Positions 1 to 64,000 are shown, numbered from the stretch's first letter. The stretch is DNA of 64,000 bases from a virus (IMGVR_UViG_3300028920_000023); one strand, 5' to 3'. Notes: generated from the letters alone by a model not told the origin. Numbers and translations: made by a program.

Positions 1-866
1 CTAGCATGTTCCAACCTAGTCTTATAAGCCTTCATCCTAATCTCAAAATCAACCTCAGCACAATAATTGCGGAGTAATAAAGAAACAGGACCACTTAACT
101 CAGAAACAGCCTCCGGATTATCCAACAACGCCTCACCAACCGCAGTAGGCAAAGCCCTGCGGATATGTCCCAAAGCATTCTCCGATTTGCTAGACAACCA
201 TCTCTCCAACATAGACAAAGCACGCTTGACTTTCATTTTCTTGCATATATCATCAAATTCAGGCTTAGTAGGAGAAGATAAAGACTGAATACTACCTATA
301 ATCACCTGATTCCCATTCGGCATATTCCCAAAACAGAACATACCAACATCATTATTATGGACAACATTACGAAGATTAACTCTCTCTACGATCTGTTCGA
401 GAACAACAACCTGCTCCGTAATAACCACAGTAGGACAACGAAACATCTTAATCAAACCACAAGCAACCTCGGTCTTACCACTGCCCGTAGTCGATTTGAT
501 AATACCTATTTCCTTCTCACAACACACCTTAAGAGCATCAACCTGATACTTCAGAAGCGTAATACCATCCAACAGCGTCTCAGTTATCTGATCACGATTA
601 GGAGCCGGATATTTCGGCGCAGGTCTCTCGTCAGAGATCTCCAGAGGTATTCTATTCTGCTCACAACATATCTTAAGTTCATCTAGGAAAGATAATTCAA
701 GTCTAGCGTGTTTCTGGTTGTATTTCCTGACCCACCCATCCCAATCGCTTGTGGAATATCTTGCTCTTGGGTCTAATACTGAAAAATGGGATTTAACTAC
801 GTCTTCATTGTCTGATGTTAGTTGCTCTAGATAGATGTGTCTGTTATCAATTATCCTTGCCAGCAC
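1..866 (-). CDS. UvsW-like superfamily 2 helicase, N-terminal part (runs off window start; absent from ORF track)
   Basis: Manual translation from GTG at 866 (AAGGGG SD upstream): VLARIIDNRHIYL...LLKYQVDALKVCCEKEIGIIKSTTGSGKTEVACGLIKMF, which has a Q-motif and a Walker A (TGSGKT). Open to position 1. Confidence 0.8.
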   Translation of the reverse strand, partial: MLARIIDNRHIYLEQLTSDNEDVVKSHFSVLDPRARYSTSDWDGWVRKYNQKHARLELSFLDELKICCEQNRIPLEISDERPAPKYPAPNRDQITETLLDGITLLKYQVDALKVCCEKEIGIIKSTTGSGKTEVACGLIKMFRCPTVVITEQVVVLEQIVERVNLRNVVHNNDVGMFCFGNMPNGNQVIIGSIQSLSSPTKPEFDDICKKMKVKRALSMLERWLSSKSENALGHIRRALPTAVGEALLDNPEAVSELSGPVSLLLRNYCAEVDFEIRMKAYKTRLEHA

Positions 867-1116
867 GTTTAATCCCCTTCTTCTGTCCTGATTGGGCCTC
901 TGTATAGTAGCGTACTTCTGTGGCGTTTACCCACTTGAAATCGCCCCTGATGTTTGGTATCAAGAATTCTGTGCGAAGAACTTCGTCTTTTTCATTAGTT
1001 ACAGTTTCTATTTTGAATACCGGGAAGAGTTTACGTATAGCAAAACCATAATCTTTAGCAGTTTTCTCGTTCTTGAAAACAACCCGACATATCGGGTTGT
1101 GTATCGGCGCATCCAT
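847..1116 (-). CDS. hypothetical protein
   Basis: 89-aa ORF in operon arrangement, overlapping the helicase start. Confidence 0.5.
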   Translation of the reverse strand: MDAPIHNPICRVVFKNEKTAKDYGFAIRKLFPVFKIETVTNEKDEVLRTEFLIPNIRGDFKWVNATEVRYYTEAQSGQKKGIKRAGKDN

Positions 1117-1429
1117 GTTTCATCCCCAATATAAGAAAAATGGTCAAAAGCACAAGAATAATCCAGGCAAAAATGACCTTTTTGCCTGGTACAAAATATT
1201 CCCTTATGCCTATTATTGGCGGTTTTCGACTGTAGTCGAAACTATATGATATCCTTTTAGAAACCCTGAGTAAATTATTCTTATTATCTTGTACCACAGC
1301 GTGCAGAGGGCAATCCATCTTGCTGATCTCTTCATCTAGAGCAGCAATAGCATCCTCAGAAGAATCGAACCTATCCCCTAATACGTGTTTGACATTATCC
1401 TTATCAGTAATAGAAACAGACCATCTCAT
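1055..1429 (-). CDS. hypothetical protein with C-terminal transmembrane helix
   Basis: ATGA overlap with the upstream gene; hydrophobic VIFAWIILVLLTIFLILG. Confidence 0.55.
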   Translation of the reverse strand: MRWSVSITDKDNVKHVLGDRFDSSEDAIAALDEEISKMDCPLHAVVQDNKNNLLRVSKRISYSFDYSRKPPIIGIREYFVPGKKVIFAWIILVLLTIFLILGMKHGCADTQPDMSGCFQERENC

Positions 1430-1719
1430 GACTTCTTCCTAGATTTAGTCTTCTTTATACTCTTAACCGGATTCAATAAAGCAAGTTTAAGCTGTACCAA
1501 AATAGAAGCAAACTTCCCCCTAATCACACACTCATCCAAAGTCTGCAAAACAAACTTAGTAACATCATCACTAATATTAACAACCTCTTTATCCTTAGAT
1601 TCTTCCAAAGATTTACTAAGTAACAACACCTTATCGGCATCGCTACCGCGAATCTCGGTATTCTCAATGATTCTGGATAGAAAGTCTTTCTGGATTTCAC
1701 TTATATTATAATTAGGCAT
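1426..1719 (-). CDS. hypothetical protein
   Basis: 97-aa ORF with GGAG SD, part of the minus-strand operon. Confidence 0.6.
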   Translation of the reverse strand: MPNYNISEIQKDFLSRIIENTEIRGSDADKVLLLSKSLEESKDKEVVNISDDVTKFVLQTLDECVIRGKFASILVQLKLALLNPVKSIKKTKSRKKS

Positions 1720-1753
1720 ATCAGTCTCCCTAAATTAGATACGCCTAAACAAC

Positions 1754-2077
1754 TCATTCAGAATCTTTCAGAATCTTCCTTAACTCATCATAAGTAACAT
1801 ATCTTCCCTTAGCTTTCTGCACATCCTTCTCCTGAGCAGCACGACCAACCTTATGCACATCGGAATCTTTAGCCTTACCGACAGGCTTCATGGTCGTATC
1901 TTCCTGCTCACTAATACTATAATCATCAACAGAAACATGCAACTCCAAATTACCACACTTAATAAAACTACCAAACTGCTCCGTAGAGACTATCTCCGCC
2001 TCTCCTAGCAAATCCGGAAGATACGCAACAGCCTTCTTGAGACCCTTCTCATTCAAGAATTTTTTACTCATCATCAC
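1754..2077 (-). CDS. hypothetical protein
   Basis: 107-aa ORF, 4-bp overlap with the upstream gene. Confidence 0.6.
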   Translation of the reverse strand: MMMSKKFLNEKGLKKAVAYLPDLLGEAEIVSTEQFGSFIKCGNLELHVSVDDYSISEQEDTTMKPVGKAKDSDVHKVGRAAQEKDVQKAKGRYVTYDELRKILKDSE

Positions 2078-2910
2078 CCCACAGTCAAATTAAATCTTGG
2101 ACTAACCCTAGTCTCGCCATTCGGTAATTCAACCTCAATCTGATAAAGATAAGTCCCTCTAAGAAGCATACTAGTATCAATCTTAGTTTTAAGAACAAAA
2201 GGATTAGTCCTATAGGAGCCCTGCCTCAAACCAATATCCATAGGAATATCCTGGAAATCCTCGAGAACCTCACAATTCTCCGTGAAGATAGTCAAAGTAG
2301 CACAAAGACGAGGCAAAATAGGAGCAATCTTATTATAATCGTAATCATATAACGGAAGAGGCATCAAACCGACCTCAAGATTCCTAATCTCTGGTTTATG
2401 GAATTTGACATCTAGAGCCTCAAAACCAAGTCTAATAGTGCTTAGGTCGCTATCACAATAAGTGCTATTTGGTTGTAACCAGAACTCGTTACAGCATCTT
2501 TTCCAATTATCTTCATCATCAAGAAAAGCTTCCTTTTCCTCCGCAGACCAGCTATCCCATCCTTCCGGCTCTTCTGGAATATAATTCCAAACGTCAAAAT
2601 AAATCTCAGGAGCAGGTAAATCCTCCGGAACATCCCATATCAGACTAAATTGCCCAGGAAGTATATTATCATCTTCATCAATATCACGCGTAACCGGAGA
2701 AGGATACCCCGTCTCATCAGGATACAACATCGGAAATTGTGCTAATAAATTCTCATCTTGAACAGAAGTCCTATAAATATCCACACGACGTATCGCGAAT
2801 GGTTCTGTAGGTATGCCATTCTTATAAAAGGTTACATTCAGACGTAATTTACTACCGGTTCTTCCGCTAATACGCGTCAGAACATCAGTGTCAGTTCCTG
2901 GACATGCCAT
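2074..2910 (-). CDS. hypothetical protein, possibly virion-associated
   Basis: 278 aa, strong AGGAGG SD, located after the tail genes. Confidence 0.65.
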   Translation of the reverse strand: MACPGTDTDVLTRISGRTGSKLRLNVTFYKNGIPTEPFAIRRVDIYRTSVQDENLLAQFPMLYPDETGYPSPVTRDIDEDDNILPGQFSLIWDVPEDLPAPEIYFDVWNYIPEEPEGWDSWSAEEKEAFLDDEDNWKRCCNEFWLQPNSTYCDSDLSTIRLGFEALDVKFHKPEIRNLEVGLMPLPLYDYDYNKIAPILPRLCATLTIFTENCEVLEDFQDIPMDIGLRQGSYRTNPFVLKTKIDTSMLLRGTYLYQIEVELPNGETRVSPRFNLTVG

Positions 2911-2937
2911 AATTATACCTCCTGTGATATGTTTGAA

Positions 2938-3138
2938 TTATCGGGAGGTATTTTTGGTAGCTTCTTTGTTCCTTCTCTCATTCTCTTTCGAAATACGATC
3001 CAACCACCACTGACGGGTCTCAGCCGTCATAGTATTAATCTCAAATAGGGAAAGGTGCCCATACGTCTTAAGCAAAAATTCCTGCTCTAGTAAATGTTTA
3101 TATTCCCTCTCGCATGCCTCGTGATTTCGGCGTTCGAA
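2938..3138 (-). CDS. start-less +1-frame extension of the tail-assembly chaperone (G-T / gp51-like segment)
   Basis: The +1 frame reads FERRNHEACEREYKHLLEQEFLLKTYGHLSLFEINTMTAETRQWWLDRISKENERRNKEATKNTSR*. It fills the apparent intergenic gap and has no upstream ATG/GTG/TTG after the in-frame TGA. Confidence 0.7.
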   Translation of the reverse strand, partial: FERRNHEACEREYKHLLEQEFLLKTYGHLSLFEINTMTAETRQWWLDRISKENERRNKEATKNTSR

Positions 3139-4129
3139 AAAAGTCTGTCGTAAACGGCAACCCCATTTTCATATCCTCATCACAATGTGGGCAAGTAACC
3201 TCTATATCAGTATCAATACCAGGCATATTATCATCCATAGCCTGCCTGATTACAGAAGTGTCCCTAGCATGCATCTTCCTAACAATCTGAGCAATTTTGC
3301 CCCGATCATCATCACCATTAATACTAACAATAGCTAGATCCAAATTCTGTTCAATAGTCTCATTCAACACAACCGGAGCCTTTTGTTTAGCAAAAGGCCT
3401 AGGACCCTTGTGCGCCGTTCTAGCCTGCTTAGGCATAGAAGCAGAAATAGCCTTGGTGCGCTTAGTGATCTCCCGCACATCCCTCCATCGCATAAACCTA
3501 ACAGCAACATAAACCCTTCTACCAGTAATCTCAGAAAAATAAGGAAGATCGACCTCAAAAGGCTCATTCTTAGAAGGACCCTTCAAAGTATCAGCAAGTT
3601 CATTCAGATCATACTCATGCACACTATCCCGAGCACAATCCTCATTCGTGCATTTGACCGTGAACTCATAAATATTACCATACGAAATACCACGAAGATA
3701 ATAAAGAAGAAACGTCCAATCACCAATAATAAGATCAGTAGAAGAAAAACCATTTGGAAATCTAACATGATTATCCATAATATAATCTAAAGCTTGTCCA
3801 GAACCAGTTAACCTAGATGTCGCTAATATCTTGTCAGCTTTAATAGTCATCGGGAGGACTTCTATCTTACCATCCGGAAGCCTATCAGAATAATATCTGC
3901 CCTGACTTGGGAGAGTAACCTTCTCCCACGGAATAAGCTGCTCCGACGGAGTATTAGCTATAAAATCAACTAATTCAGCAGAAGACAAACTAGATTGCGT
4001 CTGCAATTTGTTAGTACTGGCCTGAAAACGCAGACGTGCTTTTCTAGCTACCTCGGCATTTTCTTGGGGAGCAACGGGATCTACAGGATCCGTATCCACA
4101 GAATTAAGGTCAATCTCTTTTTCTGACAT
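3098..4129 (-). CDS. tail assembly chaperone / T4 gp26-like baseplate hub assembly protein
   Basis: PWEKVTLPSQGRYY..IEVLPMT..DKIL N-terminal motif, CxxxxC and CPHC zinc motifs, C-terminal LPFTTDFF; directly downstream of the tube genes. Confidence 0.7.
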   Translation of the reverse strand: MSEKEIDLNSVDTDPVDPVAPQENAEVARKARLRFQASTNKLQTQSSLSSAELVDFIANTPSEQLIPWEKVTLPSQGRYYSDRLPDGKIEVLPMTIKADKILATSRLTGSGQALDYIMDNHVRFPNGFSSTDLIIGDWTFLLYYLRGISYGNIYEFTVKCTNEDCARDSVHEYDLNELADTLKGPSKNEPFEVDLPYFSEITGRRVYVAVRFMRWRDVREITKRTKAISASMPKQARTAHKGPRPFAKQKAPVVLNETIEQNLDLAIVSINGDDDRGKIAQIVRKMHARDTSVIRQAMDDNMPGIDTDIEVTCPHCDEDMKMGLPFTTDFFRTPKSRGMREGI

Positions 4130-4160
4130 ATTCTTCTCCTTATAATTCGATAATTATATA

Positions 4161-4670
4161 CTAATCTTGCTTTTCAATCTGTGCATCATCATAAGACAAC
4201 GTAACAGTAACTATTTTAATCTCCGAATTCGTAAACGATAAATCACCATGAGAAATACGATATGGCCAAGCACCGCTCAAAGTGACCCTAATAACAACAA
4301 CACCAGTCCCATCCAGCAACTCAAACCTGCAATTCTGTTTATAATTGTTATGTAACTTTATACCAGAATCACTTTCATAGACCTGATCCTTCCATTTTTG
4401 GAGTTCCTGAGTAACCTCACCATCATCATAAAGCGTAACTCGCAAATCTGGCCAATTAACAGATTTAGCATATTTATAAACTATCAAACCACCAAGAATT
4501 TCTTGTTTGTCTACCAAAGATTCCGGTAATTGCAATTCCTTGGCTAGTACTAATGGAAATCTCGATACCGGACCTAAGCGCGCAATTCTCCATCTGTGAT
4601 TGCGTAGAGTTTCGATGGTATTTGCAGGTGTGTTTTGGTCGCCAACGCTACCGACAATAAACCCTGGCAT
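4161..4670 (-). CDS. tail tube protein paralog 2 (T4 gp19-like)
   Basis: Starts MPGFIVG after a GGAGG SD (true start 4670, not 4700); gp19-like W..L.VTLYD, YK..C.FELLD, L.GAWP..IS.GDLSF. Confidence 0.8.
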   Translation of the reverse strand: MPGFIVGSVGDQNTPANTIETLRNHRWRIARLGPVSRFPLVLAKELQLPESLVDKQEILGGLIVYKYAKSVNWPDLRVTLYDDGEVTQELQKWKDQVYESDSGIKLHNNYKQNCRFELLDGTGVVVIRVTLSGAWPYRISHGDLSFTNSEIKIVTVTLSYDDAQIEKQD

Positions 4671-4692
4671 CGTTACACCTCCGGATAAGTAA

Positions 4693-4714
4693 AGAGCCAC
4701 CCTAAGGTGGCTCT
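4693..4714 (-). terminator. hairpin between the two tube genes
   Basis: 9-bp stem AGAGCCACC/GGTGGCTCT, 4-nt loop, short U tract on the minus strand. Confidence 0.6.
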
Positions 4715-4741
4715 CTTATCTATCACCAAAACAAGAAAATT

Positions 4742-5284
4742 TTAGGTTGCACGATTAGCTCTATCAAATCTCATCGTGCACTCAATCGTCTGAATCTCAG
4801 TATCAGTATAATCCAAACCACCCCAATCAATATCTTGCGGCCAACATCCAAATAATTGCCAACGTTCACTCTCGCTTCCATCACCCTGGCGCATAATAAG
4901 GCTACCTTCCTGCTTATAAGCGCTAGGAATATACACCGGAATATTGCCAGTGTGAATACCAATCACACCATTCAGCCAATACCAGATCTCCTGTGATACG
5001 TCATTAGGTTGCTCGCCATCATACCACACCAGAGAAATCGGATCCCAATGGTGCTTGCCGGCGAAGTACGCTTGTTCTTGGTTGTGGTGCATCTCCGGCT
5101 CTTCGATGGTCGGATGAGGCCTAGACGCTTCCTTGAGGATCAGGAGAATCTCGCTAGGGAATTGGCCTGTGCCACCCCCTCCGGTGCCTCTTCCGAGTGT
5201 CTGGAATATCCACCTATGCTTGCGGCGCGTTTCCATCTTATGGTCAGGACCTTCGCCGACACCACCAATTATGAATCCAGGCAT
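4742..5284 (-). CDS. tail tube protein (T4 gp19-like)
   Basis: RRKHRWIF, AGKHHWDPISLVWYD, YKQEGSL, WQLFGCWPQDIDWGGLDY, TMRFDRA motifs. Confidence 0.85.
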   Translation of the reverse strand: MPGFIIGGVGEGPDHKMETRRKHRWIFQTLGRGTGGGGTGQFPSEILLILKEASRPHPTIEEPEMHHNQEQAYFAGKHHWDPISLVWYDGEQPNDVSQEIWYWLNGVIGIHTGNIPVYIPSAYKQEGSLIMRQGDGSESERWQLFGCWPQDIDWGGLDYTDTEIQTIECTMRFDRANRAT

Positions 5285-5302
5285 GATCTTCTCCTTAACA
5301 TT

Positions 5303-5317
5303 CTATATTATTTTTGC
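5303..5317 (-). promoter_or_regulatory. candidate late-promoter motif GCAAAAATAATATAG upstream of the tail tube gene
   Basis: Near-identical copies at 23064-23078 and 55274-55288. Confidence 0.5.
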
Positions 5318-6064
5318 GCACTTCTCATACTCCTTTATTAAACTACATAAATTCGAAATATCCTCAATAAACTTATCCTTTCTAGATTCAACACACATGT
5401 TCCTAGGAGAAGGATGATAGATCGGATATACATCCACACCAAACTTATCAGAATGAACGATACTACCTAAATGATTACTCATCTTCTCATCGTCAAAAAA
5501 CACATCGAAGCCGACGGCACCCAATGTGATCACCAGAATAGGTCTCAATAAAGTCAACTCAATTTCTAAGAAAGGACGACAACGTCCAGATTCCTCAATA
5601 GAAGGTTTCCTGTTTTCCGGAGTATAACATTTTACAGAATTCGTAATATAGAAATGATCTCTGGAAAGACCGAATTTTTCTACGGTTTCATTAAAAAATT
5701 TCCCAGCATCCCCGACAAATGGAATTCCGCACTGACATTCGTTATAACCGGGATTCTGCCCAACTATAAACCATCTCGAGACGTTCTTTGTGCTAAAAAC
5801 ATGCGGGTCGAAATCTTGTTGTCTACCAAGGCTACACATTGTGCAAGCATGGACAGTATCGCCCAATGGTCCCAACATTTTCTCTACTCTATGCATTTTA
5901 TTGCCTTTATTACATTGAAGTTTACTCGGATCCCAATGGAAGTTAAGTAGCTCCTGCCACATAGCTTCGTCCCTGGCGTCTGCCTCTTCTTTGAGACGCT
6001 TAAACTCTTCTTGTTCTTGTTTTTTCTTTTTGCGTTTGGCAAGGAAATCAGCAGGAAGTTTCAT
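5303..6064 (-). CDS. uracil-DNA glycosylase family 4 (Fe-S)
   Basis: CxxC, VGQNPG, PFVG.AG, NSVKC, C, LGA, HPSP motifs; true start may be the internal MHRVEK. Confidence 0.85.
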   Translation of the reverse strand: MKLPADFLAKRKKKKQEQEEFKRLKEEADARDEAMWQELLNFHWDPSKLQCNKGNKMHRVEKMLGPLGDTVHACTMCSLGRQQDFDPHVFSTKNVSRWFIVGQNPGYNECQCGIPFVGDAGKFFNETVEKFGLSRDHFYITNSVKCYTPENRKPSIEESGRCRPFLEIELTLLRPILVITLGAVGFDVFFDDEKMSNHLGSIVHSDKFGVDVYPIYHPSPRNMCVESRKDKFIEDISNLCSLIKEYEKCAKII

Positions 6065-6098
6065 AAAGGGGCTAATATCGGATAATTATAAAACGACA

Positions 6099-6127
6099 AT
6101 ACCCGCTCTGGCCCCTAGAGCGGGTAT
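6099..6127 (-). terminator. hairpin after micro-ORF cluster 1
   Basis: 11-bp stem ATACCCGCTCT/AGAGCGGGTAT, 7-nt loop. Confidence 0.6.
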
Positions 6128-6171
6128 CGTATTAAGAAAGGAGGAACAAACGCACAAACGCGCTAAGCATG

Positions 6172-6243
6172 TTATTGGGTATTCGGGACCAAGGCGAAAC
6201 CCCACACAAAGGCACATGCAAGCCCTGCGATTATCCGCCTCAC
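6172..6243 (-). CDS. 23-aa hydrophobic micro-ORF (MRRIIAGLACAFVWGFALVPNTQ)
   Basis: GTGA start/stop overlap with the upstream 84-aa gene. Confidence 0.35.
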   Translation of the reverse strand: MRRIIAGLACAFVWGFALVPNTQ

Positions 6244-6494
6244 GAATCTCTTAACAACCTGGAGATTTCCGGGTCTATCAACTCAAGGACATCCGGGTCT
6301 ATAGCATGACCCTTCTCCAGGACCTCAGCTACCCATTTGGCCGTCTGGGGATCGACCGGAGTAGGGATATCTACACCCCTGATCTCTTTCGCAAGGGAAT
6401 ACAGACCGAAACCAATCAGACCAATCCCCGCCACAGCAGCCCAACAGGGAACCGCTAAAGCAATCCCATGACCAACAACGCCAAAAGCCATCAT
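6240..6494 (-). CDS. small membrane protein
   Basis: 84 aa, hydrophobic N-terminal half, ATGA overlap with the upstream micro-ORF. Confidence 0.6.
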   Translation of the reverse strand: MMAFGVVGHGIALAVPCWAAVAGIGLIGFGLYSLAKEIRGVDIPTPVDPQTAKWVAEVLEKGHAIDPDVLELIDPEISRLLRDS

Positions 6495-6574
6495 CGACTC
6501 CTTATGACGATCTCACCCTTGCTGGAATGACACAAACACAACAGAACAAACAACAACAAACACAACAAAGCCAC
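6491..6574 (-). CDS. 27-aa hydrophobic micro-ORF (MALLCLLLFVLLCLCHSSKGEIVIRSR)
   Basis: GGAGGG SD before the GTG; its stop overlaps the next ATG (ATGA). Confidence 0.45.
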   Translation of the reverse strand: MALLCLLLFVLLCLCHSSKGEIVIRSR

Positions 6575-6638
6575 GATATAACCCTCCGTTAACAACCGAC
6601 CACTACCCTGTTGTATCGACCAAGCAACATGCAGACAG

Positions 6639-7532
6639 TTAGAGAGCGTCGTCACCATAACACCGTTCATCCATCTGCTCCCCAGTCCTCATATTAACCC
6701 ACACCTTGCGCTCATGATCACACCAAATCGCAAGAGTCGAACCATTATCTCGTTTTTGCCACTCCTTAACCCACACCCGAGATTGCCTCGTCTTCCACTC
6801 ATTATAAGACGGTTTATCGTCAAGTATAGATCTAACCTCAGCACAGCCCTCCTCGTCATCAACAGCTCCAAAAACAGCATCAAAACTTTCCTTGTAAGGC
6901 TGCATCGGATCAACAAAATATTCATCAACCCCAATTTCAGCAAGACGTCCCGTAAACTCAGCCGCGAAAGATTCGCTCCACACAGGAAGAATAGGGCTCA
7001 CATTCACATGAACCCTAATACCAGCTTCCTTAAGCTCACGTACAGCCTTAAATCTCCGTTCCGTTAGGATCGGAACTGGTTCTAACTTGGTCAAGACTGA
7101 TCTGGGGAAAGGCGTAATGGTGAAATGGACCCTAGCCCGAGGTAGCTGTTTGATCAAGTCAATATCATCAAGCACAAAAGGTGATCTTGTGAAGATGCCA
7201 ACCTTGTTCAGTTTGCCGTGCTTCAAAATAATTTCCAAAGCAGCGCTGGTCAATCTGCTTTTGCGTTCTTGGGGTTGATAGGGGTCAGTCATCGTACCAA
7301 AGACCAACCTCATGCCATCATATTTCGGCAATTCCTTCACGAGTTTGTCTCGGATATGGTCCCTTGTCCGTACGAACTCCCCCCAGTCGTTGTCTTTGTC
7401 CTTGATGAAGAACCGCACATAACAGTATGTGCAGCCAAATTGACACCCCACATATGGATTCAGACAAATATCGTAATTCTTGAATCCAGATTTGGAGATG
7501 AGTGTGCCTCTTCTTGCCGTGACAACCTGCAT
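6639..7532 (-). CDS. radical SAM protein, SplB/COG1533-like
   Basis: NPYVGCQFGCTYCY (CxxxCxxC), GTMTDPYQPQE, TRSP motifs. Confidence 0.85.
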   Translation of the reverse strand: MQVVTARRGTLISKSGFKNYDICLNPYVGCQFGCTYCYVRFFIKDKDNDWGEFVRTRDHIRDKLVKELPKYDGMRLVFGTMTDPYQPQERKSRLTSAALEIILKHGKLNKVGIFTRSPFVLDDIDLIKQLPRARVHFTITPFPRSVLTKLEPVPILTERRFKAVRELKEAGIRVHVNVSPILPVWSESFAAEFTGRLAEIGVDEYFVDPMQPYKESFDAVFGAVDDEEGCAEVRSILDDKPSYNEWKTRQSRVWVKEWQKRDNGSTLAIWCDHERKVWVNMRTGEQMDERCYGDDAL

Positions 7533-7598
7533 GCTTTGGGCCTCCCAGCCTTTGCACGGTTGTATCGTCGAAGAGTATCACAGAAAGTTAATTATGCT

Positions 7599-8201
7599 CT
7601 ATAACTCTTCCCTAATACCTTCATAATAAACCGCCCTCTTCTCAACACCACAAACAAAACGATACAAGAGACCCTCAGCAGACTTTACCAAATTCCGGCC
7701 CTCAGAAACTTCCTTGACAAAACCCTTTGGTAACTCAACATCCTCATCCTCAGTCTCCGTCTCAATCTCCGCAACAACACCAACCTTATCCTTCGGAGAC
7801 CGAATATCATCCACGACCCAATCACCATAACGATACCGAGTCTTCTCCATCCTAGTAGCCTTAATAGTCTCAGGCCACAACTTATCAAACATTTCTGAAG
7901 TAATAAAAGTCTCAGCCTCATCACTTTTCTTATAAAACTTGCACGTAATACTATACTCCGGGTCGTTCCCCTTGGACTTCTCCCTCCTAATACGCAAACT
8001 AAAACCAGGCTTATCAAAGAGCAAAGCCTGTTTGATCTCGGAAGGTTTCCCAACGCCATTCGGGACCTCCTTCAATTCAAACCTCTGCTCATATTCCTTA
8101 GTAACATCACCAGTAACCTCTTCTAAAATCGAAGAATATAACAGAGGAACAACATCTGGGAATTTATTATTGACCTCTTGGATATGTTCAGAAATATTCA
8201 T
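7599..8201 (-). CDS. CYTH-like triphosphatase
   Basis: EYEQRF (ExExK/R), LRIRR, ITCK, EKTRY, VAEIE motifs. Confidence 0.7.
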   Translation of the reverse strand: MNISEHIQEVNNKFPDVVPLLYSSILEEVTGDVTKEYEQRFELKEVPNGVGKPSEIKQALLFDKPGFSLRIRREKSKGNDPEYSITCKFYKKSDEAETFITSEMFDKLWPETIKATRMEKTRYRYGDWVVDDIRSPKDKVGVVAEIETETEDEDVELPKGFVKEVSEGRNLVKSAEGLLYRFVCGVEKRAVYYEGIREEL

Positions 8202-8228
8202 TGAAGCTCCTTTTACAAATATATTTAT

Positions 8229-8423
8229 ATGACAAAATTTGAGAAAAAACTAGACAAAATACTATCAGAAATGCTCGGGACGCATATAAAAGCACCAACA
8301 CGAGCATTCCGAAGAGCAGGACTAACACTCAGAATAGGCAAAAGATTCGACGGACCGCCAGAAACACGATACAAGAAAATGATGACAACAAATTTCAAGA
8401 ACCAGATGACATTCTACATATAA
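8229..8423 (+). CDS. small hypothetical protein
   Basis: 64 aa, A/C-rich codons like other plus-strand genes, divergent from CYTH. Confidence 0.45.
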   Translation: MTKFEKKLDKILSEMLGTHIKAPTRAFRRAGLTLRIGKRFDGPPETRYKKMMTTNFKNQMTFYI

Positions 8424-10150
8424 TATATAAACCTTTTCTTCTCATACCCCCATACCTTGTGATATCCGAACTTCTCACAATATTCTGATTCAGGCATTCT
8501 CATCTTGGATGCCTTATTCCACAGTGTTTTCTTATGGCAGACATACCCGAGATGATCTACATACCAGTAACTAGGTTTTACTATGCCGTCCAATCTCCAG
8601 TTAGATGCTTTATATATAGTTCCATGATGATTAAAAGTTAGATCTGCAAATGTAATTAAACATTTTATATCTGAGCGGTAAGATTTTATGGCTTTAATAG
8701 ATCGTGAAATCATAAAACTAGCAAAATTTTTCTTCTGATAAGAAGGATGTATACACAACCTTGTAAGTTCCAACATTTCTTTTGGTTTAAATCCTTGCTT
8801 ATCCGCAGATTCTTTGCGAGTTAAGGGACCATAACAAACGACTCCGATTAAAATCTCGTCACAATAGAAGCCAATATAGGTCCCTCTTTTACCTAATCTA
8901 CCAGAATAATGATATTTTCCGACGAACAAAGTAGCTTCGTCCACATCAACTGGCCTAATTACAACATCTTTAAATTCAAAATCTGTCTTCTTTACTTCCC
9001 CAATATTCAACCAATATCGGATTGTGTCCATGACCCTATCTTGGTTATCAAATTCATGCTCCCATATATACTTGATATCATACTTTGGATGATACCTTTT
9101 GGTGAATGTGGCTTTAGACCGATCTTTTGAAACAGTATGTGGTAAAGAATGCCAATAATCTCCATTTATATCAATCAATAAAGGCCTATGTATACCAAGT
9201 GATTTTTGTGGATCTATCCTACAATCCCAAATATAATAACCAACTTTGCACATCTCTGATGTATCGTCGTGATATTCTATCCCAAGATCTGCTAACATGC
9301 TGTAGAATACCTTCTGGATCAAACTTGTTCTAGGTTGGTGTAACCTGATTATTGCCATTTTCTCCCTAAATGATGATGAATTAATGATCTCTAACATTTT
9401 GTCTCTGTATTCCGGATCTTGCCATCTCTTTTTAGATGCCAGAGAAGCTTTTTTCCTCATAACATCATCACGCCACATTTCCCGTGATTTTTTAGCAATT
9501 CGTTCCCATGGTATCGTCTCTTTCCATTTACGGACCCATTCTGGATCAGAAAATAAAAGTTTATTTCGATCAGAACTTAATTTAGCCATCTTCTTTTTAT
9601 ATTCTGGATTAAGCCAGGGCATCTTACCATATTCTGACATCTGTTTACGAAAATCATCAGTAACCAGAAAATCTCTCCAATTTCCACGCATATTCCTCCA
9701 GAAAGTTGAAGAAGATTCACTCAACTTCTTCTTAAATTCCGGAGTATAGATGCCATCAAATTTCCCTTCTTTATGTGCTCTGGAACCAGAGCAAGACTGA
9801 CACGAAAAACGACCATCATTTCTACGTTTATTAGCTAAATAATTTCTGTATTTAAGAGTAATTTTACTCTTGCAAACACTACATTCTCTGGTGATAATAT
9901 CAGAATGCAAAGTCCTCCCAGAATCCTTGGCCTTCTTGGCCAACTTCCTACCAATTGCTTTTCCATTTTCTTTGACTTTACAAGAATGACAAACATATTC
10001 TTTTCTTGATAAAGTATTGACATAATATCTTATTCGCATTACCTTAATCTCTCGTATAGAACCACATCTCACACAACCCAAAGGCACTTTATCATGACTG
10101 GTAAGGTTCTCTATCGACTTTATCTCAAATATTCCTTTTGATGTCAACAT
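8414..10150 (-). CDS. Zn-finger/helical-repeat + Vsr/DUF559-like endonuclease + Mom-like GNAT fusion (copy A)
   Basis: CxxC clusters; KKRWQDPEYRDKM-type repeats; YIWDCRI..DINGDYWH..IWEHE nuclease segment; KYHY..LIGV..ELTRLC..ASFMIS..ITFAD..HHGTIYKASNW Mom-like segment. Confidence 0.75.
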   Translation of the reverse strand: MLTSKGIFEIKSIENLTSHDKVPLGCVRCGSIREIKVMRIRYYVNTLSRKEYVCHSCKVKENGKAIGRKLAKKAKDSGRTLHSDIITRECSVCKSKITLKYRNYLANKRRNDGRFSCQSCSGSRAHKEGKFDGIYTPEFKKKLSESSSTFWRNMRGNWRDFLVTDDFRKQMSEYGKMPWLNPEYKKKMAKLSSDRNKLLFSDPEWVRKWKETIPWERIAKKSREMWRDDVMRKKASLASKKRWQDPEYRDKMLEIINSSSFREKMAIIRLHQPRTSLIQKVFYSMLADLGIEYHDDTSEMCKVGYYIWDCRIDPQKSLGIHRPLLIDINGDYWHSLPHTVSKDRSKATFTKRYHPKYDIKYIWEHEFDNQDRVMDTIRYWLNIGEVKKTDFEFKDVVIRPVDVDEATLFVGKYHYSGRLGKRGTYIGFYCDEILIGVVCYGPLTRKESADKQGFKPKEMLELTRLCIHPSYQKKNFASFMISRSIKAIKSYRSDIKCLITFADLTFNHHGTIYKASNWRLDGIVKPSYWYVDHLGYVCHKKTLWNKASKMRMPESEYCEKFGYHKVWGYEKKRFIYYM

Positions 10151-10208
10151 GTTCTTTATCCTTCCTATGTCTTGTCACGTCCTTGATGATTCGGTAAGTA
10201 TATACATC

Positions 10209-10237
10209 AAAAAACCCAGCCTGTTGAGCTGGGTTTT
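10209..10237 (-). terminator. rho-independent terminator after the tail sheath gene
   Basis: AAAACCCAGC/GCTGGGTTTT stem, U6 tract on the minus strand. Confidence 0.8.
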
Positions 10238-10266
10238 CTGTTAAGCTGGATTTGAATGACAAAATC

Positions 10267-13128
10267 CTAGGCAGACGTAACAACACCACCAGCCTGCAAA
10301 ACTTCCTCACTGCTAAAGCTAGCCTCTGTACGGAGAACTACCAAATTAAGCTGGATGAACTCAGCAGCGCGCGTCGGCTTAAGGAAGTAAGCCACGTGTA
10401 ACTCGTTCCTATCTATTCTCTCCGGAGTATTATTGCGCTCATCACAAACCACCAAGAACGCAGTCAACCCACGGCGAGCCTGAATATCAGCCAAGAAAGG
10501 ATTACTCGCACTAACCACCCTGGCCCGGGTAATCGCATCATTCGGCTCAAAAACGAACTCACGCAAGAAATTAGTAGCATTCTTCTTAATGTAAATCAAC
10601 AACATCCGAACATTCACACGATCCAACGCAGACTGACGACGCTGCAAAGTCCTCTGACCCCAAACCGTAATCCCATCCTGCGGGAAATTCACAATCGGGT
10701 TCACAGCATTACCACTACCGTACATCAAATCCCGCTCGCCCTGAGTCAAATCAACCTCAACATCAAGCGGAGTAAGAAGACGACCACGAACAATACCAGC
10801 AGGCGCAAACCAAGTCTCAGCAACATTCTCAGTACGAGCAAAAACACTGCTCACATGCCCACTCGGAGGAATGAAAATATTCCCACCATTGAACTGGTCA
10901 AACACCTTCAACCACGGATGATACAAAGCACCATAACTGGAATTAATCGTCTGAGTCAAATCACTGAACAAAATACCATTATGCCAATCAACAACCTGCT
11001 GAGCGCGAAGACCAAACGGAGAATCCACAATGTACAAACAATCTCCACGACCCTCACAAAGCTGCAACCCCTGGCCAATCACAGCACCAGAAGTAAAGCC
11101 AGGAATCACCAGAACACTAATATCATAAACCTCCGGATTGGAGAAAGCAAAAATCCCCGTCTCCAAAGAAGGATTACCAATCACAGCACGATCAAGCTCA
11201 GAAGAATAAGCCGGATCAGTCGGAATACCATCAGCCTGACCACTCATCGCAGTACGGAAGAACGAACCAGGAGTCCGAATCTCGAAACTAGAATCATTAG
11301 GATCATTATTCAAGAACGAAGGTCTCGGAATCCACTGAACGTACGAATTACCATTCTCACCACCGTATCGAGAACCTTCATTAATCACATTACCAATGTA
11401 ACGATCATCAGTAGGATTAAAAGAAATATCCTCGATCCGATCTAGAACCTGAAGATTCCCATCCTCAATCAGCAAGACGAACCGGCCAGCAACATCACCA
11501 GCAGCCTCGCCAGCCGAGAAAATATCCAAGCTATACAACAGATTATCAACCCAAGTACCCGGAGTCTTAGCAACAAGCCAGCCTACAATATTCTGGAAGT
11601 AAGCCGAATCCAACGCACACTCATCACTAACCGGATCAACCTCACAAGAAAGAGGAGAACTTGGAGTCGTAGCACCAGCATCCGGAAGAGTCGTACGAGC
11701 ATCAAAGTAAACCCGATAAGCTTGCTTATACGGGAACTGGATACCCAACGTCTCAGCAAAACGAAGAGTTTTGAAATTAGAGGAAGTAGCCTGTAATTCT
11801 AATTGATCAAATTGATGACCAACCGAAGTCTCAACCACTACCTGCACTTCACCACCAGGAGTTATGATCGAGTAAACATCGAAGTATCTGTCCCCACCAG
11901 AAATACCACCAAGATCAATAGCGTTAGCTACCTGCTCAGCAGTTTGGGACAGACCAACCGGGATACTGAACTCGATATCCTCGGTTTCTTCTTGGCCTAC
12001 CACCTTGATCCTAACTCGGTTGTTCTCGGTTGTGATGTCGTAATACTCGGTTATTGTCGAGATGAGGTTGGACCTGGGTATGTCGTAAGCATAGAGCGTT
12101 TGTCCAACTTCCAGAGAAAATCCTTCTGTACTCACCAGCTGGATGCTCTCACCTGCCGTATCGGTCCGGAAGCACACTGTGTTGTCGGATTGTGCTACCG
12201 CGATATATGGTTCGCTGCTGGGGATGAGGGCGTTGATTGCGTCTGCGAAGTCCTCTGCAGAGTCAAAGGAGGTTCCATCAGCGATTGTGTATTCGTTTAT
12301 TGTAGACGAGTCTTGTCTGTCTACGTTGAATGAGAAGATTCTGTTGTCGGGACGTACGGTGAAGGTGAAGGTGTCGTTTGCCCCGATCGGTACGGTTCCG
12401 GTGACGACTACGGTGAAGACGAGGCCGTCTCCGATGTCGATTGGTTCACTGGTTCCGAGGGTTCCGCTTTCTACGAGGGTGTCTACTAGGACGGTTATTC
12501 CGTCGGAGTTTCGGATTACTTCGAAGTCGGCTCCGTCAAGCAGGGATCCTCCGGTTTCGGTGGGATCGCTGGTGAGGATGATGGTGTAACTGTCGTCGAT
12601 TGCACCTTCGTAGGCTGTGGGGTCTGCGAAGACGAGCGTGGCGGATGCTGGTCCTTCTGTGGTGTTGATTTCTATGTCGTTATAGTCGATGTTGCCGACG
12701 TCTGCTTCATGGAAGTTCAGGGCGTTGTCTTCGTCGATGATTCTGGTGCAGATTTTGCCGAAGTCGATGCCGGTGAATACGGGTACTCTGCCCCATCCTG
12801 ATTCTCTGGCTCCGCTGTTGTCGATGCAAATGTCGGAAAGTTCTTCCGGTTGTCCTTCTTCGCATTCGACTCCTACTCGGAGTATCCAGGCACGGGAGCC
12901 CTCTTCGAAGTATGCTAGGGCTGCGTAGCCCATAAAGCTTTCGGGAAAGGGTTGACCGAACGTATCGATATATTGCTGTGAGTTCGATACGAATGTGGGC
13001 GTTTGTAATGGCCCTCTGTTAGCTGTTCCTATAAACGCAGGGGTTAGCGCTCCTGTCGCTGTCGGAATTACGCTGAGGTCAATTTCCCGTGTAAAGACGC
13101 CAGGCGAGAGGTATACTGCCATGATCAA
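10267..13128 (-). CDS. tail sheath protein
   Basis: YLSPGVFTREIDLS N-terminus; PPSGH, WFAPAG..RG, NPI..F..G..VWGQRT, RVNVRM, FEPND C-terminal sheath motifs. Confidence 0.95.
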   Translation of the reverse strand: MIMAVYLSPGVFTREIDLSVIPTATGALTPAFIGTANRGPLQTPTFVSNSQQYIDTFGQPFPESFMGYAALAYFEEGSRAWILRVGVECEEGQPEELSDICIDNSGARESGWGRVPVFTGIDFGKICTRIIDEDNALNFHEADVGNIDYNDIEINTTEGPASATLVFADPTAYEGAIDDSYTIILTSDPTETGGSLLDGADFEVIRNSDGITVLVDTLVESGTLGTSEPIDIGDGLVFTVVVTGTVPIGANDTFTFTVRPDNRIFSFNVDRQDSSTINEYTIADGTSFDSAEDFADAINALIPSSEPYIAVAQSDNTVCFRTDTAGESIQLVSTEGFSLEVGQTLYAYDIPRSNLISTITEYYDITTENNRVRIKVVGQEETEDIEFSIPVGLSQTAEQVANAIDLGGISGGDRYFDVYSIITPGGEVQVVVETSVGHQFDQLELQATSSNFKTLRFAETLGIQFPYKQAYRVYFDARTTLPDAGATTPSSPLSCEVDPVSDECALDSAYFQNIVGWLVAKTPGTWVDNLLYSLDIFSAGEAAGDVAGRFVLLIEDGNLQVLDRIEDISFNPTDDRYIGNVINEGSRYGGENGNSYVQWIPRPSFLNNDPNDSSFEIRTPGSFFRTAMSGQADGIPTDPAYSSELDRAVIGNPSLETGIFAFSNPEVYDISVLVIPGFTSGAVIGQGLQLCEGRGDCLYIVDSPFGLRAQQVVDWHNGILFSDLTQTINSSYGALYHPWLKVFDQFNGGNIFIPPSGHVSSVFARTENVAETWFAPAGIVRGRLLTPLDVEVDLTQGERDLMYGSGNAVNPIVNFPQDGITVWGQRTLQRRQSALDRVNVRMLLIYIKKNATNFLREFVFEPNDAITRARVVSASNPFLADIQARRGLTAFLVVCDERNNTPERIDRNELHVAYFLKPTRAAEFIQLNLVVLRTEASFSSEEVLQAGGVVTSA

Positions 13129-13212
13129 TTCTCCTAGTTCGGCATCAAACCGCCGTTAATCATACTTATATTTGCAGAGACTTTTTAAGATGATTAACTA
13201 GGAGAAGTCATG

Positions 13213-13509
13213 TTATGATTCTAGGTTAGAGGTATCCAATATTACTCTGATCATTCCTCTTTTAGATAAGCGCTCGATTTGCGATTCCCATAATCTGTCT
13301 TTAACGACCTCGATATGCTGATTTGGTCGTATGGGCTTATCCACAGCACCTAAAAAGAAATCCACTCTCTTGCCGTCTTCTTTCTTTGGAGATCGGAGAT
13401 GGATGGTTACCAACTGCTTGGATGTGTTCAGTATACGAACAATATCAGCCGTTTCTTTCTTGGCTTTTCTGGCTTGCATTTCCCGTACTGTTAATGGTCT
13501 CTTAGCCAT
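13213..13509 (-). CDS. hypothetical protein
   Basis: 98 aa, GGAGGAG SD, lies between the tail completion and sheath genes. Confidence 0.65.
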   Translation of the reverse strand: MAKRPLTVREMQARKAKKETADIVRILNTSKQLVTIHLRSPKKEDGKRVDFFLGAVDKPIRPNQHIEVVKDRLWESQIERLSKRGMIRVILDTSNLES

Positions 13510-14386
13510 CTCTCCTCCTCGTTTCGGCTAAAGGTAGGTCCTTTTTGCCGGAAATTGTTCCTAGTAATTCTCCGGTGGCAAGTTTGCCATCACCTTCCCG
13601 TAGAGTAGTTACTGTGCCGAGAATAGTAGGAACAACTTTATTCGGAAGAGGAATCCAACCTTCCATAGTAATCCTATAATCATGACGTTTATTCTGACGT
13701 TGCTCCGCAGGAACCTCATCATCAACAGCAAAAGTCACACCATCATACGTCATAAACACCGAACCACGCAAATGATCATCCTCAACAAGAAACTCCGCAG
13801 TAGGGAAAAAACGCCTATGCAACTGATAACCAATAACCTCCAAATCCCTCTTATGCTCAGCCCACACAGACAACAAATAAGAAATCTTAGCCGGTATAGG
13901 ACGATATACAAGAGCAACCCTACTCGCATCCGAGTCAAGATACCTCTTATTCATATAATGACCCTCAGGACTAAACTTCTCATAATGAAACTCACTAGAC
14001 TCCCTAGTAATAGACATAACAGGAAGACTAATCCTACCCTTCCTAAGATCCTGCGCCCAAACCAAATAAGGCTTATCCCCACCACTAATCCTAACCTGCA
14101 ACATCCGGACACTATCCTGCGTAGGAACAGGCATACCAGCAAAATAATTCTTAATACCCCTATCCATAGTACGAAACCCAGGCTCCATGATCTCATGAAC
14201 TTCCTGGGAGATGTCTACATTCTGTCTCTCAAATAGAATATCATCCCTAGCCGTACCCTCATTCTTCATCTTCTGAAGCATAGCAGGACGGGGCTGTTCC
14301 AAACCCTTACCATCCTTCGGCGTCTCATATTGAGACGTCTGAACTATCGGATTGGACTCGTTGAAGTCAAAATCATATACTGGCAT
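13502..14386 (-). CDS. tail completion / sheath stabiliser (T4 gp15-like)
   Basis: LPVMSITR, PIPAKISYLLSVWA, YRITMEGWIP motifs; position upstream of the sheath. Confidence 0.65.
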   Translation of the reverse strand: MPVYDFDFNESNPIVQTSQYETPKDGKGLEQPRPAMLQKMKNEGTARDDILFERQNVDISQEVHEIMEPGFRTMDRGIKNYFAGMPVPTQDSVRMLQVRISGGDKPYLVWAQDLRKGRISLPVMSITRESSEFHYEKFSPEGHYMNKRYLDSDASRVALVYRPIPAKISYLLSVWAEHKRDLEVIGYQLHRRFFPTAEFLVEDDHLRGSVFMTYDGVTFAVDDEVPAEQRQNKRHDYRITMEGWIPLPNKVVPTILGTVTTLREGDGKLATGELLGTISGKKDLPLAETRRRDG

Positions 14387-14703
14387 TATTTCTTCCTATC
14401 AACGAGGTCAATGATCGTAGACTTCTTAGAAAGACGTTCAAAAGCAAACTTCACCGCCGAAGTCTGTTGCTCCACCTGCTGAGCCTTAGAACCAGACGGA
14501 TCCTGCTTGGTTTTCGGAATACCAACAGTCACACCGCTCGGCTTAAAACGCACTAGGGGCACCAACCTACCCTCTGATTTGGTTTTTATTGTCTGTTCTG
14601 CATCCTTGGCCGCAGACACAATGATCTTCTTTTTAAGATCTTTCATCTTAGCTGTAGCTAATCTTCGTATATCTTTAGTCGATTTAACAATTATTTTGGA
14701 CAT
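14386..14703 (-). CDS. hypothetical protein (tail-completion region)
   Basis: 105 aa, AGGAGG SD. Confidence 0.55.
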   Translation of the reverse strand: MSKIIVKSTKDIRRLATAKMKDLKKKIIVSAAKDAEQTIKTKSEGRLVPLVRFKPSGVTVGIPKTKQDPSGSKAQQVEQQTSAVKFAFERLSKKSTIIDLVDRKK

Positions 14704-14730
14704 ATTATCCTCCTTTTTATTTTTGGAGGA

Positions 14731-15399
14731 TTACGTGACAGGAAAACCCGACCCGATATGCAGTTTAAGTTTACCACGATCTAATTCCAACATCTCCATT
14801 CCGGCTACCTTAGCTGCTCGAGACGCAATAGAAACTATTTCCTTCTCCAATGTCTCAGACATACTGTCCATCATATCCTGAATCTTTACTAACTCTACGA
14901 TTATATTCTGTAGGTACTCTACAGAGAATTCTGGATCATGAATTTCTTTTATTTGTATCGTAATGACAGAATAAGACCCTCTTGGCTTTATTTGTAGTTC
15001 CGTATCTGTAAGTCTATAAGAGAAACTATCTATTAGGAATTTCCTTGTAGCATAACGCAATATACGCATTTTTGGTATTCTTTTAGACAATTCTTTTAAC
15101 ATATGAAGATGTACTTCAAACGTCATTTTAGTTTCATTTAATATTTCTTTTATCTTATTTAGAAAGATCTCGACATCTCTTGTTTTTTGAACCACATGCG
15201 TAGAGATCTTGATTGGCCCATTCTGATCTACCAGGACATGTTCCAATCGGATCTCTTTCGTTGTTTCCTTCAATATAATCTTACTTCTATCTCCCGGTCC
15301 AAATACAGATTTACTGCTAGTTCTATAGCCTTTCTCTTTCGCGGCAGATAAAATATGTGCAACTGTTACTGGTTTCGCAATCTGTATCGATTTCGTCAT
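14731..15399 (-). CDS. hypothetical protein
   Basis: 222-aa AT-rich ORF. Confidence 0.55.
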   Translation of the reverse strand: MTKSIQIAKPVTVAHILSAAKEKGYRTSSKSVFGPGDRSKIILKETTKEIRLEHVLVDQNGPIKISTHVVQKTRDVEIFLNKIKEILNETKMTFEVHLHMLKELSKRIPKMRILRYATRKFLIDSFSYRLTDTELQIKPRGSYSVITIQIKEIHDPEFSVEYLQNIIVELVKIQDMMDSMSETLEKEIVSIASRAAKVAGMEMLELDRGKLKLHIGSGFPVT

Positions 15400-15434
15400 A
15401 CCATATTATATCAAGTTCCGGTATTCTCGGAATT

Positions 15435-16835
15435 TCACTTTATCAATAACTTAATCTGTTCCTGTAATTGTGTTATCTGATCTGTCAATCTAGAATTCTC
15501 TTCCTCTGTTTTTCGAATCACACTCTGGATAGCGGCCGCCAATATCGGCGTAACTCGTGCATAATCTACCATCTGATACTTAGGATCGCCATCATCATCT
15601 ACCTCATTCGGTTCCCCAGTAACAGCTGTTGGGACAACCTGCTGTAATTCATCCGCTATAAACCCTAATTGCACAATATCTGATTCTTTAAATTCAAATA
15701 ATCTGGGTTTTATCTGCATAATCTGTTGTATCGCTTCGGAATCAGATAGATCATGAATATTGCGCTTTAATCGCCTATCTGACGATGTGTTATAAGCTAT
15801 ATTGGTGCCATCTGTCGAGATACTACCTTTCAACCCGCCGTTATACCAAATCGCCACCAGATCCCCCGTAGTAGTTCGTCTACCTATATTCATACAATTA
15901 CCACTGTCTCTAGATAATATCGCGTAGCCATTCACTGGCTGAAAACCAACGTAACTACCAGTATCGCTTATTATACTCGGAACAACAGCATACCCATTGA
16001 AAGTCACATCACCAAGACTTGTAATCCGCATACGCTCAGTAGGTGATGATGCACCATCCGATGACGTCCAAAAAGACAACCTACCAGGCATATCAGACCC
16101 ATTACTTGGCGTATTATCCACATAACACCGTATACTACCAGCATCCTTAAACCCGGTTCCATCATTACCACTAAAATTAATACCCCCAATATTATCACCA
16201 TTTTGAACTATCGTATTATTACCAACCACACTACCACGAGATTTATTAAATGACAGAAATGAGCCAGTAGCACTATTCTCGGTAATAATGAAAGCACCAG
16301 AAGCTGTTGCAAAATTCGTACCTTCAACCTGGAACCTAGAAGTCGTAGAACCATTAAACAAATTGTTACGCAAATTGCCTATCCCAAAATTACCATTAGT
16401 GTCAAAACGAGCACTCTCAGTAAACTCACCCCTCGTAAAAATAACACAACTGGCAGTACTAACATGAGAATCTCCACACACCGTAACACCAGCACCCTTA
16501 TTATAAGCAGTACCACCATAAATAGACAAAGCATTATTATCAACATCTCTAAAAACATCTTGCTGATATAACCTCAATCCCAAAGTCTCGACTTGCATAA
16601 CCGTCTGAGGATTCGTAGAATCCGTCAAATTATTAATCTGCAAATTACCATTATCACTAGTAAGTTCCCATCCCGGAGAAGTATTATCTTCCTGGATCAG
16701 TAGGGATGGAGACGAACTGAATAAGGTCAAGCTCTCAAGCGTCGGATTTTGGTCTAATGGACCTGCTGGACCTGTTGGACCAGTTGGACCAATATTGCCA
16801 GTCTTCTCAGAGCCGTCAGAAGTTATAATTTTCAT
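15435..16835 (-). CDS. fibre protein with C-terminal peptidase S74 intramolecular chaperone
   Basis: Short collagen-like GPTGPTGPAGP; ERMRITS.G.V fibre repeats; NTSSDRRLKRNI...GFIADEL...VDYARVTPIL + coiled coil. Confidence 0.85.
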   Translation of the reverse strand: MKIITSDGSEKTGNIGPTGPTGPAGPLDQNPTLESLTLFSSSPSLLIQEDNTSPGWELTSDNGNLQINNLTDSTNPQTVMQVETLGLRLYQQDVFRDVDNNALSIYGGTAYNKGAGVTVCGDSHVSTASCVIFTRGEFTESARFDTNGNFGIGNLRNNLFNGSTTSRFQVEGTNFATASGAFIITENSATGSFLSFNKSRGSVVGNNTIVQNGDNIGGINFSGNDGTGFKDAGSIRCYVDNTPSNGSDMPGRLSFWTSSDGASSPTERMRITSLGDVTFNGYAVVPSIISDTGSYVGFQPVNGYAILSRDSGNCMNIGRRTTTGDLVAIWYNGGLKGSISTDGTNIAYNTSSDRRLKRNIHDLSDSEAIQQIMQIKPRLFEFKESDIVQLGFIADELQQVVPTAVTGEPNEVDDDGDPKYQMVDYARVTPILAAAIQSVIRKTEEENSRLTDQITQLQEQIKLLIK

Positions 16836-16844
16836 GGATTGTCC

Positions 16845-17459
16845 TTATCCGTCAGCTTGATTTGCCTTCGTAGGAAGAAGAGAAATGTCGCCACTGATAT
16901 TTTGAACCAAACAAGACCAGTAAAGCCAGCGATATTTGAAATTTCCTGTATCACTAGACTTAATAACCCTATAAGTATCAATACTATTACCCTTATCCTG
17001 CCTCAAATCCGTAAACTGGGTAACAGCTAAGGTATTATGAGGAACAATTAGAACATCACCCTCAGCAATCATCCTCCTACCAAACAACCTCAACACAGAT
17101 GCCCTAGAGAAGTGCACCGTAGTCTCATTCTCAACATCTACGCCCCACTTCTTGATCTCGATCTCAGCGGGCTCTGGCTCGAACATCCCCTTCAATTTTT
17201 TGGGGGCAAGGTATGTTGGATCAGCATCTTCTTCCCATACTTCGTCTCTACGATCTGATCTGGTTCTTGGATAGATTTCTATCCATGCTCCAGATATGTT
17301 CACGATCTCTTCGGCTTGTCTTTCTGCGAATGAGATATCCGGGCTACCATGGTTATAGGTAGAAAGTAGAGAATTTTGCTTTTCCTCATCAGAACGATAA
17401 TCGGGAAGATTATCCCTAGTATCGTATTGCTGATTAAAGTCGAAATTTATAATAGACAT
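16845..17459 (-). CDS. neck/head-completion protein (T4 gp14-like)
   Basis: EEIVNISG, VWEED.DP.Y, KWGVD, EGDVL.VP motifs. Confidence 0.6.
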   Translation of the reverse strand: MSIINFDFNQQYDTRDNLPDYRSDEEKQNSLLSTYNHGSPDISFAERQAEEIVNISGAWIEIYPRTRSDRRDEVWEEDADPTYLAPKKLKGMFEPEPAEIEIKKWGVDVENETTVHFSRASVLRLFGRRMIAEGDVLIVPHNTLAVTQFTDLRQDKGNSIDTYRVIKSSDTGNFKYRWLYWSCLVQNISGDISLLPTKANQADG

Positions 17460-17983
17460 CAGTAGAACTCCGCACTAAGCCTGCCCTGTGGATCAACAGG
17501 TTCAAGTGGGCCAGGAACTGGCGTCAAAGAAGCCCTCAGAGGATCATTTGGGATCAGATCCGGGTCTGGTGCTCTCCTGAGCGGATCTTCTGTGGTAACG
17601 CACCCCGTGAAGTTAGACCCTTCGCTACTGCACAGTGGGTCTTCCGGATTTTCTGGTTCTCTTACCTTGGCATTATCTTTCAGAATTTTGTACCAATCCT
17701 CGACACAATTCTTAGGACAAAAATTGCCGTTTGGGGGTGGTCCTTCCGGTAGTTCAAAAAAGATCCCGGTGCTATTCTGTCCTCTTGGGAGTAGAGTTCT
17801 AACCAATCTGGATCCTGGTATAAGCTCTAGTGCATCTTCGACTGGTATTATAGAGGCATTACAGTTGATGTTTCTACTTAGGGCTAGTCCTGTTAGACTG
17901 CTTGTGGGTTCACATCCTGGTACTTGTAGGACGTTTCCTGGTTTGACTTCTAGTTTGTTTCGTATAGTTATTGTAGTACTCAT
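17459..17983 (-). CDS. hypothetical Pro/Cys-rich protein
   Basis: 174-aa ORF coupled to the gp14-like gene. Confidence 0.55.
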   Translation of the reverse strand: MSTTITIRNKLEVKPGNVLQVPGCEPTSSLTGLALSRNINCNASIIPVEDALELIPGSRLVRTLLPRGQNSTGIFFELPEGPPPNGNFCPKNCVEDWYKILKDNAKVREPENPEDPLCSSEGSNFTGCVTTEDPLRRAPDPDLIPNDPLRASLTPVPGPLEPVDPQGRLSAEFY

Positions 17984-17999
17984 ATCTTATCTTTGAATA

Positions 18000-18521
18000 T
18001 TATCGGTAAGCTCCAACGCCTCTCTTGTATCGAACAATCCCCTGCGCAGTAGCACTAGGATTCATCAAAATCTTAGCAGCAATACCAAAATGAACATTAG
18101 ACTCAAGATCCTCAATCTCAATATTATCGCTCGGATCCACATCATTCTCTAAAAGAAAATCACGAATACTAGACAACTTATCATCCGTAAAACCATACAT
18201 CTGAAAAGCATTATTCTGAACCCTAATCCACCCCATCTCAATCATAGCATAATCACGTGGATCAGAACCATCCCTGAAAAACTCCACGGCTCTCTCATCA
18301 GCACCATTCTCCAGAAGCCACTCCGCAACCTCATCAGACAGAGGCTCCAGAGGTATAATTTCAGGCGTATCTGGATCATCCAAATCCACACCGAGAGCAC
18401 TGGATAAAGCAATCATCATATGATTATAATCACTAATATCCCCATCAGCAAAGGTCTCTTGACCACTATCATCAAGCCACCATTCGCCGGATATAGACTC
18501 AGCTATCTGCCACATGTTCAT
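18000..18521 (-). CDS. hypothetical acidic protein
   Basis: 173-aa ORF with typical minus-strand codon bias. Confidence 0.6.
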   Translation of the reverse strand: MNMWQIAESISGEWWLDDSGQETFADGDISDYNHMMIALSSALGVDLDDPDTPEIIPLEPLSDEVAEWLLENGADERAVEFFRDGSDPRDYAMIEMGWIRVQNNAFQMYGFTDDKLSSIRDFLLENDVDPSDNIEIEDLESNVHFGIAAKILMNPSATAQGIVRYKRGVGAYR

Positions 18522-18568
18522 GTCTTATGTTTGTTTATCCGAATCGTAAATAAGCTAGGAACAACGTT

Positions 18569-18988
18569 GTGGTAACGTTGTTAAAAGCTAAGGGGAAAGA
18601 AATGAAAAAACTGTCTAAAGCCAAAAAAGAATGGATAAGAAGCACCACAGGATGGGACCAATACTCAAATTCCACCAAATTCTCAATAATTTATAGAGCA
18701 TTATCTGGAATACGAAACCCACACCGGACAACAGAGACATTATTGGACGAGGCTCTACGAGCAGATAAGCTCCATGACGGGCATCCTCAGATAATAGTAG
18801 AAGCTATAGAGGATTTAATTCCTGATTTCTTCAAGGATCTACCTACGGAAGGAACCCCGGATATGATCAGGAAAAAGGCTTTTATTTCCGAGTTTATAAC
18901 CTGTGAAGTCCGGAACGGAGAGACACGATACGATAAACCGAACCTCAGAAAAAACAAGTCAAAAGCGAAATGGGCAGATGATTTCTAA
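18569..18988 (+). CDS. hypothetical protein
   Basis: Likely start at MKKLSK after a GGGG SD; convergent with 18985. Confidence 0.5.
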   Translation: MVTLLKAKGKEMKKLSKAKKEWIRSTTGWDQYSNSTKFSIIYRALSGIRNPHRTTETLLDEALRADKLHDGHPQIIVEAIEDLIPDFFKDLPTEGTPDMIRKKAFISEFITCEVRNGETRYDKPNLRKNKSKAKWADDF

Positions 18989-19446
18989 CCTTCGGACTCT
19001 GCTTCCTTTACGCCTAGCCCGTGATATAGAAGCAGAAGAGCAATACCAACTTCTGGGTCTAACGTTAATATTTCTTTTCTCAAGCGCTCCTCGAGTTTGT
19101 TCTTGAATCTCAACATGTCCTCAGTAACTAGATCATATACTTGCTCTTCGATATCATCTAGATTACTGATGTTTAAACCAGTAATCTTTCTTGCATCCCT
19201 GACCAATTCGTCATAAAATCCTAGGGGGTATTTCGGGATAATGGTCCATTCGCCGGTCTCATCTGGGTCAGTATTCGGGACGACTATGTTAAGATCCATC
19301 TCGTCGCGAGGTGACAATTTACCAGACTTTCTAAGATGGTCCGTGATCTCGTCTTCCGATAGTTTGGTAATCTTCGATATCCCTCCGAGGTCAAGATTGT
19401 TATCCCAAAGCAGAGCCAAGATCTCGAGAGCTTCTTCTTTCTTCAT
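18985..19446 (-). CDS. hypothetical protein
   Basis: Likely start MKKEEALE at 19446 after GGAGG; the track's upstream extension crosses a hairpin. Confidence 0.55.
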   Translation of the reverse strand: MKKEEALEILALLWDNNLDLGGISKITKLSEDEITDHLRKSGKLSPRDEMDLNIVVPNTDPDETGEWTIIPKYPLGFYDELVRDARKITGLNISNLDDIEEQVYDLVTEDMLRFKNKLEERLRKEILTLDPEVGIALLLLYHGLGVKEAESEG

Positions 19447-19464
19447 GCCACCACCCTCCAAATG

Positions 19465-19492
19465 GAGAGCATGGACGAAAGTCCATGCTCTC
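19465..19492. terminator. perfect 12-bp hairpin after micro-ORF cluster 2
   Basis: GAGAGCATGGAC-GAAA-GTCCATGCTCTC. Confidence 0.65.
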
Positions 19493-19498
19493 TCTATA

Positions 19499-19576
19499 TC
19501 ATCGCTTAATGACGATGACCTCGGAACTGCTCGCAAGACAGCAACCAACAATCACCCCAAGTATGAACCAAGGCAT
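19499..19576 (-). CDS. 25-aa hydrophobic micro-ORF (MPWFILGVIVGCCLASSSEVIVIKR)
   Basis: GAGGAG SD overlapping the previous stop codon. Confidence 0.45.
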   Translation of the reverse strand: MPWFILGVIVGCCLASSSEVIVIKR

Positions 19577-19585
19577 GACGACTCC

Positions 19586-19666
19586 TCACATTTTATCGAT
19601 GTGCTTTCTCGCAGCCTCCCTGATGGGCTCGGTGGCGATAAGCACAAGAACAACGAACCAAGGCAT
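19586..19666 (-). CDS. 26-aa micro-ORF (MPWFVVLVLIATEPIREAARKHIDKM)
   Basis: AGAGGG SD; same MPWF start as the next micro-ORF; could extend upstream in frame to about 57 aa. Confidence 0.4.
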   Translation of the reverse strand: MPWFVVLVLIATEPIREAARKHIDKM

Positions 19667-19881
19667 GGCTATCCCTCTACCCAAAGCAAGACCGCAATCG
19701 AACACGACAACAATCAAAAAACAAACGCGCCTGTCTATGTCGTTGTATCGCCGTGTCATCTAACAAACAGTCATCGCCCAATCCACAAAACACCCAACAA
19801 ACATTGGCGTTCAACCCATAAACCAGATGAAGGCAATCCTGCTAGATACGCAAGAATAAAAATGAAGACTTACGAAGACAA

Positions 19882-21012
19882 CTAATGAAGAATGGGACCC
19901 AAAGGTTCAGAATGCAAAATTGCGTCCTGAACTGTCTTTTCTTTCTCCTGTTGTCCCTCGGTCCTCATCTGTTCACCATTCAGACTCAAAGAACCACCGC
20001 CAGGAGCAGGTATATTACCGAACTTGCTCCTGACATTTCCAATCATAATCTTAGCTTCTGCAATCAGAGCTCTCTTAGTAAGTTCTCTAGCCCAAGGGCT
20101 TCTGAAATGGTTAACAACCGGGATGTATTCTATAACTACAGGAAAACTGCCACGTGGTGTTGGAAACAACCTAATCTTATTATCTCCTTTAACTTCCCAT
20201 TGTCCCTCGGTACCCAATATTCGCTGACTGAATTTGCGATACGATAACAACATGTGGTAATCAAGGAGTAAATTCTGAATGCCAGTAACGTTTCCTATAT
20301 TGAACAGGAAACTATTATGTACGACAAAATCGTTTGCAATTAAATTATGAAATTCTTTGGTTTCAAAATCATATGTCTCAAATTCACCAACTTCTACAAT
20401 TGATGATATTTTAGCTAAGATTACAGTATCTGATTTCCTCATATAAAGGCGCTGATCAACTGTGAGGTCCTTTGCTAACTTCCAACCATTTTCACTCATA
20501 AACTTATGATTAAATGATGCAACAACAGTAGAATCATCTGCGGTTATCTCTAAACATTTCTTCATACCTGATTCTTTTCTACTGATAATCTCATCTTCTA
20601 CAATATTGCCGTTACTATATGACAATATCTTAGACCCTACCTGTAGGTCTCTCGCTTGTATTTTCCCATCATACAACGAAATAAGACAATCACCGCGCAG
20701 ACATTCAGCTCCAAATATGTCACCAATACGCGTGGTCGCCGGATCCCACGAAACATTCTGAACCCAATAAGCGTCCTGGGGCAGATTATAACCATTAACC
20801 AAAGGCTGAGTATTAAAGTACGCATACTTCTGTTCAGAAGGAAAGTAAGTAGCTATAAAATCACAAGTGGATCTTATAGCCTGTTCCAATTGCGGTTCTG
20901 TAATCTCATTAGCAATTACAGGGTGGCCAAGTGTCGATAATACCTCGAATTTGGTCTCGTCGTTGTTCTTACGTAGTACAACGGGTAATTTATCAGGACC
21001 AATAATAGCCAT
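19882..21012 (-). CDS. neck protein (T4 gp13-like) containing a mini-intein
   Basis: LGHPVIANEIT.PQLEQAI; ALIAEAKIMIGNVRSKF..IP.PGG..SLNGE.M..EG..E motifs; AGGAGG SD. Confidence 0.75.
   Translation of the reverse strand: MAIIGPDKLPVVLRKNNDETKFEVLSTLGHPVIANEITEPQLEQAIRSTCDFIATYFPSEQKYAYFNTQPLVNGYNLPQDAYWVQNVSWDPATTRIGDIFGAECLRGDCLISLYDGKIQARDLQVGSKILSYSNGNIVEDEIISRKESGMKKCLEITADDSTVVASFNHKFMSENGWKLAKDLTVDQRLYMRKSDTVILAKISSIVEVGEFETYDFETKEFHNLIANDFVVHNSFLFNIGNVTGIQNLLLDYHMLLSYRKFSQRILGTEGQWEVKGDNKIRLFPTPRGSFPVVIEYIPVVNHFRSPWARELTKRALIAEAKIMIGNVRSKFGNIPAPGGGSLSLNGEQMRTEGQQEKEKTVQDAILHSEPLGPILH
20314..20703 (-). mobile_element. 130-aa mini-intein in the neck protein
   Basis: CLRGD (block A), SFNHKF (block B), YDFET..FHNLIANDFVVHN|S (blocks F/G); no endonuclease domain. 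Confidence 0.9.
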
Positions 21013-21076
21013 TCAAAAATCCTCCTTTCCTATTTTTAATTTACATAAAGAAAGGAGACAGACGAAAGGAGAAAAT

Positions 21077-21487
21077 ATGGCCGAATACAAGATAGAATAC
21101 CAGAAAATAGACCAAGCACGATCTTTCCCGATACCCACATGGTCAGAAAAATTCGAAAAGATCGACGACGAATGGCTATGGATCTGGAAACAAGACCCAA
21201 AATGGTCCTTCCCCCTACAGGAAGTAAGAGACAATTATAAACTAGCATTACAATGCTCAAGAGATATACTCGACATATTCACAGAAGCAGCCGAAAGAAC
21301 AAAAAGAGAAATATCTCTCAAACACAAATGTCCAAACTTCAACTTAACAGAAATAGAAGCCGGAGAAACAGGAGCAGAATTCTGCAGATGCTTTCCAGAA
21401 TGCGAAAACAGACATGAAAAAGCCGAAAAACTCGAAGAACACATCTACACCTGGTCCGAATTACTCTGCACCACCATCGGGGTCTAG
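21077..21487 (+). CDS. hypothetical protein (MAEYKIEYQ...)
   Basis: AAGGAG SD before the ATG at 21077; 3' part of track ORF 20867..21487. Confidence 0.6.
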   Translation: MAEYKIEYQKIDQARSFPIPTWSEKFEKIDDEWLWIWKQDPKWSFPLQEVRDNYKLALQCSRDILDIFTEAAERTKREISLKHKCPNFNLTEIEAGETGAEFCRCFPECENRHEKAEKLEEHIYTWSELLCTTIGV

Positions 21488-21488
21488 C

Positions 21489-21794
21489 ATGATTGGCGGG
21501 ATCATCATAGAAGTAGCAGAAACAGACAACAAAATCTTCGTAGACGTACATAGCACAATAAACACCCAGACCATCGGAATACTACTCGAAAAAGACGAAA
21601 ACAGTTCCCAAATAGAAATCGGGGACCTGGTTTGGTGGCATGGAAAATATGCATTTTGGACACCAGCAGAAAACCACACCAAAAGCAGAATGCAACTCAA
21701 ATGCAACTTCGACTATGACGTACAACTAAATAAAATAGGACCTAGCGGAGTGATATTGCCCAACAGACCACAAGACAGAGTATATAAGGGATGA
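21489..21794 (+). CDS. hypothetical protein (MIGGIIIEV...)
   Basis: ATG immediately after the previous stop; A/C-rich codons. Confidence 0.55.
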   Translation: MIGGIIIEVAETDNKIFVDVHSTINTQTIGILLEKDENSSQIEIGDLVWWHGKYAFWTPAENHTKSRMQLKCNFDYDVQLNKIGPSGVILPNRPQDRVYKG

Positions 21795-21974
21795 AATGAA
21801 TACCAAAATACCAGGCATATGCGCCAAGAAACTCCACATAAAGAAAGACTGTGTAGAATTTAGAGGGAAACAGGGTGTTATATCAAACAGGAAATATCAG
21901 AATGTTTAGAGGAGTGTATAAATGAGGACAACAAGAATTCTGAGGTGTATGTAGTTGTGACAGTGAATCACAAG

Positions 21975-22046
21975 GCCACCATGGCTCAGCGGTAGAGCAG
22001 TGCCTTAGTAAGGCTCAGGTCGCAGGTTCGAATCCTGCTGGTGGCT
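21975..22046 (+). tRNA. tRNA-Thr(AGU)
   Basis: GCCACCA/TGGTGGC acceptor stem, GCTC/GAGC D stem, anticodon loop TT-AGT-AA (AGT at 22007-22009), GCAGG-TTCGAAT-CCTGC T arm, C2-G71, U73; CCA not encoded. Confidence 0.9.
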
Positions 22047-22048
22047 CT

Positions 22049-22555
22049 TTAAATTGGGAAGTGAAAACCACCCTCGCCATAAATAACACCATTAACTTCC
22101 ATCTTAAATACATCTAAAGAAATTATAGATTCCAATTTATTCTTTAATTCCGTTACGATAGCGTCAAGTTTTATATCAGGCTGTCGGAAACCATTATGTA
22201 GACTTGGCCCAGTCTTGAATTCGCCCGAGTTTATAACAGTTTGTGTTCCTACTGGAGTTCCGGGGACTAGGGTATCGGCCATAGCACAATAATGCCCACT
22301 TATTGTGAAACGGGCTGGTCTATCACCGAATTGTCTAGTAAATGCGACTGGTTTGGCGAAGTAAAAGGGCAGGTCCGTACATACGTCATCATCAAGCAGA
22401 GCTTCTATTGTGTCTGCTTGTCGTTCTAGATCACGTATGGTCTCGAACCTCTTGCCACGTATCGGAACCACCCTAAGATATGCCGTAAATGGGACCTTCC
22501 TGTCTAATGGCCCATGTGGCTTCGTTCCTGGTGCTTCTGATAGTTGTTGTGGCAT
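22049..22555 (-). CDS. hypothetical protein
   Basis: 168 aa, ends adjacent to the tRNA 3' end. Confidence 0.6.
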   Translation of the reverse strand: MPQQLSEAPGTKPHGPLDRKVPFTAYLRVVPIRGKRFETIRDLERQADTIEALLDDDVCTDLPFYFAKPVAFTRQFGDRPARFTISGHYCAMADTLVPGTPVGTQTVINSGEFKTGPSLHNGFRQPDIKLDAIVTELKNKLESIISLDVFKMEVNGVIYGEGGFHFPI

Positions 22556-22626
22556 TGGTACACCTTACCATTGTCGGAGCAACGTTTTTACACGTTGCTC
22601 CGTTTTTATTCAATGGTTAAGAGGCT

Positions 22627-23019
22627 CTACGCAGTGAAGGCGTCGCTGGGACAAGCAGTCCGAAGCTCGCCGTACAGATCGTCAGTGATGTTGGCCTCTG
22701 TCTTCTGGATTTGGATCTCACGGGGGTTGCCCGGAAGACGTACCGGAAGATCAAGACCGCTGACGCCTGCGTATACCTCGCTAAGGGTGCACGGATCACG
22801 CGGCGCAACAACAACCGGATGACCGTAACGGAACGCATCCGTCCGGAAACTGGAATCACGCGTCTCGACCACCAGATTCTCTTCACCTGGTACAGTCACA
22901 AGCACCTCATCGAACGGAGTCGTCAGATGCTTGATGGACGTGTGACGTCGGTTGTCGTACGTCGTCTTGGCTCTGCGAAAAACCGAGATCGTAGCGTTAG
23001 CTGGCTGAGCAGCACCCAT
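22627..23019 (-). CDS. hypothetical protein (GC-rich, possibly virion)
   Basis: GGAGG SD before MGAAQP at 23019; candidate promoter motif upstream. Confidence 0.6.
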   Translation of the reverse strand: MGAAQPANATISVFRRAKTTYDNRRHTSIKHLTTPFDEVLVTVPGEENLVVETRDSSFRTDAFRYGHPVVVAPRDPCTLSEVYAGVSGLDLPVRLPGNPREIQIQKTEANITDDLYGELRTACPSDAFTA

Positions 23020-23063
23020 CTTATAATCCTCCATTGCGTCAGGTACCATTCCCTGACCAAGTT

Positions 23064-23078
23064 CAATATTATTTTTGC
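23064..23078 (-). promoter_or_regulatory. candidate promoter motif GCAAAAATAATATTG
   Basis: Intergenic, about 45 nt upstream of the ATG at 23019. Confidence 0.5.
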
Positions 23079-23093
23079 ACGGCGTAGATATTC

Positions 23094-23741
23094 CTAGTGA
23101 ATATCAAGCGACAAAGGAGACTCGTCATACTCCTCATCATATTCCTCATCATAATCATCCTCGGGCAATCCACTGCGATCAATACCATCTCTATCAGTAG
23201 AACCTAGCCCGTGTTCCTCAGCCTTCTTGCTATCAAATTTCTTCTCTTTAAAGATACACTCATCCGGAATAGCCATAAACCTATCAACCGCATTTTTCAA
23301 CTTATGCCCAGTAGCACCAGGAAAACTACATAACTCAACACAGACACCCTTGCTCTTAAGAGACTCAACAAGAGGAGTCATCTCGTTATCCCCAGAACAA
23401 AGAACAACCGTATCCAACCGAGAAGCAATCTCAAGAACCTCTACAGCAATACCAACATTCCAGTTGCCTCTGGCCTTCATCTTCCCATCACTGCCTTCTC
23501 GGATCTTAAGTTCTTTGACCCGTAATTCATACCCAAACCTCTGCAGAGCCTCCTTGAAGGCGCTTTGATTGACATCGGCTTTCTGTACAATATAAGCTAT
23601 CGCCCTTACGAGTTGCCTTCCCTGGACCAACTCCTCAAGGAATTTACCATATTCGATTTTGCCACAATGAATAGTCTTTGCTGAATAGAACATATTTTGA
23701 ACATCAACAAAGATACCCACACGCTGTGAATTGTGTGTCAT
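23094..23741 (-). CDS. NYN-domain (LabA/DUF88, PIN-like) protein with acidic tail
   Basis: GIFVDVQNMFY, LVRAIAY, VVLCSGD, L..LKSKG..VEL.SF, L..AVDRF. Confidence 0.85.
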   Translation of the reverse strand: MTHNSQRVGIFVDVQNMFYSAKTIHCGKIEYGKFLEELVQGRQLVRAIAYIVQKADVNQSAFKEALQRFGYELRVKELKIREGSDGKMKARGNWNVGIAVEVLEIASRLDTVVLCSGDNEMTPLVESLKSKGVCVELCSFPGATGHKLKNAVDRFMAIPDECIFKEKKFDSKKAEEHGLGSTDRDGIDRSGLPEDDYDEEYDEEYDESPLSLDIH

Positions 23742-23750
23742 AACTTCCCC

Positions 23751-24281
23751 CTATAGGCTGCTGTACAGCCCCATTAACCAAGACATCAGTGCGAGCTTAG
23801 CCTTCCCAAGACCATTCTCAGACACCCACTGAACGTCCAAAAAACCATCAATGAAAACCGCCTTAACTGGTTCATTCACAACAATAACACGATCACAAAA
23901 GAACCAATCAGGGCACTTGTCCAAGGACATATCGATTTCTTCGCCATTCGGAAGTACATCCAGAGCTTCAGCAACCAGAATCTCATCCGGGTTCATCTCT
24001 ATAAAAGCAACCATATCATGTCTTTGATTTGGTCTCATTCTAGACGAAATAGGCAGATGCTTTTCATCCCCAATCGCACAATAAGCCAAAAACAATCTGG
24101 CTAAATGCTCTTTTCTCAGCTCATTAAAAGCCCATGACAAAGCACGAGACTCGTCCTGATGCTGTTTTGTCACATTCTCCGGATTCCCTCTCATATCCGC
24201 CAAAGAGGAGAGCCTCACACCCAGATTACGTAACAAAGCCAAGTTACGGATTATCCTACTCATTTTGTCCCCTGGAAACAT
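23751..24281 (-). CDS. hypothetical protein
   Basis: 176-aa ORF downstream of baseplate J. Confidence 0.55.
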   Translation of the reverse strand: MFPGDKMSRIIRNLALLRNLGVRLSSLADMRGNPENVTKQHQDESRALSWAFNELRKEHLARLFLAYCAIGDEKHLPISSRMRPNQRHDMVAFIEMNPDEILVAEALDVLPNGEEIDMSLDKCPDWFFCDRVIVVNEPVKAVFIDGFLDVQWVSENGLGKAKLALMSWLMGLYSSL

Positions 24282-24308
24282 AGTATCAATAGGAATATGT
24301 CGTGAAAA

Positions 24309-26003
24309 TTATCTAGGATCCACAGGAGGAACTTTGAAATTACCCTTCTCAAAAAAGAACTTCAGATCTAGATTACCGAGCGTGATCACCTCATTAAAAC
24401 CAACGCCAGGATTATCCGGATCAGCGATCTTATTAGTCTCAATAATATCATCAGCAGGACTGAAGATATTCGTATAAGAAACACCAGGAACATTCTGAAT
24501 CACATCATATAAATTAGACAAAAACATCCCAGTACCCATCTCAAAATTATTAATATTGAAGAAATCACGAATAGCATCTTCAACAGCCACCTTGACAGTA
24601 CCAGAATCAGCATTCCGGCTCATAACAACACTAGCCTCAACATCAATAGGCTTAATAGCACCATCATAAATCCTAACCTCATCCGTCAAAACATTAATAC
24701 GACTGAAGAAATCAACCAAACCCCTCTTAAGCCCACTATTAGGTCTGACAGGAGTCTGATCAGGACCCTCAGCAAGAGCATAAACCTCCACAATATTCCT
24801 ATTCACGAAATCATTCTGAATAATAGCAACACCTTCTGCAACAGAAGGAGCAGCCTGCACAGCCTTTACTACAGAATCAAAATCCTGATCAACACCCGTC
24901 CTGAGAGTACCAATAGCCTTAGAAACAGAACCAAAAACCGGATGTGTAAAATTCTTAGCTAAAATACCATAATCCTCACTAGTAACAGCATTCTCCTGCG
25001 TAGAGAACTCTCTAGGAGCACGCCTTTTAGCCTCCTCAACCGTCTCAGCATCAGTACCACCAGAAGACGGATTCGGATTCCTAAACAAAGCCTCAACAGC
25101 AGCATTATAAGGAGCATCAGGAATAACTGGTCTAGTATCGTTAATAGCACCAGAACCAATACGACCACGAATACCACCACCAGTACGATACCTAACCGTA
25201 ATCTCCTGGCCAGTTAAAGGAGACTTACCAGCAATATCATTGCCAAATCGAATCCTAGAGCTATTCTCCAGATGAATAACCTCGTATACCTCCTCATCTG
25301 CAGAAGCTTTCTCTAGGATATCGACCCTGCGCCATACAGACACTTCAGAACCAGTTCTAACCTCAACCCTAATCGGTTCATCAAGAACATTGCTTTGTTC
25401 AATCTCAATACTCTGATCTGTACCACCGGGCGAGCTAATAATGAGAGGAGTGCCGGTCTTACCCTCTATACCATAAGCTACAATGCCCTTCTTGCCAGCG
25501 GGTACAATTATATCCGAAGTAAAATCGCCCGGAGCCCTAAATATCTCATATGTCAAAGGCTGGTTATCCGGACCTCTAATACTAAAGCTAGTGCCAGCGG
25601 GGACTTTAATCTCAGTCGGCAGAGGAGAATCTATGGTAATCAGCACATCCACCGTAGCTGGGGTAGCTCTCTGGATATCTTGGTTGATTAACTGAAGGTG
25701 ATTGGATACGGCTTCTCTTGTCTGGGCCGTCGGCAGGAACGATTCGTCCACAAGAATGTCTGCACGTTGTGATAAATTACCGCCTATAAAAGACAGTAAT
25801 TCAAGAAGCATAATTATACCATTATTAGCTACATAATCATTAAAGTCATTCGGATAATACGTTCGTAAGTATTCGATACCAGCTCTGCGGAACGCCTCAA
25901 AATCAAGCGCGGAATAATCCAGCCTACGCAGCTCCGCAGGATCTAAAACGACACCGAATTCCTCCGGAGCATTAGGAAGTTTAAATAAAACATTCTCAGC
26001 CAT
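24309..26003 (-). CDS. baseplate wedge protein (J / T4 gp6-like)
   Basis: DYSALDFE, ESFL.TAQTR, IRFG.DI.GK.P, SGGTD.ETVEE.KRRAP, AVTSEDY. Confidence 0.9.
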   Translation of the reverse strand: MAENVLFKLPNAPEEFGVVLDPAELRRLDYSALDFEAFRRAGIEYLRTYYPNDFNDYVANNGIIMLLELLSFIGGNLSQRADILVDESFLPTAQTREAVSNHLQLINQDIQRATPATVDVLITIDSPLPTEIKVPAGTSFSIRGPDNQPLTYEIFRAPGDFTSDIIVPAGKKGIVAYGIEGKTGTPLIISSPGGTDQSIEIEQSNVLDEPIRVEVRTGSEVSVWRRVDILEKASADEEVYEVIHLENSSRIRFGNDIAGKSPLTGQEITVRYRTGGGIRGRIGSGAINDTRPVIPDAPYNAAVEALFRNPNPSSGGTDAETVEEAKRRAPREFSTQENAVTSEDYGILAKNFTHPVFGSVSKAIGTLRTGVDQDFDSVVKAVQAAPSVAEGVAIIQNDFVNRNIVEVYALAEGPDQTPVRPNSGLKRGLVDFFSRINVLTDEVRIYDGAIKPIDVEASVVMSRNADSGTVKVAVEDAIRDFFNINNFEMGTGMFLSNLYDVIQNVPGVSYTNIFSPADDIIETNKIADPDNPGVGFNEVITLGNLDLKFFFEKGNFKVPPVDPR

Positions 26004-27453
26004 ATAATTCCTTTACAAATCTTATTCTTCTTCCAGTGTATATTTTTCTATATCCGAACTTTACTGCAAAATCTGATTCTTTCATCCTTATCGATCTAGC
26101 ATGAACATATAAAGTTTTCTTATGTATAATATGCCCGTTGGAATCTACATACCAATAACTAGGCTTGTTACAACCGTCTTCCATCCATCCAGACGCTTTA
26201 TAAATGGTCCCCAAATGTTGGAAGGCCTCATCAGAAAATGCCAATAGATATTTCACATATGTTCTGTTCTTTTTTATAAACTTCACACATCTGGACAAAA
26301 ACCAAGACGATAAATTATGAGAATAATACCCAGGATTAAGACAGAATTTATTTAATTCTAATACCTGGTGAGGCTCTGCCCCTAACCTATCAGCGCTCTC
26401 TTTTCTAGTAATCGAGGAAAAAGAAGATACACCAATAAGTATAGTACGATGATAAATTCCAAAGTATGTTCCTCCTCTCCCACCTTTTGTCATATAATGA
26501 TACTTCGATAAAAATTCATCGCCCTCCTTACGATTAATTACGCAGAAATTTATAGATTCCTTGTCAATATGTCTTATTTCCTCCGTCTTTCCCAAGATTT
26601 CGAATATTCTATCTCTAATTCTATTCTTAGCTAAGAATTCGTGTTCCCATAATATCAACAAATCGTAATCCTTCGCCAATTTCTCATTATAGAACTTCAT
26701 AAATTTCTTATCTTTCTCAACCCGTTCCGGTATAAACCTGTGATGGTAATCTCCATTTACGAATATAATACACGGCCTATCGGACAAGATCATCGCATCA
26801 CATCTATAAGAACCAAAAGATAATTTTCTAATATCTTCAGGCTCCTTATAATATTCTAAACCTAAATCATCTAGTATCGAATATAAAATTAATTGATTAG
26901 AACTGATCCAATTGTGGTTGTTGCTTATTCTTTCCATCCCAGAAAACCAAGCTTCTCTAAATTTTTTAGTTCTCCATAATTCTTTCATCTTAACTGACGC
27001 AGATCTTCTCATCTCCTCTGTATAGGGCTTCCTCAACTTCATCTTTGCTGCTTTAACAGGATCACAATATGCTTTATTAACAGCATCGGATATTTTACGT
27101 CTAAAATCCTCGGTCACTAATGATAAAGACATTTTACGACTTAGTTCGCGGTTTTCCTGTCTACGCTGAGTAGAGGCCGAAGCACTGTGGGCATTCTTTC
27201 TTTGCTCTTCTGTAAGAGATAACAATTTCATAATACTTTTACTCTTATCAATCTTACTAATCATATTGTGTCTATATTTCTCATCTTTCCATAGTCTCTT
27301 TAAATTCTGGGAATTTTTATTTCCTATTTTCTCATACATACATTTTCTGCAATTTTTCGTACCTTTCGATCTTCTATTATATAGAGCCCTCTTAGTTAAC
27401 TCGATATTCCTATTGCAATTAGGGCAAGAAATAATCACCTTCTCAGACATCAT
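25996..27453 (-). CDS. Zn-finger + Vsr/DUF559-like endonuclease + Mom-like GNAT fusion (copy B)
   Basis: Paralog of 8414..10150: YRCDAMI..FVNGDYHH..LWEHE; KYHY..ELNKFC..SSWFLS..LAFSD..HLGTIYKASGW..KPSYWYVD. Confidence 0.75.
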   Translation of the reverse strand: MMSEKVIISCPNCNRNIELTKRALYNRRSKGTKNCRKCMYEKIGNKNSQNLKRLWKDEKYRHNMISKIDKSKSIMKLLSLTEEQRKNAHSASASTQRRQENRELSRKMSLSLVTEDFRRKISDAVNKAYCDPVKAAKMKLRKPYTEEMRRSASVKMKELWRTKKFREAWFSGMERISNNHNWISSNQLILYSILDDLGLEYYKEPEDIRKLSFGSYRCDAMILSDRPCIIFVNGDYHHRFIPERVEKDKKFMKFYNEKLAKDYDLLILWEHEFLAKNRIRDRIFEILGKTEEIRHIDKESINFCVINRKEGDEFLSKYHYMTKGGRGGTYFGIYHRTILIGVSSFSSITRKESADRLGAEPHQVLELNKFCLNPGYYSHNLSSWFLSRCVKFIKKNRTYVKYLLAFSDEAFQHLGTIYKASGWMEDGCNKPSYWYVDSNGHIIHKKTLYVHARSIRMKESDFAVKFGYRKIYTGRRIRFVKELYG

Positions 27454-27896
27454 CTAGCCGTCTCCAACCTAGCCGTAGGTATATCAAGCTCCACTAAAAG
27501 ATCATAATTCCCCGGATTACCACTAGGATCAAATAATTCCTCAGCCTCATCCGGAGTAAATTTATCCAACTTAAAATAACCATAAATCTTAATCTCCAAT
27601 AAATTCCTAGAATCATCAGAATTCAAAACAACCTCTCTAACCTGCACTCTCCTCTCATACGTGCTAATAGCCTCACGAATATCATTCTCCAACTCATCCA
27701 AAGACTGTTCATCCATATTATCGAACACAAATGTACGAATCCGAGTACCAAAATCAGGCCGCATCACCCGTTCATCAGGAGCTGTAAGCAACAACTGGAC
27801 AAGATCATTCTTTATAAGACGCTCACCCTCCTGCCTAGATAAAATATTCTCCTGACCACCAATAAAAGGCGCATTATAGCCAAAATACTTGATCAT
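27450..27896 (-). CDS. baseplate wedge protein gp25/W-like
   Basis: LLLTAPDERVMRPDFGTRI..FVFD, I.EAISTYERRVQV. Confidence 0.9.
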   Translation of the reverse strand: MIKYFGYNAPFIGGQENILSRQEGERLIKNDLVQLLLTAPDERVMRPDFGTRIRTFVFDNMDEQSLDELENDIREAISTYERRVQVREVVLNSDDSRNLLEIKIYGYFKLDKFTPDEAEELFDPSGNPGNYDLLVELDIPTARLETAR

Positions 27897-28609
27897 CGCA
27901 CCATCTCCCTAACAACCAAAATCTCATCATAAACATCCTTAGCCAATTCATTCAGATCATTCCCATACTCAATCAAACGATCTCTCTCAGCAACCAACTC
28001 CTCCTCCCTCTGAACCAATTTCTCATATATCTCAGACCCAGTAGCCCCTATAACAGCAGAAGCTGCGTTCTTGATCTTCCTAACCTCACTGAGCTGCTTA
28101 TTAGAGTCAGAAATCTTGGTCTCATTATCCTTGATATCAGACTGAATCTCGTTATAATCTTTAATCAACTCATTAAGCTGGTCCTGCGACTTCTGTATAA
28201 GCTCAGAAGCTTCCTCTTCTGTGAGGCCGGCAGCCTCCAAATTCAAACGATTCGTGTTCTGCTGCAGTTCCAAAACAGCCGGAATCTCTGGGAAAGAAAG
28301 CTCAGGCACGTCCTCATCACCAAATTCAAGAACCTGGCCGACCTCATAACCCTTCTGGCCATCGCCAACCAAAGTATTGGCACCAGAAGAAACATTAAAA
28401 ATATAATCCCCATACGTAGAACGCCTCTGATTATAAGTATAAATCTTGGGAGGGAGAGGCCTTAATTCCTCACCCCTAAACAATTGTCTAGTGATACTCG
28501 TATCCCTTGGAGGATCTTCACTGCTTATAATAAAAGTTACACTCTGATTATCAGAAGCCTCTTTAGGTAATAGAGGAGAATATAAAGCCGTAGGAAATTC
28601 AATTATCAA
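27893..28609 (-). CDS. hypothetical protein with C-terminal coiled coil
   Basis: TTG start with GGAG SD; lies within the baseplate operon. Confidence 0.6.
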   Translation of the reverse strand: MIIEFPTALYSPLLPKEASDNQSVTFIISSEDPPRDTSITRQLFRGEELRPLPPKIYTYNQRRSTYGDYIFNVSSGANTLVGDGQKGYEVGQVLEFGDEDVPELSFPEIPAVLELQQNTNRLNLEAAGLTEEEASELIQKSQDQLNELIKDYNEIQSDIKDNETKISDSNKQLSEVRKIKNAASAVIGATGSEIYEKLVQREEELVAERDRLIEYGNDLNELAKDVYDEILVVREMVR

Positions 28610-28619
28610 AGCATTCTCC

Positions 28620-30794
28620 TCAGTCGCAGGAAGTTATAACGTTCTCGTCTACTTCCTCAGGAGTATATTCGACAAACGCCCTATCCTCTGGCTTCCTCTT
28701 ATCCTGTTTGATCTCCTGCGGATCAAGCGGTGTATTTCCACTACCAGCTTCTTCTTGTGCGCCCCCACCAGGTGCAGCACCGGGAAGAAAACCATTCAAT
28801 TCAGGAGCATTCACAGCCACATCAGTATTAACACCATTACCAGCCAACTGCAAATGCCCAGAACCAGAAGACTCGAAATCTATATTAGAACCAGCTTTGA
28901 ATGAAATCCTGTTAGCAGCCTTAAATGCTATATTCCTACCAGAGACAATCTCGATATCCTGTTGACAATAAATCTGAATCTTACCATTCTCATTATTCCG
29001 GATAATAACTGTATCGTTCTTATCATTAATGACGATATACTGTTCTTTACCCTCTTTAGCCCTAAGAACACTTATACCCTCGTTCTTAGATAGCCATAAA
29101 CCACGATCCTCAATATCGACAACCTCAGTCCATGCACCATCCTGACCTACCCTACCATCACGAGCCTCCAAACCCTGGTTAATACCACCCTCCGCAGAAG
29201 CCAAACCAAGAGGCTCGTCTCTCCTACCATTATCTCCTCCGGCAGCTGTCTTTAGTCTAAGATAACCATTATGCTTATCTAACTTAAAATGATAAGTATC
29301 CTTCTCAGGTTCTTCCGTCATCGCTACCTTAGTAGCAAATTCGTTCTCTTCTAATTTCTTCCATTCACGAGATACCTCCGAGTCGGTATCTGTGCACGCC
29401 ATAATATAATCTTCTCTATCATTTAATTCTACGATCTTGGATTTAGGAGAATACCATCTTGTTGTATTTAATTCGTCTTTATCGATAGCTTCAAAACCAA
29501 AACCCCTCGCTGCTCCAGGGCTGTCCGTCCAGCTTCTTCTGGTTTTAAGCAGCCAGCCATTACCTCTGGGGAGTTCCTCTGCCTCAGCATCTGTTGGACT
29601 TGTCCCCCTATCATCTAATACAAACTTAAACCCATATCTTGTCACAAAACGCATCTGCCGAGAGTCACGTTTTGTCCAACCATGCTCTTCCTCTAAATCA
29701 CCCTTAGATCCTACTTCATCTATAAGTTTCTTCTTATAGAATTCATCCTCCGAGGGATGGAAACCTATGTCCATTAACTGGATCAGATGTCCACCTTTAG
29801 TTCTCCATTTCATCCATCTCTCATCAGATTTTGCATTTCTAGATAATATCCTCTGTGGGCCATACTCATCGGATCTACTGGTGCCACCTACGGCACTACA
29901 CCCGGACATCGATCCGCCTTGTTGCGCCCATCCTACGTCTCTCATTTCGAATTTATGACCAGCTCTAGTTAGAATTAGGTATTTTCTTTGGTCCTGCTCA
30001 TTAGAGTCTGGTTGATCTTCGTTCAATAGTCTAGTTAGGTATTTGCTGCGTTCTATTTCAAAATCCCGGTCTTTCTCAAAATCGCCTTCGAATTCTCCTA
30101 ATGATCCTTCTTTTTTCCAATAGTACCCCACATCTGATTGTAGAACCAATATTCCGTATTTGGTTACTTCTGTAACGTATTTCCTGTCTGGGTTGTTTAT
30201 TTCGGGTTTTGCGCCTATGTCGAAGTTTCGTCTGGCTATGGCGTCTGTGTCTGGATCGGCTGGTTTTATATCGTGTTCTACTGGGAAGTATCCTACGGAA
30301 CTTGCTATTTTGTAGTTTCCATAACGGTCTCTTTGGCCGTTTGACATTGGTCTGTAGTCTTTTGGTAGGTATTCTTGTAGGTAATCGTCTGGTGTTTCGT
30401 CGGCACTTCCGTCTAGTTTGAGTGCTAGTGGGCTTGGGTGATATATGGATTCTAGTGGGTATCGTTTTCTTCTTGTTCCAGATGCGAATCCGCACCAGAT
30501 TGGTCCGTAGGGGTGGTTTTTCTCCCAGGTTATCCAGATTATGTCGCCGATTATGGGGTGTGTCCAGGACCCGGCGTTTTTACCTCCTAGGTAGGGTGCT
30601 GGTATTGCCCATGGACATTCTGTGTTTCTGATGTCTTCGTCGTGTAGTTCGGGGCATTTGAATCTTACTCGGTATATCTGTAGTGGGTCGTTTGTGTCTA
30701 TAACTAGGGCGCGATACCAGCCTGGAAAGCGGTTGAATAAGTCTTTAACTCTATTCTGGTGGAATTTCCCCCATACTTGTCCTAGATTGTCCAT
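28620..30794 (-). CDS. baseplate hub / spike protein (gp5/VgrG-like, N-terminal OB fold)
   Basis: YRALVIDTNDPLQIYRVRFKCP, PWA.P, P.IGDIIWITWE...P.W; C-terminal beta-helix repeats (IEIVSGRNIAFKAANRISFKAG). Confidence 0.85.
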   Translation of the reverse strand: MDNLGQVWGKFHQNRVKDLFNRFPGWYRALVIDTNDPLQIYRVRFKCPELHDEDIRNTECPWAIPAPYLGGKNAGSWTHPIIGDIIWITWEKNHPYGPIWCGFASGTRRKRYPLESIYHPSPLALKLDGSADETPDDYLQEYLPKDYRPMSNGQRDRYGNYKIASSVGYFPVEHDIKPADPDTDAIARRNFDIGAKPEINNPDRKYVTEVTKYGILVLQSDVGYYWKKEGSLGEFEGDFEKDRDFEIERSKYLTRLLNEDQPDSNEQDQRKYLILTRAGHKFEMRDVGWAQQGGSMSGCSAVGGTSRSDEYGPQRILSRNAKSDERWMKWRTKGGHLIQLMDIGFHPSEDEFYKKKLIDEVGSKGDLEEEHGWTKRDSRQMRFVTRYGFKFVLDDRGTSPTDAEAEELPRGNGWLLKTRRSWTDSPGAARGFGFEAIDKDELNTTRWYSPKSKIVELNDREDYIMACTDTDSEVSREWKKLEENEFATKVAMTEEPEKDTYHFKLDKHNGYLRLKTAAGGDNGRRDEPLGLASAEGGINQGLEARDGRVGQDGAWTEVVDIEDRGLWLSKNEGISVLRAKEGKEQYIVINDKNDTVIIRNNENGKIQIYCQQDIEIVSGRNIAFKAANRISFKAGSNIDFESSGSGHLQLAGNGVNTDVAVNAPELNGFLPGAAPGGGAQEEAGSGNTPLDPQEIKQDKRKPEDRAFVEYTPEEVDENVITSCD

Positions 30795-31111
30795 TATAAT
30801 AGCCTCATTACTGAATCCTTATTGGGGAATTGTATTGTTTCCCCTGCTTGTGGCCATCCTAATGTATTTAGTGGTCTGTTGAACATTGTGATTACCCAGA
30901 ATAGGGATGGTGTTCCGTAATATTCTTGTGATATTAGGTCTGGTCTTCCTTGGTTAATTTGGTCTATTTTGATGGTTGTTATTTGTTCGTCGTTGAGGTT
31001 TTTTCTTTCTAGTTCTGGTGGTCTGTTCCATAGTCCGAATGTTTCTTTGCCGTCTTTTATGACGGGTTCGGTGTCTTTAAATCTTGAGAATTCGCTGGTT
31101 AGTATAGGCAT
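30794..31111 (-). CDS. baseplate protein gp53-like (LysM/TailX-type)
   Basis: GRPDLISQEYYGTPSLFWVI..FN. Confidence 0.8.
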   Translation of the reverse strand: MPILTSEFSRFKDTEPVIKDGKETFGLWNRPPELERKNLNDEQITTIKIDQINQGRPDLISQEYYGTPSLFWVITMFNRPLNTLGWPQAGETIQFPNKDSVMRLL

Positions 31112-31114
31112 GTT

Positions 31115-31660
31115 TTAGTACCATGTGAGTGCTGGTTTCTGGAGATTCTTGTTTATTATCTTAGGGTCACTTGTCTTGGTGGCTAGATTCGTGGCCAGCT
31201 CTAGTAAGACAGCTACCTTAGTGTAAAGCGGGTGTATTCCTTGGTTTTCTATAATTTCTGGTCCAAAAGTTATATTGACGTCCCTTATTCTAAATTGGGT
31301 ATTTTGCGGTATTGTCTTAGTATATCTTACCTGCACAGTAGGATAAATCCGTTTATTTTTTATTTCAAATTCGAAGAAATAAGATTTTAGTTTCTTGAGT
31401 TCTAAACCGACTTTTGAACAATTGAATTTCCTATCCGAGGCCAAATATTCCCATTCCATATTGACCCTTCGGCCTTGAGATCCCTTATGAATTCTCAGTG
31501 GTTCATAAGACCATTGTGGTACTTCCATCCATAAGGAACTGTTGTTCTCAGAAACTAGCTTAGGAGCAAATTGAAATTCTATGCGCTTAGAATTATACAA
31601 TTTAAACCAACATTGCTCAGCTAATTTCTTATCAAATTGTCTCAATGATGAGTCTGGCAT
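31115..31660 (-). CDS. putative tail-tube initiator / baseplate protein
   Basis: FQFAP.LVSE...W, YEP, LEL motifs; lies between the tape measure and gp53. Confidence 0.5.
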   Translation of the reverse strand: MPDSSLRQFDKKLAEQCWFKLYNSKRIEFQFAPKLVSENNSSLWMEVPQWSYEPLRIHKGSQGRRVNMEWEYLASDRKFNCSKVGLELKKLKSYFFEFEIKNKRIYPTVQVRYTKTIPQNTQFRIRDVNITFGPEIIENQGIHPLYTKVAVLLELATNLATKTSDPKIINKNLQKPALTWY

Positions 31661-31661
31661 T

Positions 31662-34600
31662 TTAGGAGACCCACTGATTCGCTTGGACAGTCAAACCCGA
31701 ACTCGTTTCTTGTTTTGCCTCCAAAAGATCCCTTATCGAGATCAGGATCTCGGCAACATCCTTGTTAGATGATTTGTTTGAAATGTCATTCAGCAAGGTA
31801 TTCGTTGTTTGAAGTTCTTTGTTCTCTTCTTTTGGTGGTCTTGCACTATCTTCATCTATTTTGACCTTCGCTACTTCATTTGGACGTGCTCTCATTTTCT
31901 CCGTAGCTTTTTCTGCTTCATTAACTTTACCCATAGCTTTATTTTTTTGGTTTTTCAATGCTTGTTCTGCTTTTACTAATTCTCTGCGCCATTGTTCTAG
32001 AGATTCGCTCTCATAATCACCAAACGGATTTTCCGCATCTGGCTCCAGTGCGAACATATTTTGTACAGCTTCTGTTAGATCTTCAAATTGTTCTATTTGT
32101 TTATCTACAGTAAGACTATCTTTTAGCTTTTTAGCTTCATCGCTAGCTCTAGTCATTTGATCTGCTACGAGCCTGGAATCATCTAACAAGTCCTTCATAG
32201 TTATATCTTTTTGGGTCTTCTGCCGCTCCTTTAGGATATGATCCATGTTCTTTTCGAAAATTAGTTTCTCTTTGCTGGCCGTAATACCTACTTGTTCTAT
32301 TCTCTTCTGCTCTTGTATCTTCTTCTTTTCTTTTTCACGAATAGCTATCATTTTCTCGTGTTCTGCTGTTATATCCGCCGTTATTTTCTTTATTCCTTCT
32401 TGATCCTTATACAACTCAGTTATCGGTTTGTGTGTACGCAAGGCCTCCTTGCGGATACCCAGTATAATCGCTTGAGCAAGATTACCTTGCTTAATAGCTT
32501 CCTGATATTGCTTATCAAGAACATTAACATCGCCTATTACTGCCTTATTCGCTTTAGCTTGAGCCACCACCAGAGAATTCAGTTTATTTTCTAATTCCAT
32601 GATCTCCTTAGTCTTTTTGATCGTAACTCCGGTATCATCTCCAAATAGATATCCAATCCCCTTCGATATCGCAGACGGGTCTAACATTATTGCATCAATG
32701 GCATCACTATATGCCTGCATCTCAGCTTTATCCATCTGCTCAATTCTTAATTTTGTTAATTTAGTCCTCAATTGTTTTATTTCTTCCTCATGTATCCCTT
32801 GCATAATTTTCTTTTGTTCTAATAATTTATCACGACGTCTATCTAATGCCTTATTCCCTTCCTCGATAGAGGCTTTACCTTCCTTGAATGCCTTGTGAGT
32901 ATCATAGACCCCCTTAGCCAATATATAAATTTCGGCGGCTATAGCTGCCCAGAATCCAAACTGAAGAACACGCAACCCGCTCATGCCTTTAAGCATATTA
33001 AACAATCCAGACACCTTATCACCAATAATTGAGAACCCTCTTCCTATAAAGCCACCACCTTTCCCAGTTACGCCTGCAAACATCTGTCTAAAGAAGTTAG
33101 CAACATAACCAGCCGCACCTTTCATCTTACTTACTAAACCACCAAGCATTTTACCTACAAAAGGAAATGCCTCTAATGCAGCCTTACCCACACCTAAGAT
33201 CCCACGTGTTACGCCGCCCAACAACGACCCCACTGAACCTAATAATCCGGAGAAGGCAGTTATCGTAATACCCCACGATGCCAAAGTCTTGACCCATGGG
33301 GTATCTAGGAAACCAATACTAGATTCAGCAATTGACTTAAGATAACTATGAGTAGTTTCCAAACTGTTCTTAATATCATCTACCGTAGTCTTTAGGTCCC
33401 TAATCAGTGTGTTTGTTTTATCTAGAGTCGCATTCATCTCCTTCATAGGATCTGCTGACTCTTCTGCGACCTTGTCGAAATCCTCCTGCCCACTTGCCAA
33501 TAATCTAACAGCTTTCATGATATCCATCCAATGTGCACCTTGCATACCTATCCGAGTACCCACATCTTGGATTTTGGCTATTTTACTTCTGCCACCCTCC
33601 ATATCATCAAGAATCTCAAGCCACTGCGTGGCCTGTTCAGCCAATCTCTTCTGCATAGCCGCCGGATCGTCCATAAGATTAAAAGCATCCTGGCCTATAA
33701 AGGCCACTGATTGCAAGGGATCAAGCATTCTCTTAACAACAGAAACAGCATCAGAAGTATTCATACCCAATTTTTTAGCACCACCAGCAGCACGCATAAG
33801 CGCCTTACTGTATCTCTCTGCAAACACCCCACCACGATCACCCATAACCACAGCAGATTCACCAATATTACTAAGTATTTGGTCAAGATCAGAACCAGTA
33901 AGCCCAATTTCTTTCGAAGCCCTGTTCATCCATAAGAGCTGCTTGGTAGCTGCTTTTGTATTACCCGTAACAGAAGTCAAATTCAACGCCATTCTGGCCA
34001 TGACTTCATTACTCGCACCCGCATTCCTCTTTAGAATCTGCATCTGCACGCCAATAGTATCAACAGCCTCCGCATTCTGGAAACCGACAGACCTCATAGC
34101 GACTATAGACTGTTCCAATTCCTCGGCCATAACATCATACTGACCCGCTAAATCCAAGGTTCTTTCGCTTAGAGCCTCCATCCCACCCATAGTCTGGTAA
34201 TGTAGCTCATGAAATAGTTCTTCTCTTTTTGCTGCCCTATCAACAGCAACAGAGTAAATACCAGCTGCACTGGCCATTTTAGTTAATTCGCCAAGACCTA
34301 CCGTATCCAGAGTCTTGCGTAAACCCTGGCCAATAGAACCTATAGTGTCCTTGATAGACGACCATACTTTGCCCATTGCCCTTAGACCGCCAATATAATT
34401 CTTAGCTTGACGAATATCTAGTACTTTCTTCTGAGCTTCCGCTCTGTCCTCCACGGAATCAGATAGGGCCTCTGATATTTTGTTTCTCTGTTCCTGTATT
34501 TCAAGAATCTCTTCATAAAGATCACGTTCTTTCTCAGACATCTTAATAATATCAGATTTCGTCTTAATACGATTATCCAGAGTCTTACCAATTTGTTTTT

Positions 34601-35198
34601 CGTACCTCTTCCTAAGATCATAATGCCTATATGCCAGTTTAGCTTCCTGGGTCAACAACTTACTCTTCTCGGAAGAGAATTGCCTAATTAATACCATCTC
34701 CTCCTCGGCCATACCTATGCCTTTTTTACTGCGTTTCTCCATAAGATCCATAAGATAAGGAATCGCAGTATCGGACAGGTACTTATATTGCTCTACTGCA
34801 TAATCTAGATCCTCTCCCCGGAGATATCTTATCTGAGCTACGGAACGCATAGCTGAGCTAAGGCGATCCAGCATCGCCTCTGGTAATCCGAGTTGTTTAT
34901 TCAGCCCTTCGACATTCTGTGTCGCCCCAGAAGTTTCTTTGGCAAAATTCCTAACTGACTGGGATATATCAGTCTGGGATATAGTCTTTGATGTTTTCCC
35001 AAATGATTCGGATATCTTCGTAAAGTTACTTGCGATATTTCCACCCATTTTATCCAGCATATTACTGGTGTTTTTAGCCAAATTCTGCACACGTGCCTCT
35101 AGGCTCTCGATCTTAGTCAGAGCAGAATCTAGAACCTGGTCCACGTTGCTCTGCAGAACAAGGTCAATACTGAGAGCATAGGAAGTGATGTCGGCCAT
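31662..35198 (-). CDS. tape measure protein
   Basis: Long helical Ala/Lys/Glu-rich protein with hydrophobic Gly-rich mid segments; likely start MADITS at 35198 (AGGGG SD). Confidence 0.75.
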   Translation of the reverse strand: MADITSYALSIDLVLQSNVDQVLDSALTKIESLEARVQNLAKNTSNMLDKMGGNIASNFTKISESFGKTSKTISQTDISQSVRNFAKETSGATQNVEGLNKQLGLPEAMLDRLSSAMRSVAQIRYLRGEDLDYAVEQYKYLSDTAIPYLMDLMEKRSKKGIGMAEEEMVLIRQFSSEKSKLLTQEAKLAYRHYDLRKRYEKQIGKTLDNRIKTKSDIIKMSEKERDLYEEILEIQEQRNKISEALSDSVEDRAEAQKKVLDIRQAKNYIGGLRAMGKVWSSIKDTIGSIGQGLRKTLDTVGLGELTKMASAAGIYSVAVDRAAKREELFHELHYQTMGGMEALSERTLDLAGQYDVMAEELEQSIVAMRSVGFQNAEAVDTIGVQMQILKRNAGASNEVMARMALNLTSVTGNTKAATKQLLWMNRASKEIGLTGSDLDQILSNIGESAVVMGDRGGVFAERYSKALMRAAGGAKKLGMNTSDAVSVVKRMLDPLQSVAFIGQDAFNLMDDPAAMQKRLAEQATQWLEILDDMEGGRSKIAKIQDVGTRIGMQGAHWMDIMKAVRLLASGQEDFDKVAEESADPMKEMNATLDKTNTLIRDLKTTVDDIKNSLETTHSYLKSIAESSIGFLDTPWVKTLASWGITITAFSGLLGSVGSLLGGVTRGILGVGKAALEAFPFVGKMLGGLVSKMKGAAGYVANFFRQMFAGVTGKGGGFIGRGFSIIGDKVSGLFNMLKGMSGLRVLQFGFWAAIAAEIYILAKGVYDTHKAFKEGKASIEEGNKALDRRRDKLLEQKKIMQGIHEEEIKQLRTKLTKLRIEQMDKAEMQAYSDAIDAIMLDPSAISKGIGYLFGDDTGVTIKKTKEIMELENKLNSLVVAQAKANKAVIGDVNVLDKQYQEAIKQGNLAQAIILGIRKEALRTHKPITELYKDQEGIKKITADITAEHEKMIAIREKEKKKIQEQKRIEQVGITASKEKLIFEKNMDHILKERQKTQKDITMKDLLDDSRLVADQMTRASDEAKKLKDSLTVDKQIEQFEDLTEAVQNMFALEPDAENPFGDYESESLEQWRRELVKAEQALKNQKNKAMGKVNEAEKATEKMRARPNEVAKVKIDEDSARPPKEENKELQTTNTLLNDISNKSSNKDVAEILISIRDLLEAKQETSSGLTVQANQWVS

Positions 35199-35293
35199 GG
35201 ATACCCCTACGATAATTACTCTTAATATGTTTGGTTTACTATCTACTTTACAAATTATCCTAGCACGATACAACAAGACAAAGGAGGAACATC

Positions 35294-36025
35294 ATGAACG
35301 AAGAAGGCACACTACCTTGGATAAAAAGAAATCTAATCGGCATAGCGCTACTAACAGTCTTTCTGGTCCCAGTCGGTTTCCTGGTTATACTGATATCCAG
35401 ACTAATATTGCTAGGGCCGAAGAAAGCCTTTATCAAAATGCCGTCTATAAAACAATCCTTCATAGTCGGATTGGCTGTCTTGTGGGTGCCCATCGTGCTG
35501 CCAGATCCGGAAGAAGGAAGAATGGGAGCATATAGCGAAAGCAACCCCGCAGGGTACGACTACAAGATAGAAGGAAAGAAAGTAATCTTCAACAAACCAC
35601 CAAAAGAAAGAAAAAACAACCAACTGTTTGTGACCTGTTACGATGGGAAGAGATACTACGTAAAGCCAGAAACCAATGGACGAACCAAAATATTCACAAT
35701 ACAAGGCCCAGATACGAAATTCGACGAAGACAGCCCAGCAGAAGGCGTAGGTGTAAAATGCGTAGTGAGGAGACTACAGAGAAACTACGCAATATCCAAG
35801 AAAAAATTCGAATCAGATCCACTCAAATACGCATGGTCTAATCACAATTGGGACGAGCGAGTACCAGACGGATACAACGCCGGACACCACAAGAGAGGCT
35901 ATTGGACCTTCTGGACCATACTCATGCTATCACTCGGAGCATTAACCCTACTAGGTGCAGTAGTCGACACTACACCTTCACAGCACTCGCATCATAATCA
36001 AGACGAGCCAAATACAAATCAGTGA
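35294..36025 (+). CDS. hypothetical membrane protein
   Basis: GGAGG SD; N- and C-terminal transmembrane segments. Confidence 0.65.
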   Translation: MNEEGTLPWIKRNLIGIALLTVFLVPVGFLVILISRLILLGPKKAFIKMPSIKQSFIVGLAVLWVPIVLPDPEEGRMGAYSESNPAGYDYKIEGKKVIFNKPPKERKNNQLFVTCYDGKRYYVKPETNGRTKIFTIQGPDTKFDEDSPAEGVGVKCVVRRLQRNYAISKKKFESDPLKYAWSNHNWDERVPDGYNAGHHKRGYWTFWTILMLSLGALTLLGAVVDTTPSQHSHHNQDEPNTNQ

Positions 36026-37301
36026 ACCACTCACCCCTAGTCATAATATGGTGAAAACCATAAACAAGCCAATCCCCACCTAAGAAAAACGGCTGAAAAT
36101 CAGCATCAATCCACAACAATTTCATCTTGCTCACACCCAAATTATGAGCATTCGCAAGATCCCTAGAAGTCTCACCAGTCACCCTAACCTTCAACCTCAT
36201 AACCAAATTCAACATATTCAAAAACATACCCCTAGCCCGACCGTCAATATAATCCTGATACCGTAAACCAAGATCCCCCGCATTATGCTCAGGAATCGCC
36301 AAGACGCTAGTAGACCACTCATGTGGCTTCTCGAAAGAACCAGGAGGACCTTGAGGCTTCTTAAAACCCTTTCTCTCATCAATATTAACATTCTTCTTAG
36401 AAGAAGTATTCTCATCATACACATGTGCAAAAGTACGACCAGCATCAGTAATCCTATCAATATACTTCTCAGTAGTAGCAGAAATACCCCCAGTGATAAG
36501 CTGCCTCTGAAATACAGAAATAAACGTATTCGCCAAAAACTCGAAGTTCATACCATCATGGCCACCAGGTGCATTCGTATCAAAAACCCAAGAACCATAA
36601 TCGATAGGGTTCCTAGCTGCTTGTTCCTTCACCCAAATAACAGGAACCTCATTCTCCAAATTCCCATCACTAGAAACAATAAAATTCGTCTTATTGCCAG
36701 TAACACTAGAAGCCCAATCAAGCAAAGAACCTATAAACGTCTTAGGATCCATCCTCATCATATACCACTTATTCTTAACATTATCTAAAGTCTCACTGAC
36801 CTCAACACGACCACCCTCTTCAACCACAGACCTATTAGGCTCAATAAAATAACGCTGAATAACCTGCTCAATAACCTCCTTTACGGAACCCTCATAAACC
36901 TCACCAGAACTATCCCCAGCATTAAGCCAATAAGACGGAGGATCAACAGCAACAAACTCAAAACCACCACCAGTATTAATACCATTAGCCCTAACATCAA
37001 CCAAATAACCTAAATGCTTACCCGTACGATCCGCGCCAGGCCACTCCAATTCCCACACAACCTTAGTCGGAATCCTTCTGCCCCTATCAAGATACTTATC
37101 CTGAGTAGCAAACTCCCTAAGGACGTTCCAATAAGAGTCTCTGACTTTACCCCTGACGATATAACCGCCATTGGTCATAGCTTGCCACTCGAATCTTTCG
37201 AAGATATATCCAAGGTCCTTTCCTCCTTCGATTGTTAAATATAACTTGGGACGTGACGAAATCTTTGTTAAACCGGTTTTGGCCATATTATGCCTCAGCA
37301 A
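35970..37301 (-). CDS. putative baseplate hub (gp27/GpD-like)
   Basis: YEGSVKEVIEQ, LRVRVTG-like, GDWLVYGFHHIM..GEWFTDLYL.R; likely start at MAKTG. Confidence 0.55.
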   Translation of the reverse strand: MLRHNMAKTGLTKISSRPKLYLTIEGGKDLGYIFERFEWQAMTNGGYIVRGKVRDSYWNVLREFATQDKYLDRGRRIPTKVVWELEWPGADRTGKHLGYLVDVRANGINTGGGFEFVAVDPPSYWLNAGDSSGEVYEGSVKEVIEQVIQRYFIEPNRSVVEEGGRVEVSETLDNVKNKWYMMRMDPKTFIGSLLDWASSVTGNKTNFIVSSDGNLENEVPVIWVKEQAARNPIDYGSWVFDTNAPGGHDGMNFEFLANTFISVFQRQLITGGISATTEKYIDRITDAGRTFAHVYDENTSSKKNVNIDERKGFKKPQGPPGSFEKPHEWSTSVLAIPEHNAGDLGLRYQDYIDGRARGMFLNMLNLVMRLKVRVTGETSRDLANAHNLGVSKMKLLWIDADFQPFFLGGDWLVYGFHHIMTRGEWFTDLYLARLDYDASAVKV

Positions 37302-37607
37302 CTAGATCTAACTTGGGTTCTGTACGACAAAAATTCAAACCATTACTTACTTCTATATTTAGGAGAGGCAGAAGGCTACACCATAGCCATCGACGCACGT
37401 AGAGCAACACCAAGAGATACTATGATAATCCGAGCCAACCTAAACCACCTGAGAAGAACCAATCTAGAAACCGTCCTAGAATGGGTAAAGAAAGAATTAC
37501 CCGACCTATATAACAACGCAGTAAAGAAATTCAAAACAAACCAACTTATTATAAAGAAAGAATATTCACTTTCTCAAATTGATTCTATTAAGAAGACGAG
37601 TAAGTGA
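37290..37607 (+). CDS. hypothetical protein
   Basis: 105 aa with A/C-rich codons. Confidence 0.5.
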   Translation: MPQQLDLTWVLYDKNSNHYLLLYLGEAEGYTIAIDARRATPRDTMIIRANLNHLRRTNLETVLEWVKKELPDLYNNAVKKFKTNQLIIKKEYSLSQIDSIKKTSK

Positions 37608-38588
37608 GCCAGCATTCAAATTATACACATTATTCTCAATATAAGACCTAGACGAACCAGGACACTCACTGTCCATATCGTTCCAATCAATATCTGGGTC
37701 CGGAGGAATAGAATAAGCCAATTTCCTGACCTTATCCCTAAGAACAAAATAATTCTTCTTAATAGACAAAATACCAGCCTCATCAGCATCCGGAGCCAAA
37801 ACCACAAGACCAGACTCAAAAGAAACCAACTTCTTAACCTGCAAACTATTACGCGACATCATAGCACCACCAGTAGCCACACAATCACCACCAATACCCA
37901 AACAATTAAAAATAGACTCAACAACAACCACCGACTCACAACCATACTCCACATTATCAAAACCATATAAAAAATCAGACTTAGACAAACCAGTCACAGA
38001 CTCATCAGGAAAATTAAACCTCTTATTCATAACAAACCTCTCCTGCCAATAAACCAAATCATCATACTCAAAATAAGGAAAAACAATAGTAGAAGGAGTA
38101 TAATACAACCTATTCCTGGAAATCACATCATCAGAAACACCACGACCATACAAATACCGCCTATACGCCCTCTCCAACTTCTTCCCAGAATCACCAAACT
38201 CCTGACTATGTTCAGGGAGCTTCAAATGCTCCTGCGGCTTTTCATCCTTCTCCTTTTTAAGGTCCCTGATCCTATTACGCTGCAACAACCTCCTAGCAGC
38301 ACTAGGCGCACCACCAACATCAGCCAAAGCCTTATAATACGACAAATTCTTATAATTCATTACAAACTTAATAAAAGAACCATCATAATCCTGATGTTTA
38401 GGACGGAAATCATGCACCCAATTTGATACAATACCACGTTTATTCTCTTCAGCGATCAAATTAATATAAAGATTAAACCGTTTATCGCCATCCGGATTAC
38501 AAATACGCAACTGAGTCTTATTCTTCGAATACTTATATTCGAAATGCCTAGATACCCAATCTTCAATTTGATGAGCTTCTAACTTCAT
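37566..38588 (-). CDS. DNA primase (TOPRIM)
   Basis: YLYGRGV, IVFPYF, VVVVESIFNCL, VATGG, APDADEAG, DWND. Confidence 0.8.
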   Translation of the reverse strand: MKLEAHQIEDWVSRHFEYKYSKNKTQLRICNPDGDKRFNLYINLIAEENKRGIVSNWVHDFRPKHQDYDGSFIKFVMNYKNLSYYKALADVGGAPSAARRLLQRNRIRDLKKEKDEKPQEHLKLPEHSQEFGDSGKKLERAYRRYLYGRGVSDDVISRNRLYYTPSTIVFPYFEYDDLVYWQERFVMNKRFNFPDESVTGLSKSDFLYGFDNVEYGCESVVVVESIFNCLGIGGDCVATGGAMMSRNSLQVKKLVSFESGLVVLAPDADEAGILSIKKNYFVLRDKVRKLAYSIPPDPDIDWNDMDSECPGSSRSYIENNVYNLNAGSLTRLLNRINLRK

Positions 38589-38606
38589 ACAAATAAAATA
38601 TCATAT

Positions 38607-41333
38607 CTAAGAACACTTAGAACTACCACAATCTTGACAAGTCCTACAAGTGCCCTCAAACTTCACATTACTACTACCACAATCAGTACACTTAAACGAA
38701 CCCTTAGCTTCCTTAGCATCAATATACTCAGTCAAAGCCCTCGCAATAGCCTTAGCAAACGACGTAACCGTCTCCTGAGACTTCAAAATCTGATCAACCA
38801 CAAACTCAATAGGAACACCATGCCTCAAAGAAGTAGAAATCAGCCTAGTAATAAGAGAAGCAGCCTCATCCTCATACCTATTCAATTGTCTTACAACCAT
38901 GGCACCACTCTCAAATTCATAAGTACCCTTCGCTTCGCCCTTATTCTTATGCTTAATTATATGACCCTTCTGCCTATCTGCAACACCAGCCTGAGCATGA
39001 TCTAAAGCAAAAACCTCGAAAACTCTACCCTTCAAAAACCCAATAAACACCGTATATATCTTACCATTCGGCTTAATCAAACGAACAACCGCATCCAACT
39101 TCCTAGGCCTCTTAGGAGACTTATGGCGCTTAATTTCAGATTCAGATTCGGATTCCGTAACCAAAACACCCTCTCTACTACCATCACGATAGACCGTAAT
39201 ACCCTTACAACCAGCCCTCCATGCCTCCTGATAATAATAGGAAATAACATCAGGCTTGCAATCCCTAGGAAGATTAACAGTATTACTAATGCTCTGATCG
39301 ATATACCTGTTCGTCACGCTCTGTAATCTGATCCTATGCTTCGGATCTACATCATGTGCCGAAATAAAATAATCAGGCAAATCCTCAGTATTATGAATCT
39401 CGCAATATTTCCTAGCAGCTGGATGAAATACGGTATGATGTTCTACCTTCTTTGACGTCCCCAGATTGGTCTTTCTCACATGCTTCATTTGGAATACTGG
39501 CTCTATCCCGGATGAGCATTGGGATATAAGAGAAAGAGAACCCGTAGGTGCTATGGCATGGATGCTTATGTTTCTGAGACCCTCTTTCTCTATTCTCCGT
39601 GTCAATCCCTCTGGGAGAGATTGCATGAATTCAGACTTCATATGGGTCTTGAAATCATAAACGGGAAAAGCACCTTTCTCAACTGCTAAATCACATGACG
39701 CCTCATAACTGTCATGGGCAAAACGGCTCATTACCTCTTCTGTCAATTCTATTGCAGACTCGTCATCAAAACGCATGCCCATCATCAGGAACAGATCAGC
39801 TAGGCCCATGATGCCCAGACCTAGGCGACGTCCATTGTCATTGGCCCATTGTTGGAATTCTTGTGGGGCTTTTTCTAGCGTTATAATATTATCTAGGAAA
39901 CGAACAGCGAGTTTTACATCTGATCCGAATTTATCATAATCGAATTCAGCTTCACTTGAAAATGGATCCTTTACGTATTTGCTCAGATTCATTGAACCTA
40001 AATTGCAGGAATCACCATGGGATAACAACGTTTCACCACAATTACCAATAATTACACCATTAGCAACAAAAGAATTTGTTTTTGGTTCTGTAAGGCAGAA
40101 TGTCTCATCTATTTTAAGATATGAGATAGATATTATTTTGGATTTAAATTTATTGTTATCTTCATAAGACCATAATTCGTCTCCTTTATTTAATTGTAAC
40201 AATTCAATTCTGCTACCATCAGTTTTTATGAATTTATGATTAGAGGTAGCATCTATATAAGAACCATTGTCCAATAATACTCTGAAGATCTTTTCTGATT
40301 TAGAAGTCCTATAAACTCTTGTTGCCTTCCCAGGACCATTAATAGTCATAATATCCAATACCAGACCTTGATCCCTGCTAATATACTCCTGATATTCGCC
40401 TTCTGCCCATAATTGTCTGGCTGTCTTATAACCAGAGTCTGTAAGAATCCTTGTATCACCAGTAATGCAAGGATTTGTAGTAACACACCCAAAACCACCA
40501 TAATGATGCGCCGGCACCGTCCTCTTAACAGTATCCCAAAACAACATACCAGGCTCACCACGCTTCCACGCACGATGAATTATCTCATTCCAAACCTTCC
40601 TAGCAGGGACCGTATCAAACACCTGGCCATTCCACTTCAAATCATACTCTCCGTCATCCTCAACAGCCCTCATAAACTCATCAGTAATCTTAACCGAAAC
40701 ATTCGCATACCGAACTAAATCAAGATCATCACCGCCCTTGATCTTAATGAAATCCATAATATCTGGATGATCAACATCAATCGAAATAAGCAAAGCACCT
40801 ATCCTACCATTCTGACCAATCATACCAGTCACAGTACTGAAAAATTGCATAAAAGAAACAGAACCTGATGACGTCCTAGCGGCATTGTGTACAGGCAAAC
40901 CTTTGGGTCTAAGCCTCGAAATATCGATACCACAACCGCCTCCGGCCTTGTAGGTCTCAGCCATCTTATATGCTGTATCGAATATACCTTTAATGGAATC
41001 TTCCTGAATGTCTATGACGTAGCAATTTTTTAGGGTTATGTTGGCATATGGGTTTCCTAGGCCGTATAAGATTCTTCCACCTGGTACAAATTTGAAATCT
41101 TCTAATAAGTCTCTGAATTTTAATTCAAATTCTTTTTTCAGCTGTTTTATTTCGGCTTGTGATATTGCTTTGGCTAATCTATCCCATAGGTGTTCTGGTT
41201 TATGTTCTGTATATAATTTGGTTTCTGGGTCTTGTAGGAAGTATTTGTCCACTAATATTTTGGCTGCTAGACGGTCTTTTGTTATTGTTTCGCATGTTTT
41301 ATATGCTTCTTCGATGGTGATACCTTCTGGCAT
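38607..41333 (-). CDS. nrdJ: class II (B12-dependent) ribonucleotide reductase with intein and C-terminal TSCPD/Zn ribbon
   Basis: FVPGGR, NCYV, GGGCG.D.S.LRP, TTNP|CGE, SCNLGS, RRLGLG.MG, IAPTGS, DQSISNT.N, CKGITVYRDGSR. Confidence 0.93.
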   Translation of the reverse strand: MPEGITIEEAYKTCETITKDRLAAKILVDKYFLQDPETKLYTEHKPEHLWDRLAKAISQAEIKQLKKEFELKFRDLLEDFKFVPGGRILYGLGNPYANITLKNCYVIDIQEDSIKGIFDTAYKMAETYKAGGGCGIDISRLRPKGLPVHNAARTSSGSVSFMQFFSTVTGMIGQNGRIGALLISIDVDHPDIMDFIKIKGGDDLDLVRYANVSVKITDEFMRAVEDDGEYDLKWNGQVFDTVPARKVWNEIIHRAWKRGEPGMLFWDTVKRTVPAHHYGGFGCVTTNPCITGDTRILTDSGYKTARQLWAEGEYQEYISRDQGLVLDIMTINGPGKATRVYRTSKSEKIFRVLLDNGSYIDATSNHKFIKTDGSRIELLQLNKGDELWSYEDNNKFKSKIISISYLKIDETFCLTEPKTNSFVANGVIIGNCGETLLSHGDSCNLGSMNLSKYVKDPFSSEAEFDYDKFGSDVKLAVRFLDNIITLEKAPQEFQQWANDNGRRLGLGIMGLADLFLMMGMRFDDESAIELTEEVMSRFAHDSYEASCDLAVEKGAFPVYDFKTHMKSEFMQSLPEGLTRRIEKEGLRNISIHAIAPTGSLSLISQCSSGIEPVFQMKHVRKTNLGTSKKVEHHTVFHPAARKYCEIHNTEDLPDYFISAHDVDPKHRIRLQSVTNRYIDQSISNTVNLPRDCKPDVISYYYQEAWRAGCKGITVYRDGSREGVLVTESESESEIKRHKSPKRPRKLDAVVRLIKPNGKIYTVFIGFLKGRVFEVFALDHAQAGVADRQKGHIIKHKNKGEAKGTYEFESGAMVVRQLNRYEDEAASLITRLISTSLRHGVPIEFVVDQILKSQETVTSFAKAIARALTEYIDAKEAKGSFKCTDCGSSNVKFEGTCRTCQDCGSSKCS
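40041..40469 (-). mobile_element. 143-aa mini-intein at the RNR active-site Cys
   Basis: NP|CITGDT...ATSNHKF...TFCLTEPKTNSFVANGVIIGN|CGE; no endonuclease domain. Confidence 0.92.
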
Positions 41334-41985
41334 TTTTATCTCCTAGTTCTGTTCCTAGTATCTCTCTGATTTGAGGTTTGTAATTTAGAATCAGTTTGTG
41401 TCTTTTAAATCTCATTTCCCTTTTACTGGGAAGCATTGATAACTCGTCATCGTCAAGTTGTTCTAATGCCTCAATGCAAGATTTGGATAAGGAGATAAAC
41501 CCTGCAGTTATGCGTCTCTCCCTGAACCATCGGACAATATTGGCGTATCCTAATCTTCTTTTACGCTCCGATAGTGTCTCTTTTAGGTTTCTCTTTTTCC
41601 CGACTTTCATTTCTTTTAATACGAAAAGATATGATGCTTGTATATTCTTTATTTCTCTCATCTCGTCATTAACTTCACGTTCAAGCTCGTTTATACATTT
41701 ACTTATAGCATCCTTCTCGTCCAGTATCGCTATACCCCTTCGATACAATGATTTAGTCTTGTAACCATCTTCCACTATATGTGCAATAACAGTTGACATC
41801 ATATCGTCCGATATATCTTCTTTCTCTAGCTTCTTAACGAAATTATTTAAATATCTCCAACTATAAGTCTTTCTTGGATCTGTATTATCTGGGAATTGTA
41901 TCGACTTCTTGTATCTCAGAGCGTTTTTCTGAAATAATTCGTAAACACGAAAAATTTTCTCTTCTCTAGTAGCTTCTGCAATCAT
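41299..41985 (-). CDS. hypothetical protein
   Basis: 228 aa, overlaps the nrdJ start. Confidence 0.6.
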   Translation of the reverse strand: MIAEATREEKIFRVYELFQKNALRYKKSIQFPDNTDPRKTYSWRYLNNFVKKLEKEDISDDMMSTVIAHIVEDGYKTKSLYRRGIAILDEKDAISKCINELEREVNDEMREIKNIQASYLFVLKEMKVGKKRNLKETLSERKRRLGYANIVRWFRERRITAGFISLSKSCIEALEQLDDDELSMLPSKREMRFKRHKLILNYKPQIREILGTELGDKNARRYHHRRSI

Positions 41986-42040
41986 CGCTTTCTCCAGTAA
42001 ATAGTGTAGACACTAAGTTTAAATACCACGGGGAAACGAA

Positions 42041-42301
42041 ATGGAAACCAAATCGGAAGCCTCCCAAAAGGCAGATTTGAATAAAAAAGAACAGCTATCA
42101 GACTGGGCAGACAAAGTAATAGAAGAATTTAACGAAGTGGCGAAAAAACACAATATAACAAATATGGCGGTAGTATTCACGCATCCAGAAACTCAAACAC
42201 CAGCTGTATCCCAATTAGGACACCCTTACGACGTAGCTAAAATAATGGCAGCAGCAACCAGAGTCCTAAAAAACGAAATAAACAAACAACTAGAGACCTG
42301 A
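42041..42301 (+). CDS. hypothetical protein
   Basis: 86 aa, GGGG SD, divergent. Confidence 0.55.
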   Translation: METKSEASQKADLNKKEQLSDWADKVIEEFNEVAKKHNITNMAVVFTHPETQTPAVSQLGHPYDVAKIMAAATRVLKNEINKQLET

Positions 42302-43177
42302 TATCCTCTTCCAATAATAAGTAATCTCGTACGAATCAGGATTCCTACTCTTCGCCTTCTTAAATAAAACGTTAAGACGAGTATTATAATAATACTCACC
42401 ACGAAACGTAGACGCATCAGGCTCATAAGAAGAAAAAGAAGCCTGCGCACCACCCAACAACTCAATCAAATGCATAGAATTACCACCAGAACTCCTCTCA
42501 CCACTAACCTCAGACAACTTCTCATAAAAACGCTCAGTATTCCTAAACACCTTCTTAATACTAGGAACACCAACCTCACCAGGACCAATACCCTCAGGCC
42601 TAATAATCTGATCAATAACTAACGTAGGAGAACCAACCGCCTCTCCAGACGAAATACCAGAAGGACTAACCAAACCCTCAGAAACAACAATAGGAGTACC
42701 AAAAGCCTCACCAGAAGAAATACCGGAAACATCAACATAATCAGTACGATGAATAGTAGGCTCACCAAAAGCCCCACCAGACCCAATACCAACCGCAATA
42801 ACCAAACTCTCCGGAAGAACCTCTAGAGAACCAAAAGCCTCAGCCGAATCAATACCAACAACCTCAATAATCTGATCACGAACAACAGACGGCCTTCCCA
42901 CCTGGCCGGGACCAATACCAAAAACATCAATACTAACATTACCCTGTGGCTGTATCCTATATCCAAGAGGAGTCATAAAACCCTGAATACCAGAAGTAAC
43001 ATCCGCATCAGGATTATAAATAGGACCTAAGACGTCAATATTATGTTGACCAATAACTACAGAACTGCCGCCGGGAAAATCGTAAGCGAGCGTAATATCA
43101 TCAACATGAACAACGCCCAACGCCGGGCCAACAGCATCGACCGCAGAAGTTGGCCCCCGCGCAGATAACCCAGCCAT
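42290..43177 (-). CDS. putative virion fibre/decoration protein with (S/G)GI.S.EAFG.P repeats
   Basis: About 7 imperfect repeats such as GISSGEAFGTP, GISSGEAVGSP, GIGPGEVGVP. Confidence 0.55.
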   Translation of the reverse strand: MAGLSARGPTSAVDAVGPALGVVHVDDITLAYDFPGGSSVVIGQHNIDVLGPIYNPDADVTSGIQGFMTPLGYRIQPQGNVSIDVFGIGPGQVGRPSVVRDQIIEVVGIDSAEAFGSLEVLPESLVIAVGIGSGGAFGEPTIHRTDYVDVSGISSGEAFGTPIVVSEGLVSPSGISSGEAVGSPTLVIDQIIRPEGIGPGEVGVPSIKKVFRNTERFYEKLSEVSGERSSGGNSMHLIELLGGAQASFSSYEPDASTFRGEYYYNTRLNVLFKKAKSRNPDSYEITYYWKRISGL

Positions 43178-44838
43178 TAGACAACCTCTGGTTTAGGATC
43201 AATGTATAAGAAAGCCCCAGCCTTCCTCTTCGTAAGATGCACACGAACAGGAACAATGCCGGATTGACCAGGAGTAATAGGAAGTTCCAATTTGAAAGGA
43301 GTAAGGCCAGAATCACCAACCCAAGAAGAACCATCAGTTAACAGATCAACAGCAACCTTCGACGATGCAAACTCCCTAGTACCACCAGAAACTTCAGACA
43401 AGTAATCCGTCTCCAAATAAAGATCATCCTGTAAAGGAGGGTCCCCACCATAATTCTTATAAGCACCATATACAACAATAGTAGAAGCAGAAGCAGGAAC
43501 ACTAGCATAAATCGTCTCTAAACCATGAATAAACGGAATCAAACCGAAATAATTATTAGGATCATCAACATCCCCAGAATCCATATCATATTTAAGAGAA
43601 TAAGACTCGCCACCAGTCCGATTCACACTGTTCGTGGAAACAGTACCCTTCGAACCAAAAAACGACCAACTTCCAACAACACCACCAATATCACCAACAA
43701 AAGCACCAAACTCATTCGTACCAAACATCGTACCAACAGACTCAACATTCTGCACAAAATAATGTTGGCCAACACCAGCACTAAAATTAGACACAGAATT
43801 AGTGGCAAACGAGAAATTAGAACCAGTAATAATCACGCCAGCTGAAGACTCAATAGCATAATCAGAATTAACCGCCTGTGTGAAATTTTTAAAATGAATA
43901 ATAGAGCCATGAGTATCCGAATCACTAAGATCAATCTTCCTACAGGAAACAACATCAAGATTATAAATAAACGCCTTACAATCTAATTCCAATATTATAT
44001 TCGAGGTTGATGTGGAAGTAGAAGCATCCGACATAACGCAATCGGCCATATAAACCACAGCAACCAAATTAGTACTTCTGAACATCACCTCAGCCATGGA
44101 AGTATGTTCAGATTCCAAAATACAATTTATGAAATAATATCTTCCTCCACCAGATATTAGCATCTCCCTACCATAAGTATTATCATCGCCAATTTGAACA
44201 ATAGTACAATCCTTGAATACAATCTCGCCAGATGAAGCAATACTATAAACAAAAGCAGAACTGCTAGTAGAGCCAGTCCTCTCCAGAATGCAACTATAAA
44301 AACGAACATCACCGCCAGTAATACGAACAGCACCATCGTAAGTAGCATCCGTATGGAAATAACAATTATAATAAGTAGAATCAATATCTATTATAATATT
44401 CTCAATAGAACTACCTGTGCCAGTACCGCTCACCTCTATTCTATGAAATTCCTGGGAAATACCAGTCTCAACATTCAACAATTGGCCATTAAAACCATCA
44501 GATTCTACGACAGCATATTCGCCGGGATCATCATCCCATAAGGCCCTGGCAACTGCCGGTCTAGTCGCATAGTAGATGTCATCATCTTGATCTGTCCCGG
44601 AAGTGCCACCTGTAGAAGCACCAACAGGCCAACCGACATAAGTCACCCCAACATCAGTGAGCGTTTGTGCCGACGATACAGTAAGCGTTTTGCGTCTAAT
44701 CCATACGAAATCACCATTGTTAAATGATTTTCCGAAGATCGTATTATACGCGCCAGGTTGTCCACCACCGGAAGCCTGGGAAGGAGAAGTGCCATCGCCA
44801 TCGAAAGTGGCACTAAAGTCCACAAAATGATTAGCCAT
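43177..44838 (-). CDS. putative virion protein with beta-helix-like body
   Basis: Ser/Thr/Asn/Gly-rich 553 aa with periodic F.NC/F.DC motifs. Confidence 0.55.
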   Translation of the reverse strand: MANHFVDFSATFDGDGTSPSQASGGGQPGAYNTIFGKSFNNGDFVWIRRKTLTVSSAQTLTDVGVTYVGWPVGASTGGTSGTDQDDDIYYATRPAVARALWDDDPGEYAVVESDGFNGQLLNVETGISQEFHRIEVSGTGTGSSIENIIIDIDSTYYNCYFHTDATYDGAVRITGGDVRFYSCILERTGSTSSSAFVYSIASSGEIVFKDCTIVQIGDDNTYGREMLISGGGRYYFINCILESEHTSMAEVMFRSTNLVAVVYMADCVMSDASTSTSTSNIILELDCKAFIYNLDVVSCRKIDLSDSDTHGSIIHFKNFTQAVNSDYAIESSAGVIITGSNFSFATNSVSNFSAGVGQHYFVQNVESVGTMFGTNEFGAFVGDIGGVVGSWSFFGSKGTVSTNSVNRTGGESYSLKYDMDSGDVDDPNNYFGLIPFIHGLETIYASVPASASTIVVYGAYKNYGGDPPLQDDLYLETDYLSEVSGGTREFASSKVAVDLLTDGSSWVGDSGLTPFKLELPITPGQSGIVPVRVHLTKRKAGAFLYIDPKPEVV

Positions 44839-44853
44839 CCCAATCTCCCTGGC

Positions 44854-45258
44854 TTAAAGCTTGAAAATACGATTAACTCCGGAATCCCACCGCACTTCCA
44901 CATCACCGCCACTCGGGGTGAACGGAAGCCCTGACGCCGTATCTATAAACGCAATCAACGGGGAAGTACCCTCAACCCCAGTATCCTTATATAATACAAT
45001 CGCAACTACCTCAGAACCGGTGACAGATGTAATGGTTTCATCAGCAGCATCTGCCACACCATCTGTGGTCGTCTTAGCTGAAAGATTAGCTGATGTATCG
45101 ACCCTATTGCCGGCTACAATATCACTCAGGAATTCATCATTCGCAAGGTCTTCCGAATATCCGGAAGTCACCAATACGAACTTAATACTATCACCGGACC
45201 AATCCAGAGACCCCTCTAGGAATTTCTGTCTGGCTTTGTCGTATAATGCATTGGCCAT
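44854..45258 (-). CDS. conserved phage structural-type protein
   Basis: MANALYDKARQKFL..DW..D.IK.VLV..Y...DGV.DAAD.T; GGAG SD. Confidence 0.6.
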   Translation of the reverse strand: MANALYDKARQKFLEGSLDWSGDSIKFVLVTSGYSEDLANDEFLSDIVAGNRVDTSANLSAKTTTDGVADAADETITSVTGSEVVAIVLYKDTGVEGTSPLIAFIDTASGLPFTPSGGDVEVRWDSGVNRIFKL

Positions 45259-45302
45259 GAAAAATCTCCTCAGATTAGCGCGCTATTTTTAATTTTGACT
45301 CT

Positions 45303-47240
45303 TCAAGAAAGATTTCTATACTTAGATATCAGAGCATTATGCCTATCACGAACCCTCTTAGACATATTCTGAGAACATAAAGACTTCTCAATTTCTTTAT
45401 TCTTATCATGCAAAGAAATCCAACCATGCGTACGACCATGATGCAAATGAATCAAATCAATAGTTCTCTCATTACAAAATTCACAATTTTTAGATAATCT
45501 ATCAAAAAATTCCGTATCCTCATTTCCATATCCAACAAAAGACTCACAAAAGCCACCAATCTTAATAAAAACGTCACGTCTAACCGCTAAGGAACCACCC
45601 TCAAAATAACTTACAGAACGATCCATCCTCAATGAATCATTAACCTTCCCCTCACTGTGCACTCTATTCGTGGAAGGACGATCCATATACAGAACAGACT
45701 TCCCCACATGTGCAGCTTCAAAATTATCCAACAATCTAGACATCGTACTAGTATAACTAGCATGTACCAACATATCCGCATCATGTAAAATAATCTTATT
45801 CTGAGTAGACAACGAAAAACCATAATTAAAAGCCAAAGCCTTCGTGAAAGGCTGCTTTGGACTAGAGCCCCTCACCAACACCTTCCTAATACTAGCAAAC
45901 TCCGGACAAGACACCCTAGCAACATCATCCTGCTCAACAAAAATAATCTCAATAAACGGATACCTCTGCGCCTTAATATTCAGCAAAACATCCCTAATGC
46001 AAGCCGCCCTATCTTGTTCCCTGCTCTGAAAAGGGACAATATAGGTGACCCCAGGCACCTTGCTGGCGTCCCCCTGCTCCACACGAATCCTGCCCGCATT
46101 ACCAGACACATCATTAAAATAACCACGAGCCCTATTAAGATGCTTACCTCTCTCCTCAGTCGAAGAAGCTTCACCATGAATCTTAAAAAATTTCTCACTA
46201 CCAACAACATCATGATAACCACGAGGCTGAATACCAGATCTAGACACCCTCTGCGACCAATCCACATGCTCCATACCATAAACACCAAACTTCTCATCAA
46301 AATAACCAACCTTGTCAAACGCCACATGATCCAAAGCCATCACCGCACCATGTGGCTTAGCATTAATAGTCTGAATCTTAATACCATCAATATTCTTAAA
46401 AGTTCCCTCCGAATCTTTAGCACCATAAACACCATTCTGACGCATACAAAAATGATGATACTTCGTAATCTTCATAGCATTCACATAAAAACCAGCCCAC
46501 CCATCCCTCAATACCTCAACATCATCATTCAAAAGAATCTTATAAGTAAACCTACTCAAACACTGCAATAACCTATTCGCATTCCCAGCAATACCGATCC
46601 TATTATCATTCTTAAGGACCGTAATGCCCTTAACCGTGCTAAGATAATTCTTAACATCAGGCTGAGTAGACTCATCACTAACAATAACGGTAACCCTAGA
46701 CAAATCCGTATGCTTTTGTATCGAATTCAGCAATCTACGGATCGTATGCAATCTGTTATAACTAAGAATACCAACACCAATATCATTCGAGACAGGAACA
46801 GTAACTTTAGAAATCAATTGCTTATAATAATTAGTTGATTCAGAAGCCCTAGCCAACGTAGAACCAACAATCCTACGCTGCTTAGTAGCCCTCCTTAGAC
46901 TCCCAATATCCGGTTTTTTCGACCCAGACCTAGCAGAAGTAGCTTCCTTCTTAATATTCAACAGATATTGCCGCTTCTCGCGTTTCTGCTGTCTCCTCTT
47001 CTCTAAAATAGCTCTCCTATTCTGTACATTCCCAGCAGCCTGTACAACCTCGTTCTTTACAGGCTTATTCTTAACCTGTTTATCATTAATACGAAGATAC
47101 CTAGGAACATACCTAGTAAAATACTTTGGAAGATATTTCTTTTCATTCTTGCCAAACTGTATTGGTTTGGCATCCGGAGGTGGTCCGGTTAATGTTATAA
47201 TCCTATTGTGAATATTCGCAAACTCAAAGTACTCACTCAT
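45303..47240 (-). CDS. tandem glycosyltransferase (GT2-type + GT2/GT7-like domain) with basic N-terminus
   Basis: GILSYNR, IVSDES, LLNDDVEV, YFDEKFGVYG.EH.D; second domain YIVPF, LHDADML, GFCESFVGYGNED.EF. Confidence 0.85.
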   Translation of the reverse strand: MSEYFEFANIHNRIITLTGPPPDAKPIQFGKNEKKYLPKYFTRYVPRYLRINDKQVKNKPVKNEVVQAAGNVQNRRAILEKRRQQKREKRQYLLNIKKEATSARSGSKKPDIGSLRRATKQRRIVGSTLARASESTNYYKQLISKVTVPVSNDIGVGILSYNRLHTIRRLLNSIQKHTDLSRVTVIVSDESTQPDVKNYLSTVKGITVLKNDNRIGIAGNANRLLQCLSRFTYKILLNDDVEVLRDGWAGFYVNAMKITKYHHFCMRQNGVYGAKDSEGTFKNIDGIKIQTINAKPHGAVMALDHVAFDKVGYFDEKFGVYGMEHVDWSQRVSRSGIQPRGYHDVVGSEKFFKIHGEASSTEERGKHLNRARGYFNDVSGNAGRIRVEQGDASKVPGVTYIVPFQSREQDRAACIRDVLLNIKAQRYPFIEIIFVEQDDVARVSCPEFASIRKVLVRGSSPKQPFTKALAFNYGFSLSTQNKIILHDADMLVHASYTSTMSRLLDNFEAAHVGKSVLYMDRPSTNRVHSEGKVNDSLRMDRSVSYFEGGSLAVRRDVFIKIGGFCESFVGYGNEDTEFFDRLSKNCEFCNERTIDLIHLHHGRTHGWISLHDKNKEIEKSLCSQNMSKRVRDRHNALISKYRNLS

Positions 47241-47757
47241 AAGCCATCCCGATGATTTCTCTCAAACCGGAAATATCCGGCTCATCATTATTATCTATGA
47301 CCAAACTGCCATCGGAAAACTCAGACAGTTGCGGCCGACTTATGCTAAACTTCTTTTTATATTTATCAATAACGGACTCTGGTAACCAATCTGCGCTAGC
47401 TCTTTCCTTACAAACAGACAGATCGGCATCTACCCACACATAAATGACCATCCTGTCATAATTCTTAGCCAATTGAAAATATGGCTTCATAGACAAATAA
47501 CTTGCACATGCAGTATCGTATAACACCACCGGATTATCCTTCTCCAAACATTCCTTCAATACATCCAGAGACACCTCCCACACATCTAAATTCTCTTCCC
47601 TCTTCTCACTCTCAGTTAATGTATCGTACTTATCACTACGAAACTTCTTAGGATCAATAACACACTCAGGAAATCCTTCCGTAGCTAATCTGGCTACGTG
47701 AGATTTCCCACAAAAAGGGTATCCAGCCATGAAAATGGCCAGTTTCACAGATGACAT
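47233..47757 (-). CDS. P-loop kinase (AAA_33/PNK-like)
   Basis: MAGYPFCGKS Walker A, VLYDTAC, DADLSVCKER. Confidence 0.75.
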   Translation of the reverse strand: MSSVKLAIFMAGYPFCGKSHVARLATEGFPECVIDPKKFRSDKYDTLTESEKREENLDVWEVSLDVLKECLEKDNPVVLYDTACASYLSMKPYFQLAKNYDRMVIYVWVDADLSVCKERASADWLPESVIDKYKKKFSISRPQLSEFSDGSLVIDNNDEPDISGLREIIGMAYE

Positions 47758-47773
47758 AATAATCTCCTAATAT

Positions 47774-48067
47774 TTAACCAATTGCACACGAGTATTCAGG
47801 CTGTTCAGGCTGTTCCATATCATTATCAGACCGACCATTTGACTGCAATTGGTCAACCAACTCATCACTATAAACCCTCATAGACTCACAGAATATCGGC
47901 AATACATCATCCTCATCAATACTCAAGTCCTTAGCAATATACCTCTTGTTATAGCCCTGCGAAATCAAAGCACTAATATATTGGAAAATTTCTCCCGGAC
48001 TCATCCTAGAAGACAGAGGTTCATCAATAGATTTAGCTATTTCAACAACTTCTGCATTTTCACTCAT
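47774..48067 (-). CDS. hypothetical protein
   Basis: 97 aa in operon. Confidence 0.5.
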   Translation of the reverse strand: MSENAEVVEIAKSIDEPLSSRMSPGEIFQYISALISQGYNKRYIAKDLSIDEDDVLPIFCESMRVYSDELVDQLQSNGRSDNDMEQPEQPEYSCAIG

Positions 48068-48438
48068 AGCCCCATTTCCCCATAAGGGTGATCCATGCTA
48101 GTCGTGGCCGCATAGACAGACCTGTCATTAAAACCCTTCTGAGTCTTCTTCCTAGAATTCTTAGCATCAACAGTCTGCCAAACCTGGTCCATAGTGTTTA
48201 CTTGCTTCCGTTTAAGATCAGATTTCTTATTCTCATCTACCTTATTCCTAGGACGATCCTTCTCCGGAGTAAGGACAGACAAATAACCATCATCCTCCAA
48301 TCTCTTGCTTTTCCATCTTTTCTTTTGAGGTTTACCGAAAGACCCACCAGGACCAATATCAACAGATCCAGTAGTTAATGATTCATGTAACAGACTTAAT
48401 TTCACGGCGAATAACCCCATACATAGGAACAAGAACAT
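48064..48438 (-). CDS. hypothetical protein
   Basis: Basic small ORF; start uncertain. Confidence 0.45.
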   Translation of the reverse strand: MFLFLCMGLFAVKLSLLHESLTTGSVDIGPGGSFGKPQKKRWKSKRLEDDGYLSVLTPEKDRPRNKVDENKKSDLKRKQVNTMDQVWQTVDAKNSRKKTQKGFNDRSVYAATTSMDHPYGEMGL

Positions 48439-48964
48439 CTTCTCTATTCATAAGTTTGAATTTAGAAGGCTTCAATACCACATCACCGGAATAATCCCCA
48501 ATACCATCACAAAGCATCTTCCTATTGTCCTCATCCAAAACCAGCGGCTTCCCAATTTGCTTCTGAACAGGAATTCTCTTACCCATAAAATCCTGCAACC
48601 ACCCAGGACCACAATACTTATTCATATCCCATCGAATATCAACAAGCAAAATATCACTAGAACACGAAAAATACAAGATACACTTATCAATATTAATAGC
48701 CGACAATATTGCCAAAGCACTCCTCATATAATCAGACATAATCTCATTAATATAATCAGACAAATCGCCCATACTATTAACATCAATAATATTACCAGAA
48801 AAATCAGATAACCTAATCCCAACATCCCCAGAATCTCTAACCACAGTAACGGCCACACCCTCATCAGGATATGCCTCTAGAACATAACAATAAACATTAT
48901 TCAATTCCTTAACATCTCTCAGATCATATAACCTATGATATGGAAGAGGATCGGGGATAATCAT
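48383..48964 (-). CDS. hypothetical protein, weak resemblance to the ligase nucleotidyltransferase fold
   Basis: LLVDI and GDVVLKP resemble ligase motifs IIIa/IV; no KxDG. Confidence 0.5.
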   Translation of the reverse strand: MIIPDPLPYHRLYDLRDVKELNNVYCYVLEAYPDEGVAVTVVRDSGDVGIRLSDFSGNIIDVNSMGDLSDYINEIMSDYMRSALAILSAINIDKCILYFSCSSDILLVDIRWDMNKYCGPGWLQDFMGKRIPVQKQIGKPLVLDEDNRKMLCDGIGDYSGDVVLKPSKFKLMNREDVLVPMYGVIRREIKSVT

Positions 48965-49275
48965 GCTTTAAAATACCAAATATTATCTTGTTGAACATGA
49001 TACTCTCCTCTCGCCGAACTTTGTATTTTAGACATTTTTATTGCCCTAATGTTCTTGTCATAATCATTCTGATCCATAGTCATAAGTAGAGACGGAAAAG
49101 CTTCGGTCAGAACGAAGATCTCATTAACACCAATAGAACTGATTATACCAACCCACTTCCCGAACCATCCATACCAAAAAATCAAATCACCAACCCTAGG
49201 CTCCCACTTGTGCAACGGGGCATATCTGGCCAATTCCATCTCGGCTGATCGTGGAGAGATTCTTGATCCCGGCAT
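48961..49275 (-). CDS. hypothetical protein
   Basis: 104 aa, coupled to neighbours. Confidence 0.55.
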   Translation of the reverse strand: MPGSRISPRSAEMELARYAPLHKWEPRVGDLIFWYGWFGKWVGIISSIGVNEIFVLTEAFPSLLMTMDQNDYDKNIRAIKMSKIQSSARGEYHVQQDNIWYFKA

Positions 49276-49730
49276 TATTTCTCCACCCTAAAAACTTTTT
49301 TGGTATAGGGATCATACTCAAACGAACCTTCTTGCAGGTCCCATCTAATTCTAAGACCTTTTCTTTTACCACCAAGCCTATTTCGAATCAGATTATCTAC
49401 ATCGAATTTAAGACTATCGATATCCCAATTTACAAGATCTATAGGCTCGATAATCCCTTCTCTTTCTGCAGTTTTATATTCCTCAACCATCTTACTTAGG
49501 GCTTCTTTTCTTTTTTTGACCTTATCAAATCCAGTAATTAACATATCATGGAGACTAGCATCATTACTCTGGCCATTGACTTTATCGCCGTTTATACTTA
49601 CAGTAAACTCAACTTTACCAGAATTGTTTCTTCTAAAATTATCTAGGACTTTTTTGATGTCCGATAATGTCGATACCTCTATAGATGCGAATCGTTCTTC
49701 GAATTTTTTATTCTTCTGTTGAATCTTCAT
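49275..49730 (-). CDS. hypothetical protein
   Basis: 151 aa. Confidence 0.5.
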   Translation of the reverse strand: MKIQQKNKKFEERFASIEVSTLSDIKKVLDNFRRNNSGKVEFTVSINGDKVNGQSNDASLHDMLITGFDKVKKRKEALSKMVEEYKTAEREGIIEPIDLVNWDIDSLKFDVDNLIRNRLGGKRKGLRIRWDLQEGSFEYDPYTKKVFRVEK

Positions 49731-50091
49731 AACTCTCTAGGTCCTCATTCACATGGTGCACAACTAAATGCCATTCTCTCTTATACAACTTATGTACCAA
49801 ATTAGACAACCTATGGAGGGCTAAAGATCTAATTAAAACATCCACAACAAATACTAACACCGTATCGTAACCCAAAAAAGAAGAAACAAGCGAACCCTCC
49901 AGACACCAGCCAATAGAAAGGGCAGCCCAAACAGAAAAACAATAACCACACCTAGTCACAGCCCCAAAAGACCTTGGAAACTTATTAGTTAGAAATAATC
50001 TTATTCTAAAGAAAATATCGGACTCAGTTACAAGCTCCGTAACGGCCATAACATAGAACACAGCCAGAATCCAATGACTTGCAACGATCAT
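49708..50091 (-). CDS. DUF1360-like membrane protein
   Basis: TELVT.SDIFFRIR, C.YC.SVW motif, transmembrane segments. Confidence 0.6.
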   Translation of the reverse strand: MIVASHWILAVFYVMAVTELVTESDIFFRIRLFLTNKFPRSFGAVTRCGYCFSVWAALSIGWCLEGSLVSSFLGYDTVLVFVVDVLIRSLALHRLSNLVHKLYKREWHLVVHHVNEDLESYEDSTEE

Positions 50092-50360
50092 ACCTTCACC
50101 CTATTCCTACAAATCCTATTCTGACAAATCCAAAACTTAATTAATTTCTTAATCGACGAATCATATCTACTTACCATCTTCATAGGTTTATTACATTTTG
50201 AACATGTCTTTGTTTCGTTTACTGCAAATGATCTTGTCTTTGGAGCTTTTTTCTTAATTATTATGGCTTTAGCCTTTGTAGTCTTAGGCTGTACACTATA
50301 TCCTCTTGATTTGTTTTTGTAGCTCCTAACTTTCCTAGAACCACCGCATCCACAGCCCAT
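50088..50360 (-). CDS. small basic Zn-ribbon protein (MGCGCGG...)
   Basis: MGCGCGG start, CxxC...CxxxxC; GGAGG SD. Confidence 0.6.
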   Translation of the reverse strand: MGCGCGGSRKVRSYKNKSRGYSVQPKTTKAKAIIIKKKAPKTRSFAVNETKTCSKCNKPMKMVSRYDSSIKKLIKFWICQNRICRNRVKV

Positions 50361-50371
50361 ATTAAGCCCTC

Positions 50372-51031
50372 CTATGGATCAGACTCGTGTATAATAAATT
50401 TTTCGCATTCAGATATAGACCAATCCGGCATATTAAAGAAACTATCCTTATCACAATTCTCAGAAATAAGTTTCCAATTAACAATACAAGGAATAGGAAA
50501 ACTAACAAAATATTTCTGATACGTCGTCTTAGTACCCTTTTTCTTACTACCCGTAGATTTAATCATCTTCAACCAAAACGGCTTCCGATACACCTCCAGC
50601 ACAGTCAAGGGCATATCCTGAGGATAACCAATATGTTGTAAGACAGCATAGGACATAGCAACGAAATCATTACCAACAGTTCCAGCACTAGCTCCAACCT
50701 TAAAACCCAAAAAAGGCAGTAACTGATTAGTCTTAGCATCCAAACAGGTCTGGAACCACCACTTCGTAAACTCAGCCGATTCAGGTCTGGTATTAAGCAA
50801 AGCAAGCTGAAAATCGTCTGGTCTATTCTTGGACTCTAAGCAGAATATAAAATCCTGGTTATCACAGATAACATCACCACAAAACTTATGTTCAGCAATC
50901 ACTACGCCACCTTGCTTATTAAAACCTCCGCTAGACGGAGTCTTCCTGAATTTCTCACCAGTGAAATCGGACAGCAATGAAGCCCATCTGCGTTCTCCAT
51001 AATTACCCTTGCTCTTGGATTTATTAGCCAT
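50372..51031 (-). CDS. Holliday junction resolvase (Hjc-like PD-(D/E)xK)
   Basis: SKSKGNYGER, FRKTPSSGG, GDVIC, CLESKN. Confidence 0.8.
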   Translation of the reverse strand: MANKSKSKGNYGERRWASLLSDFTGEKFRKTPSSGGFNKQGGVVIAEHKFCGDVICDNQDFIFCLESKNRPDDFQLALLNTRPESAEFTKWWFQTCLDAKTNQLLPFLGFKVGASAGTVGNDFVAMSYAVLQHIGYPQDMPLTVLEVYRKPFWLKMIKSTGSKKKGTKTTYQKYFVSFPIPCIVNWKLISENCDKDSFFNMPDWSISECEKFIIHESDP

Positions 51032-51044
51032 TATATTCTCCTAG

Positions 51045-51071
51045 AAAAACGCCCGCTTTGCGCGGGCGTTT
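51045..51071 (-). terminator. rho-independent terminator
   Basis: AAACGCCCGC/GCGGGCGTTT stem + U tract. Confidence 0.75.
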
Positions 51072-51106
51072 GATTTACTATATCTACTTACTAAAAATAA
51101 TTCTGT

Positions 51107-51652
51107 TTATGTCGACGGCTTAATCCATATGTTCGGCTTCCCAAGAGCTGCTCTGGTATCGCCGGTGTAGATGTTGGCCGCCTTCTCTAGTCCAGTAAGA
51201 AAAGCCATTATATAATCTATTTGTTGTTCAGTAAGCTTCTCATTCACATCTGGCGTAGGGAGATACACATCGAGGACAGCCGCTGCGGCAACTATCGCAT
51301 CCAGCGCTTCTTGAGGTAAATTTTTAAACAATGACGAATTGACAAACTCTTGTATTTCCTGAGATGATTTAAGTTTCCCATCACCTTGTATCCAAGGTTT
51401 TATTTGTTCCGAAATGTTCTTAGCTAATTTAGTAGCAGCTTCCTTGCAAGCAGCAGGATCAGCATCATTCCATTTCTTGAATCCATATTCAGCAGCTTTC
51501 ATAACCCCTATCTGGATTCCCAGCACTATTTCTTCGTGATGCTTCTTGATAATATCTGATGCATTATCCCCACATCCAACCAATAAAGCCGGGGGCAATA
51601 CTATAAAGAAACATAATGAGCAAAGCACAAGTGCCTTTCCAAGTCTGTTCAT
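51107..51652 (-). CDS. lipoprotein
   Basis: Signal peptide with lipobox LLVG-C. Confidence 0.7.
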   Translation of the reverse strand: MNRLGKALVLCSLCFFIVLPPALLVGCGDNASDIIKKHHEEIVLGIQIGVMKAAEYGFKKWNDADPAACKEAATKLAKNISEQIKPWIQGDGKLKSSQEIQEFVNSSLFKNLPQEALDAIVAAAAVLDVYLPTPDVNEKLTEQQIDYIMAFLTGLEKAANIYTGDTRAALGKPNIWIKPST

Positions 51653-51663
51653 CGTCTTCTCCT

Positions 51664-52077
51664 TTATCTGACGACCGTACTTAACAACCCGAGAGCAACA
51701 TTAGTACCCAATCGTTTTGCCAAATCCACCCAAAATCTTCTTACTTCCTGTATCTTCTTAGCATATTGGTCCATTTGTATCGCTGTTACTTTGGACATTT
51801 CCACTAGCTCATCCGTATCAATCTTAGAATAGAGTTCCTCCAGAGCATCTAAATCTTCGCCCTTTGACTTATGTATCAAGAAAAGCTGGAAGGTCTCAAA
51901 TCCCACAGAAAGCAAATGGCATTGATTATTCTTGATGAAATCGACAGTATCTGCAGTAATGGTAGTTACGATTTCTTCTCCAGACGGCAAATTAAAGGTC
52001 AGTTTGCCATCGTCAGATAGGGCTTGGTCAAGCACCTGCAATAAGTTTACGACCCATCCTCTTTCTGATGTAGACAT
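51664..52077 (-). CDS. hypothetical helical protein
   Basis: 137 aa between two lipoproteins. Confidence 0.6.
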   Translation of the reverse strand: MSTSERGWVVNLLQVLDQALSDDGKLTFNLPSGEEIVTTITADTVDFIKNNQCHLLSVGFETFQLFLIHKSKGEDLDALEELYSKIDTDELVEMSKVTAIQMDQYAKKIQEVRRFWVDLAKRLGTNVALGLLSTVVR

Positions 52078-52080
52078 TAA

Positions 52081-52341
52081 TCACCTATCTGGTTTGTCTA
52101 TATCGACTTCCGACAACGTCTTATCAGGCTTCCAATTAGTGATTTCCCTATCTAATGCCTGGTAAGTCAGGGCAGCATTCCTGATCATTTGTTGTTCTTG
52201 TTGTCGGTTTGTCTTACCTTCATCCATTCTTTTGGAAAATTCTCTATAGATAACGTGTTGGTTCCTAATGTTTCTTACTGTTTCTTTGGATACGCTTTTA
52301 CAGCCAGGTAGCAATAATATAAGTAGGACTACGTACCTCAT
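52081..52341 (-). CDS. small lipoprotein
   Basis: MRYVVLLILLLPG-C lipobox. Confidence 0.65.
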   Translation of the reverse strand: MRYVVLLILLLPGCKSVSKETVRNIRNQHVIYREFSKRMDEGKTNRQQEQQMIRNAALTYQALDREITNWKPDKTLSEVDIDKPDR

Positions 52342-52601
52342 GTTACCTTCTTTGTTATTATCAGCGATTGGAAGATCTGCACAGGTTGGAAATCGCTAGC
52401 AGCTTCCAATTCTAGGTACGTTTTGATGTCTGGATTGTTGCTCGTATTTGGTATTGTATCATCAGCCAACACCCTGTGTTGGGTGTCAAAGTGTAAGTTC
52501 TCTTGTATAGATCTGCTACCGGAGCTTCTGGTGTAGACTTCGCCCGTCCGTGTATCGACATGTAGAAGACCAATATTAGCTACGTGAACCTCGACAGCCA
52601 T
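52338..52601 (-). CDS. hypothetical protein
   Basis: 87 aa, coupled to neighbours. Confidence 0.55.
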   Translation of the reverse strand: MAVEVHVANIGLLHVDTRTGEVYTRSSGSRSIQENLHFDTQHRVLADDTIPNTSNNPDIKTYLELEAASDFQPVQIFQSLIITKKVT

Positions 52602-53470
52602 TACTTATCTCCATTAAACATTACTTTGAACGGGTGTGCAAGCTTACTTATCTCGGCATTAAGCCCCCTCACCTTATATCTTTGAATCTCTTTATGTAAT
52701 TTGCTCATATCCAAAGATACCTTCTCAGAAAGTACTTCGGAGATATATTTGATATTTATAAGCAAATTTGGATTAATTGATAAATCAATGATCGCACGGT
52801 TCATAAGATATACTTCCTCGTCATGCGACTTAAAAAATTCTTTTCTCTTGGCATAATCACCAATAATCTTTTTAGCAGTAACAGGACCAATTTTGTGGTA
52901 TCCAACAATATTATCAGATTTGTCCCCTACAAAGACCTTCTGTTCAATCGGGTTTACATCATCCGTTGGATCATATAATCTCTTAGATTTGTTGTTGGGG
53001 CTAAAGAGGTCAACGCCTTTATACTCAAAAGCAATCTGCCTCAGATCACCGTCACTGCTGATAATAATTATTTTGTCAGAAGGACATTGCCTACAAAAAG
53101 CATAAATGAGATCATCTGCTTCTTGATTTTCTAACATATAATTCCTACAACCAAGAACATTCGTTAAAGCCTCTACAACTTCACAACAATTTTCAACAAG
53201 ATTATTAATTTCCTCTTTATCGTATTTCCCACTCCTGCTCGTATCTCTACCTTCTTTATAACTTTCTAGGAGTTGCTTCCTCCAGACTTTCTTTCTTTTA
53301 CAATCCCAGAAGATATGCACATTTTGTGGTTTGAATTTCCTAAGATATGTCGATACAAACCTGAAAAATACAACCGCAGAATGGGCCTTAAAATTTGGAT
53401 CCGATAACCCTGCATAAATAGCTCGATACGTACAATTTCTACCATCAATTAGCATGTGATCATACATCAT
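52601..53470 (-). CDS. 5'-3' exonuclease / T4 RNase H-like flap endonuclease
   Basis: LIDG.N, FWD..W, YKEGR, EADDLI, ISSDGD..Q, GDKSDNI.G. Confidence 0.9.
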   Translation of the reverse strand: MMYDHMLIDGRNCTYRAIYAGLSDPNFKAHSAVVFFRFVSTYLRKFKPQNVHIFWDCKRKKVWRKQLLESYKEGRDTSRSGKYDKEEINNLVENCCEVVEALTNVLGCRNYMLENQEADDLIYAFCRQCPSDKIIIISSDGDLRQIAFEYKGVDLFSPNNKSKRLYDPTDDVNPIEQKVFVGDKSDNIVGYHKIGPVTAKKIIGDYAKRKEFFKSHDEEVYLMNRAIIDLSINPNLLINIKYISEVLSEKVSLDMSKLHKEIQRYKVRGLNAEISKLAHPFKVMFNGDK

Positions 53471-53485
53471 ATTATCCTTTAATTT

Positions 53486-53510
53486 AAAGCCCCACGGAAT
53501 GTGGGGCTTT
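53486..53510. terminator. hairpin after the SSB gene
   Basis: AAAGCCCCAC/GTGGGGCTTT 10-bp stem. Confidence 0.7.
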
Positions 53511-53528
53511 GTCGATCATCCAGGATGC

Positions 53529-54680
53529 TTATTTCTTTGCCTTCTTAGCCCTGATTCTGGCCAATAGATCCTTTACGTCCGGATCTCCCTCTGGCTCCTT
53601 CTCCGGTTCCTTCTCCTTCTCCGGCTCTGGTTCCTTCTCCGGCTCCTTCTCCGGTTCTGGCTCCTTCTCCGGCTCTGGTTCCTTCTCCGGCTCCGGCTCT
53701 GGCTCCGGCTCCTTCTCCGGTTCTGGTTCCTTCTTTTCTTCGGCTACCGGCTCATCATCAGGCAAACCGCTCTTGTCTATCTCGCCAGCTTTCGTACTAC
53801 CAAGATTCTGTGTGGCGGCGGATGTCTTATCACGCGGTTTAGACTTCGTGGCATCGATGCTCTCATCCTCATCATCGTCACCACCACCAAGCAACTCATC
53901 TACGACCTTTTCAATCTTGTCGGGGTCACGGGCTTGGAACTTGTCCTGCAAGATATGTCTTTGAGCTAAAATCTGCCCCACCTTATCCTTAACCTCCTCG
54001 AAACCATCCTTTGTCTCTTCTGAGAGAAGATGCCCCAGACTGGAGACTACAAAGCCAGACTCCTCATAATTATTATATTCGTTTTTGTTTTTGATTGATA
54101 CCTTAAAAGCATAACCCTCTTCTGGATAGAAGAAAAGACCATGAGCCTTAGGATCGATCTCATCCCCACAATCATCATTCATAAGACACTCATCACACTT
54201 ATCATAAATCGTCTTGGGAAGATTCCACCACATCACCTTCCCTCTAACTTCCTCCGGATTTGCTTTGATATCCGGAAAATACACATTAACAGCATAATAT
54301 ACGCGAGATAAATACGTCCTGGCAATCTCGCTTCTCTTCTTTTCGTCTTTCTCTTCGTCAAGAAGATCAAAACCCAACTGACATATGGCGCAATCCCCAT
54401 TGTCATGCGCTCTAGGACATTCTAACTTCAAACGCTTACCTGCCGCTCCCAGCCAGTGGTTCCCATTTTCATAGAACCAATTATCCAGGGCTTTATCTTC
54501 GGGGCAAGTTCCCGTCACACACTTCTCGCCAGCTTCCAATGGCGGCAAAAACCGTATGTAGTAGGTCTTCTTGTCTTCCTTGACGCGGGGAGGACGGAAT
54601 TCCGTTGGGTCTTTTCTTCTGGTATTACGTTCCTCTCGCTTCTTCCGCATCCGGTTTAACATATCTTTCTTGCTAATCAT
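53529..54680 (-). CDS. single-stranded DNA-binding protein (T4 gp32-like)
   Basis: IRFLPP, HW..CPR..C.IC zinc site, YYAVNVY, GKVMWW, GY.F.V.I, NYE.S.F. Confidence 0.8.
53575..53740 (-). repeat. Pro-Glu-Lys low-complexity coding repeat (EPEKEPEPE)
   Basis: Tandem GAG CCG/CCA GAG AAG units in the SSB tail. Confidence 0.9.
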
Positions 54681-54690
54681 GGAGGGTCTC

Positions 54691-55167
54691 CTATGCTCTT
54701 TTGTGTTCTTCTCTTTTAAATCCTGCTAAACTACGCAGACTCTCTGACTTGCGAAACAAAGCATTAACAATCGCTCTAACCTGGTTTTCCCTCTTTTGGA
54801 AAGCAATGAGTTGAGCAGATTCAGCCATCATGCGATTATCGGAATTCACAATATCGCGCATGATCTGAACGCTGATCCTGACATTGGTTTCCTCAGCCTT
54901 TTTCCTTATTTCATCAAGTATATCAGCCCGAATAGCCTCCTTTCTACTTTCTATGGTTGCAACTTCCGCTTTGACTTCTGCCAAAACTAAATCCCAAAAA
55001 GCCATGATCTCTGGAATCTCAGCCAGTTGTCTCTCTAAATCATCATAATCGATCCTAATATCAGGACGAATATCACGATGTATAAGAGAACGCTTCGGCA
55101 ACTTAACACGAATGTTAAACAGCCATTCAGACAAATCAGCATCAATGTTCCTAGTAATCCAACTCAT
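54691..55167 (-). CDS. UvsY-like recombination mediator
   Basis: [12 protein letters not shown]....FW..V, coiled coil, AL.RK.E.LR.L; adjacent to the SSB gene. Confidence 0.55.
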
Positions 55168-55273
55168 TGAAACCTCAGGATGGTCAAATGGATAGAAGTT
55201 CTGGGGAAGACCTTCTCACCATCCAACCTAGTAATCGCAAAATCGCTAAACTAATCGTTTACTCGTTAACTCG

Positions 55274-55288
55274 CTATTTTATTTTTGA
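55274..55288 (-). promoter_or_regulatory. candidate promoter motif TCAAAAATAAAATAG
   Basis: Intergenic, upstream of the uvsY-like/SSB operon. Confidence 0.45.
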
Positions 55289-56422
55289 CTATCTACACGT
55301 CCGAACCTTAACCCAATCTTTCCAATGCCCACCAATACTTATCGTAAAAGGCATCCTAATATCAACCAAACCTTCAAGAGGCGAAATCATAATCTTACCA
55401 ACCTCATCTATAATATTACACACAACACGCTCCGGGCAACATAAAATCAAAGCATCATGAACCTCAGTTAGAATATACTCTGGATATTTATCAAAGACCC
55501 TAGACAAAACTGACTGCATAGCATGCACCACACTACCCTGAAATTGAGCATTAAACACACTCAATTCCCTATTATCACCCAAAACGAATTCTCTACCTAA
55601 GATCGTATCAACTTTATCATACATCCGCAATTCCTCCCTACGAGACTCCATCCAAGAACGAAAACCCGGAAATATAGAAAAAATATCATTATCGAAATTC
55701 ATAGCATACAAAGACCTAATAAAAGAATTCTTACAAACATCCCTCCCCAAACCAGTCTGATCCGAAATAACAGTATACGGATCAGACTCCGTAAAAGACC
55801 TAAGTAACTTCTTATCCCCAGACATATGCGCAGCCATACAAATATCAGCAGAAATCCAATCAAAACAAATAAAAAACTCATGATTATCATTAACTGATCT
55901 TATATTATCATCAGAAGTAGTCCCCTGGATATTAAAACCAGTTGTCTTAGACCTACCCGTCAAGGTCTGTAGACTATATCTAGGAAACTCCTTACGATAA
56001 CCGCAAAAAACACCCCTAGAATGCAACACCGAATATACAAGAGAAGCACTCGAGACAAGCCGACGCCACTGCTGAGAATAATCATCATCAATCAACTCGT
56101 CAATAATAGAACACAACGCCCTCTTGCATCTACCAAGATCATTCGTAGACAACTTAATCTCAGGAATACAATAATCATAAACATCATACGAATCACGAAT
56201 ATCTAAATCGAAAGCCTGGATATGCGAAAGAAAATCATTGCAACAAACATTATCCCGTGAAAATAACTTCTTGAACTTATTAATATTATCCTCTATCTGA
56301 TTTATAGTAAGGCCAGTATTGGGAAAATAGAAAGTATAGAACTCTATATCCTCATCATCCACTACCAAAGAAAGTAACGGAATTGGCGTCCTTTTATAAC
56401 TAAATAATGTAAGTACATTCAC
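55289..56422 (-). CDS. minimal family A DNA polymerase (palm/fingers only)
   Basis: TGR...NIQG, motif A CFDWISAD, D.Y, motif B-like R..CK, N..FQGS, motif C VHDAL. Confidence 0.75.
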   Translation of the reverse strand: MNVLTLFSYKRTPIPLLSLVVDDEDIEFYTFYFPNTGLTINQIEDNINKFKKLFSRDNVCCNDFLSHIQAFDLDIRDSYDVYDYCIPEIKLSTNDLGRCKRALCSIIDELIDDDYSQQWRRLVSSASLVYSVLHSRGVFCGYRKEFPRYSLQTLTGRSKTTGFNIQGTTSDDNIRSVNDNHEFFICFDWISADICMAAHMSGDKKLLRSFTESDPYTVISDQTGLGRDVCKNSFIRSLYAMNFDNDIFSIFPGFRSWMESRREELRMYDKVDTILGREFVLGDNRELSVFNAQFQGSVVHAMQSVLSRVFDKYPEYILTEVHDALILCCPERVVCNIIDEVGKIMISPLEGLVDIRMPFTISIGGHWKDWVKVRTCR

Positions 56423-56775
56423 TTCTTGCTCTTCTTGGTACTCATGTTAAACGTCTTAGGATTCTTTTGACGTTTACCACTATCTCTGAGAGTTTTAGCA
56501 ATATGATCAACCTCACCAGATTGACGCATGCCAGCATAAGGGTCATCATTCAATAACTTATATCTATGCATATCCGCACGACGTCCCTTAACATCTAGAT
56601 AACCATTGCCCCTTACATACGCCTCCGGCGAGGTCGTAATCGCTATCGCGGTGTTCTTACTGGAACACTCCGGGCATAGAATCTCTGGTTTCTCTTTCAT
56701 GGAATGTTCTACTTCCCAAAGTGCATCGCAATCTTTGCAATAATAATCATATCTCATTTTAATCGCCTCGCCCAA
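56419..56775 (-). CDS. FmdB-family zinc-ribbon protein
   Basis: RYDYYCKDC..WEV.HSM.....CPECSS. Confidence 0.75.
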   Translation of the reverse strand: MGEAIKMRYDYYCKDCDALWEVEHSMKEKPEILCPECSSKNTAIAITTSPEAYVRGNGYLDVKGRRADMHRYKLLNDDPYAGMRQSGEVDHIAKTLRDSGKRQKNPKTFNMSTKKSKK

Positions 56776-57170
56776 GTGTAAGACAAATGAACCACCACAA
56801 CCGAAATATTTACAGTTCTACCAAGCCCTTCCTTAGCACTCTCAATCTTAGCATTCTGTAAAAACCACTGCTGAACATTCTTATCTCCGCAAATTGCACC
56901 TATAATAATGTCCGTCTCCTTACCAGAATTCAACCAAACAGACATCGTCTCTACCATCCTAGTCGGAAATTCCATAGCAATTCTATGCCAAAAATGCTTA
57001 TTCTTCTTCAATACCTTCTTACCCTTAACTTCTTCCTCTATAATCTTAAACTCATATCTAGGCCAATCCACATAATACAACAATTGACGCTCAGACCCCA
57101 CCTGGGCATAATACGTCATATTCGGTTTAAGATTCATTTCTGAGATTTTTCTTTTTTCTTTTTCTTCCAA
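56754..57170 (-). CDS. hypothetical protein
   Basis: 138 aa. Confidence 0.55.
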   Translation of the reverse strand: MEEKEKRKISEMNLKPNMTYYAQVGSERQLLYYVDWPRYEFKIIEEEVKGKKVLKKNKHFWHRIAMEFPTRMVETMSVWLNSGKETDIIIGAICGDKNVQQWFLQNAKIESAKEGLGRTVNISVVVVHLSYTWARRLK

Positions 57171-58546
57171 GCCTCTCTAGCATCATCAGTAAGCCAATCA
57201 CCCTCTGTCATCTTCATCTTCTCATAATTAATATAAGTCTCAATCTCCTTGAATTTCGGACCATTCCTATTCTTAGCAATATACAACCTAGCTCTAGCTC
57301 TAGTTACCGGAGCATCCTCAGCATCATGCTCCTTACCACTATCATACTCAGCTCTAGTCTGATTAATTGTAACAACATAACTCAGAGGCATATTCTTACC
57401 ATAACTCTCAGCAGTTTTATTGAGATCAATAACCTTATCCTTAACACTATCAGCATTATTAACATCCGTACCAGAACGATTCGTCTGACTGGCAGTAAAA
57501 ATCACAATATTTTCTTTAGAAGCCAAATTACAAATCTCAGTACTGACCTTCTTCTGCCTCTCATACTCATTATCTGTCTTGCTCCTAGGAACCATAAGCT
57601 CCAAATAATCAATAATTAAAACACTAACCCTCTTACCACTACACCTCTTAACATGATCAAGCAAACTACGTAACGTATCAATCGAAACCTCATCAGGAGG
57701 ATAAGCGGCAAGAATAATATCACCACCAGAATCAACCTTCTGCCTACGCAATTGCCTAGTAATAACATCCTTATTCTTATGCCTATCACGAATAATCTGA
57801 TTAGTTAAAGGACCCAAATAACGTTGACCAGTCTTCTCGCTAGTCATCTCCAAAGTCACATGTAAAACCAACTCCCCACGAACACAATTAGCAGCGCCAG
57901 TATTCACCAAAGCAATACTCTTACCAACACCAGTCGGAGCCATAAAACAAAAAACATCACCACGAATAACACCACCCTCATTAATAGCCTGATCTAATTT
58001 CTCAAACCCAGTTGTGTACCTCTTATCCTTATCCTCAGCAAACAATCTCTCATAATCATCATGCAACCACAGCAAATCAGTATTAAACTCAGTAATATTC
58101 CTAGCCTCTTCTATAATATTATCTAAATAATCATAATTGCCATTCTGATGTTGCTCCATAGCCTCCTCATCATAAAGCCTATCGTATTGCCTCTTCTTAG
58201 CCCATTCCACCAAATTCTCTTTGATAGCTGGCACATCACGAGGATCAGATTCCTCATTAATAATCCTAAGAATCTCCGAATGCGGATCATCAGCGGTAAG
58301 ATGCTTCTTAGCTAAAGACTCGCACAACTTCCTAGACATTATAATGCCTTTTTCATCATAATAAGCCTTAATTATATTAAAAACATAAAAAGTCTCATGC
58401 TTCTTAAAATAATCAGTATCTAACCTAGGAATAATAGAAGACATAAAAGCAGGCTCATCAAACATGAGCTTAACAATATTCTCTTCCTCATACTCATCAA
58501 ACTCAGGAGTCACCTCAACAAGATCATCCTTAGGCTTCATTATCAA
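57134..58546 (-). CDS. replicative helicase (DnaB/T4 gp41-like)
   Basis: TGFEKLD..GG, APTGVGKS, LEM, IIDYLEL, TASQTNRSG, IAKNRNGP. Confidence 0.92.
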   Translation of the reverse strand: MIMKPKDDLVEVTPEFDEYEEENIVKLMFDEPAFMSSIIPRLDTDYFKKHETFYVFNIIKAYYDEKGIIMSRKLCESLAKKHLTADDPHSEILRIINEESDPRDVPAIKENLVEWAKKRQYDRLYDEEAMEQHQNGNYDYLDNIIEEARNITEFNTDLLWLHDDYERLFAEDKDKRYTTGFEKLDQAINEGGVIRGDVFCFMAPTGVGKSIALVNTGAANCVRGELVLHVTLEMTSEKTGQRYLGPLTNQIIRDRHKNKDVITRQLRRQKVDSGGDIILAAYPPDEVSIDTLRSLLDHVKRCSGKRVSVLIIDYLELMVPRSKTDNEYERQKKVSTEICNLASKENIVIFTASQTNRSGTDVNNADSVKDKVIDLNKTAESYGKNMPLSYVVTINQTRAEYDSGKEHDAEDAPVTRARARLYIAKNRNGPKFKEIETYINYEKMKMTEGDWLTDDAREAWKKKKKEKSQK

Positions 58547-59268
58547 TCCCCTTCGGTTCCCCCACAGAAAGTAGTTCTTCTGCGGGCATTATTCTGCAGA
58601 GCTGTAGAAAGGAAAGACTCACACAACGGTAGAACCTCGCACAACGTCAATAAAGAAGACTCAACCTTACCGAACGTATGCCCACGCAAAATCTCATTAC
58701 GATCACCAACAACCATATTCTTCTCAGGCCTAGTGTGAATATCAAAATTATAAAACCATTCGTTCGCATCCTTAGACCATTTAAAATTAGATACCCTATA
58801 AGCCTCAAGTCTACCCAAACTCTCCGCGCTCTCCCTCAGATAGACAACACTATTAACACCATATCTTGGCCTTGGAGGATAGACCAGGCCCCTGTCCGTA
58901 CTGACCGGTTGAGCGCCAGGATCATCTTCAACTTCATTACATAACATGTCAATCTTGCTGCGTATATCATCAAGCTCCTTAGCCAAAATTACGGCTTGGG
59001 ACTCCAGGGCTTCACAAAGAGTAACAAGACTACTCTCCATGACGGAGGCCGGCATCAACCTCTTACGTACGGGTTTTACAGTTCCATTAAAGTTCCGACT
59101 AAATTCACGATACATGTCATAGACATAAAAACCACGAGGATCAAAACGCACATCCGCAACACCGAGAGGTTCAACAAACCCCTTAGCAGCAGAAGCCTTC
59201 AAATAAGCAACCTCCCCGATAGCAAACCGGGGAGTCTGTGGCCTGATGATCGTCCTATCCTTAGACAT
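58543..59268 (-). CDS. hypothetical protein with two internal repeats
   Basis: PRFAIGEVAYL...ESSLVTLCE and PRYGVNSVVYL...ESSLLTLCE. Confidence 0.65.
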   Translation of the reverse strand: MSKDRTIIRPQTPRFAIGEVAYLKASAAKGFVEPLGVADVRFDPRGFYVYDMYREFSRNFNGTVKPVRKRLMPASVMESSLVTLCEALESQAVILAKELDDIRSKIDMLCNEVEDDPGAQPVSTDRGLVYPPRPRYGVNSVVYLRESAESLGRLEAYRVSNFKWSKDANEWFYNFDIHTRPEKNMVVGDRNEILRGHTFGKVESSLLTLCEVLPLCESFLSTALQNNARRRTTFCGGTEGD

Positions 59269-59272
59269 ATTA

Positions 59273-60334
59273 TCATTCCTCTTGTTCTGTCTCCTTTATA
59301 TCTTCGCTGCCAGCGATATCCAACACAATAGGACGAATCTTAGAATCAATATCATCTGCAAGTTTCTTATTTTCCTTAAGATACAAAACAGCCTCCCTCA
59401 AACCATTAGCAAAATTCTCACCACCATACTCATACCATGAACCAGCCTTCTTAATGATTTTATACTTGACAGCCAAATTAAGCAAATCAGCCTCTCTACT
59501 GATACCCTCACCAAAATAAATCAAAAAAGAAGCATCTAGAAAAGGAGGAGCAACCTTATTCTTAATAATCTTAGCTACCGTTTTATTCGCAATAGCCTTG
59601 CGATTCTTCGACTGTGCAGCACCCTCAAACTCAGAACCAATCCTCTTAATCTCAATACGCACAGAAGCATGAAACTTCAGAGCTCTGCCACCAGGAGTAG
59701 TAGTTGTCTTCATCCCAGGCATACCACCAATATTATCTCGAATCTGATTGATGAATATTAAAGCCGTACTGTATTCGTTAGCTATGCTCTTAAACTTCCT
59801 CATAGCCTGGCCCATAAGTCTAGCTTGAGCACCAACATTATGATCACCAATCTCACCATCTAATTCACATTGTGGTGTAAGAGCCGCAACCGAATCCGTA
59901 ATAATGACAGAAAACAATCCAGAACGAACCAAACGATCAACCAAATTCAAAGCCTCCTCAGCGCTATTCGGCTGAGAAAACAAAAGATTATCCATATCAA
60001 CACCAATATTCCTGGCATAAAAAGGATCTATAGCATGCTCAACATCTATAAAAGCAACCTTCTTATCCTTGAAATTTTTCTGAGCTTCTGCCGCAACGTG
60101 CAAACTTAATGTCGTCTTTCCACTACTCTCAGGACCGAAAATCTCTATTATACGGCCTATCGGAACACCACCAACACCAAGTGCAGCATCCAAACTCAAA
60201 CACGAAGTAGAAATAGCCTTACATTTCACAATACCGCCCGTGAACCCCACACGAACAGCACCCGAACCCAAATCCTTCTCAATCCCCTCAACAAGATCAT
60301 TGAACATCTCTTCATTTGTCTTCTTTTTGGCCAT
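59273..60334 (-). CDS. recA: RecA recombinase
   Basis: GRIIEIFGPESSGKTT, IDVEHAID, DSVAAL, ARLMGQAMRK, IFINQIR, TTPGGRALKF, KNKVAPPF; start at MAKKK (60334). Confidence 0.97.
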   Translation of the reverse strand: MAKKKTNEEMFNDLVEGIEKDLGSGAVRVGFTGGIVKCKAISTSCLSLDAALGVGGVPIGRIIEIFGPESSGKTTLSLHVAAEAQKNFKDKKVAFIDVEHAIDPFYARNIGVDMDNLLFSQPNSAEEALNLVDRLVRSGLFSVIITDSVAALTPQCELDGEIGDHNVGAQARLMGQAMRKFKSIANEYSTALIFINQIRDNIGGMPGMKTTTTPGGRALKFHASVRIEIKRIGSEFEGAAQSKNRKAIANKTVAKIIKNKVAPPFLDASFLIYFGEGISREADLLNLAVKYKIIKKAGSWYEYGGENFANGLREAVLYLKENKKLADDIDSKIRPIVLDIAGSEDIKETEQEE

Positions 60335-60617
60335 GCCTAAATCTCCTAATCTTACCAAGATCAGATTTAAACTTAATGCCCTTCAAAGCATCAAGCCCAA
60401 CCTGCAAATTATAATCAGCAACCTTAACAACATCATCCCCAGGGACTTGTATCGTAGTTCCCTCTTTACAACACACAAGAAAATTCGTATCCGCCACACG
60501 AGCTACAACAATCCAATTGCCATCTGGAGACGCAGGCCTACCAGCAGGGCCAGAAAGGTAAGAAACATGCTTCGCAGTACGAAGCTTAACTAAATCAAAT
60601 CTTCCAATCATGATCAA
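60312..60617 (-). CDS. hypothetical protein
   Basis: 101 aa overlapping the recA start. Confidence 0.5.
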   Translation of the reverse strand: MIMIGRFDLVKLRTAKHVSYLSGPAGRPASPDGNWIVVARVADTNFLVCCKEGTTIQVPGDDVVKVADYNLQVGLDALKGIKFKSDLGKIRRFRHGQKEDK

Positions 60618-60645
60618 AAATATCTACAGACGCGGAGAATACAAA

Positions 60646-61131
60646 ATGAAGCAAATAGAAAAACAAATTATAGAAGGTATATCGAACCTCTTCGACAACT
60701 CAAGAAGCAAACTAGGAATAGTCAAAACAGACCACAAAGAAACCTCCCACGGATTCGAACACCAATGGCACAACATAGAATACGCCTATGCCCTAGAACT
60801 AACCGAATCCGCATTCTATGAAAGCCTGACCTCCGCATTCAGAGACATCCACAGCTACAAATACCTAGACGATCCAACCTTCCCAATAGCACTAGAAAAA
60901 AGACTAACAGCTATAGGAATACCCACAGAAGAACGCAAAAAAGCACTAGAAGCAATAGAGAAAATAAAAGAAGAATTCAAAAAAGAAGACTTCGAAGAAA
61001 AAGAAGCAGGCTGGAACATCAACATAAACGACATCGCAGACATGACAAGAAACGCAAACAACAGAAAAGCAGAAAACACCAAACCCTTCACAGGTGGTGG
61101 GCCAGCCCCAGACAACAATGAAATTGGATAA
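60646..61131 (+). CDS. hypothetical protein
   Basis: GGAG SD before the ATG at 60646; strongly A/C codons. Confidence 0.6.
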   Translation: MKQIEKQIIEGISNLFDNSRSKLGIVKTDHKETSHGFEHQWHNIEYAYALELTESAFYESLTSAFRDIHSYKYLDDPTFPIALEKRLTAIGIPTEERKKALEAIEKIKEEFKKEDFEEKEAGWNININDIADMTRNANNRKAENTKPFTGGGPAPDNNEIG

Positions 61132-61360
61132 CCTCCACAAAGCTCCTATAGAAATGGACATGGAAACAAGCACAACACTAAAACCACTGTCCAAAAAACA
61201 ACAATATATCAACAAAGACATCTCTATGAACACCACATCACCATCAAGACCTACCCCCAGCGCAGGCGGACCATATCAAGGAGGACATTACGACGCCTAC
61301 ATAGAAGGAAAACCCAGATATAAGAAATACTTCGGTGGCTCCTTCATGAAAGCAATATAA
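61094..61360 (+). CDS. hypothetical protein
   Basis: Likely internal start near 61154. Confidence 0.45.
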   Translation: MVGQPQTTMKLDNLHKAPIEMDMETSTTLKPLSKKQQYINKDISMNTTSPSRPTPSAGGPYQGGHYDAYIEGKPRYKKYFGGSFMKAI

Positions 61361-61803
61361 TGTCCTGTAACTGCCCAACAGAACAAACATTCCCACAAGA
61401 ACAAAAACAATTCAGCCTCACAAACCGTATAGAAATAGCCAAAATAGACCAAATCTGCAATACAAACAGAAATAAATTCGACATGCTCAGATTTAATCTA
61501 AACAAAACAATAAAACAGTCAGTAATAACATTAGGAATAAAACAATCCGAATACGACGTATACCTAGTTTACGAGATACAAAACGGCAGATTCGACCTAC
61601 ATCAAAAATCATTCTCTGACTATATAGAAAGAAAAAGTATCTACTTCTTCGTTAACAAAGCAATATCAAAACCACTAAAATACCTAAACACCAAATTGTA
61701 TGACCTATGGAGAACAAAAAGCGGAAATATAGGAACTAGTACAACACCCTTCCCAATACCAACAATAAGATTCCCACTAATAATGCCATCTAGAGAGCTC
61801 TAG
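61360..61803 (+). CDS. hypothetical protein
   Basis: TAATG coupling to the previous ORF. Confidence 0.55.
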   Translation: MSCNCPTEQTFPQEQKQFSLTNRIEIAKIDQICNTNRNKFDMLRFNLNKTIKQSVITLGIKQSEYDVYLVYEIQNGRFDLHQKSFSDYIERKSIYFFVNKAISKPLKYLNTKLYDLWRTKSGNIGTSTTPFPIPTIRFPLIMPSREL

Positions 61804-62455
61804 GCTTACAATCCAACGGAACAGCCGTACTCTTGCCGGCAGCTTTAAGCTTCTCCAAATATTCATTATTGTCACTAACACGTGGAACCATAGTCATATC
61901 CTTAATCTCAACCTCAATACCTCTCTTGCTTCTACTACTAGCAAACTTCTCCATCCTACTCCTCAACTCCGGCTTACAATACCTAACCGTCCTAGTCCCC
62001 GTCTTCGGATCCTTCTCTATGACCCTAATACACTTAACCGAGGCACCACCAGGACCCTTAGGCCTACCCAACTTAGGATCATACGGAGCACTACTACCAG
62101 TAAGTTCCACCTTACCATCATCATAAACATAGCCAACTAACTCAAATTTATTATCCGTACCAAGACTAAACATCGGTCTTCTAGATTTTACTGGCGAGTC
62201 CCTCACAACAGCACCAGACGAATCTACCTCGCCACTCGGAATATATTCTAACGGAACGGAACCACCGAGATAAAACATCTGTCCCTTATAGACAGTAGGT
62301 TCCAAGCCTTGTTTCGTGCTTGGTAAAGGCATCTTCTTTACGCCAGGCGGAAGATGACCGACATCACCTGCCTCAATCAATAGACCGTTATTTAGAGAGA
62401 GATCCTCGGATATCAGGTTAGCTATCTCTTTCGGCGTAAGCACACGCGAAGACAT
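61790..62455 (-). CDS. hypothetical protein
   Basis: 221 aa, GGAGG SD. Confidence 0.6.
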   Translation of the reverse strand: MSSRVLTPKEIANLISEDLSLNNGLLIEAGDVGHLPPGVKKMPLPSTKQGLEPTVYKGQMFYLGGSVPLEYIPSGEVDSSGAVVRDSPVKSRRPMFSLGTDNKFELVGYVYDDGKVELTGSSAPYDPKLGRPKGPGGASVKCIRVIEKDPKTGTRTVRYCKPELRSRMEKFASSRSKRGIEVEIKDMTMVPRVSDNNEYLEKLKAAGKSTAVPLDCKPRAL

Positions 62456-62477
62456 TTATAATCCTCCAAATCAGTTA

Positions 62478-63260
62478 TCATATATTTGATATAACCCCAA
62501 TACCCTGACATTTCGGACACTTCGTATTCTCCCCCCTGACTTTCCTAATACTAGTTCCTTTGCACAATGGGCAGACACGCATACCATAATTCTGCATCTT
62601 ATGGCTAGAGCCCTCACTTGCCATATTCATGGCCTGTTGTCTTTGTTTAATCAGGGAGTCATCAGTCTCTACAATAATTATATCAGTCTTACCACCGGCA
62701 TTATCCCTAATATGAGAAGGAATCTCAATCTGTCTACCGGACTTACTACTGTACCTCCCAGTCTTAGTAACCTGAGCCCTTATCTTCTTAATACTAGCAT
62801 CTGTATTATGCTTAAGTTCTTCACTAACAATAGAATCTGGATCAATACTCTCACCGGCATCAATCTTTACACCATCAACAACACCACTAATAGACTTAGC
62901 TTTCATAACCTTTTTCGGTGATGACTTAATAACCTTGCTCCTGCGTTTTGGCACGTCCTCTTGTTCTGGTTCTGGTTCCGGCTCCGGATCTGGTATCTCC
63001 TCCGTCTTGGTAGATTCTACAACCGTAATAACCCCACCCTGGGACACGGACATACCCGCATTCCTCAGAACAATTAAAGCCTTTTCAACCTCCTCCAATT
63101 TTTTCTCTATTAACTCACGAACATTTTTTGGCGAAGTTTCTTCGTGGTCATCACATAACGCCACCGGATAAATATTTCCAGAATGTTTTAATTGGATAAC
63201 AGTGTTTAGTTTGGATGAATCACTACACCCACATACGATACAACACTTGTCGAATTTCAT
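62478..63260 (-). CDS. hypothetical protein with N- and C-terminal Zn-binding motifs
   Basis: CCIVCG..CDDH; CPLCKG..CPKCQG.G (DnaJ-like Zn repeat); GGAGG SD. Confidence 0.65.
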   Translation of the reverse strand: MKFDKCCIVCGCSDSSKLNTVIQLKHSGNIYPVALCDDHEETSPKNVRELIEKKLEEVEKALIVLRNAGMSVSQGGVITVVESTKTEEIPDPEPEPEPEQEDVPKRRSKVIKSSPKKVMKAKSISGVVDGVKIDAGESIDPDSIVSEELKHNTDASIKKIRAQVTKTGRYSSKSGRQIEIPSHIRDNAGGKTDIIIVETDDSLIKQRQQAMNMASEGSSHKMQNYGMRVCPLCKGTSIRKVRGENTKCPKCQGIGVISNI

Positions 63261-63290
63261 GAATCGATCCTCCTAAGGTTAGGTACTCTC

Positions 63291-63674
63291 ATGAAAAAGA
63301 AAATGCAGATAATCACGCTAGACCTCGGCCTAACCGATACAAGTATCCCCGACAAAGACGAAAAAACAACAAAAAACATCGACGAAGCAATAAAGGAAGC
63401 CAAAACACAAAAAGAACTAATAGAAAAAGGAAAAAAGAAACGAGCAGAAGTACACATAGACAAAGCATTCCAACTACTCATGGAGGCCACCAACGAAGGA
63501 CTAGAAGTACCCACAGAGGATCTGATGGAAATAAGTAAAGCCAAAACATCATCAAGCCTAATATTAAGATTAAAAAACAAAATAAAACAAGAAGGAGCAC
63601 ATTGGGAAATAAAGAAAAGAAAATCAAAAGGAATCACATATTACTCACTTAAACCTTCCACTATAACCGAGTAA
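63291..63674 (+). CDS. hypothetical protein (possible winged-helix)
   Basis: 127 aa, divergent; C-terminal LILRLKNKI...IKKRK.KG..YYSL. Confidence 0.55.
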   Translation: MKKKMQIITLDLGLTDTSIPDKDEKTTKNIDEAIKEAKTQKELIEKGKKKRAEVHIDKAFQLLMEATNEGLEVPTEDLMEISKAKTSSSLILRLKNKIKQEGAHWEIKKRKSKGITYYSLKPSTITE

Positions 63675-64000
63675 CCTCTTAATACAAGAAGAAATATTCC
63701 TAAAATCATCCCACTCAGCATTGCTACCAACACAGAAAATATTATAAGAATCCAATAACGAAGAATCCGGAGGATCTCCCAAAGGAAAACACTCCTTAAT
63801 CCTCCTAGCCTCCATAAGATCAAAATTATACCCAATAAACTGACCAAAATAAGACAAAGGATTATCTAAAGGCTCGAAAGTACAAAAAATATAATCATTC
63901 GCAGAAATCTTATAAACCTTATAAAAAGCAATATTAGAATCACAAACCAAACTAGTCTCAGCACCCTCCAAATCAACCTTATCAGACCTAATCCAATAAA
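63645..64000 (-). CDS. partial hypothetical protein entering from the right edge
   Basis: Open minus frame with typical codon bias ending at 63645. Confidence 0.5.
   Translation of the reverse strand, partial: YWIRSDKVDLEGAETSLVCDSNIAFYKVYKISANDYIFCTFEPLDNPLSYFGQFIGYNFDLMEARRIKECFPLGDPPDSSLLDSYNIFCVGSNAEWDDFRNISSCIKRLLGYSGRFK

Follow-up and report, generated by a model that had tools for sequence, protein, structure and literature searches.

A strand bias at silent codon positions reverses inside the tail sheath gene of a giant T4-like phage, most likely in place

The window analyzed here is a 64,000-nucleotide stretch of viral DNA in which the minus strand is the coding strand for nearly all genes. 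One of these encodes the tail sheath protein (10267..13128, minus strand): its ORF is intact and specifies 953 amino acids that align end to end with those of its relatives, the ATG at 13122 being the likely start codon. Pfam Phage_sheath_1 and Phage_sheath_1C match residues 650-930, and tblastn with the sheath finds annotated tail sheath genes. Upstream of the start lie an 84-nt spacer, a 98-aa gene (13213..13509), and a further gene (13502..14386). There are ~140 full-length sheath relatives at 47-75% identity, and ~110 relatives form the comparative set for the present analysis. A megablast search of 10,000-14,500 against 50,697 phage records returned no match, and in scans of IMG/VR and JGI metagenomes the closest relative reaches at most 75% amino-acid identity (78% on partial matches); at this distance silent sites are saturated, so they yield no direct substitution spectrum for the window.

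The silent letters of the sheath gene fall into two opposite states. At four-fold degenerate sites, whose letters do not depend on the encoded amino acids, G+T stands at 90% on the coding strand between 10,273 and 11,959, the 3' 60% of the gene, which HMM segmentation and change-point fitting assign to the usual state of the genome (T.64, G.27). Over 11,983-13,619 G+T is 26%, and in the core of this reversed patch (12,178-12,949, minus strand; sheath codons ~60-317) it is 13% (A.39, C.48, G.06, T.06; GC3.54); beyond the patch (13,625-14,551) it is back at 91%. The underlying counts, 242/267 at 10273-11926 vs. 16/127 at 12178-12949, give a Fisher p of 1e-54. Maximum-likelihood change points fall at 11,959-11,995 and 13,619-13,628 with an lnL gain of 142; in 200 shuffles, the best single change point gained 2.4 on average and 6.5 at most. 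The initial annotation, made from the sequence alone, had placed the flip at 11,950-13,650 and was right within ~30 bases; its plus-strand G+T counts (35/60 at 12361, 21/60 at 10921) are reproduced, and the codons that it quoted lie in frame 0 of the sheath ORF (12394-12420, 10969-10980, and 10927-10938). Amino-acid composition is ruled out as the cause because the flip is present at four-fold sites; the outcome by which the initial annotation would have been refuted, a lack of significant change points there, did not occur. Two-fold sites flip likewise (c/a vs. t/g). Raw composition also reverses: GC skew passes from -0.25 to +0.2, AT skew changes sign, and GC climbs from 41% to 52% in the patch.

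The patch extends over ~1.65 kb and, as the initial annotation had noted, crosses gene boundaries: besides the first ~385 codons of the sheath, it takes in the 98-aa gene and the end of the gene upstream. Its upstream change point (13619..13628, inside gene 13502..14386) is sharp, with a 2-lnL support interval of 13,625-13,628, and sliding windows agree with it. The 3' boundary is an interspersed gradient of ~250 bp. In this transition zone (11960..12177, minus strand), a site listing finds A/C and G/T silent letters intermingled, with T and C in roughly equal shares, likewise A and G, and GC3 at.54, as is expected where two opposed transition pressures overlap. Between the core and the sharp border lies a weaker reversed zone (12950..13619, minus strand; G+T.38), which spans sheath codons 1-58, the 84-nt spacer, the 98-aa gene, and the last 39 codons of gene 13502..14386. 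Is the border simply the sheath promoter? The likely promoter-like word lies at ~13,170, within the weak zone and 450 nt from the change point, which rules this out. The T4 late-promoter consensus TATAAATA is absent from the patch boundaries, and k-mer enrichment upstream of genes yielded only weak A/T-rich words.

Could the flip be an assembly chimera of two co-occurring strains? The sequence evidently comes from a metagenome assembly, and single samples do contain several relatives. Against a false join, the ORF is intact and all 953 residues align; G/T- and A/C-type sequences would differ at nearly every silent site, leaving no shared k-mers to support one; the 3' junction is gradual; the identical sheath protein is recorded on three contigs, the longest of 354,787 bp; and the same kind of patch is seen in many independent assemblies. 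We consider a chimera extremely improbable.

Does the bias follow the message or the strand? In the putative plus-strand ORFs of the window, which are recognized by ORF layout and for which PHROG searches returned no family, codons end in A/C, and family-wide, opposite-sense genes score.40 vs..53-.58 for sheath-sense genes. Since both mirror the sheath-sense pattern, the bias belongs to the strand and not to translation, which fits the premise of the initial annotation, a plus strand that is A/C-rich in general, regardless of which way a gene points. The effect is concentrated in third codon positions, with G+T of.58,.45, and.12 at positions 1, 2, and 3 of the core and.57,.50, and.84 in the sheath 3' part. 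Codon positions 1-2 of the window have barely moved (.535 vs..514 in the G/T part) and its polarised replacements show no bias; the patch has an amino-acid-level shift toward A/C (32 vs. 52, p =.04), per codon about as strong as in the A/C-type relative L081. When the G/T-type part of the window is compared with L081 over residues 400-953, codon positions 1-2 differ in the predicted direction, 126 vs. 63 (p = 5e-6), and L081 against the neutral relative L001 gives 94 vs. 184. Such shifts indicate a pressure on base composition, be it mutation or selection on composition, rather than synonymous codon choice. Intergenic DNA is weakly skewed (.45-.72 vs..9 at four-fold sites). Neither this weakness nor the near-absence of change at positions 1-2 and in replacements of the window is what one would expect if a pure mutation pressure had acted for a long time.

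Reversals also occur outside 11,950-13,650. HMM segmentation resolves the whole window into a patchwork of three states, G/T-rich, neutral, and A/C-rich; about half of the silent sites of this 41%-GC phage are affected. The sheath patch is the largest of five reversed patches, all read on the minus strand. The other four were delimited by HMM and composition. Three of them are 729..858, at the 5' end of gene 3..866 (A.69, C.19); 17726..18030, comprising the first 86 codons of gene 17459..17983 and the last 10 codons of the gene upstream; and 40938..41356, with the first 132 codons of gene 38607..41333 and the tail of its upstream neighbor. The fourth, 30153..31184, takes in the first 214 codons of a gp5-like hub gene, an entire gp53-like gene (30794..31111; G+T 0.05), and an upstream-gene tail (gene names from Pfam and PHROG). 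All five occupy the 5' portion of a gene and reach a few codons into its upstream neighbor. Tracts measure 130-1,650 bases with a purity of 87-95%, and the bias is missing from recently inserted mobile genes.

The junctions at 11,970 and 13,620 have origin-like and terminus-like polarity, respectively. A bidirectional replication origin near 11,970, within the sheath gene, and a fork barrier or terminus at 13,620 would leave the patch copied in the opposite direction. The polarity is right: each strand goes from A/C-rich to G/T-rich, 5' to 3', across 11,959-11,995, and the reverse occurs at 13,620. Moreover, relatives L004 and L003 have an origin-like switch within or just past the sheath gene, and T4 origins reside inside late-gene regions and use R-loops. 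Yet the reversed arm is only 1.65 kb long; five such arms of 0.13-1.65 kb in 64 kb, each at the 5' part of a gene, match a true origin poorly, and the switch position varies among relatives from residue ~100 to ~800. The site at 11,970 is ordinary coding sequence in which no repeats, iterons, initiator boxes, AT-rich spacer, or non-coding AT-rich unwinding region were found, and the promoter and pattern scans turned up nothing distinctive there. We consider an origin very unlikely.

Where do the A and C letters of the patch come from? The neutral state has A.25, C.175, G.185, and T.39, i.e.,.56 pyrimidines, and the patch has a pyrimidine share of.54; its make-up is what the neutral one becomes once ~85% of T and G have undergone T>C and G>A. 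These transitions account, with no foreign DNA, for the GC3 step from.30 to.53 at the patch, a step that has no counterpart in relatives. The unchanged pyrimidine share marks the sheath patch as transition-only and as probably younger than the other tracts. The best explanation, to which we assign a probability of about 0.5, is a strand-specific transition pressure that acts in place and changes its target strand locally. According to this model, one DNA strand in this lineage would steadily lose A and C via C>T and A>G transitions, and older tracts would show some purine-to-pyrimidine change as well. The minus strand would be the one affected over most of the window; in a few short tracts, each located in the 5' portion of a gene, the target would be the plus strand instead, so that the coding strand would undergo T>C and G>A changes and be left with A/C as its silent letters. 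The sheath patch would then be one patch of a genome-wide one-strand substitution footprint, most likely formed in place rather than pasted from another phage.

Pasting is the main rival, and one we regard as unlikely. In this scenario, a 1.65-kb stretch would have been acquired by homologous recombination from a related phage with an A/C-rich sheath-sense strand. Suitable phages exist: L081 and L082, from two different samples, have a G+T of.08 over the whole sheath gene, L004 has.16 over residues 43-800, and L003 is A/C-type over residues 75-477. T4-like phages recombine intensely, a recombination junction would account equally well for the boundary at 13,620, which is defined to within a few bases, and the GC3 step, lacking in relatives, sits at the same place. 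The amino-acid shift in the patch, which per codon rivals that of L081, also suits an import, as does the relative closeness of the N-terminal part of the window to L003. However, in trees of residues 60-330 and of residues 400-953 alike, the window falls next to L001-L004 within the same 17-member clade (99-100 SH-aLRT), with no supported clade change between the two parts of the gene. Inside the clade, the closest row is L001 for the C part and L003 for the N part, a shift carried by weak or open forks; the window is 71% identical to L003 in both parts and 70% (N part) and 78% (C part) identical to L001. Convergence under the same bias could cause this shift. At shared four-fold codons, identity with the A/C-type L003, L004, L008, and L010 is close to the composition expectation, with no excess, and a search of 5.8 billion proteins yields at most 72% identity in the patch and hence no closer donor. 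Transitions alone, starting from the neutral make-up of the window, reproduce both the composition and the GC3 step, and the 3' boundary is a 250-bp interspersed gradient. An import would also leave unexplained why all five patches lie on gene 5' parts and why the profile of the window follows that of its family, and the equivalent patch of L002 arose with no added divergence.

This last comparison involves the nearest relatives of the window, L001 and L002, which share 93% amino-acid identity. Between them, changes run in both directions, depending on location: in the 5' zone, 56 are G/T>A/C and 18 are A/C>G/T; in the 3' zone, the counts are 48 and 76 (Fisher 4e-7 between zones). Transitions make up 72-78% of these changes. 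In the A/C patches of L002, amino-acid divergence is.080 vs. a background of.126, and four-fold divergence is.42 vs..47; since divergence is not raised, no diverged DNA was imported there. A stricter rule, in which 5' A/C and 3' G/T changes would be coupled in every lineage, is ruled out by 13 of 14 independent close pairs that lack the two-sided pattern. In bins of 40 codons, the profile of the window correlates with the average over relatives whose silent sites are saturated (rho.51, p = 8e-6, mobile Mom-fusion gene excluded;.41 when the sheath is left out as well). The family-wide positional profile is weak, and G+T rises from 5' to 3' throughout the family. The A/C state at sheath residues ~40-265 recurs in L002, L003, L004, L008, L010, L081, L090, and L155; the recurrence is partly within one clade, and with a rough chance overlap of ~4 expected vs. 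7 seen, its enrichment is only moderate. The initial annotation had offered two interpretations: a local reversal of strand exposure or copying (leading/lagging exchange, an R-loop, or internal origins), and mosaic segments from relatives that carried the block on the opposite replichore. The first is the better supported, by the transitions, the amino-acid-changing positions, the L001/L002 changes, and the family profile; the second fares worse for want of a phylogenetic jump, an excess of synonymous identity, or a closer donor.

Could the pressure be selective rather than mutational? Silent letters might be chosen for a property of mRNA or DNA, e.g., an A/C-rich, structure-free 5' part in highly expressed late messages. 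The position of the reversed patches at gene 5' parts and the family-wide 5'-to-3' rise in G+T are in keeping with such selection; the weak intergenic skew, the nearly unbiased replacements in the window, and the formation of the L002 patches with no higher substitution count point the same way. So does L081, in which an inverted neighbor block retains its G/T coding state and the sheath retains A/C, a pattern that can be read as gene-linked rather than strand-linked. But the mirrored bias of plus-strand ORFs and of opposite-sense genes in relatives follows the strand, not the message; the tracts, at their length and purity, extend well past known start-codon effects; amino acids have been changed by the pressure in L081; and recently inserted mobile genes are free of it. 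These observations make selection on the message highly improbable as the source of the flip.

If the transition pressure acts in place, its physical cause would be one of two: (a) in the tract, the plus strand would stay single-stranded for longer, e.g., in a leading-strand gap or an R-loop that begins past a fixed barrier near 13,620, and its C and A would be deaminated; or (b) the same strand would be copied anew by a gap-filling polymerase that is error-prone and tolerates G.T mispairs. The data fit both, and a neighbor-base context test for a deaminase signature found no dependence.

The only published parallel, GRINS (2021), comes without a mechanism. A ~90% two-letter silent bias that changes sign within an intact, conserved structural gene is far beyond known replication and transcription asymmetries. 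The sheath case adds (i) a single-copy example that can be compared with ~110 natural relatives; (ii) evidence that tracts arise in place by transitions, with no imported DNA; and (iii) an association of the tracts with the 5' parts of genes and with a weak profile common to the whole phage family. We tentatively suggest, with somewhat more doubt than confidence, that in giant T4-like phages a site-anchored process recodes single-copy genes in place, turning silent sites on one strand into just two letters (G/T) in tracts of 0.1-2 kb and able to switch strands at fixed points near gene starts, a single-copy, phage-scale counterpart of GRINS skews. If real, such a process would probably report single-stranded tracts, or their refilling by a proofreading-less polymerase, during recombination-dependent replication. 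Were asymmetric single-strand exposure or error-prone gap filling to be the cause, the tracts would preserve a record of how uncultured giant phages have replicated and repaired their DNA; were the process site-anchored, past gaps, barriers, or R-loops of a phage chromosome would be legible from its silent-site composition, as on a historical map. There are practical consequences too: the tracts distort host prediction from codon usage, generate long spurious antisense ORFs, and can mislead phylogenies and recombination detectors.

GRINS-type skew is the closest known thing to the sheath patch, save for the repeats. GRINS are repeats with >80% identity to another copy in the same cluster (Nivina et al., 2021; PMC8256042), have been linked to gene conversion between paralogous modules of high-GC Streptomyces PKS genes, and are delimited by a length of >500 bp and mean absolute GC and TA skews that both exceed 0.15 in 150-nt windows (PMC8256042). 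The same authors also refer to skewed regions that are single-copy, and they suggest that synthesis may be error-prone, with mispairs of the G.T type (PMC8256042). In the phage, the core is 772 bp long and the whole patch ~1,650 bp; |GC skew| and |TA skew| are.21 and.30 in the core and.24 and.31, with opposite sign, in the sheath 3' part, and third positions carry the skew in both. In both systems, GC and TA skews are correlated, which makes tracts rich in G+T or in A+C; the sign can change abruptly along a single strand, within a kilobase; and third codon positions of intact genes are affected most, with slight effects on amino acids. They differ in setting, high-GC Streptomyces PKS genes vs. 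a 41%-GC giant phage, and in duplication: self-BLAST of the 64-kb window found no copy at >80% DNA identity and no match touching 11,900-13,650, only two short unrelated repeats.

Other strand asymmetries resemble the patch in part. Vertebrate mitochondrial DNA has a G+T-rich H strand and an A+C-rich L strand, and matches the phage in its two-letter pattern at four-fold sites, in C>T and A>G changes on the strand exposed as single-stranded DNA, and in its indifference to gene direction. In mitochondria, however, the sign is uniform or changed only by origin inversions, and the bias is smoothly graded with exposure time, whereas in the phage the sign switches every 0.1-2 kb, even within genes, with neutral tracts in between. 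The GC and keto skews of replicating bacterial and phage chromosomes are likewise strand-fixed, comparable to the weak family-wide bias of the same sign, and their origin- and terminus-type junctions have the polarities found at 11,970 and 13,620; but they amount to a few per cent vs. ~90% here, where patches are 0.1-1.7 kb long and five reversals occur in 64 kb. Kataegis, the strand-coordinated mutation clusters formed at resected breaks or during break-induced replication in yeast and cancers, offers kilobase-scale, strand-coordinated change in which the affected strand switches at a fixed point. Kataegis arises in single events and involves only C>T in a TC context, unlike the phage tracts, in which both A and C are lost irrespective of context and selection has filtered the changes over long times. 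Seen against it, the polarity at 13,620 suits exposure of 3' tails, and that at 11,970 suits outward synthesis.

The tail sheath gene (10267..13128, minus strand) encodes 953 aa, with the Pfam domains Phage_sheath_1 and Phage_sheath_1C at residues 650-930, and tblastn matches its product to annotated sheath genes. The window comes from a giant uncultured myovirus and carries nearly all its genes on the minus strand; databases list an identical sheath protein on three contigs, of which the longest measures 354,787 bp. The initial annotation held that codon-ending skew reverses inside this gene, and every detail it quoted was exact on re-checking. The reversal is borne out at four-fold degenerate sites, which were used because they do not depend on amino-acid content: on the coding strand, 242/267 of them are G or T in 10273-11926, as against 16/127 in 12178-12949 (Fisher p = 1e-54). 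A two-change-point likelihood fit places the switches at 11,959-11,995 and 13,619-13,628 with an lnL gain of 142 (the best single change point in 200 shuffles gave a mean of 2.4 and a maximum of 6.5), and two-fold sites reverse together with the four-fold ones, c/a vs t/g. Read along the minus strand, the tract opens with a boundary at 13,620, precise to a few bases, and a weaker reversed zone (12,950-13,619; G+T.38) that takes in the start of the sheath gene, the whole 98-aa gene 13213..13509 and the final 39 codons of 13502..14386; the silent letters are near-pure A/C in the core (12,763-12,230), mixed A/C and G/T over 250 bp (12,220-11,960) and near-pure G/T below 11,930.

The same tract holds a few other features. 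The word AAATATAA at 13166-13173 (minus strand), in an 84-nt spacer and some 45 nt ahead of the sheath ATG, is similar to the word of T4 late promoters; the 7-mers most enriched upstream of genes are AAAAATA and AAATATA (p ~1e-4 to 1e-3). Two long antisense ORFs lie within the reversed patch, 11803-12333 (plus strand, 176 aa) and 12143-12589 (plus strand, 148 aa). The latter is probably no gene but a by-product of A depletion at sheath third positions, because its frame shares its third positions with the sheath frame.

The sheath flip is one patch in a three-state patchwork spanning the window. Roughly half of all silent sites show a G/T state (T.66, G.22, pyrimidines.72); the bulk of the remainder is neutral (A.25, C.175, G.185, T.39), and the mirror A/C state makes up a few per cent. 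The reversed patches, at 729-858, 12178-13619 (sheath), 17726-18030, 30153-31184 and 40938-41356, lie inside minus-strand genes, and all five cover a gene's 5' part plus a few codons of the upstream gene; G+T tends to climb from low to high along long genes. The sheath patch (A.39, C.48, G.06, T.06, pyrimidines.54) has the make-up that the window's neutral state reaches once ~85% of all possible T>C and G>A changes have taken place, and these changes also explain why GC3 steps from.30 to.53. The remaining reversed patches (A.6-.7) mirror the G/T state exactly and seem older. The window's most extreme single gene, encoding a gp53-like baseplate wedge protein (30794-31111, minus strand; four-fold sites 95% A/C, A.72), lies entirely within a reversed patch. 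A 578-aa protein (8414-10150) with a Mom-family domain at its C-terminal end (PF25680, E = 4e-31) is encoded by an AT-rich gene in the neutral skew state; orthologues in relatives lean G/T (.60-.71). The sole tRNA, tRNA-Thr with anticodon AGT (21975-22047, plus strand), runs opposite to nearly all genes, and its A34 would suit a T-ending codon habit.

Does the bias follow the strand or the gene? It follows the DNA strand, since the window's plus-strand ORFs have A/C endings and a set of 85 non-redundant relatives scores.40 in opposite-sense genes vs.53-.58 in sheath-sense genes. Three closely packed plus-strand ORFs at 60610-61803 (173, 88 and 147 aa; zero matches in a PHROG search) have 86-93% A/C at silent sites, the mirror of adjacent minus-strand genes when read as coding and the same when read as strand. 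A natural inversion experiment is provided by two relatives' contigs from different samples, L081 (1616-4552) and L082 (2-1696), in which the block upstream of the sheath, comprising orthologues of 13502..14386 and 13213..13509, is inverted. The inverted genes retain the G/T coding state (.72-.81), the sheath is A/C-ending (.08), and at the divergent junction of L081 the plus strand is A/C-rich throughout; the arrangement can be read either as a strand-fixed bias of opposite sign or as gene-linked states.

Is the skew mutational, or does it reflect selection on synonymous codons? Intergenic DNA is weakly skewed (.45-.72), and codon positions 1-2 of the window are nearly the same as those of orthologues. 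The strongest contrast points to the contrary. Compared with L081, whose whole sheath is A/C-type, the window's G/T-type C-terminal part differs at positions 1-2 by 126 vs 63 in the predicted direction (p = 5e-6), and L081 differs from the neutral relative L001 by 94 vs 184; therefore, the pressure extends to amino-acid-changing sites. Such a pattern suits a pressure acting on base composition itself, a mutational one being the simplest, and selection as the cause appears very improbable. A search for a neighbour-base signature found none.

The initial annotation offered two explanations, a local reversal of strand exposure or copying and a mosaic of segments from relatives; the first is now better supported, and we put the probability that the patch arose in place at about one half. 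Import from another phage is the main rival and is less likely, although the boundary at 13,620 is sharp to within a few bases and the same subclade includes A/C-type sheath alleles, in L081 and L082 (two samples) and in L004. IMG/VR and JGI metagenomes yielded ~140 full-length sheath relatives (47-75% identity). Trees of residues 60-330 and 400-953 agree in placing the window beside L001-L004 in one and the same clade of 17 members, with a weakly supported shift towards L003 in the N-terminal tree; at shared four-fold sites, identity to every relative is what chance would give, and the patch's best protein identity among 5.8 billion proteins is 72%. An assembly artefact merits almost no credence.

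The relatives are 95% neutral, yet G/T and A/C patches are found throughout them. The window's nearest relatives, L001 and L002, have sheaths 93% identical to each other and differ directionally in the same two-sided manner as the window: in the 5' zone, silent differences favour A/C in L002 by 56 to 18, and the 3' zone gives 48 to 76 (5' vs 3', Fisher 4e-7), and 72-78% of the changes are transitions, mainly T/C. Thirteen other close pairs lack this 5'/3' pattern, which counts against formation in place. In the A/C patches of L002, divergence is not raised (amino acids,.080 vs.126; four-fold sites,.42 vs.47), and a second L002 patch lies in a gene of 96% amino-acid identity; no diverged DNA came in at these places. 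Directly downstream of its sheath, L002 carries ~2.2 kb absent from L001 (12365-14616; two ORFs, G+T.67-.76); its largest G/T patch (14206-15718) begins in this insert, and therefore some G/T patches of neutral relatives may arrive with inserted DNA. Position is partly shared: binned by 40 codons across 23 kb, the profile of the window and the mean profile of the relatives are correlated (rho.51, p = 8e-6, without the Mom-fusion gene; rho.41, p =.004, without the sheath as well). Family-wide, the opening fifth of genes is where A/C patches concentrate, with G/T patches gathering nearer the 3' ends, and the A/C state at sheath residues ~40-265 recurs in L002, L003, L004, L008, L010, L081, L090 and L155; by a rough estimate this hot-spot enrichment is moderate, a further caution against formation in place.

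What the data show is a transition pressure specific to one strand, with the targeted strand changing over at ~11,970 (origin-like polarity) and again at 13,620 (terminus-like polarity). A true bidirectional origin in the sheath gene would give the first of these polarities, but is improbable, given how short and how numerous the patches are, that the switch falls at different points among relatives, and that origin features looked for at the switch are absent. How might a patch form in place? The plus strand could stay single-stranded longer within the tract, its A and C being lost to deamination; a gap in the leading strand, or an R-loop, running from a fixed barrier near 13,620 to a variable far end would fit one sharp and one fuzzy boundary. 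Alternatively, the plus strand could be refilled by an error-prone polymerase producing G.T mispairs, as the authors who described GRINS, repeat-linked skew tracts of Streptomyces PKS genes, proposed for those tracts (PMC8256042).

No description of such patches was found in the literature on phages. GRINS share the compositional phenotype in all respects but their defining repeat (PMC8256042), and the window contains no repeat of that type. Mitochondrial strand asymmetry has the same letters and the same transition basis but does not match the patchiness of the phage tracts.
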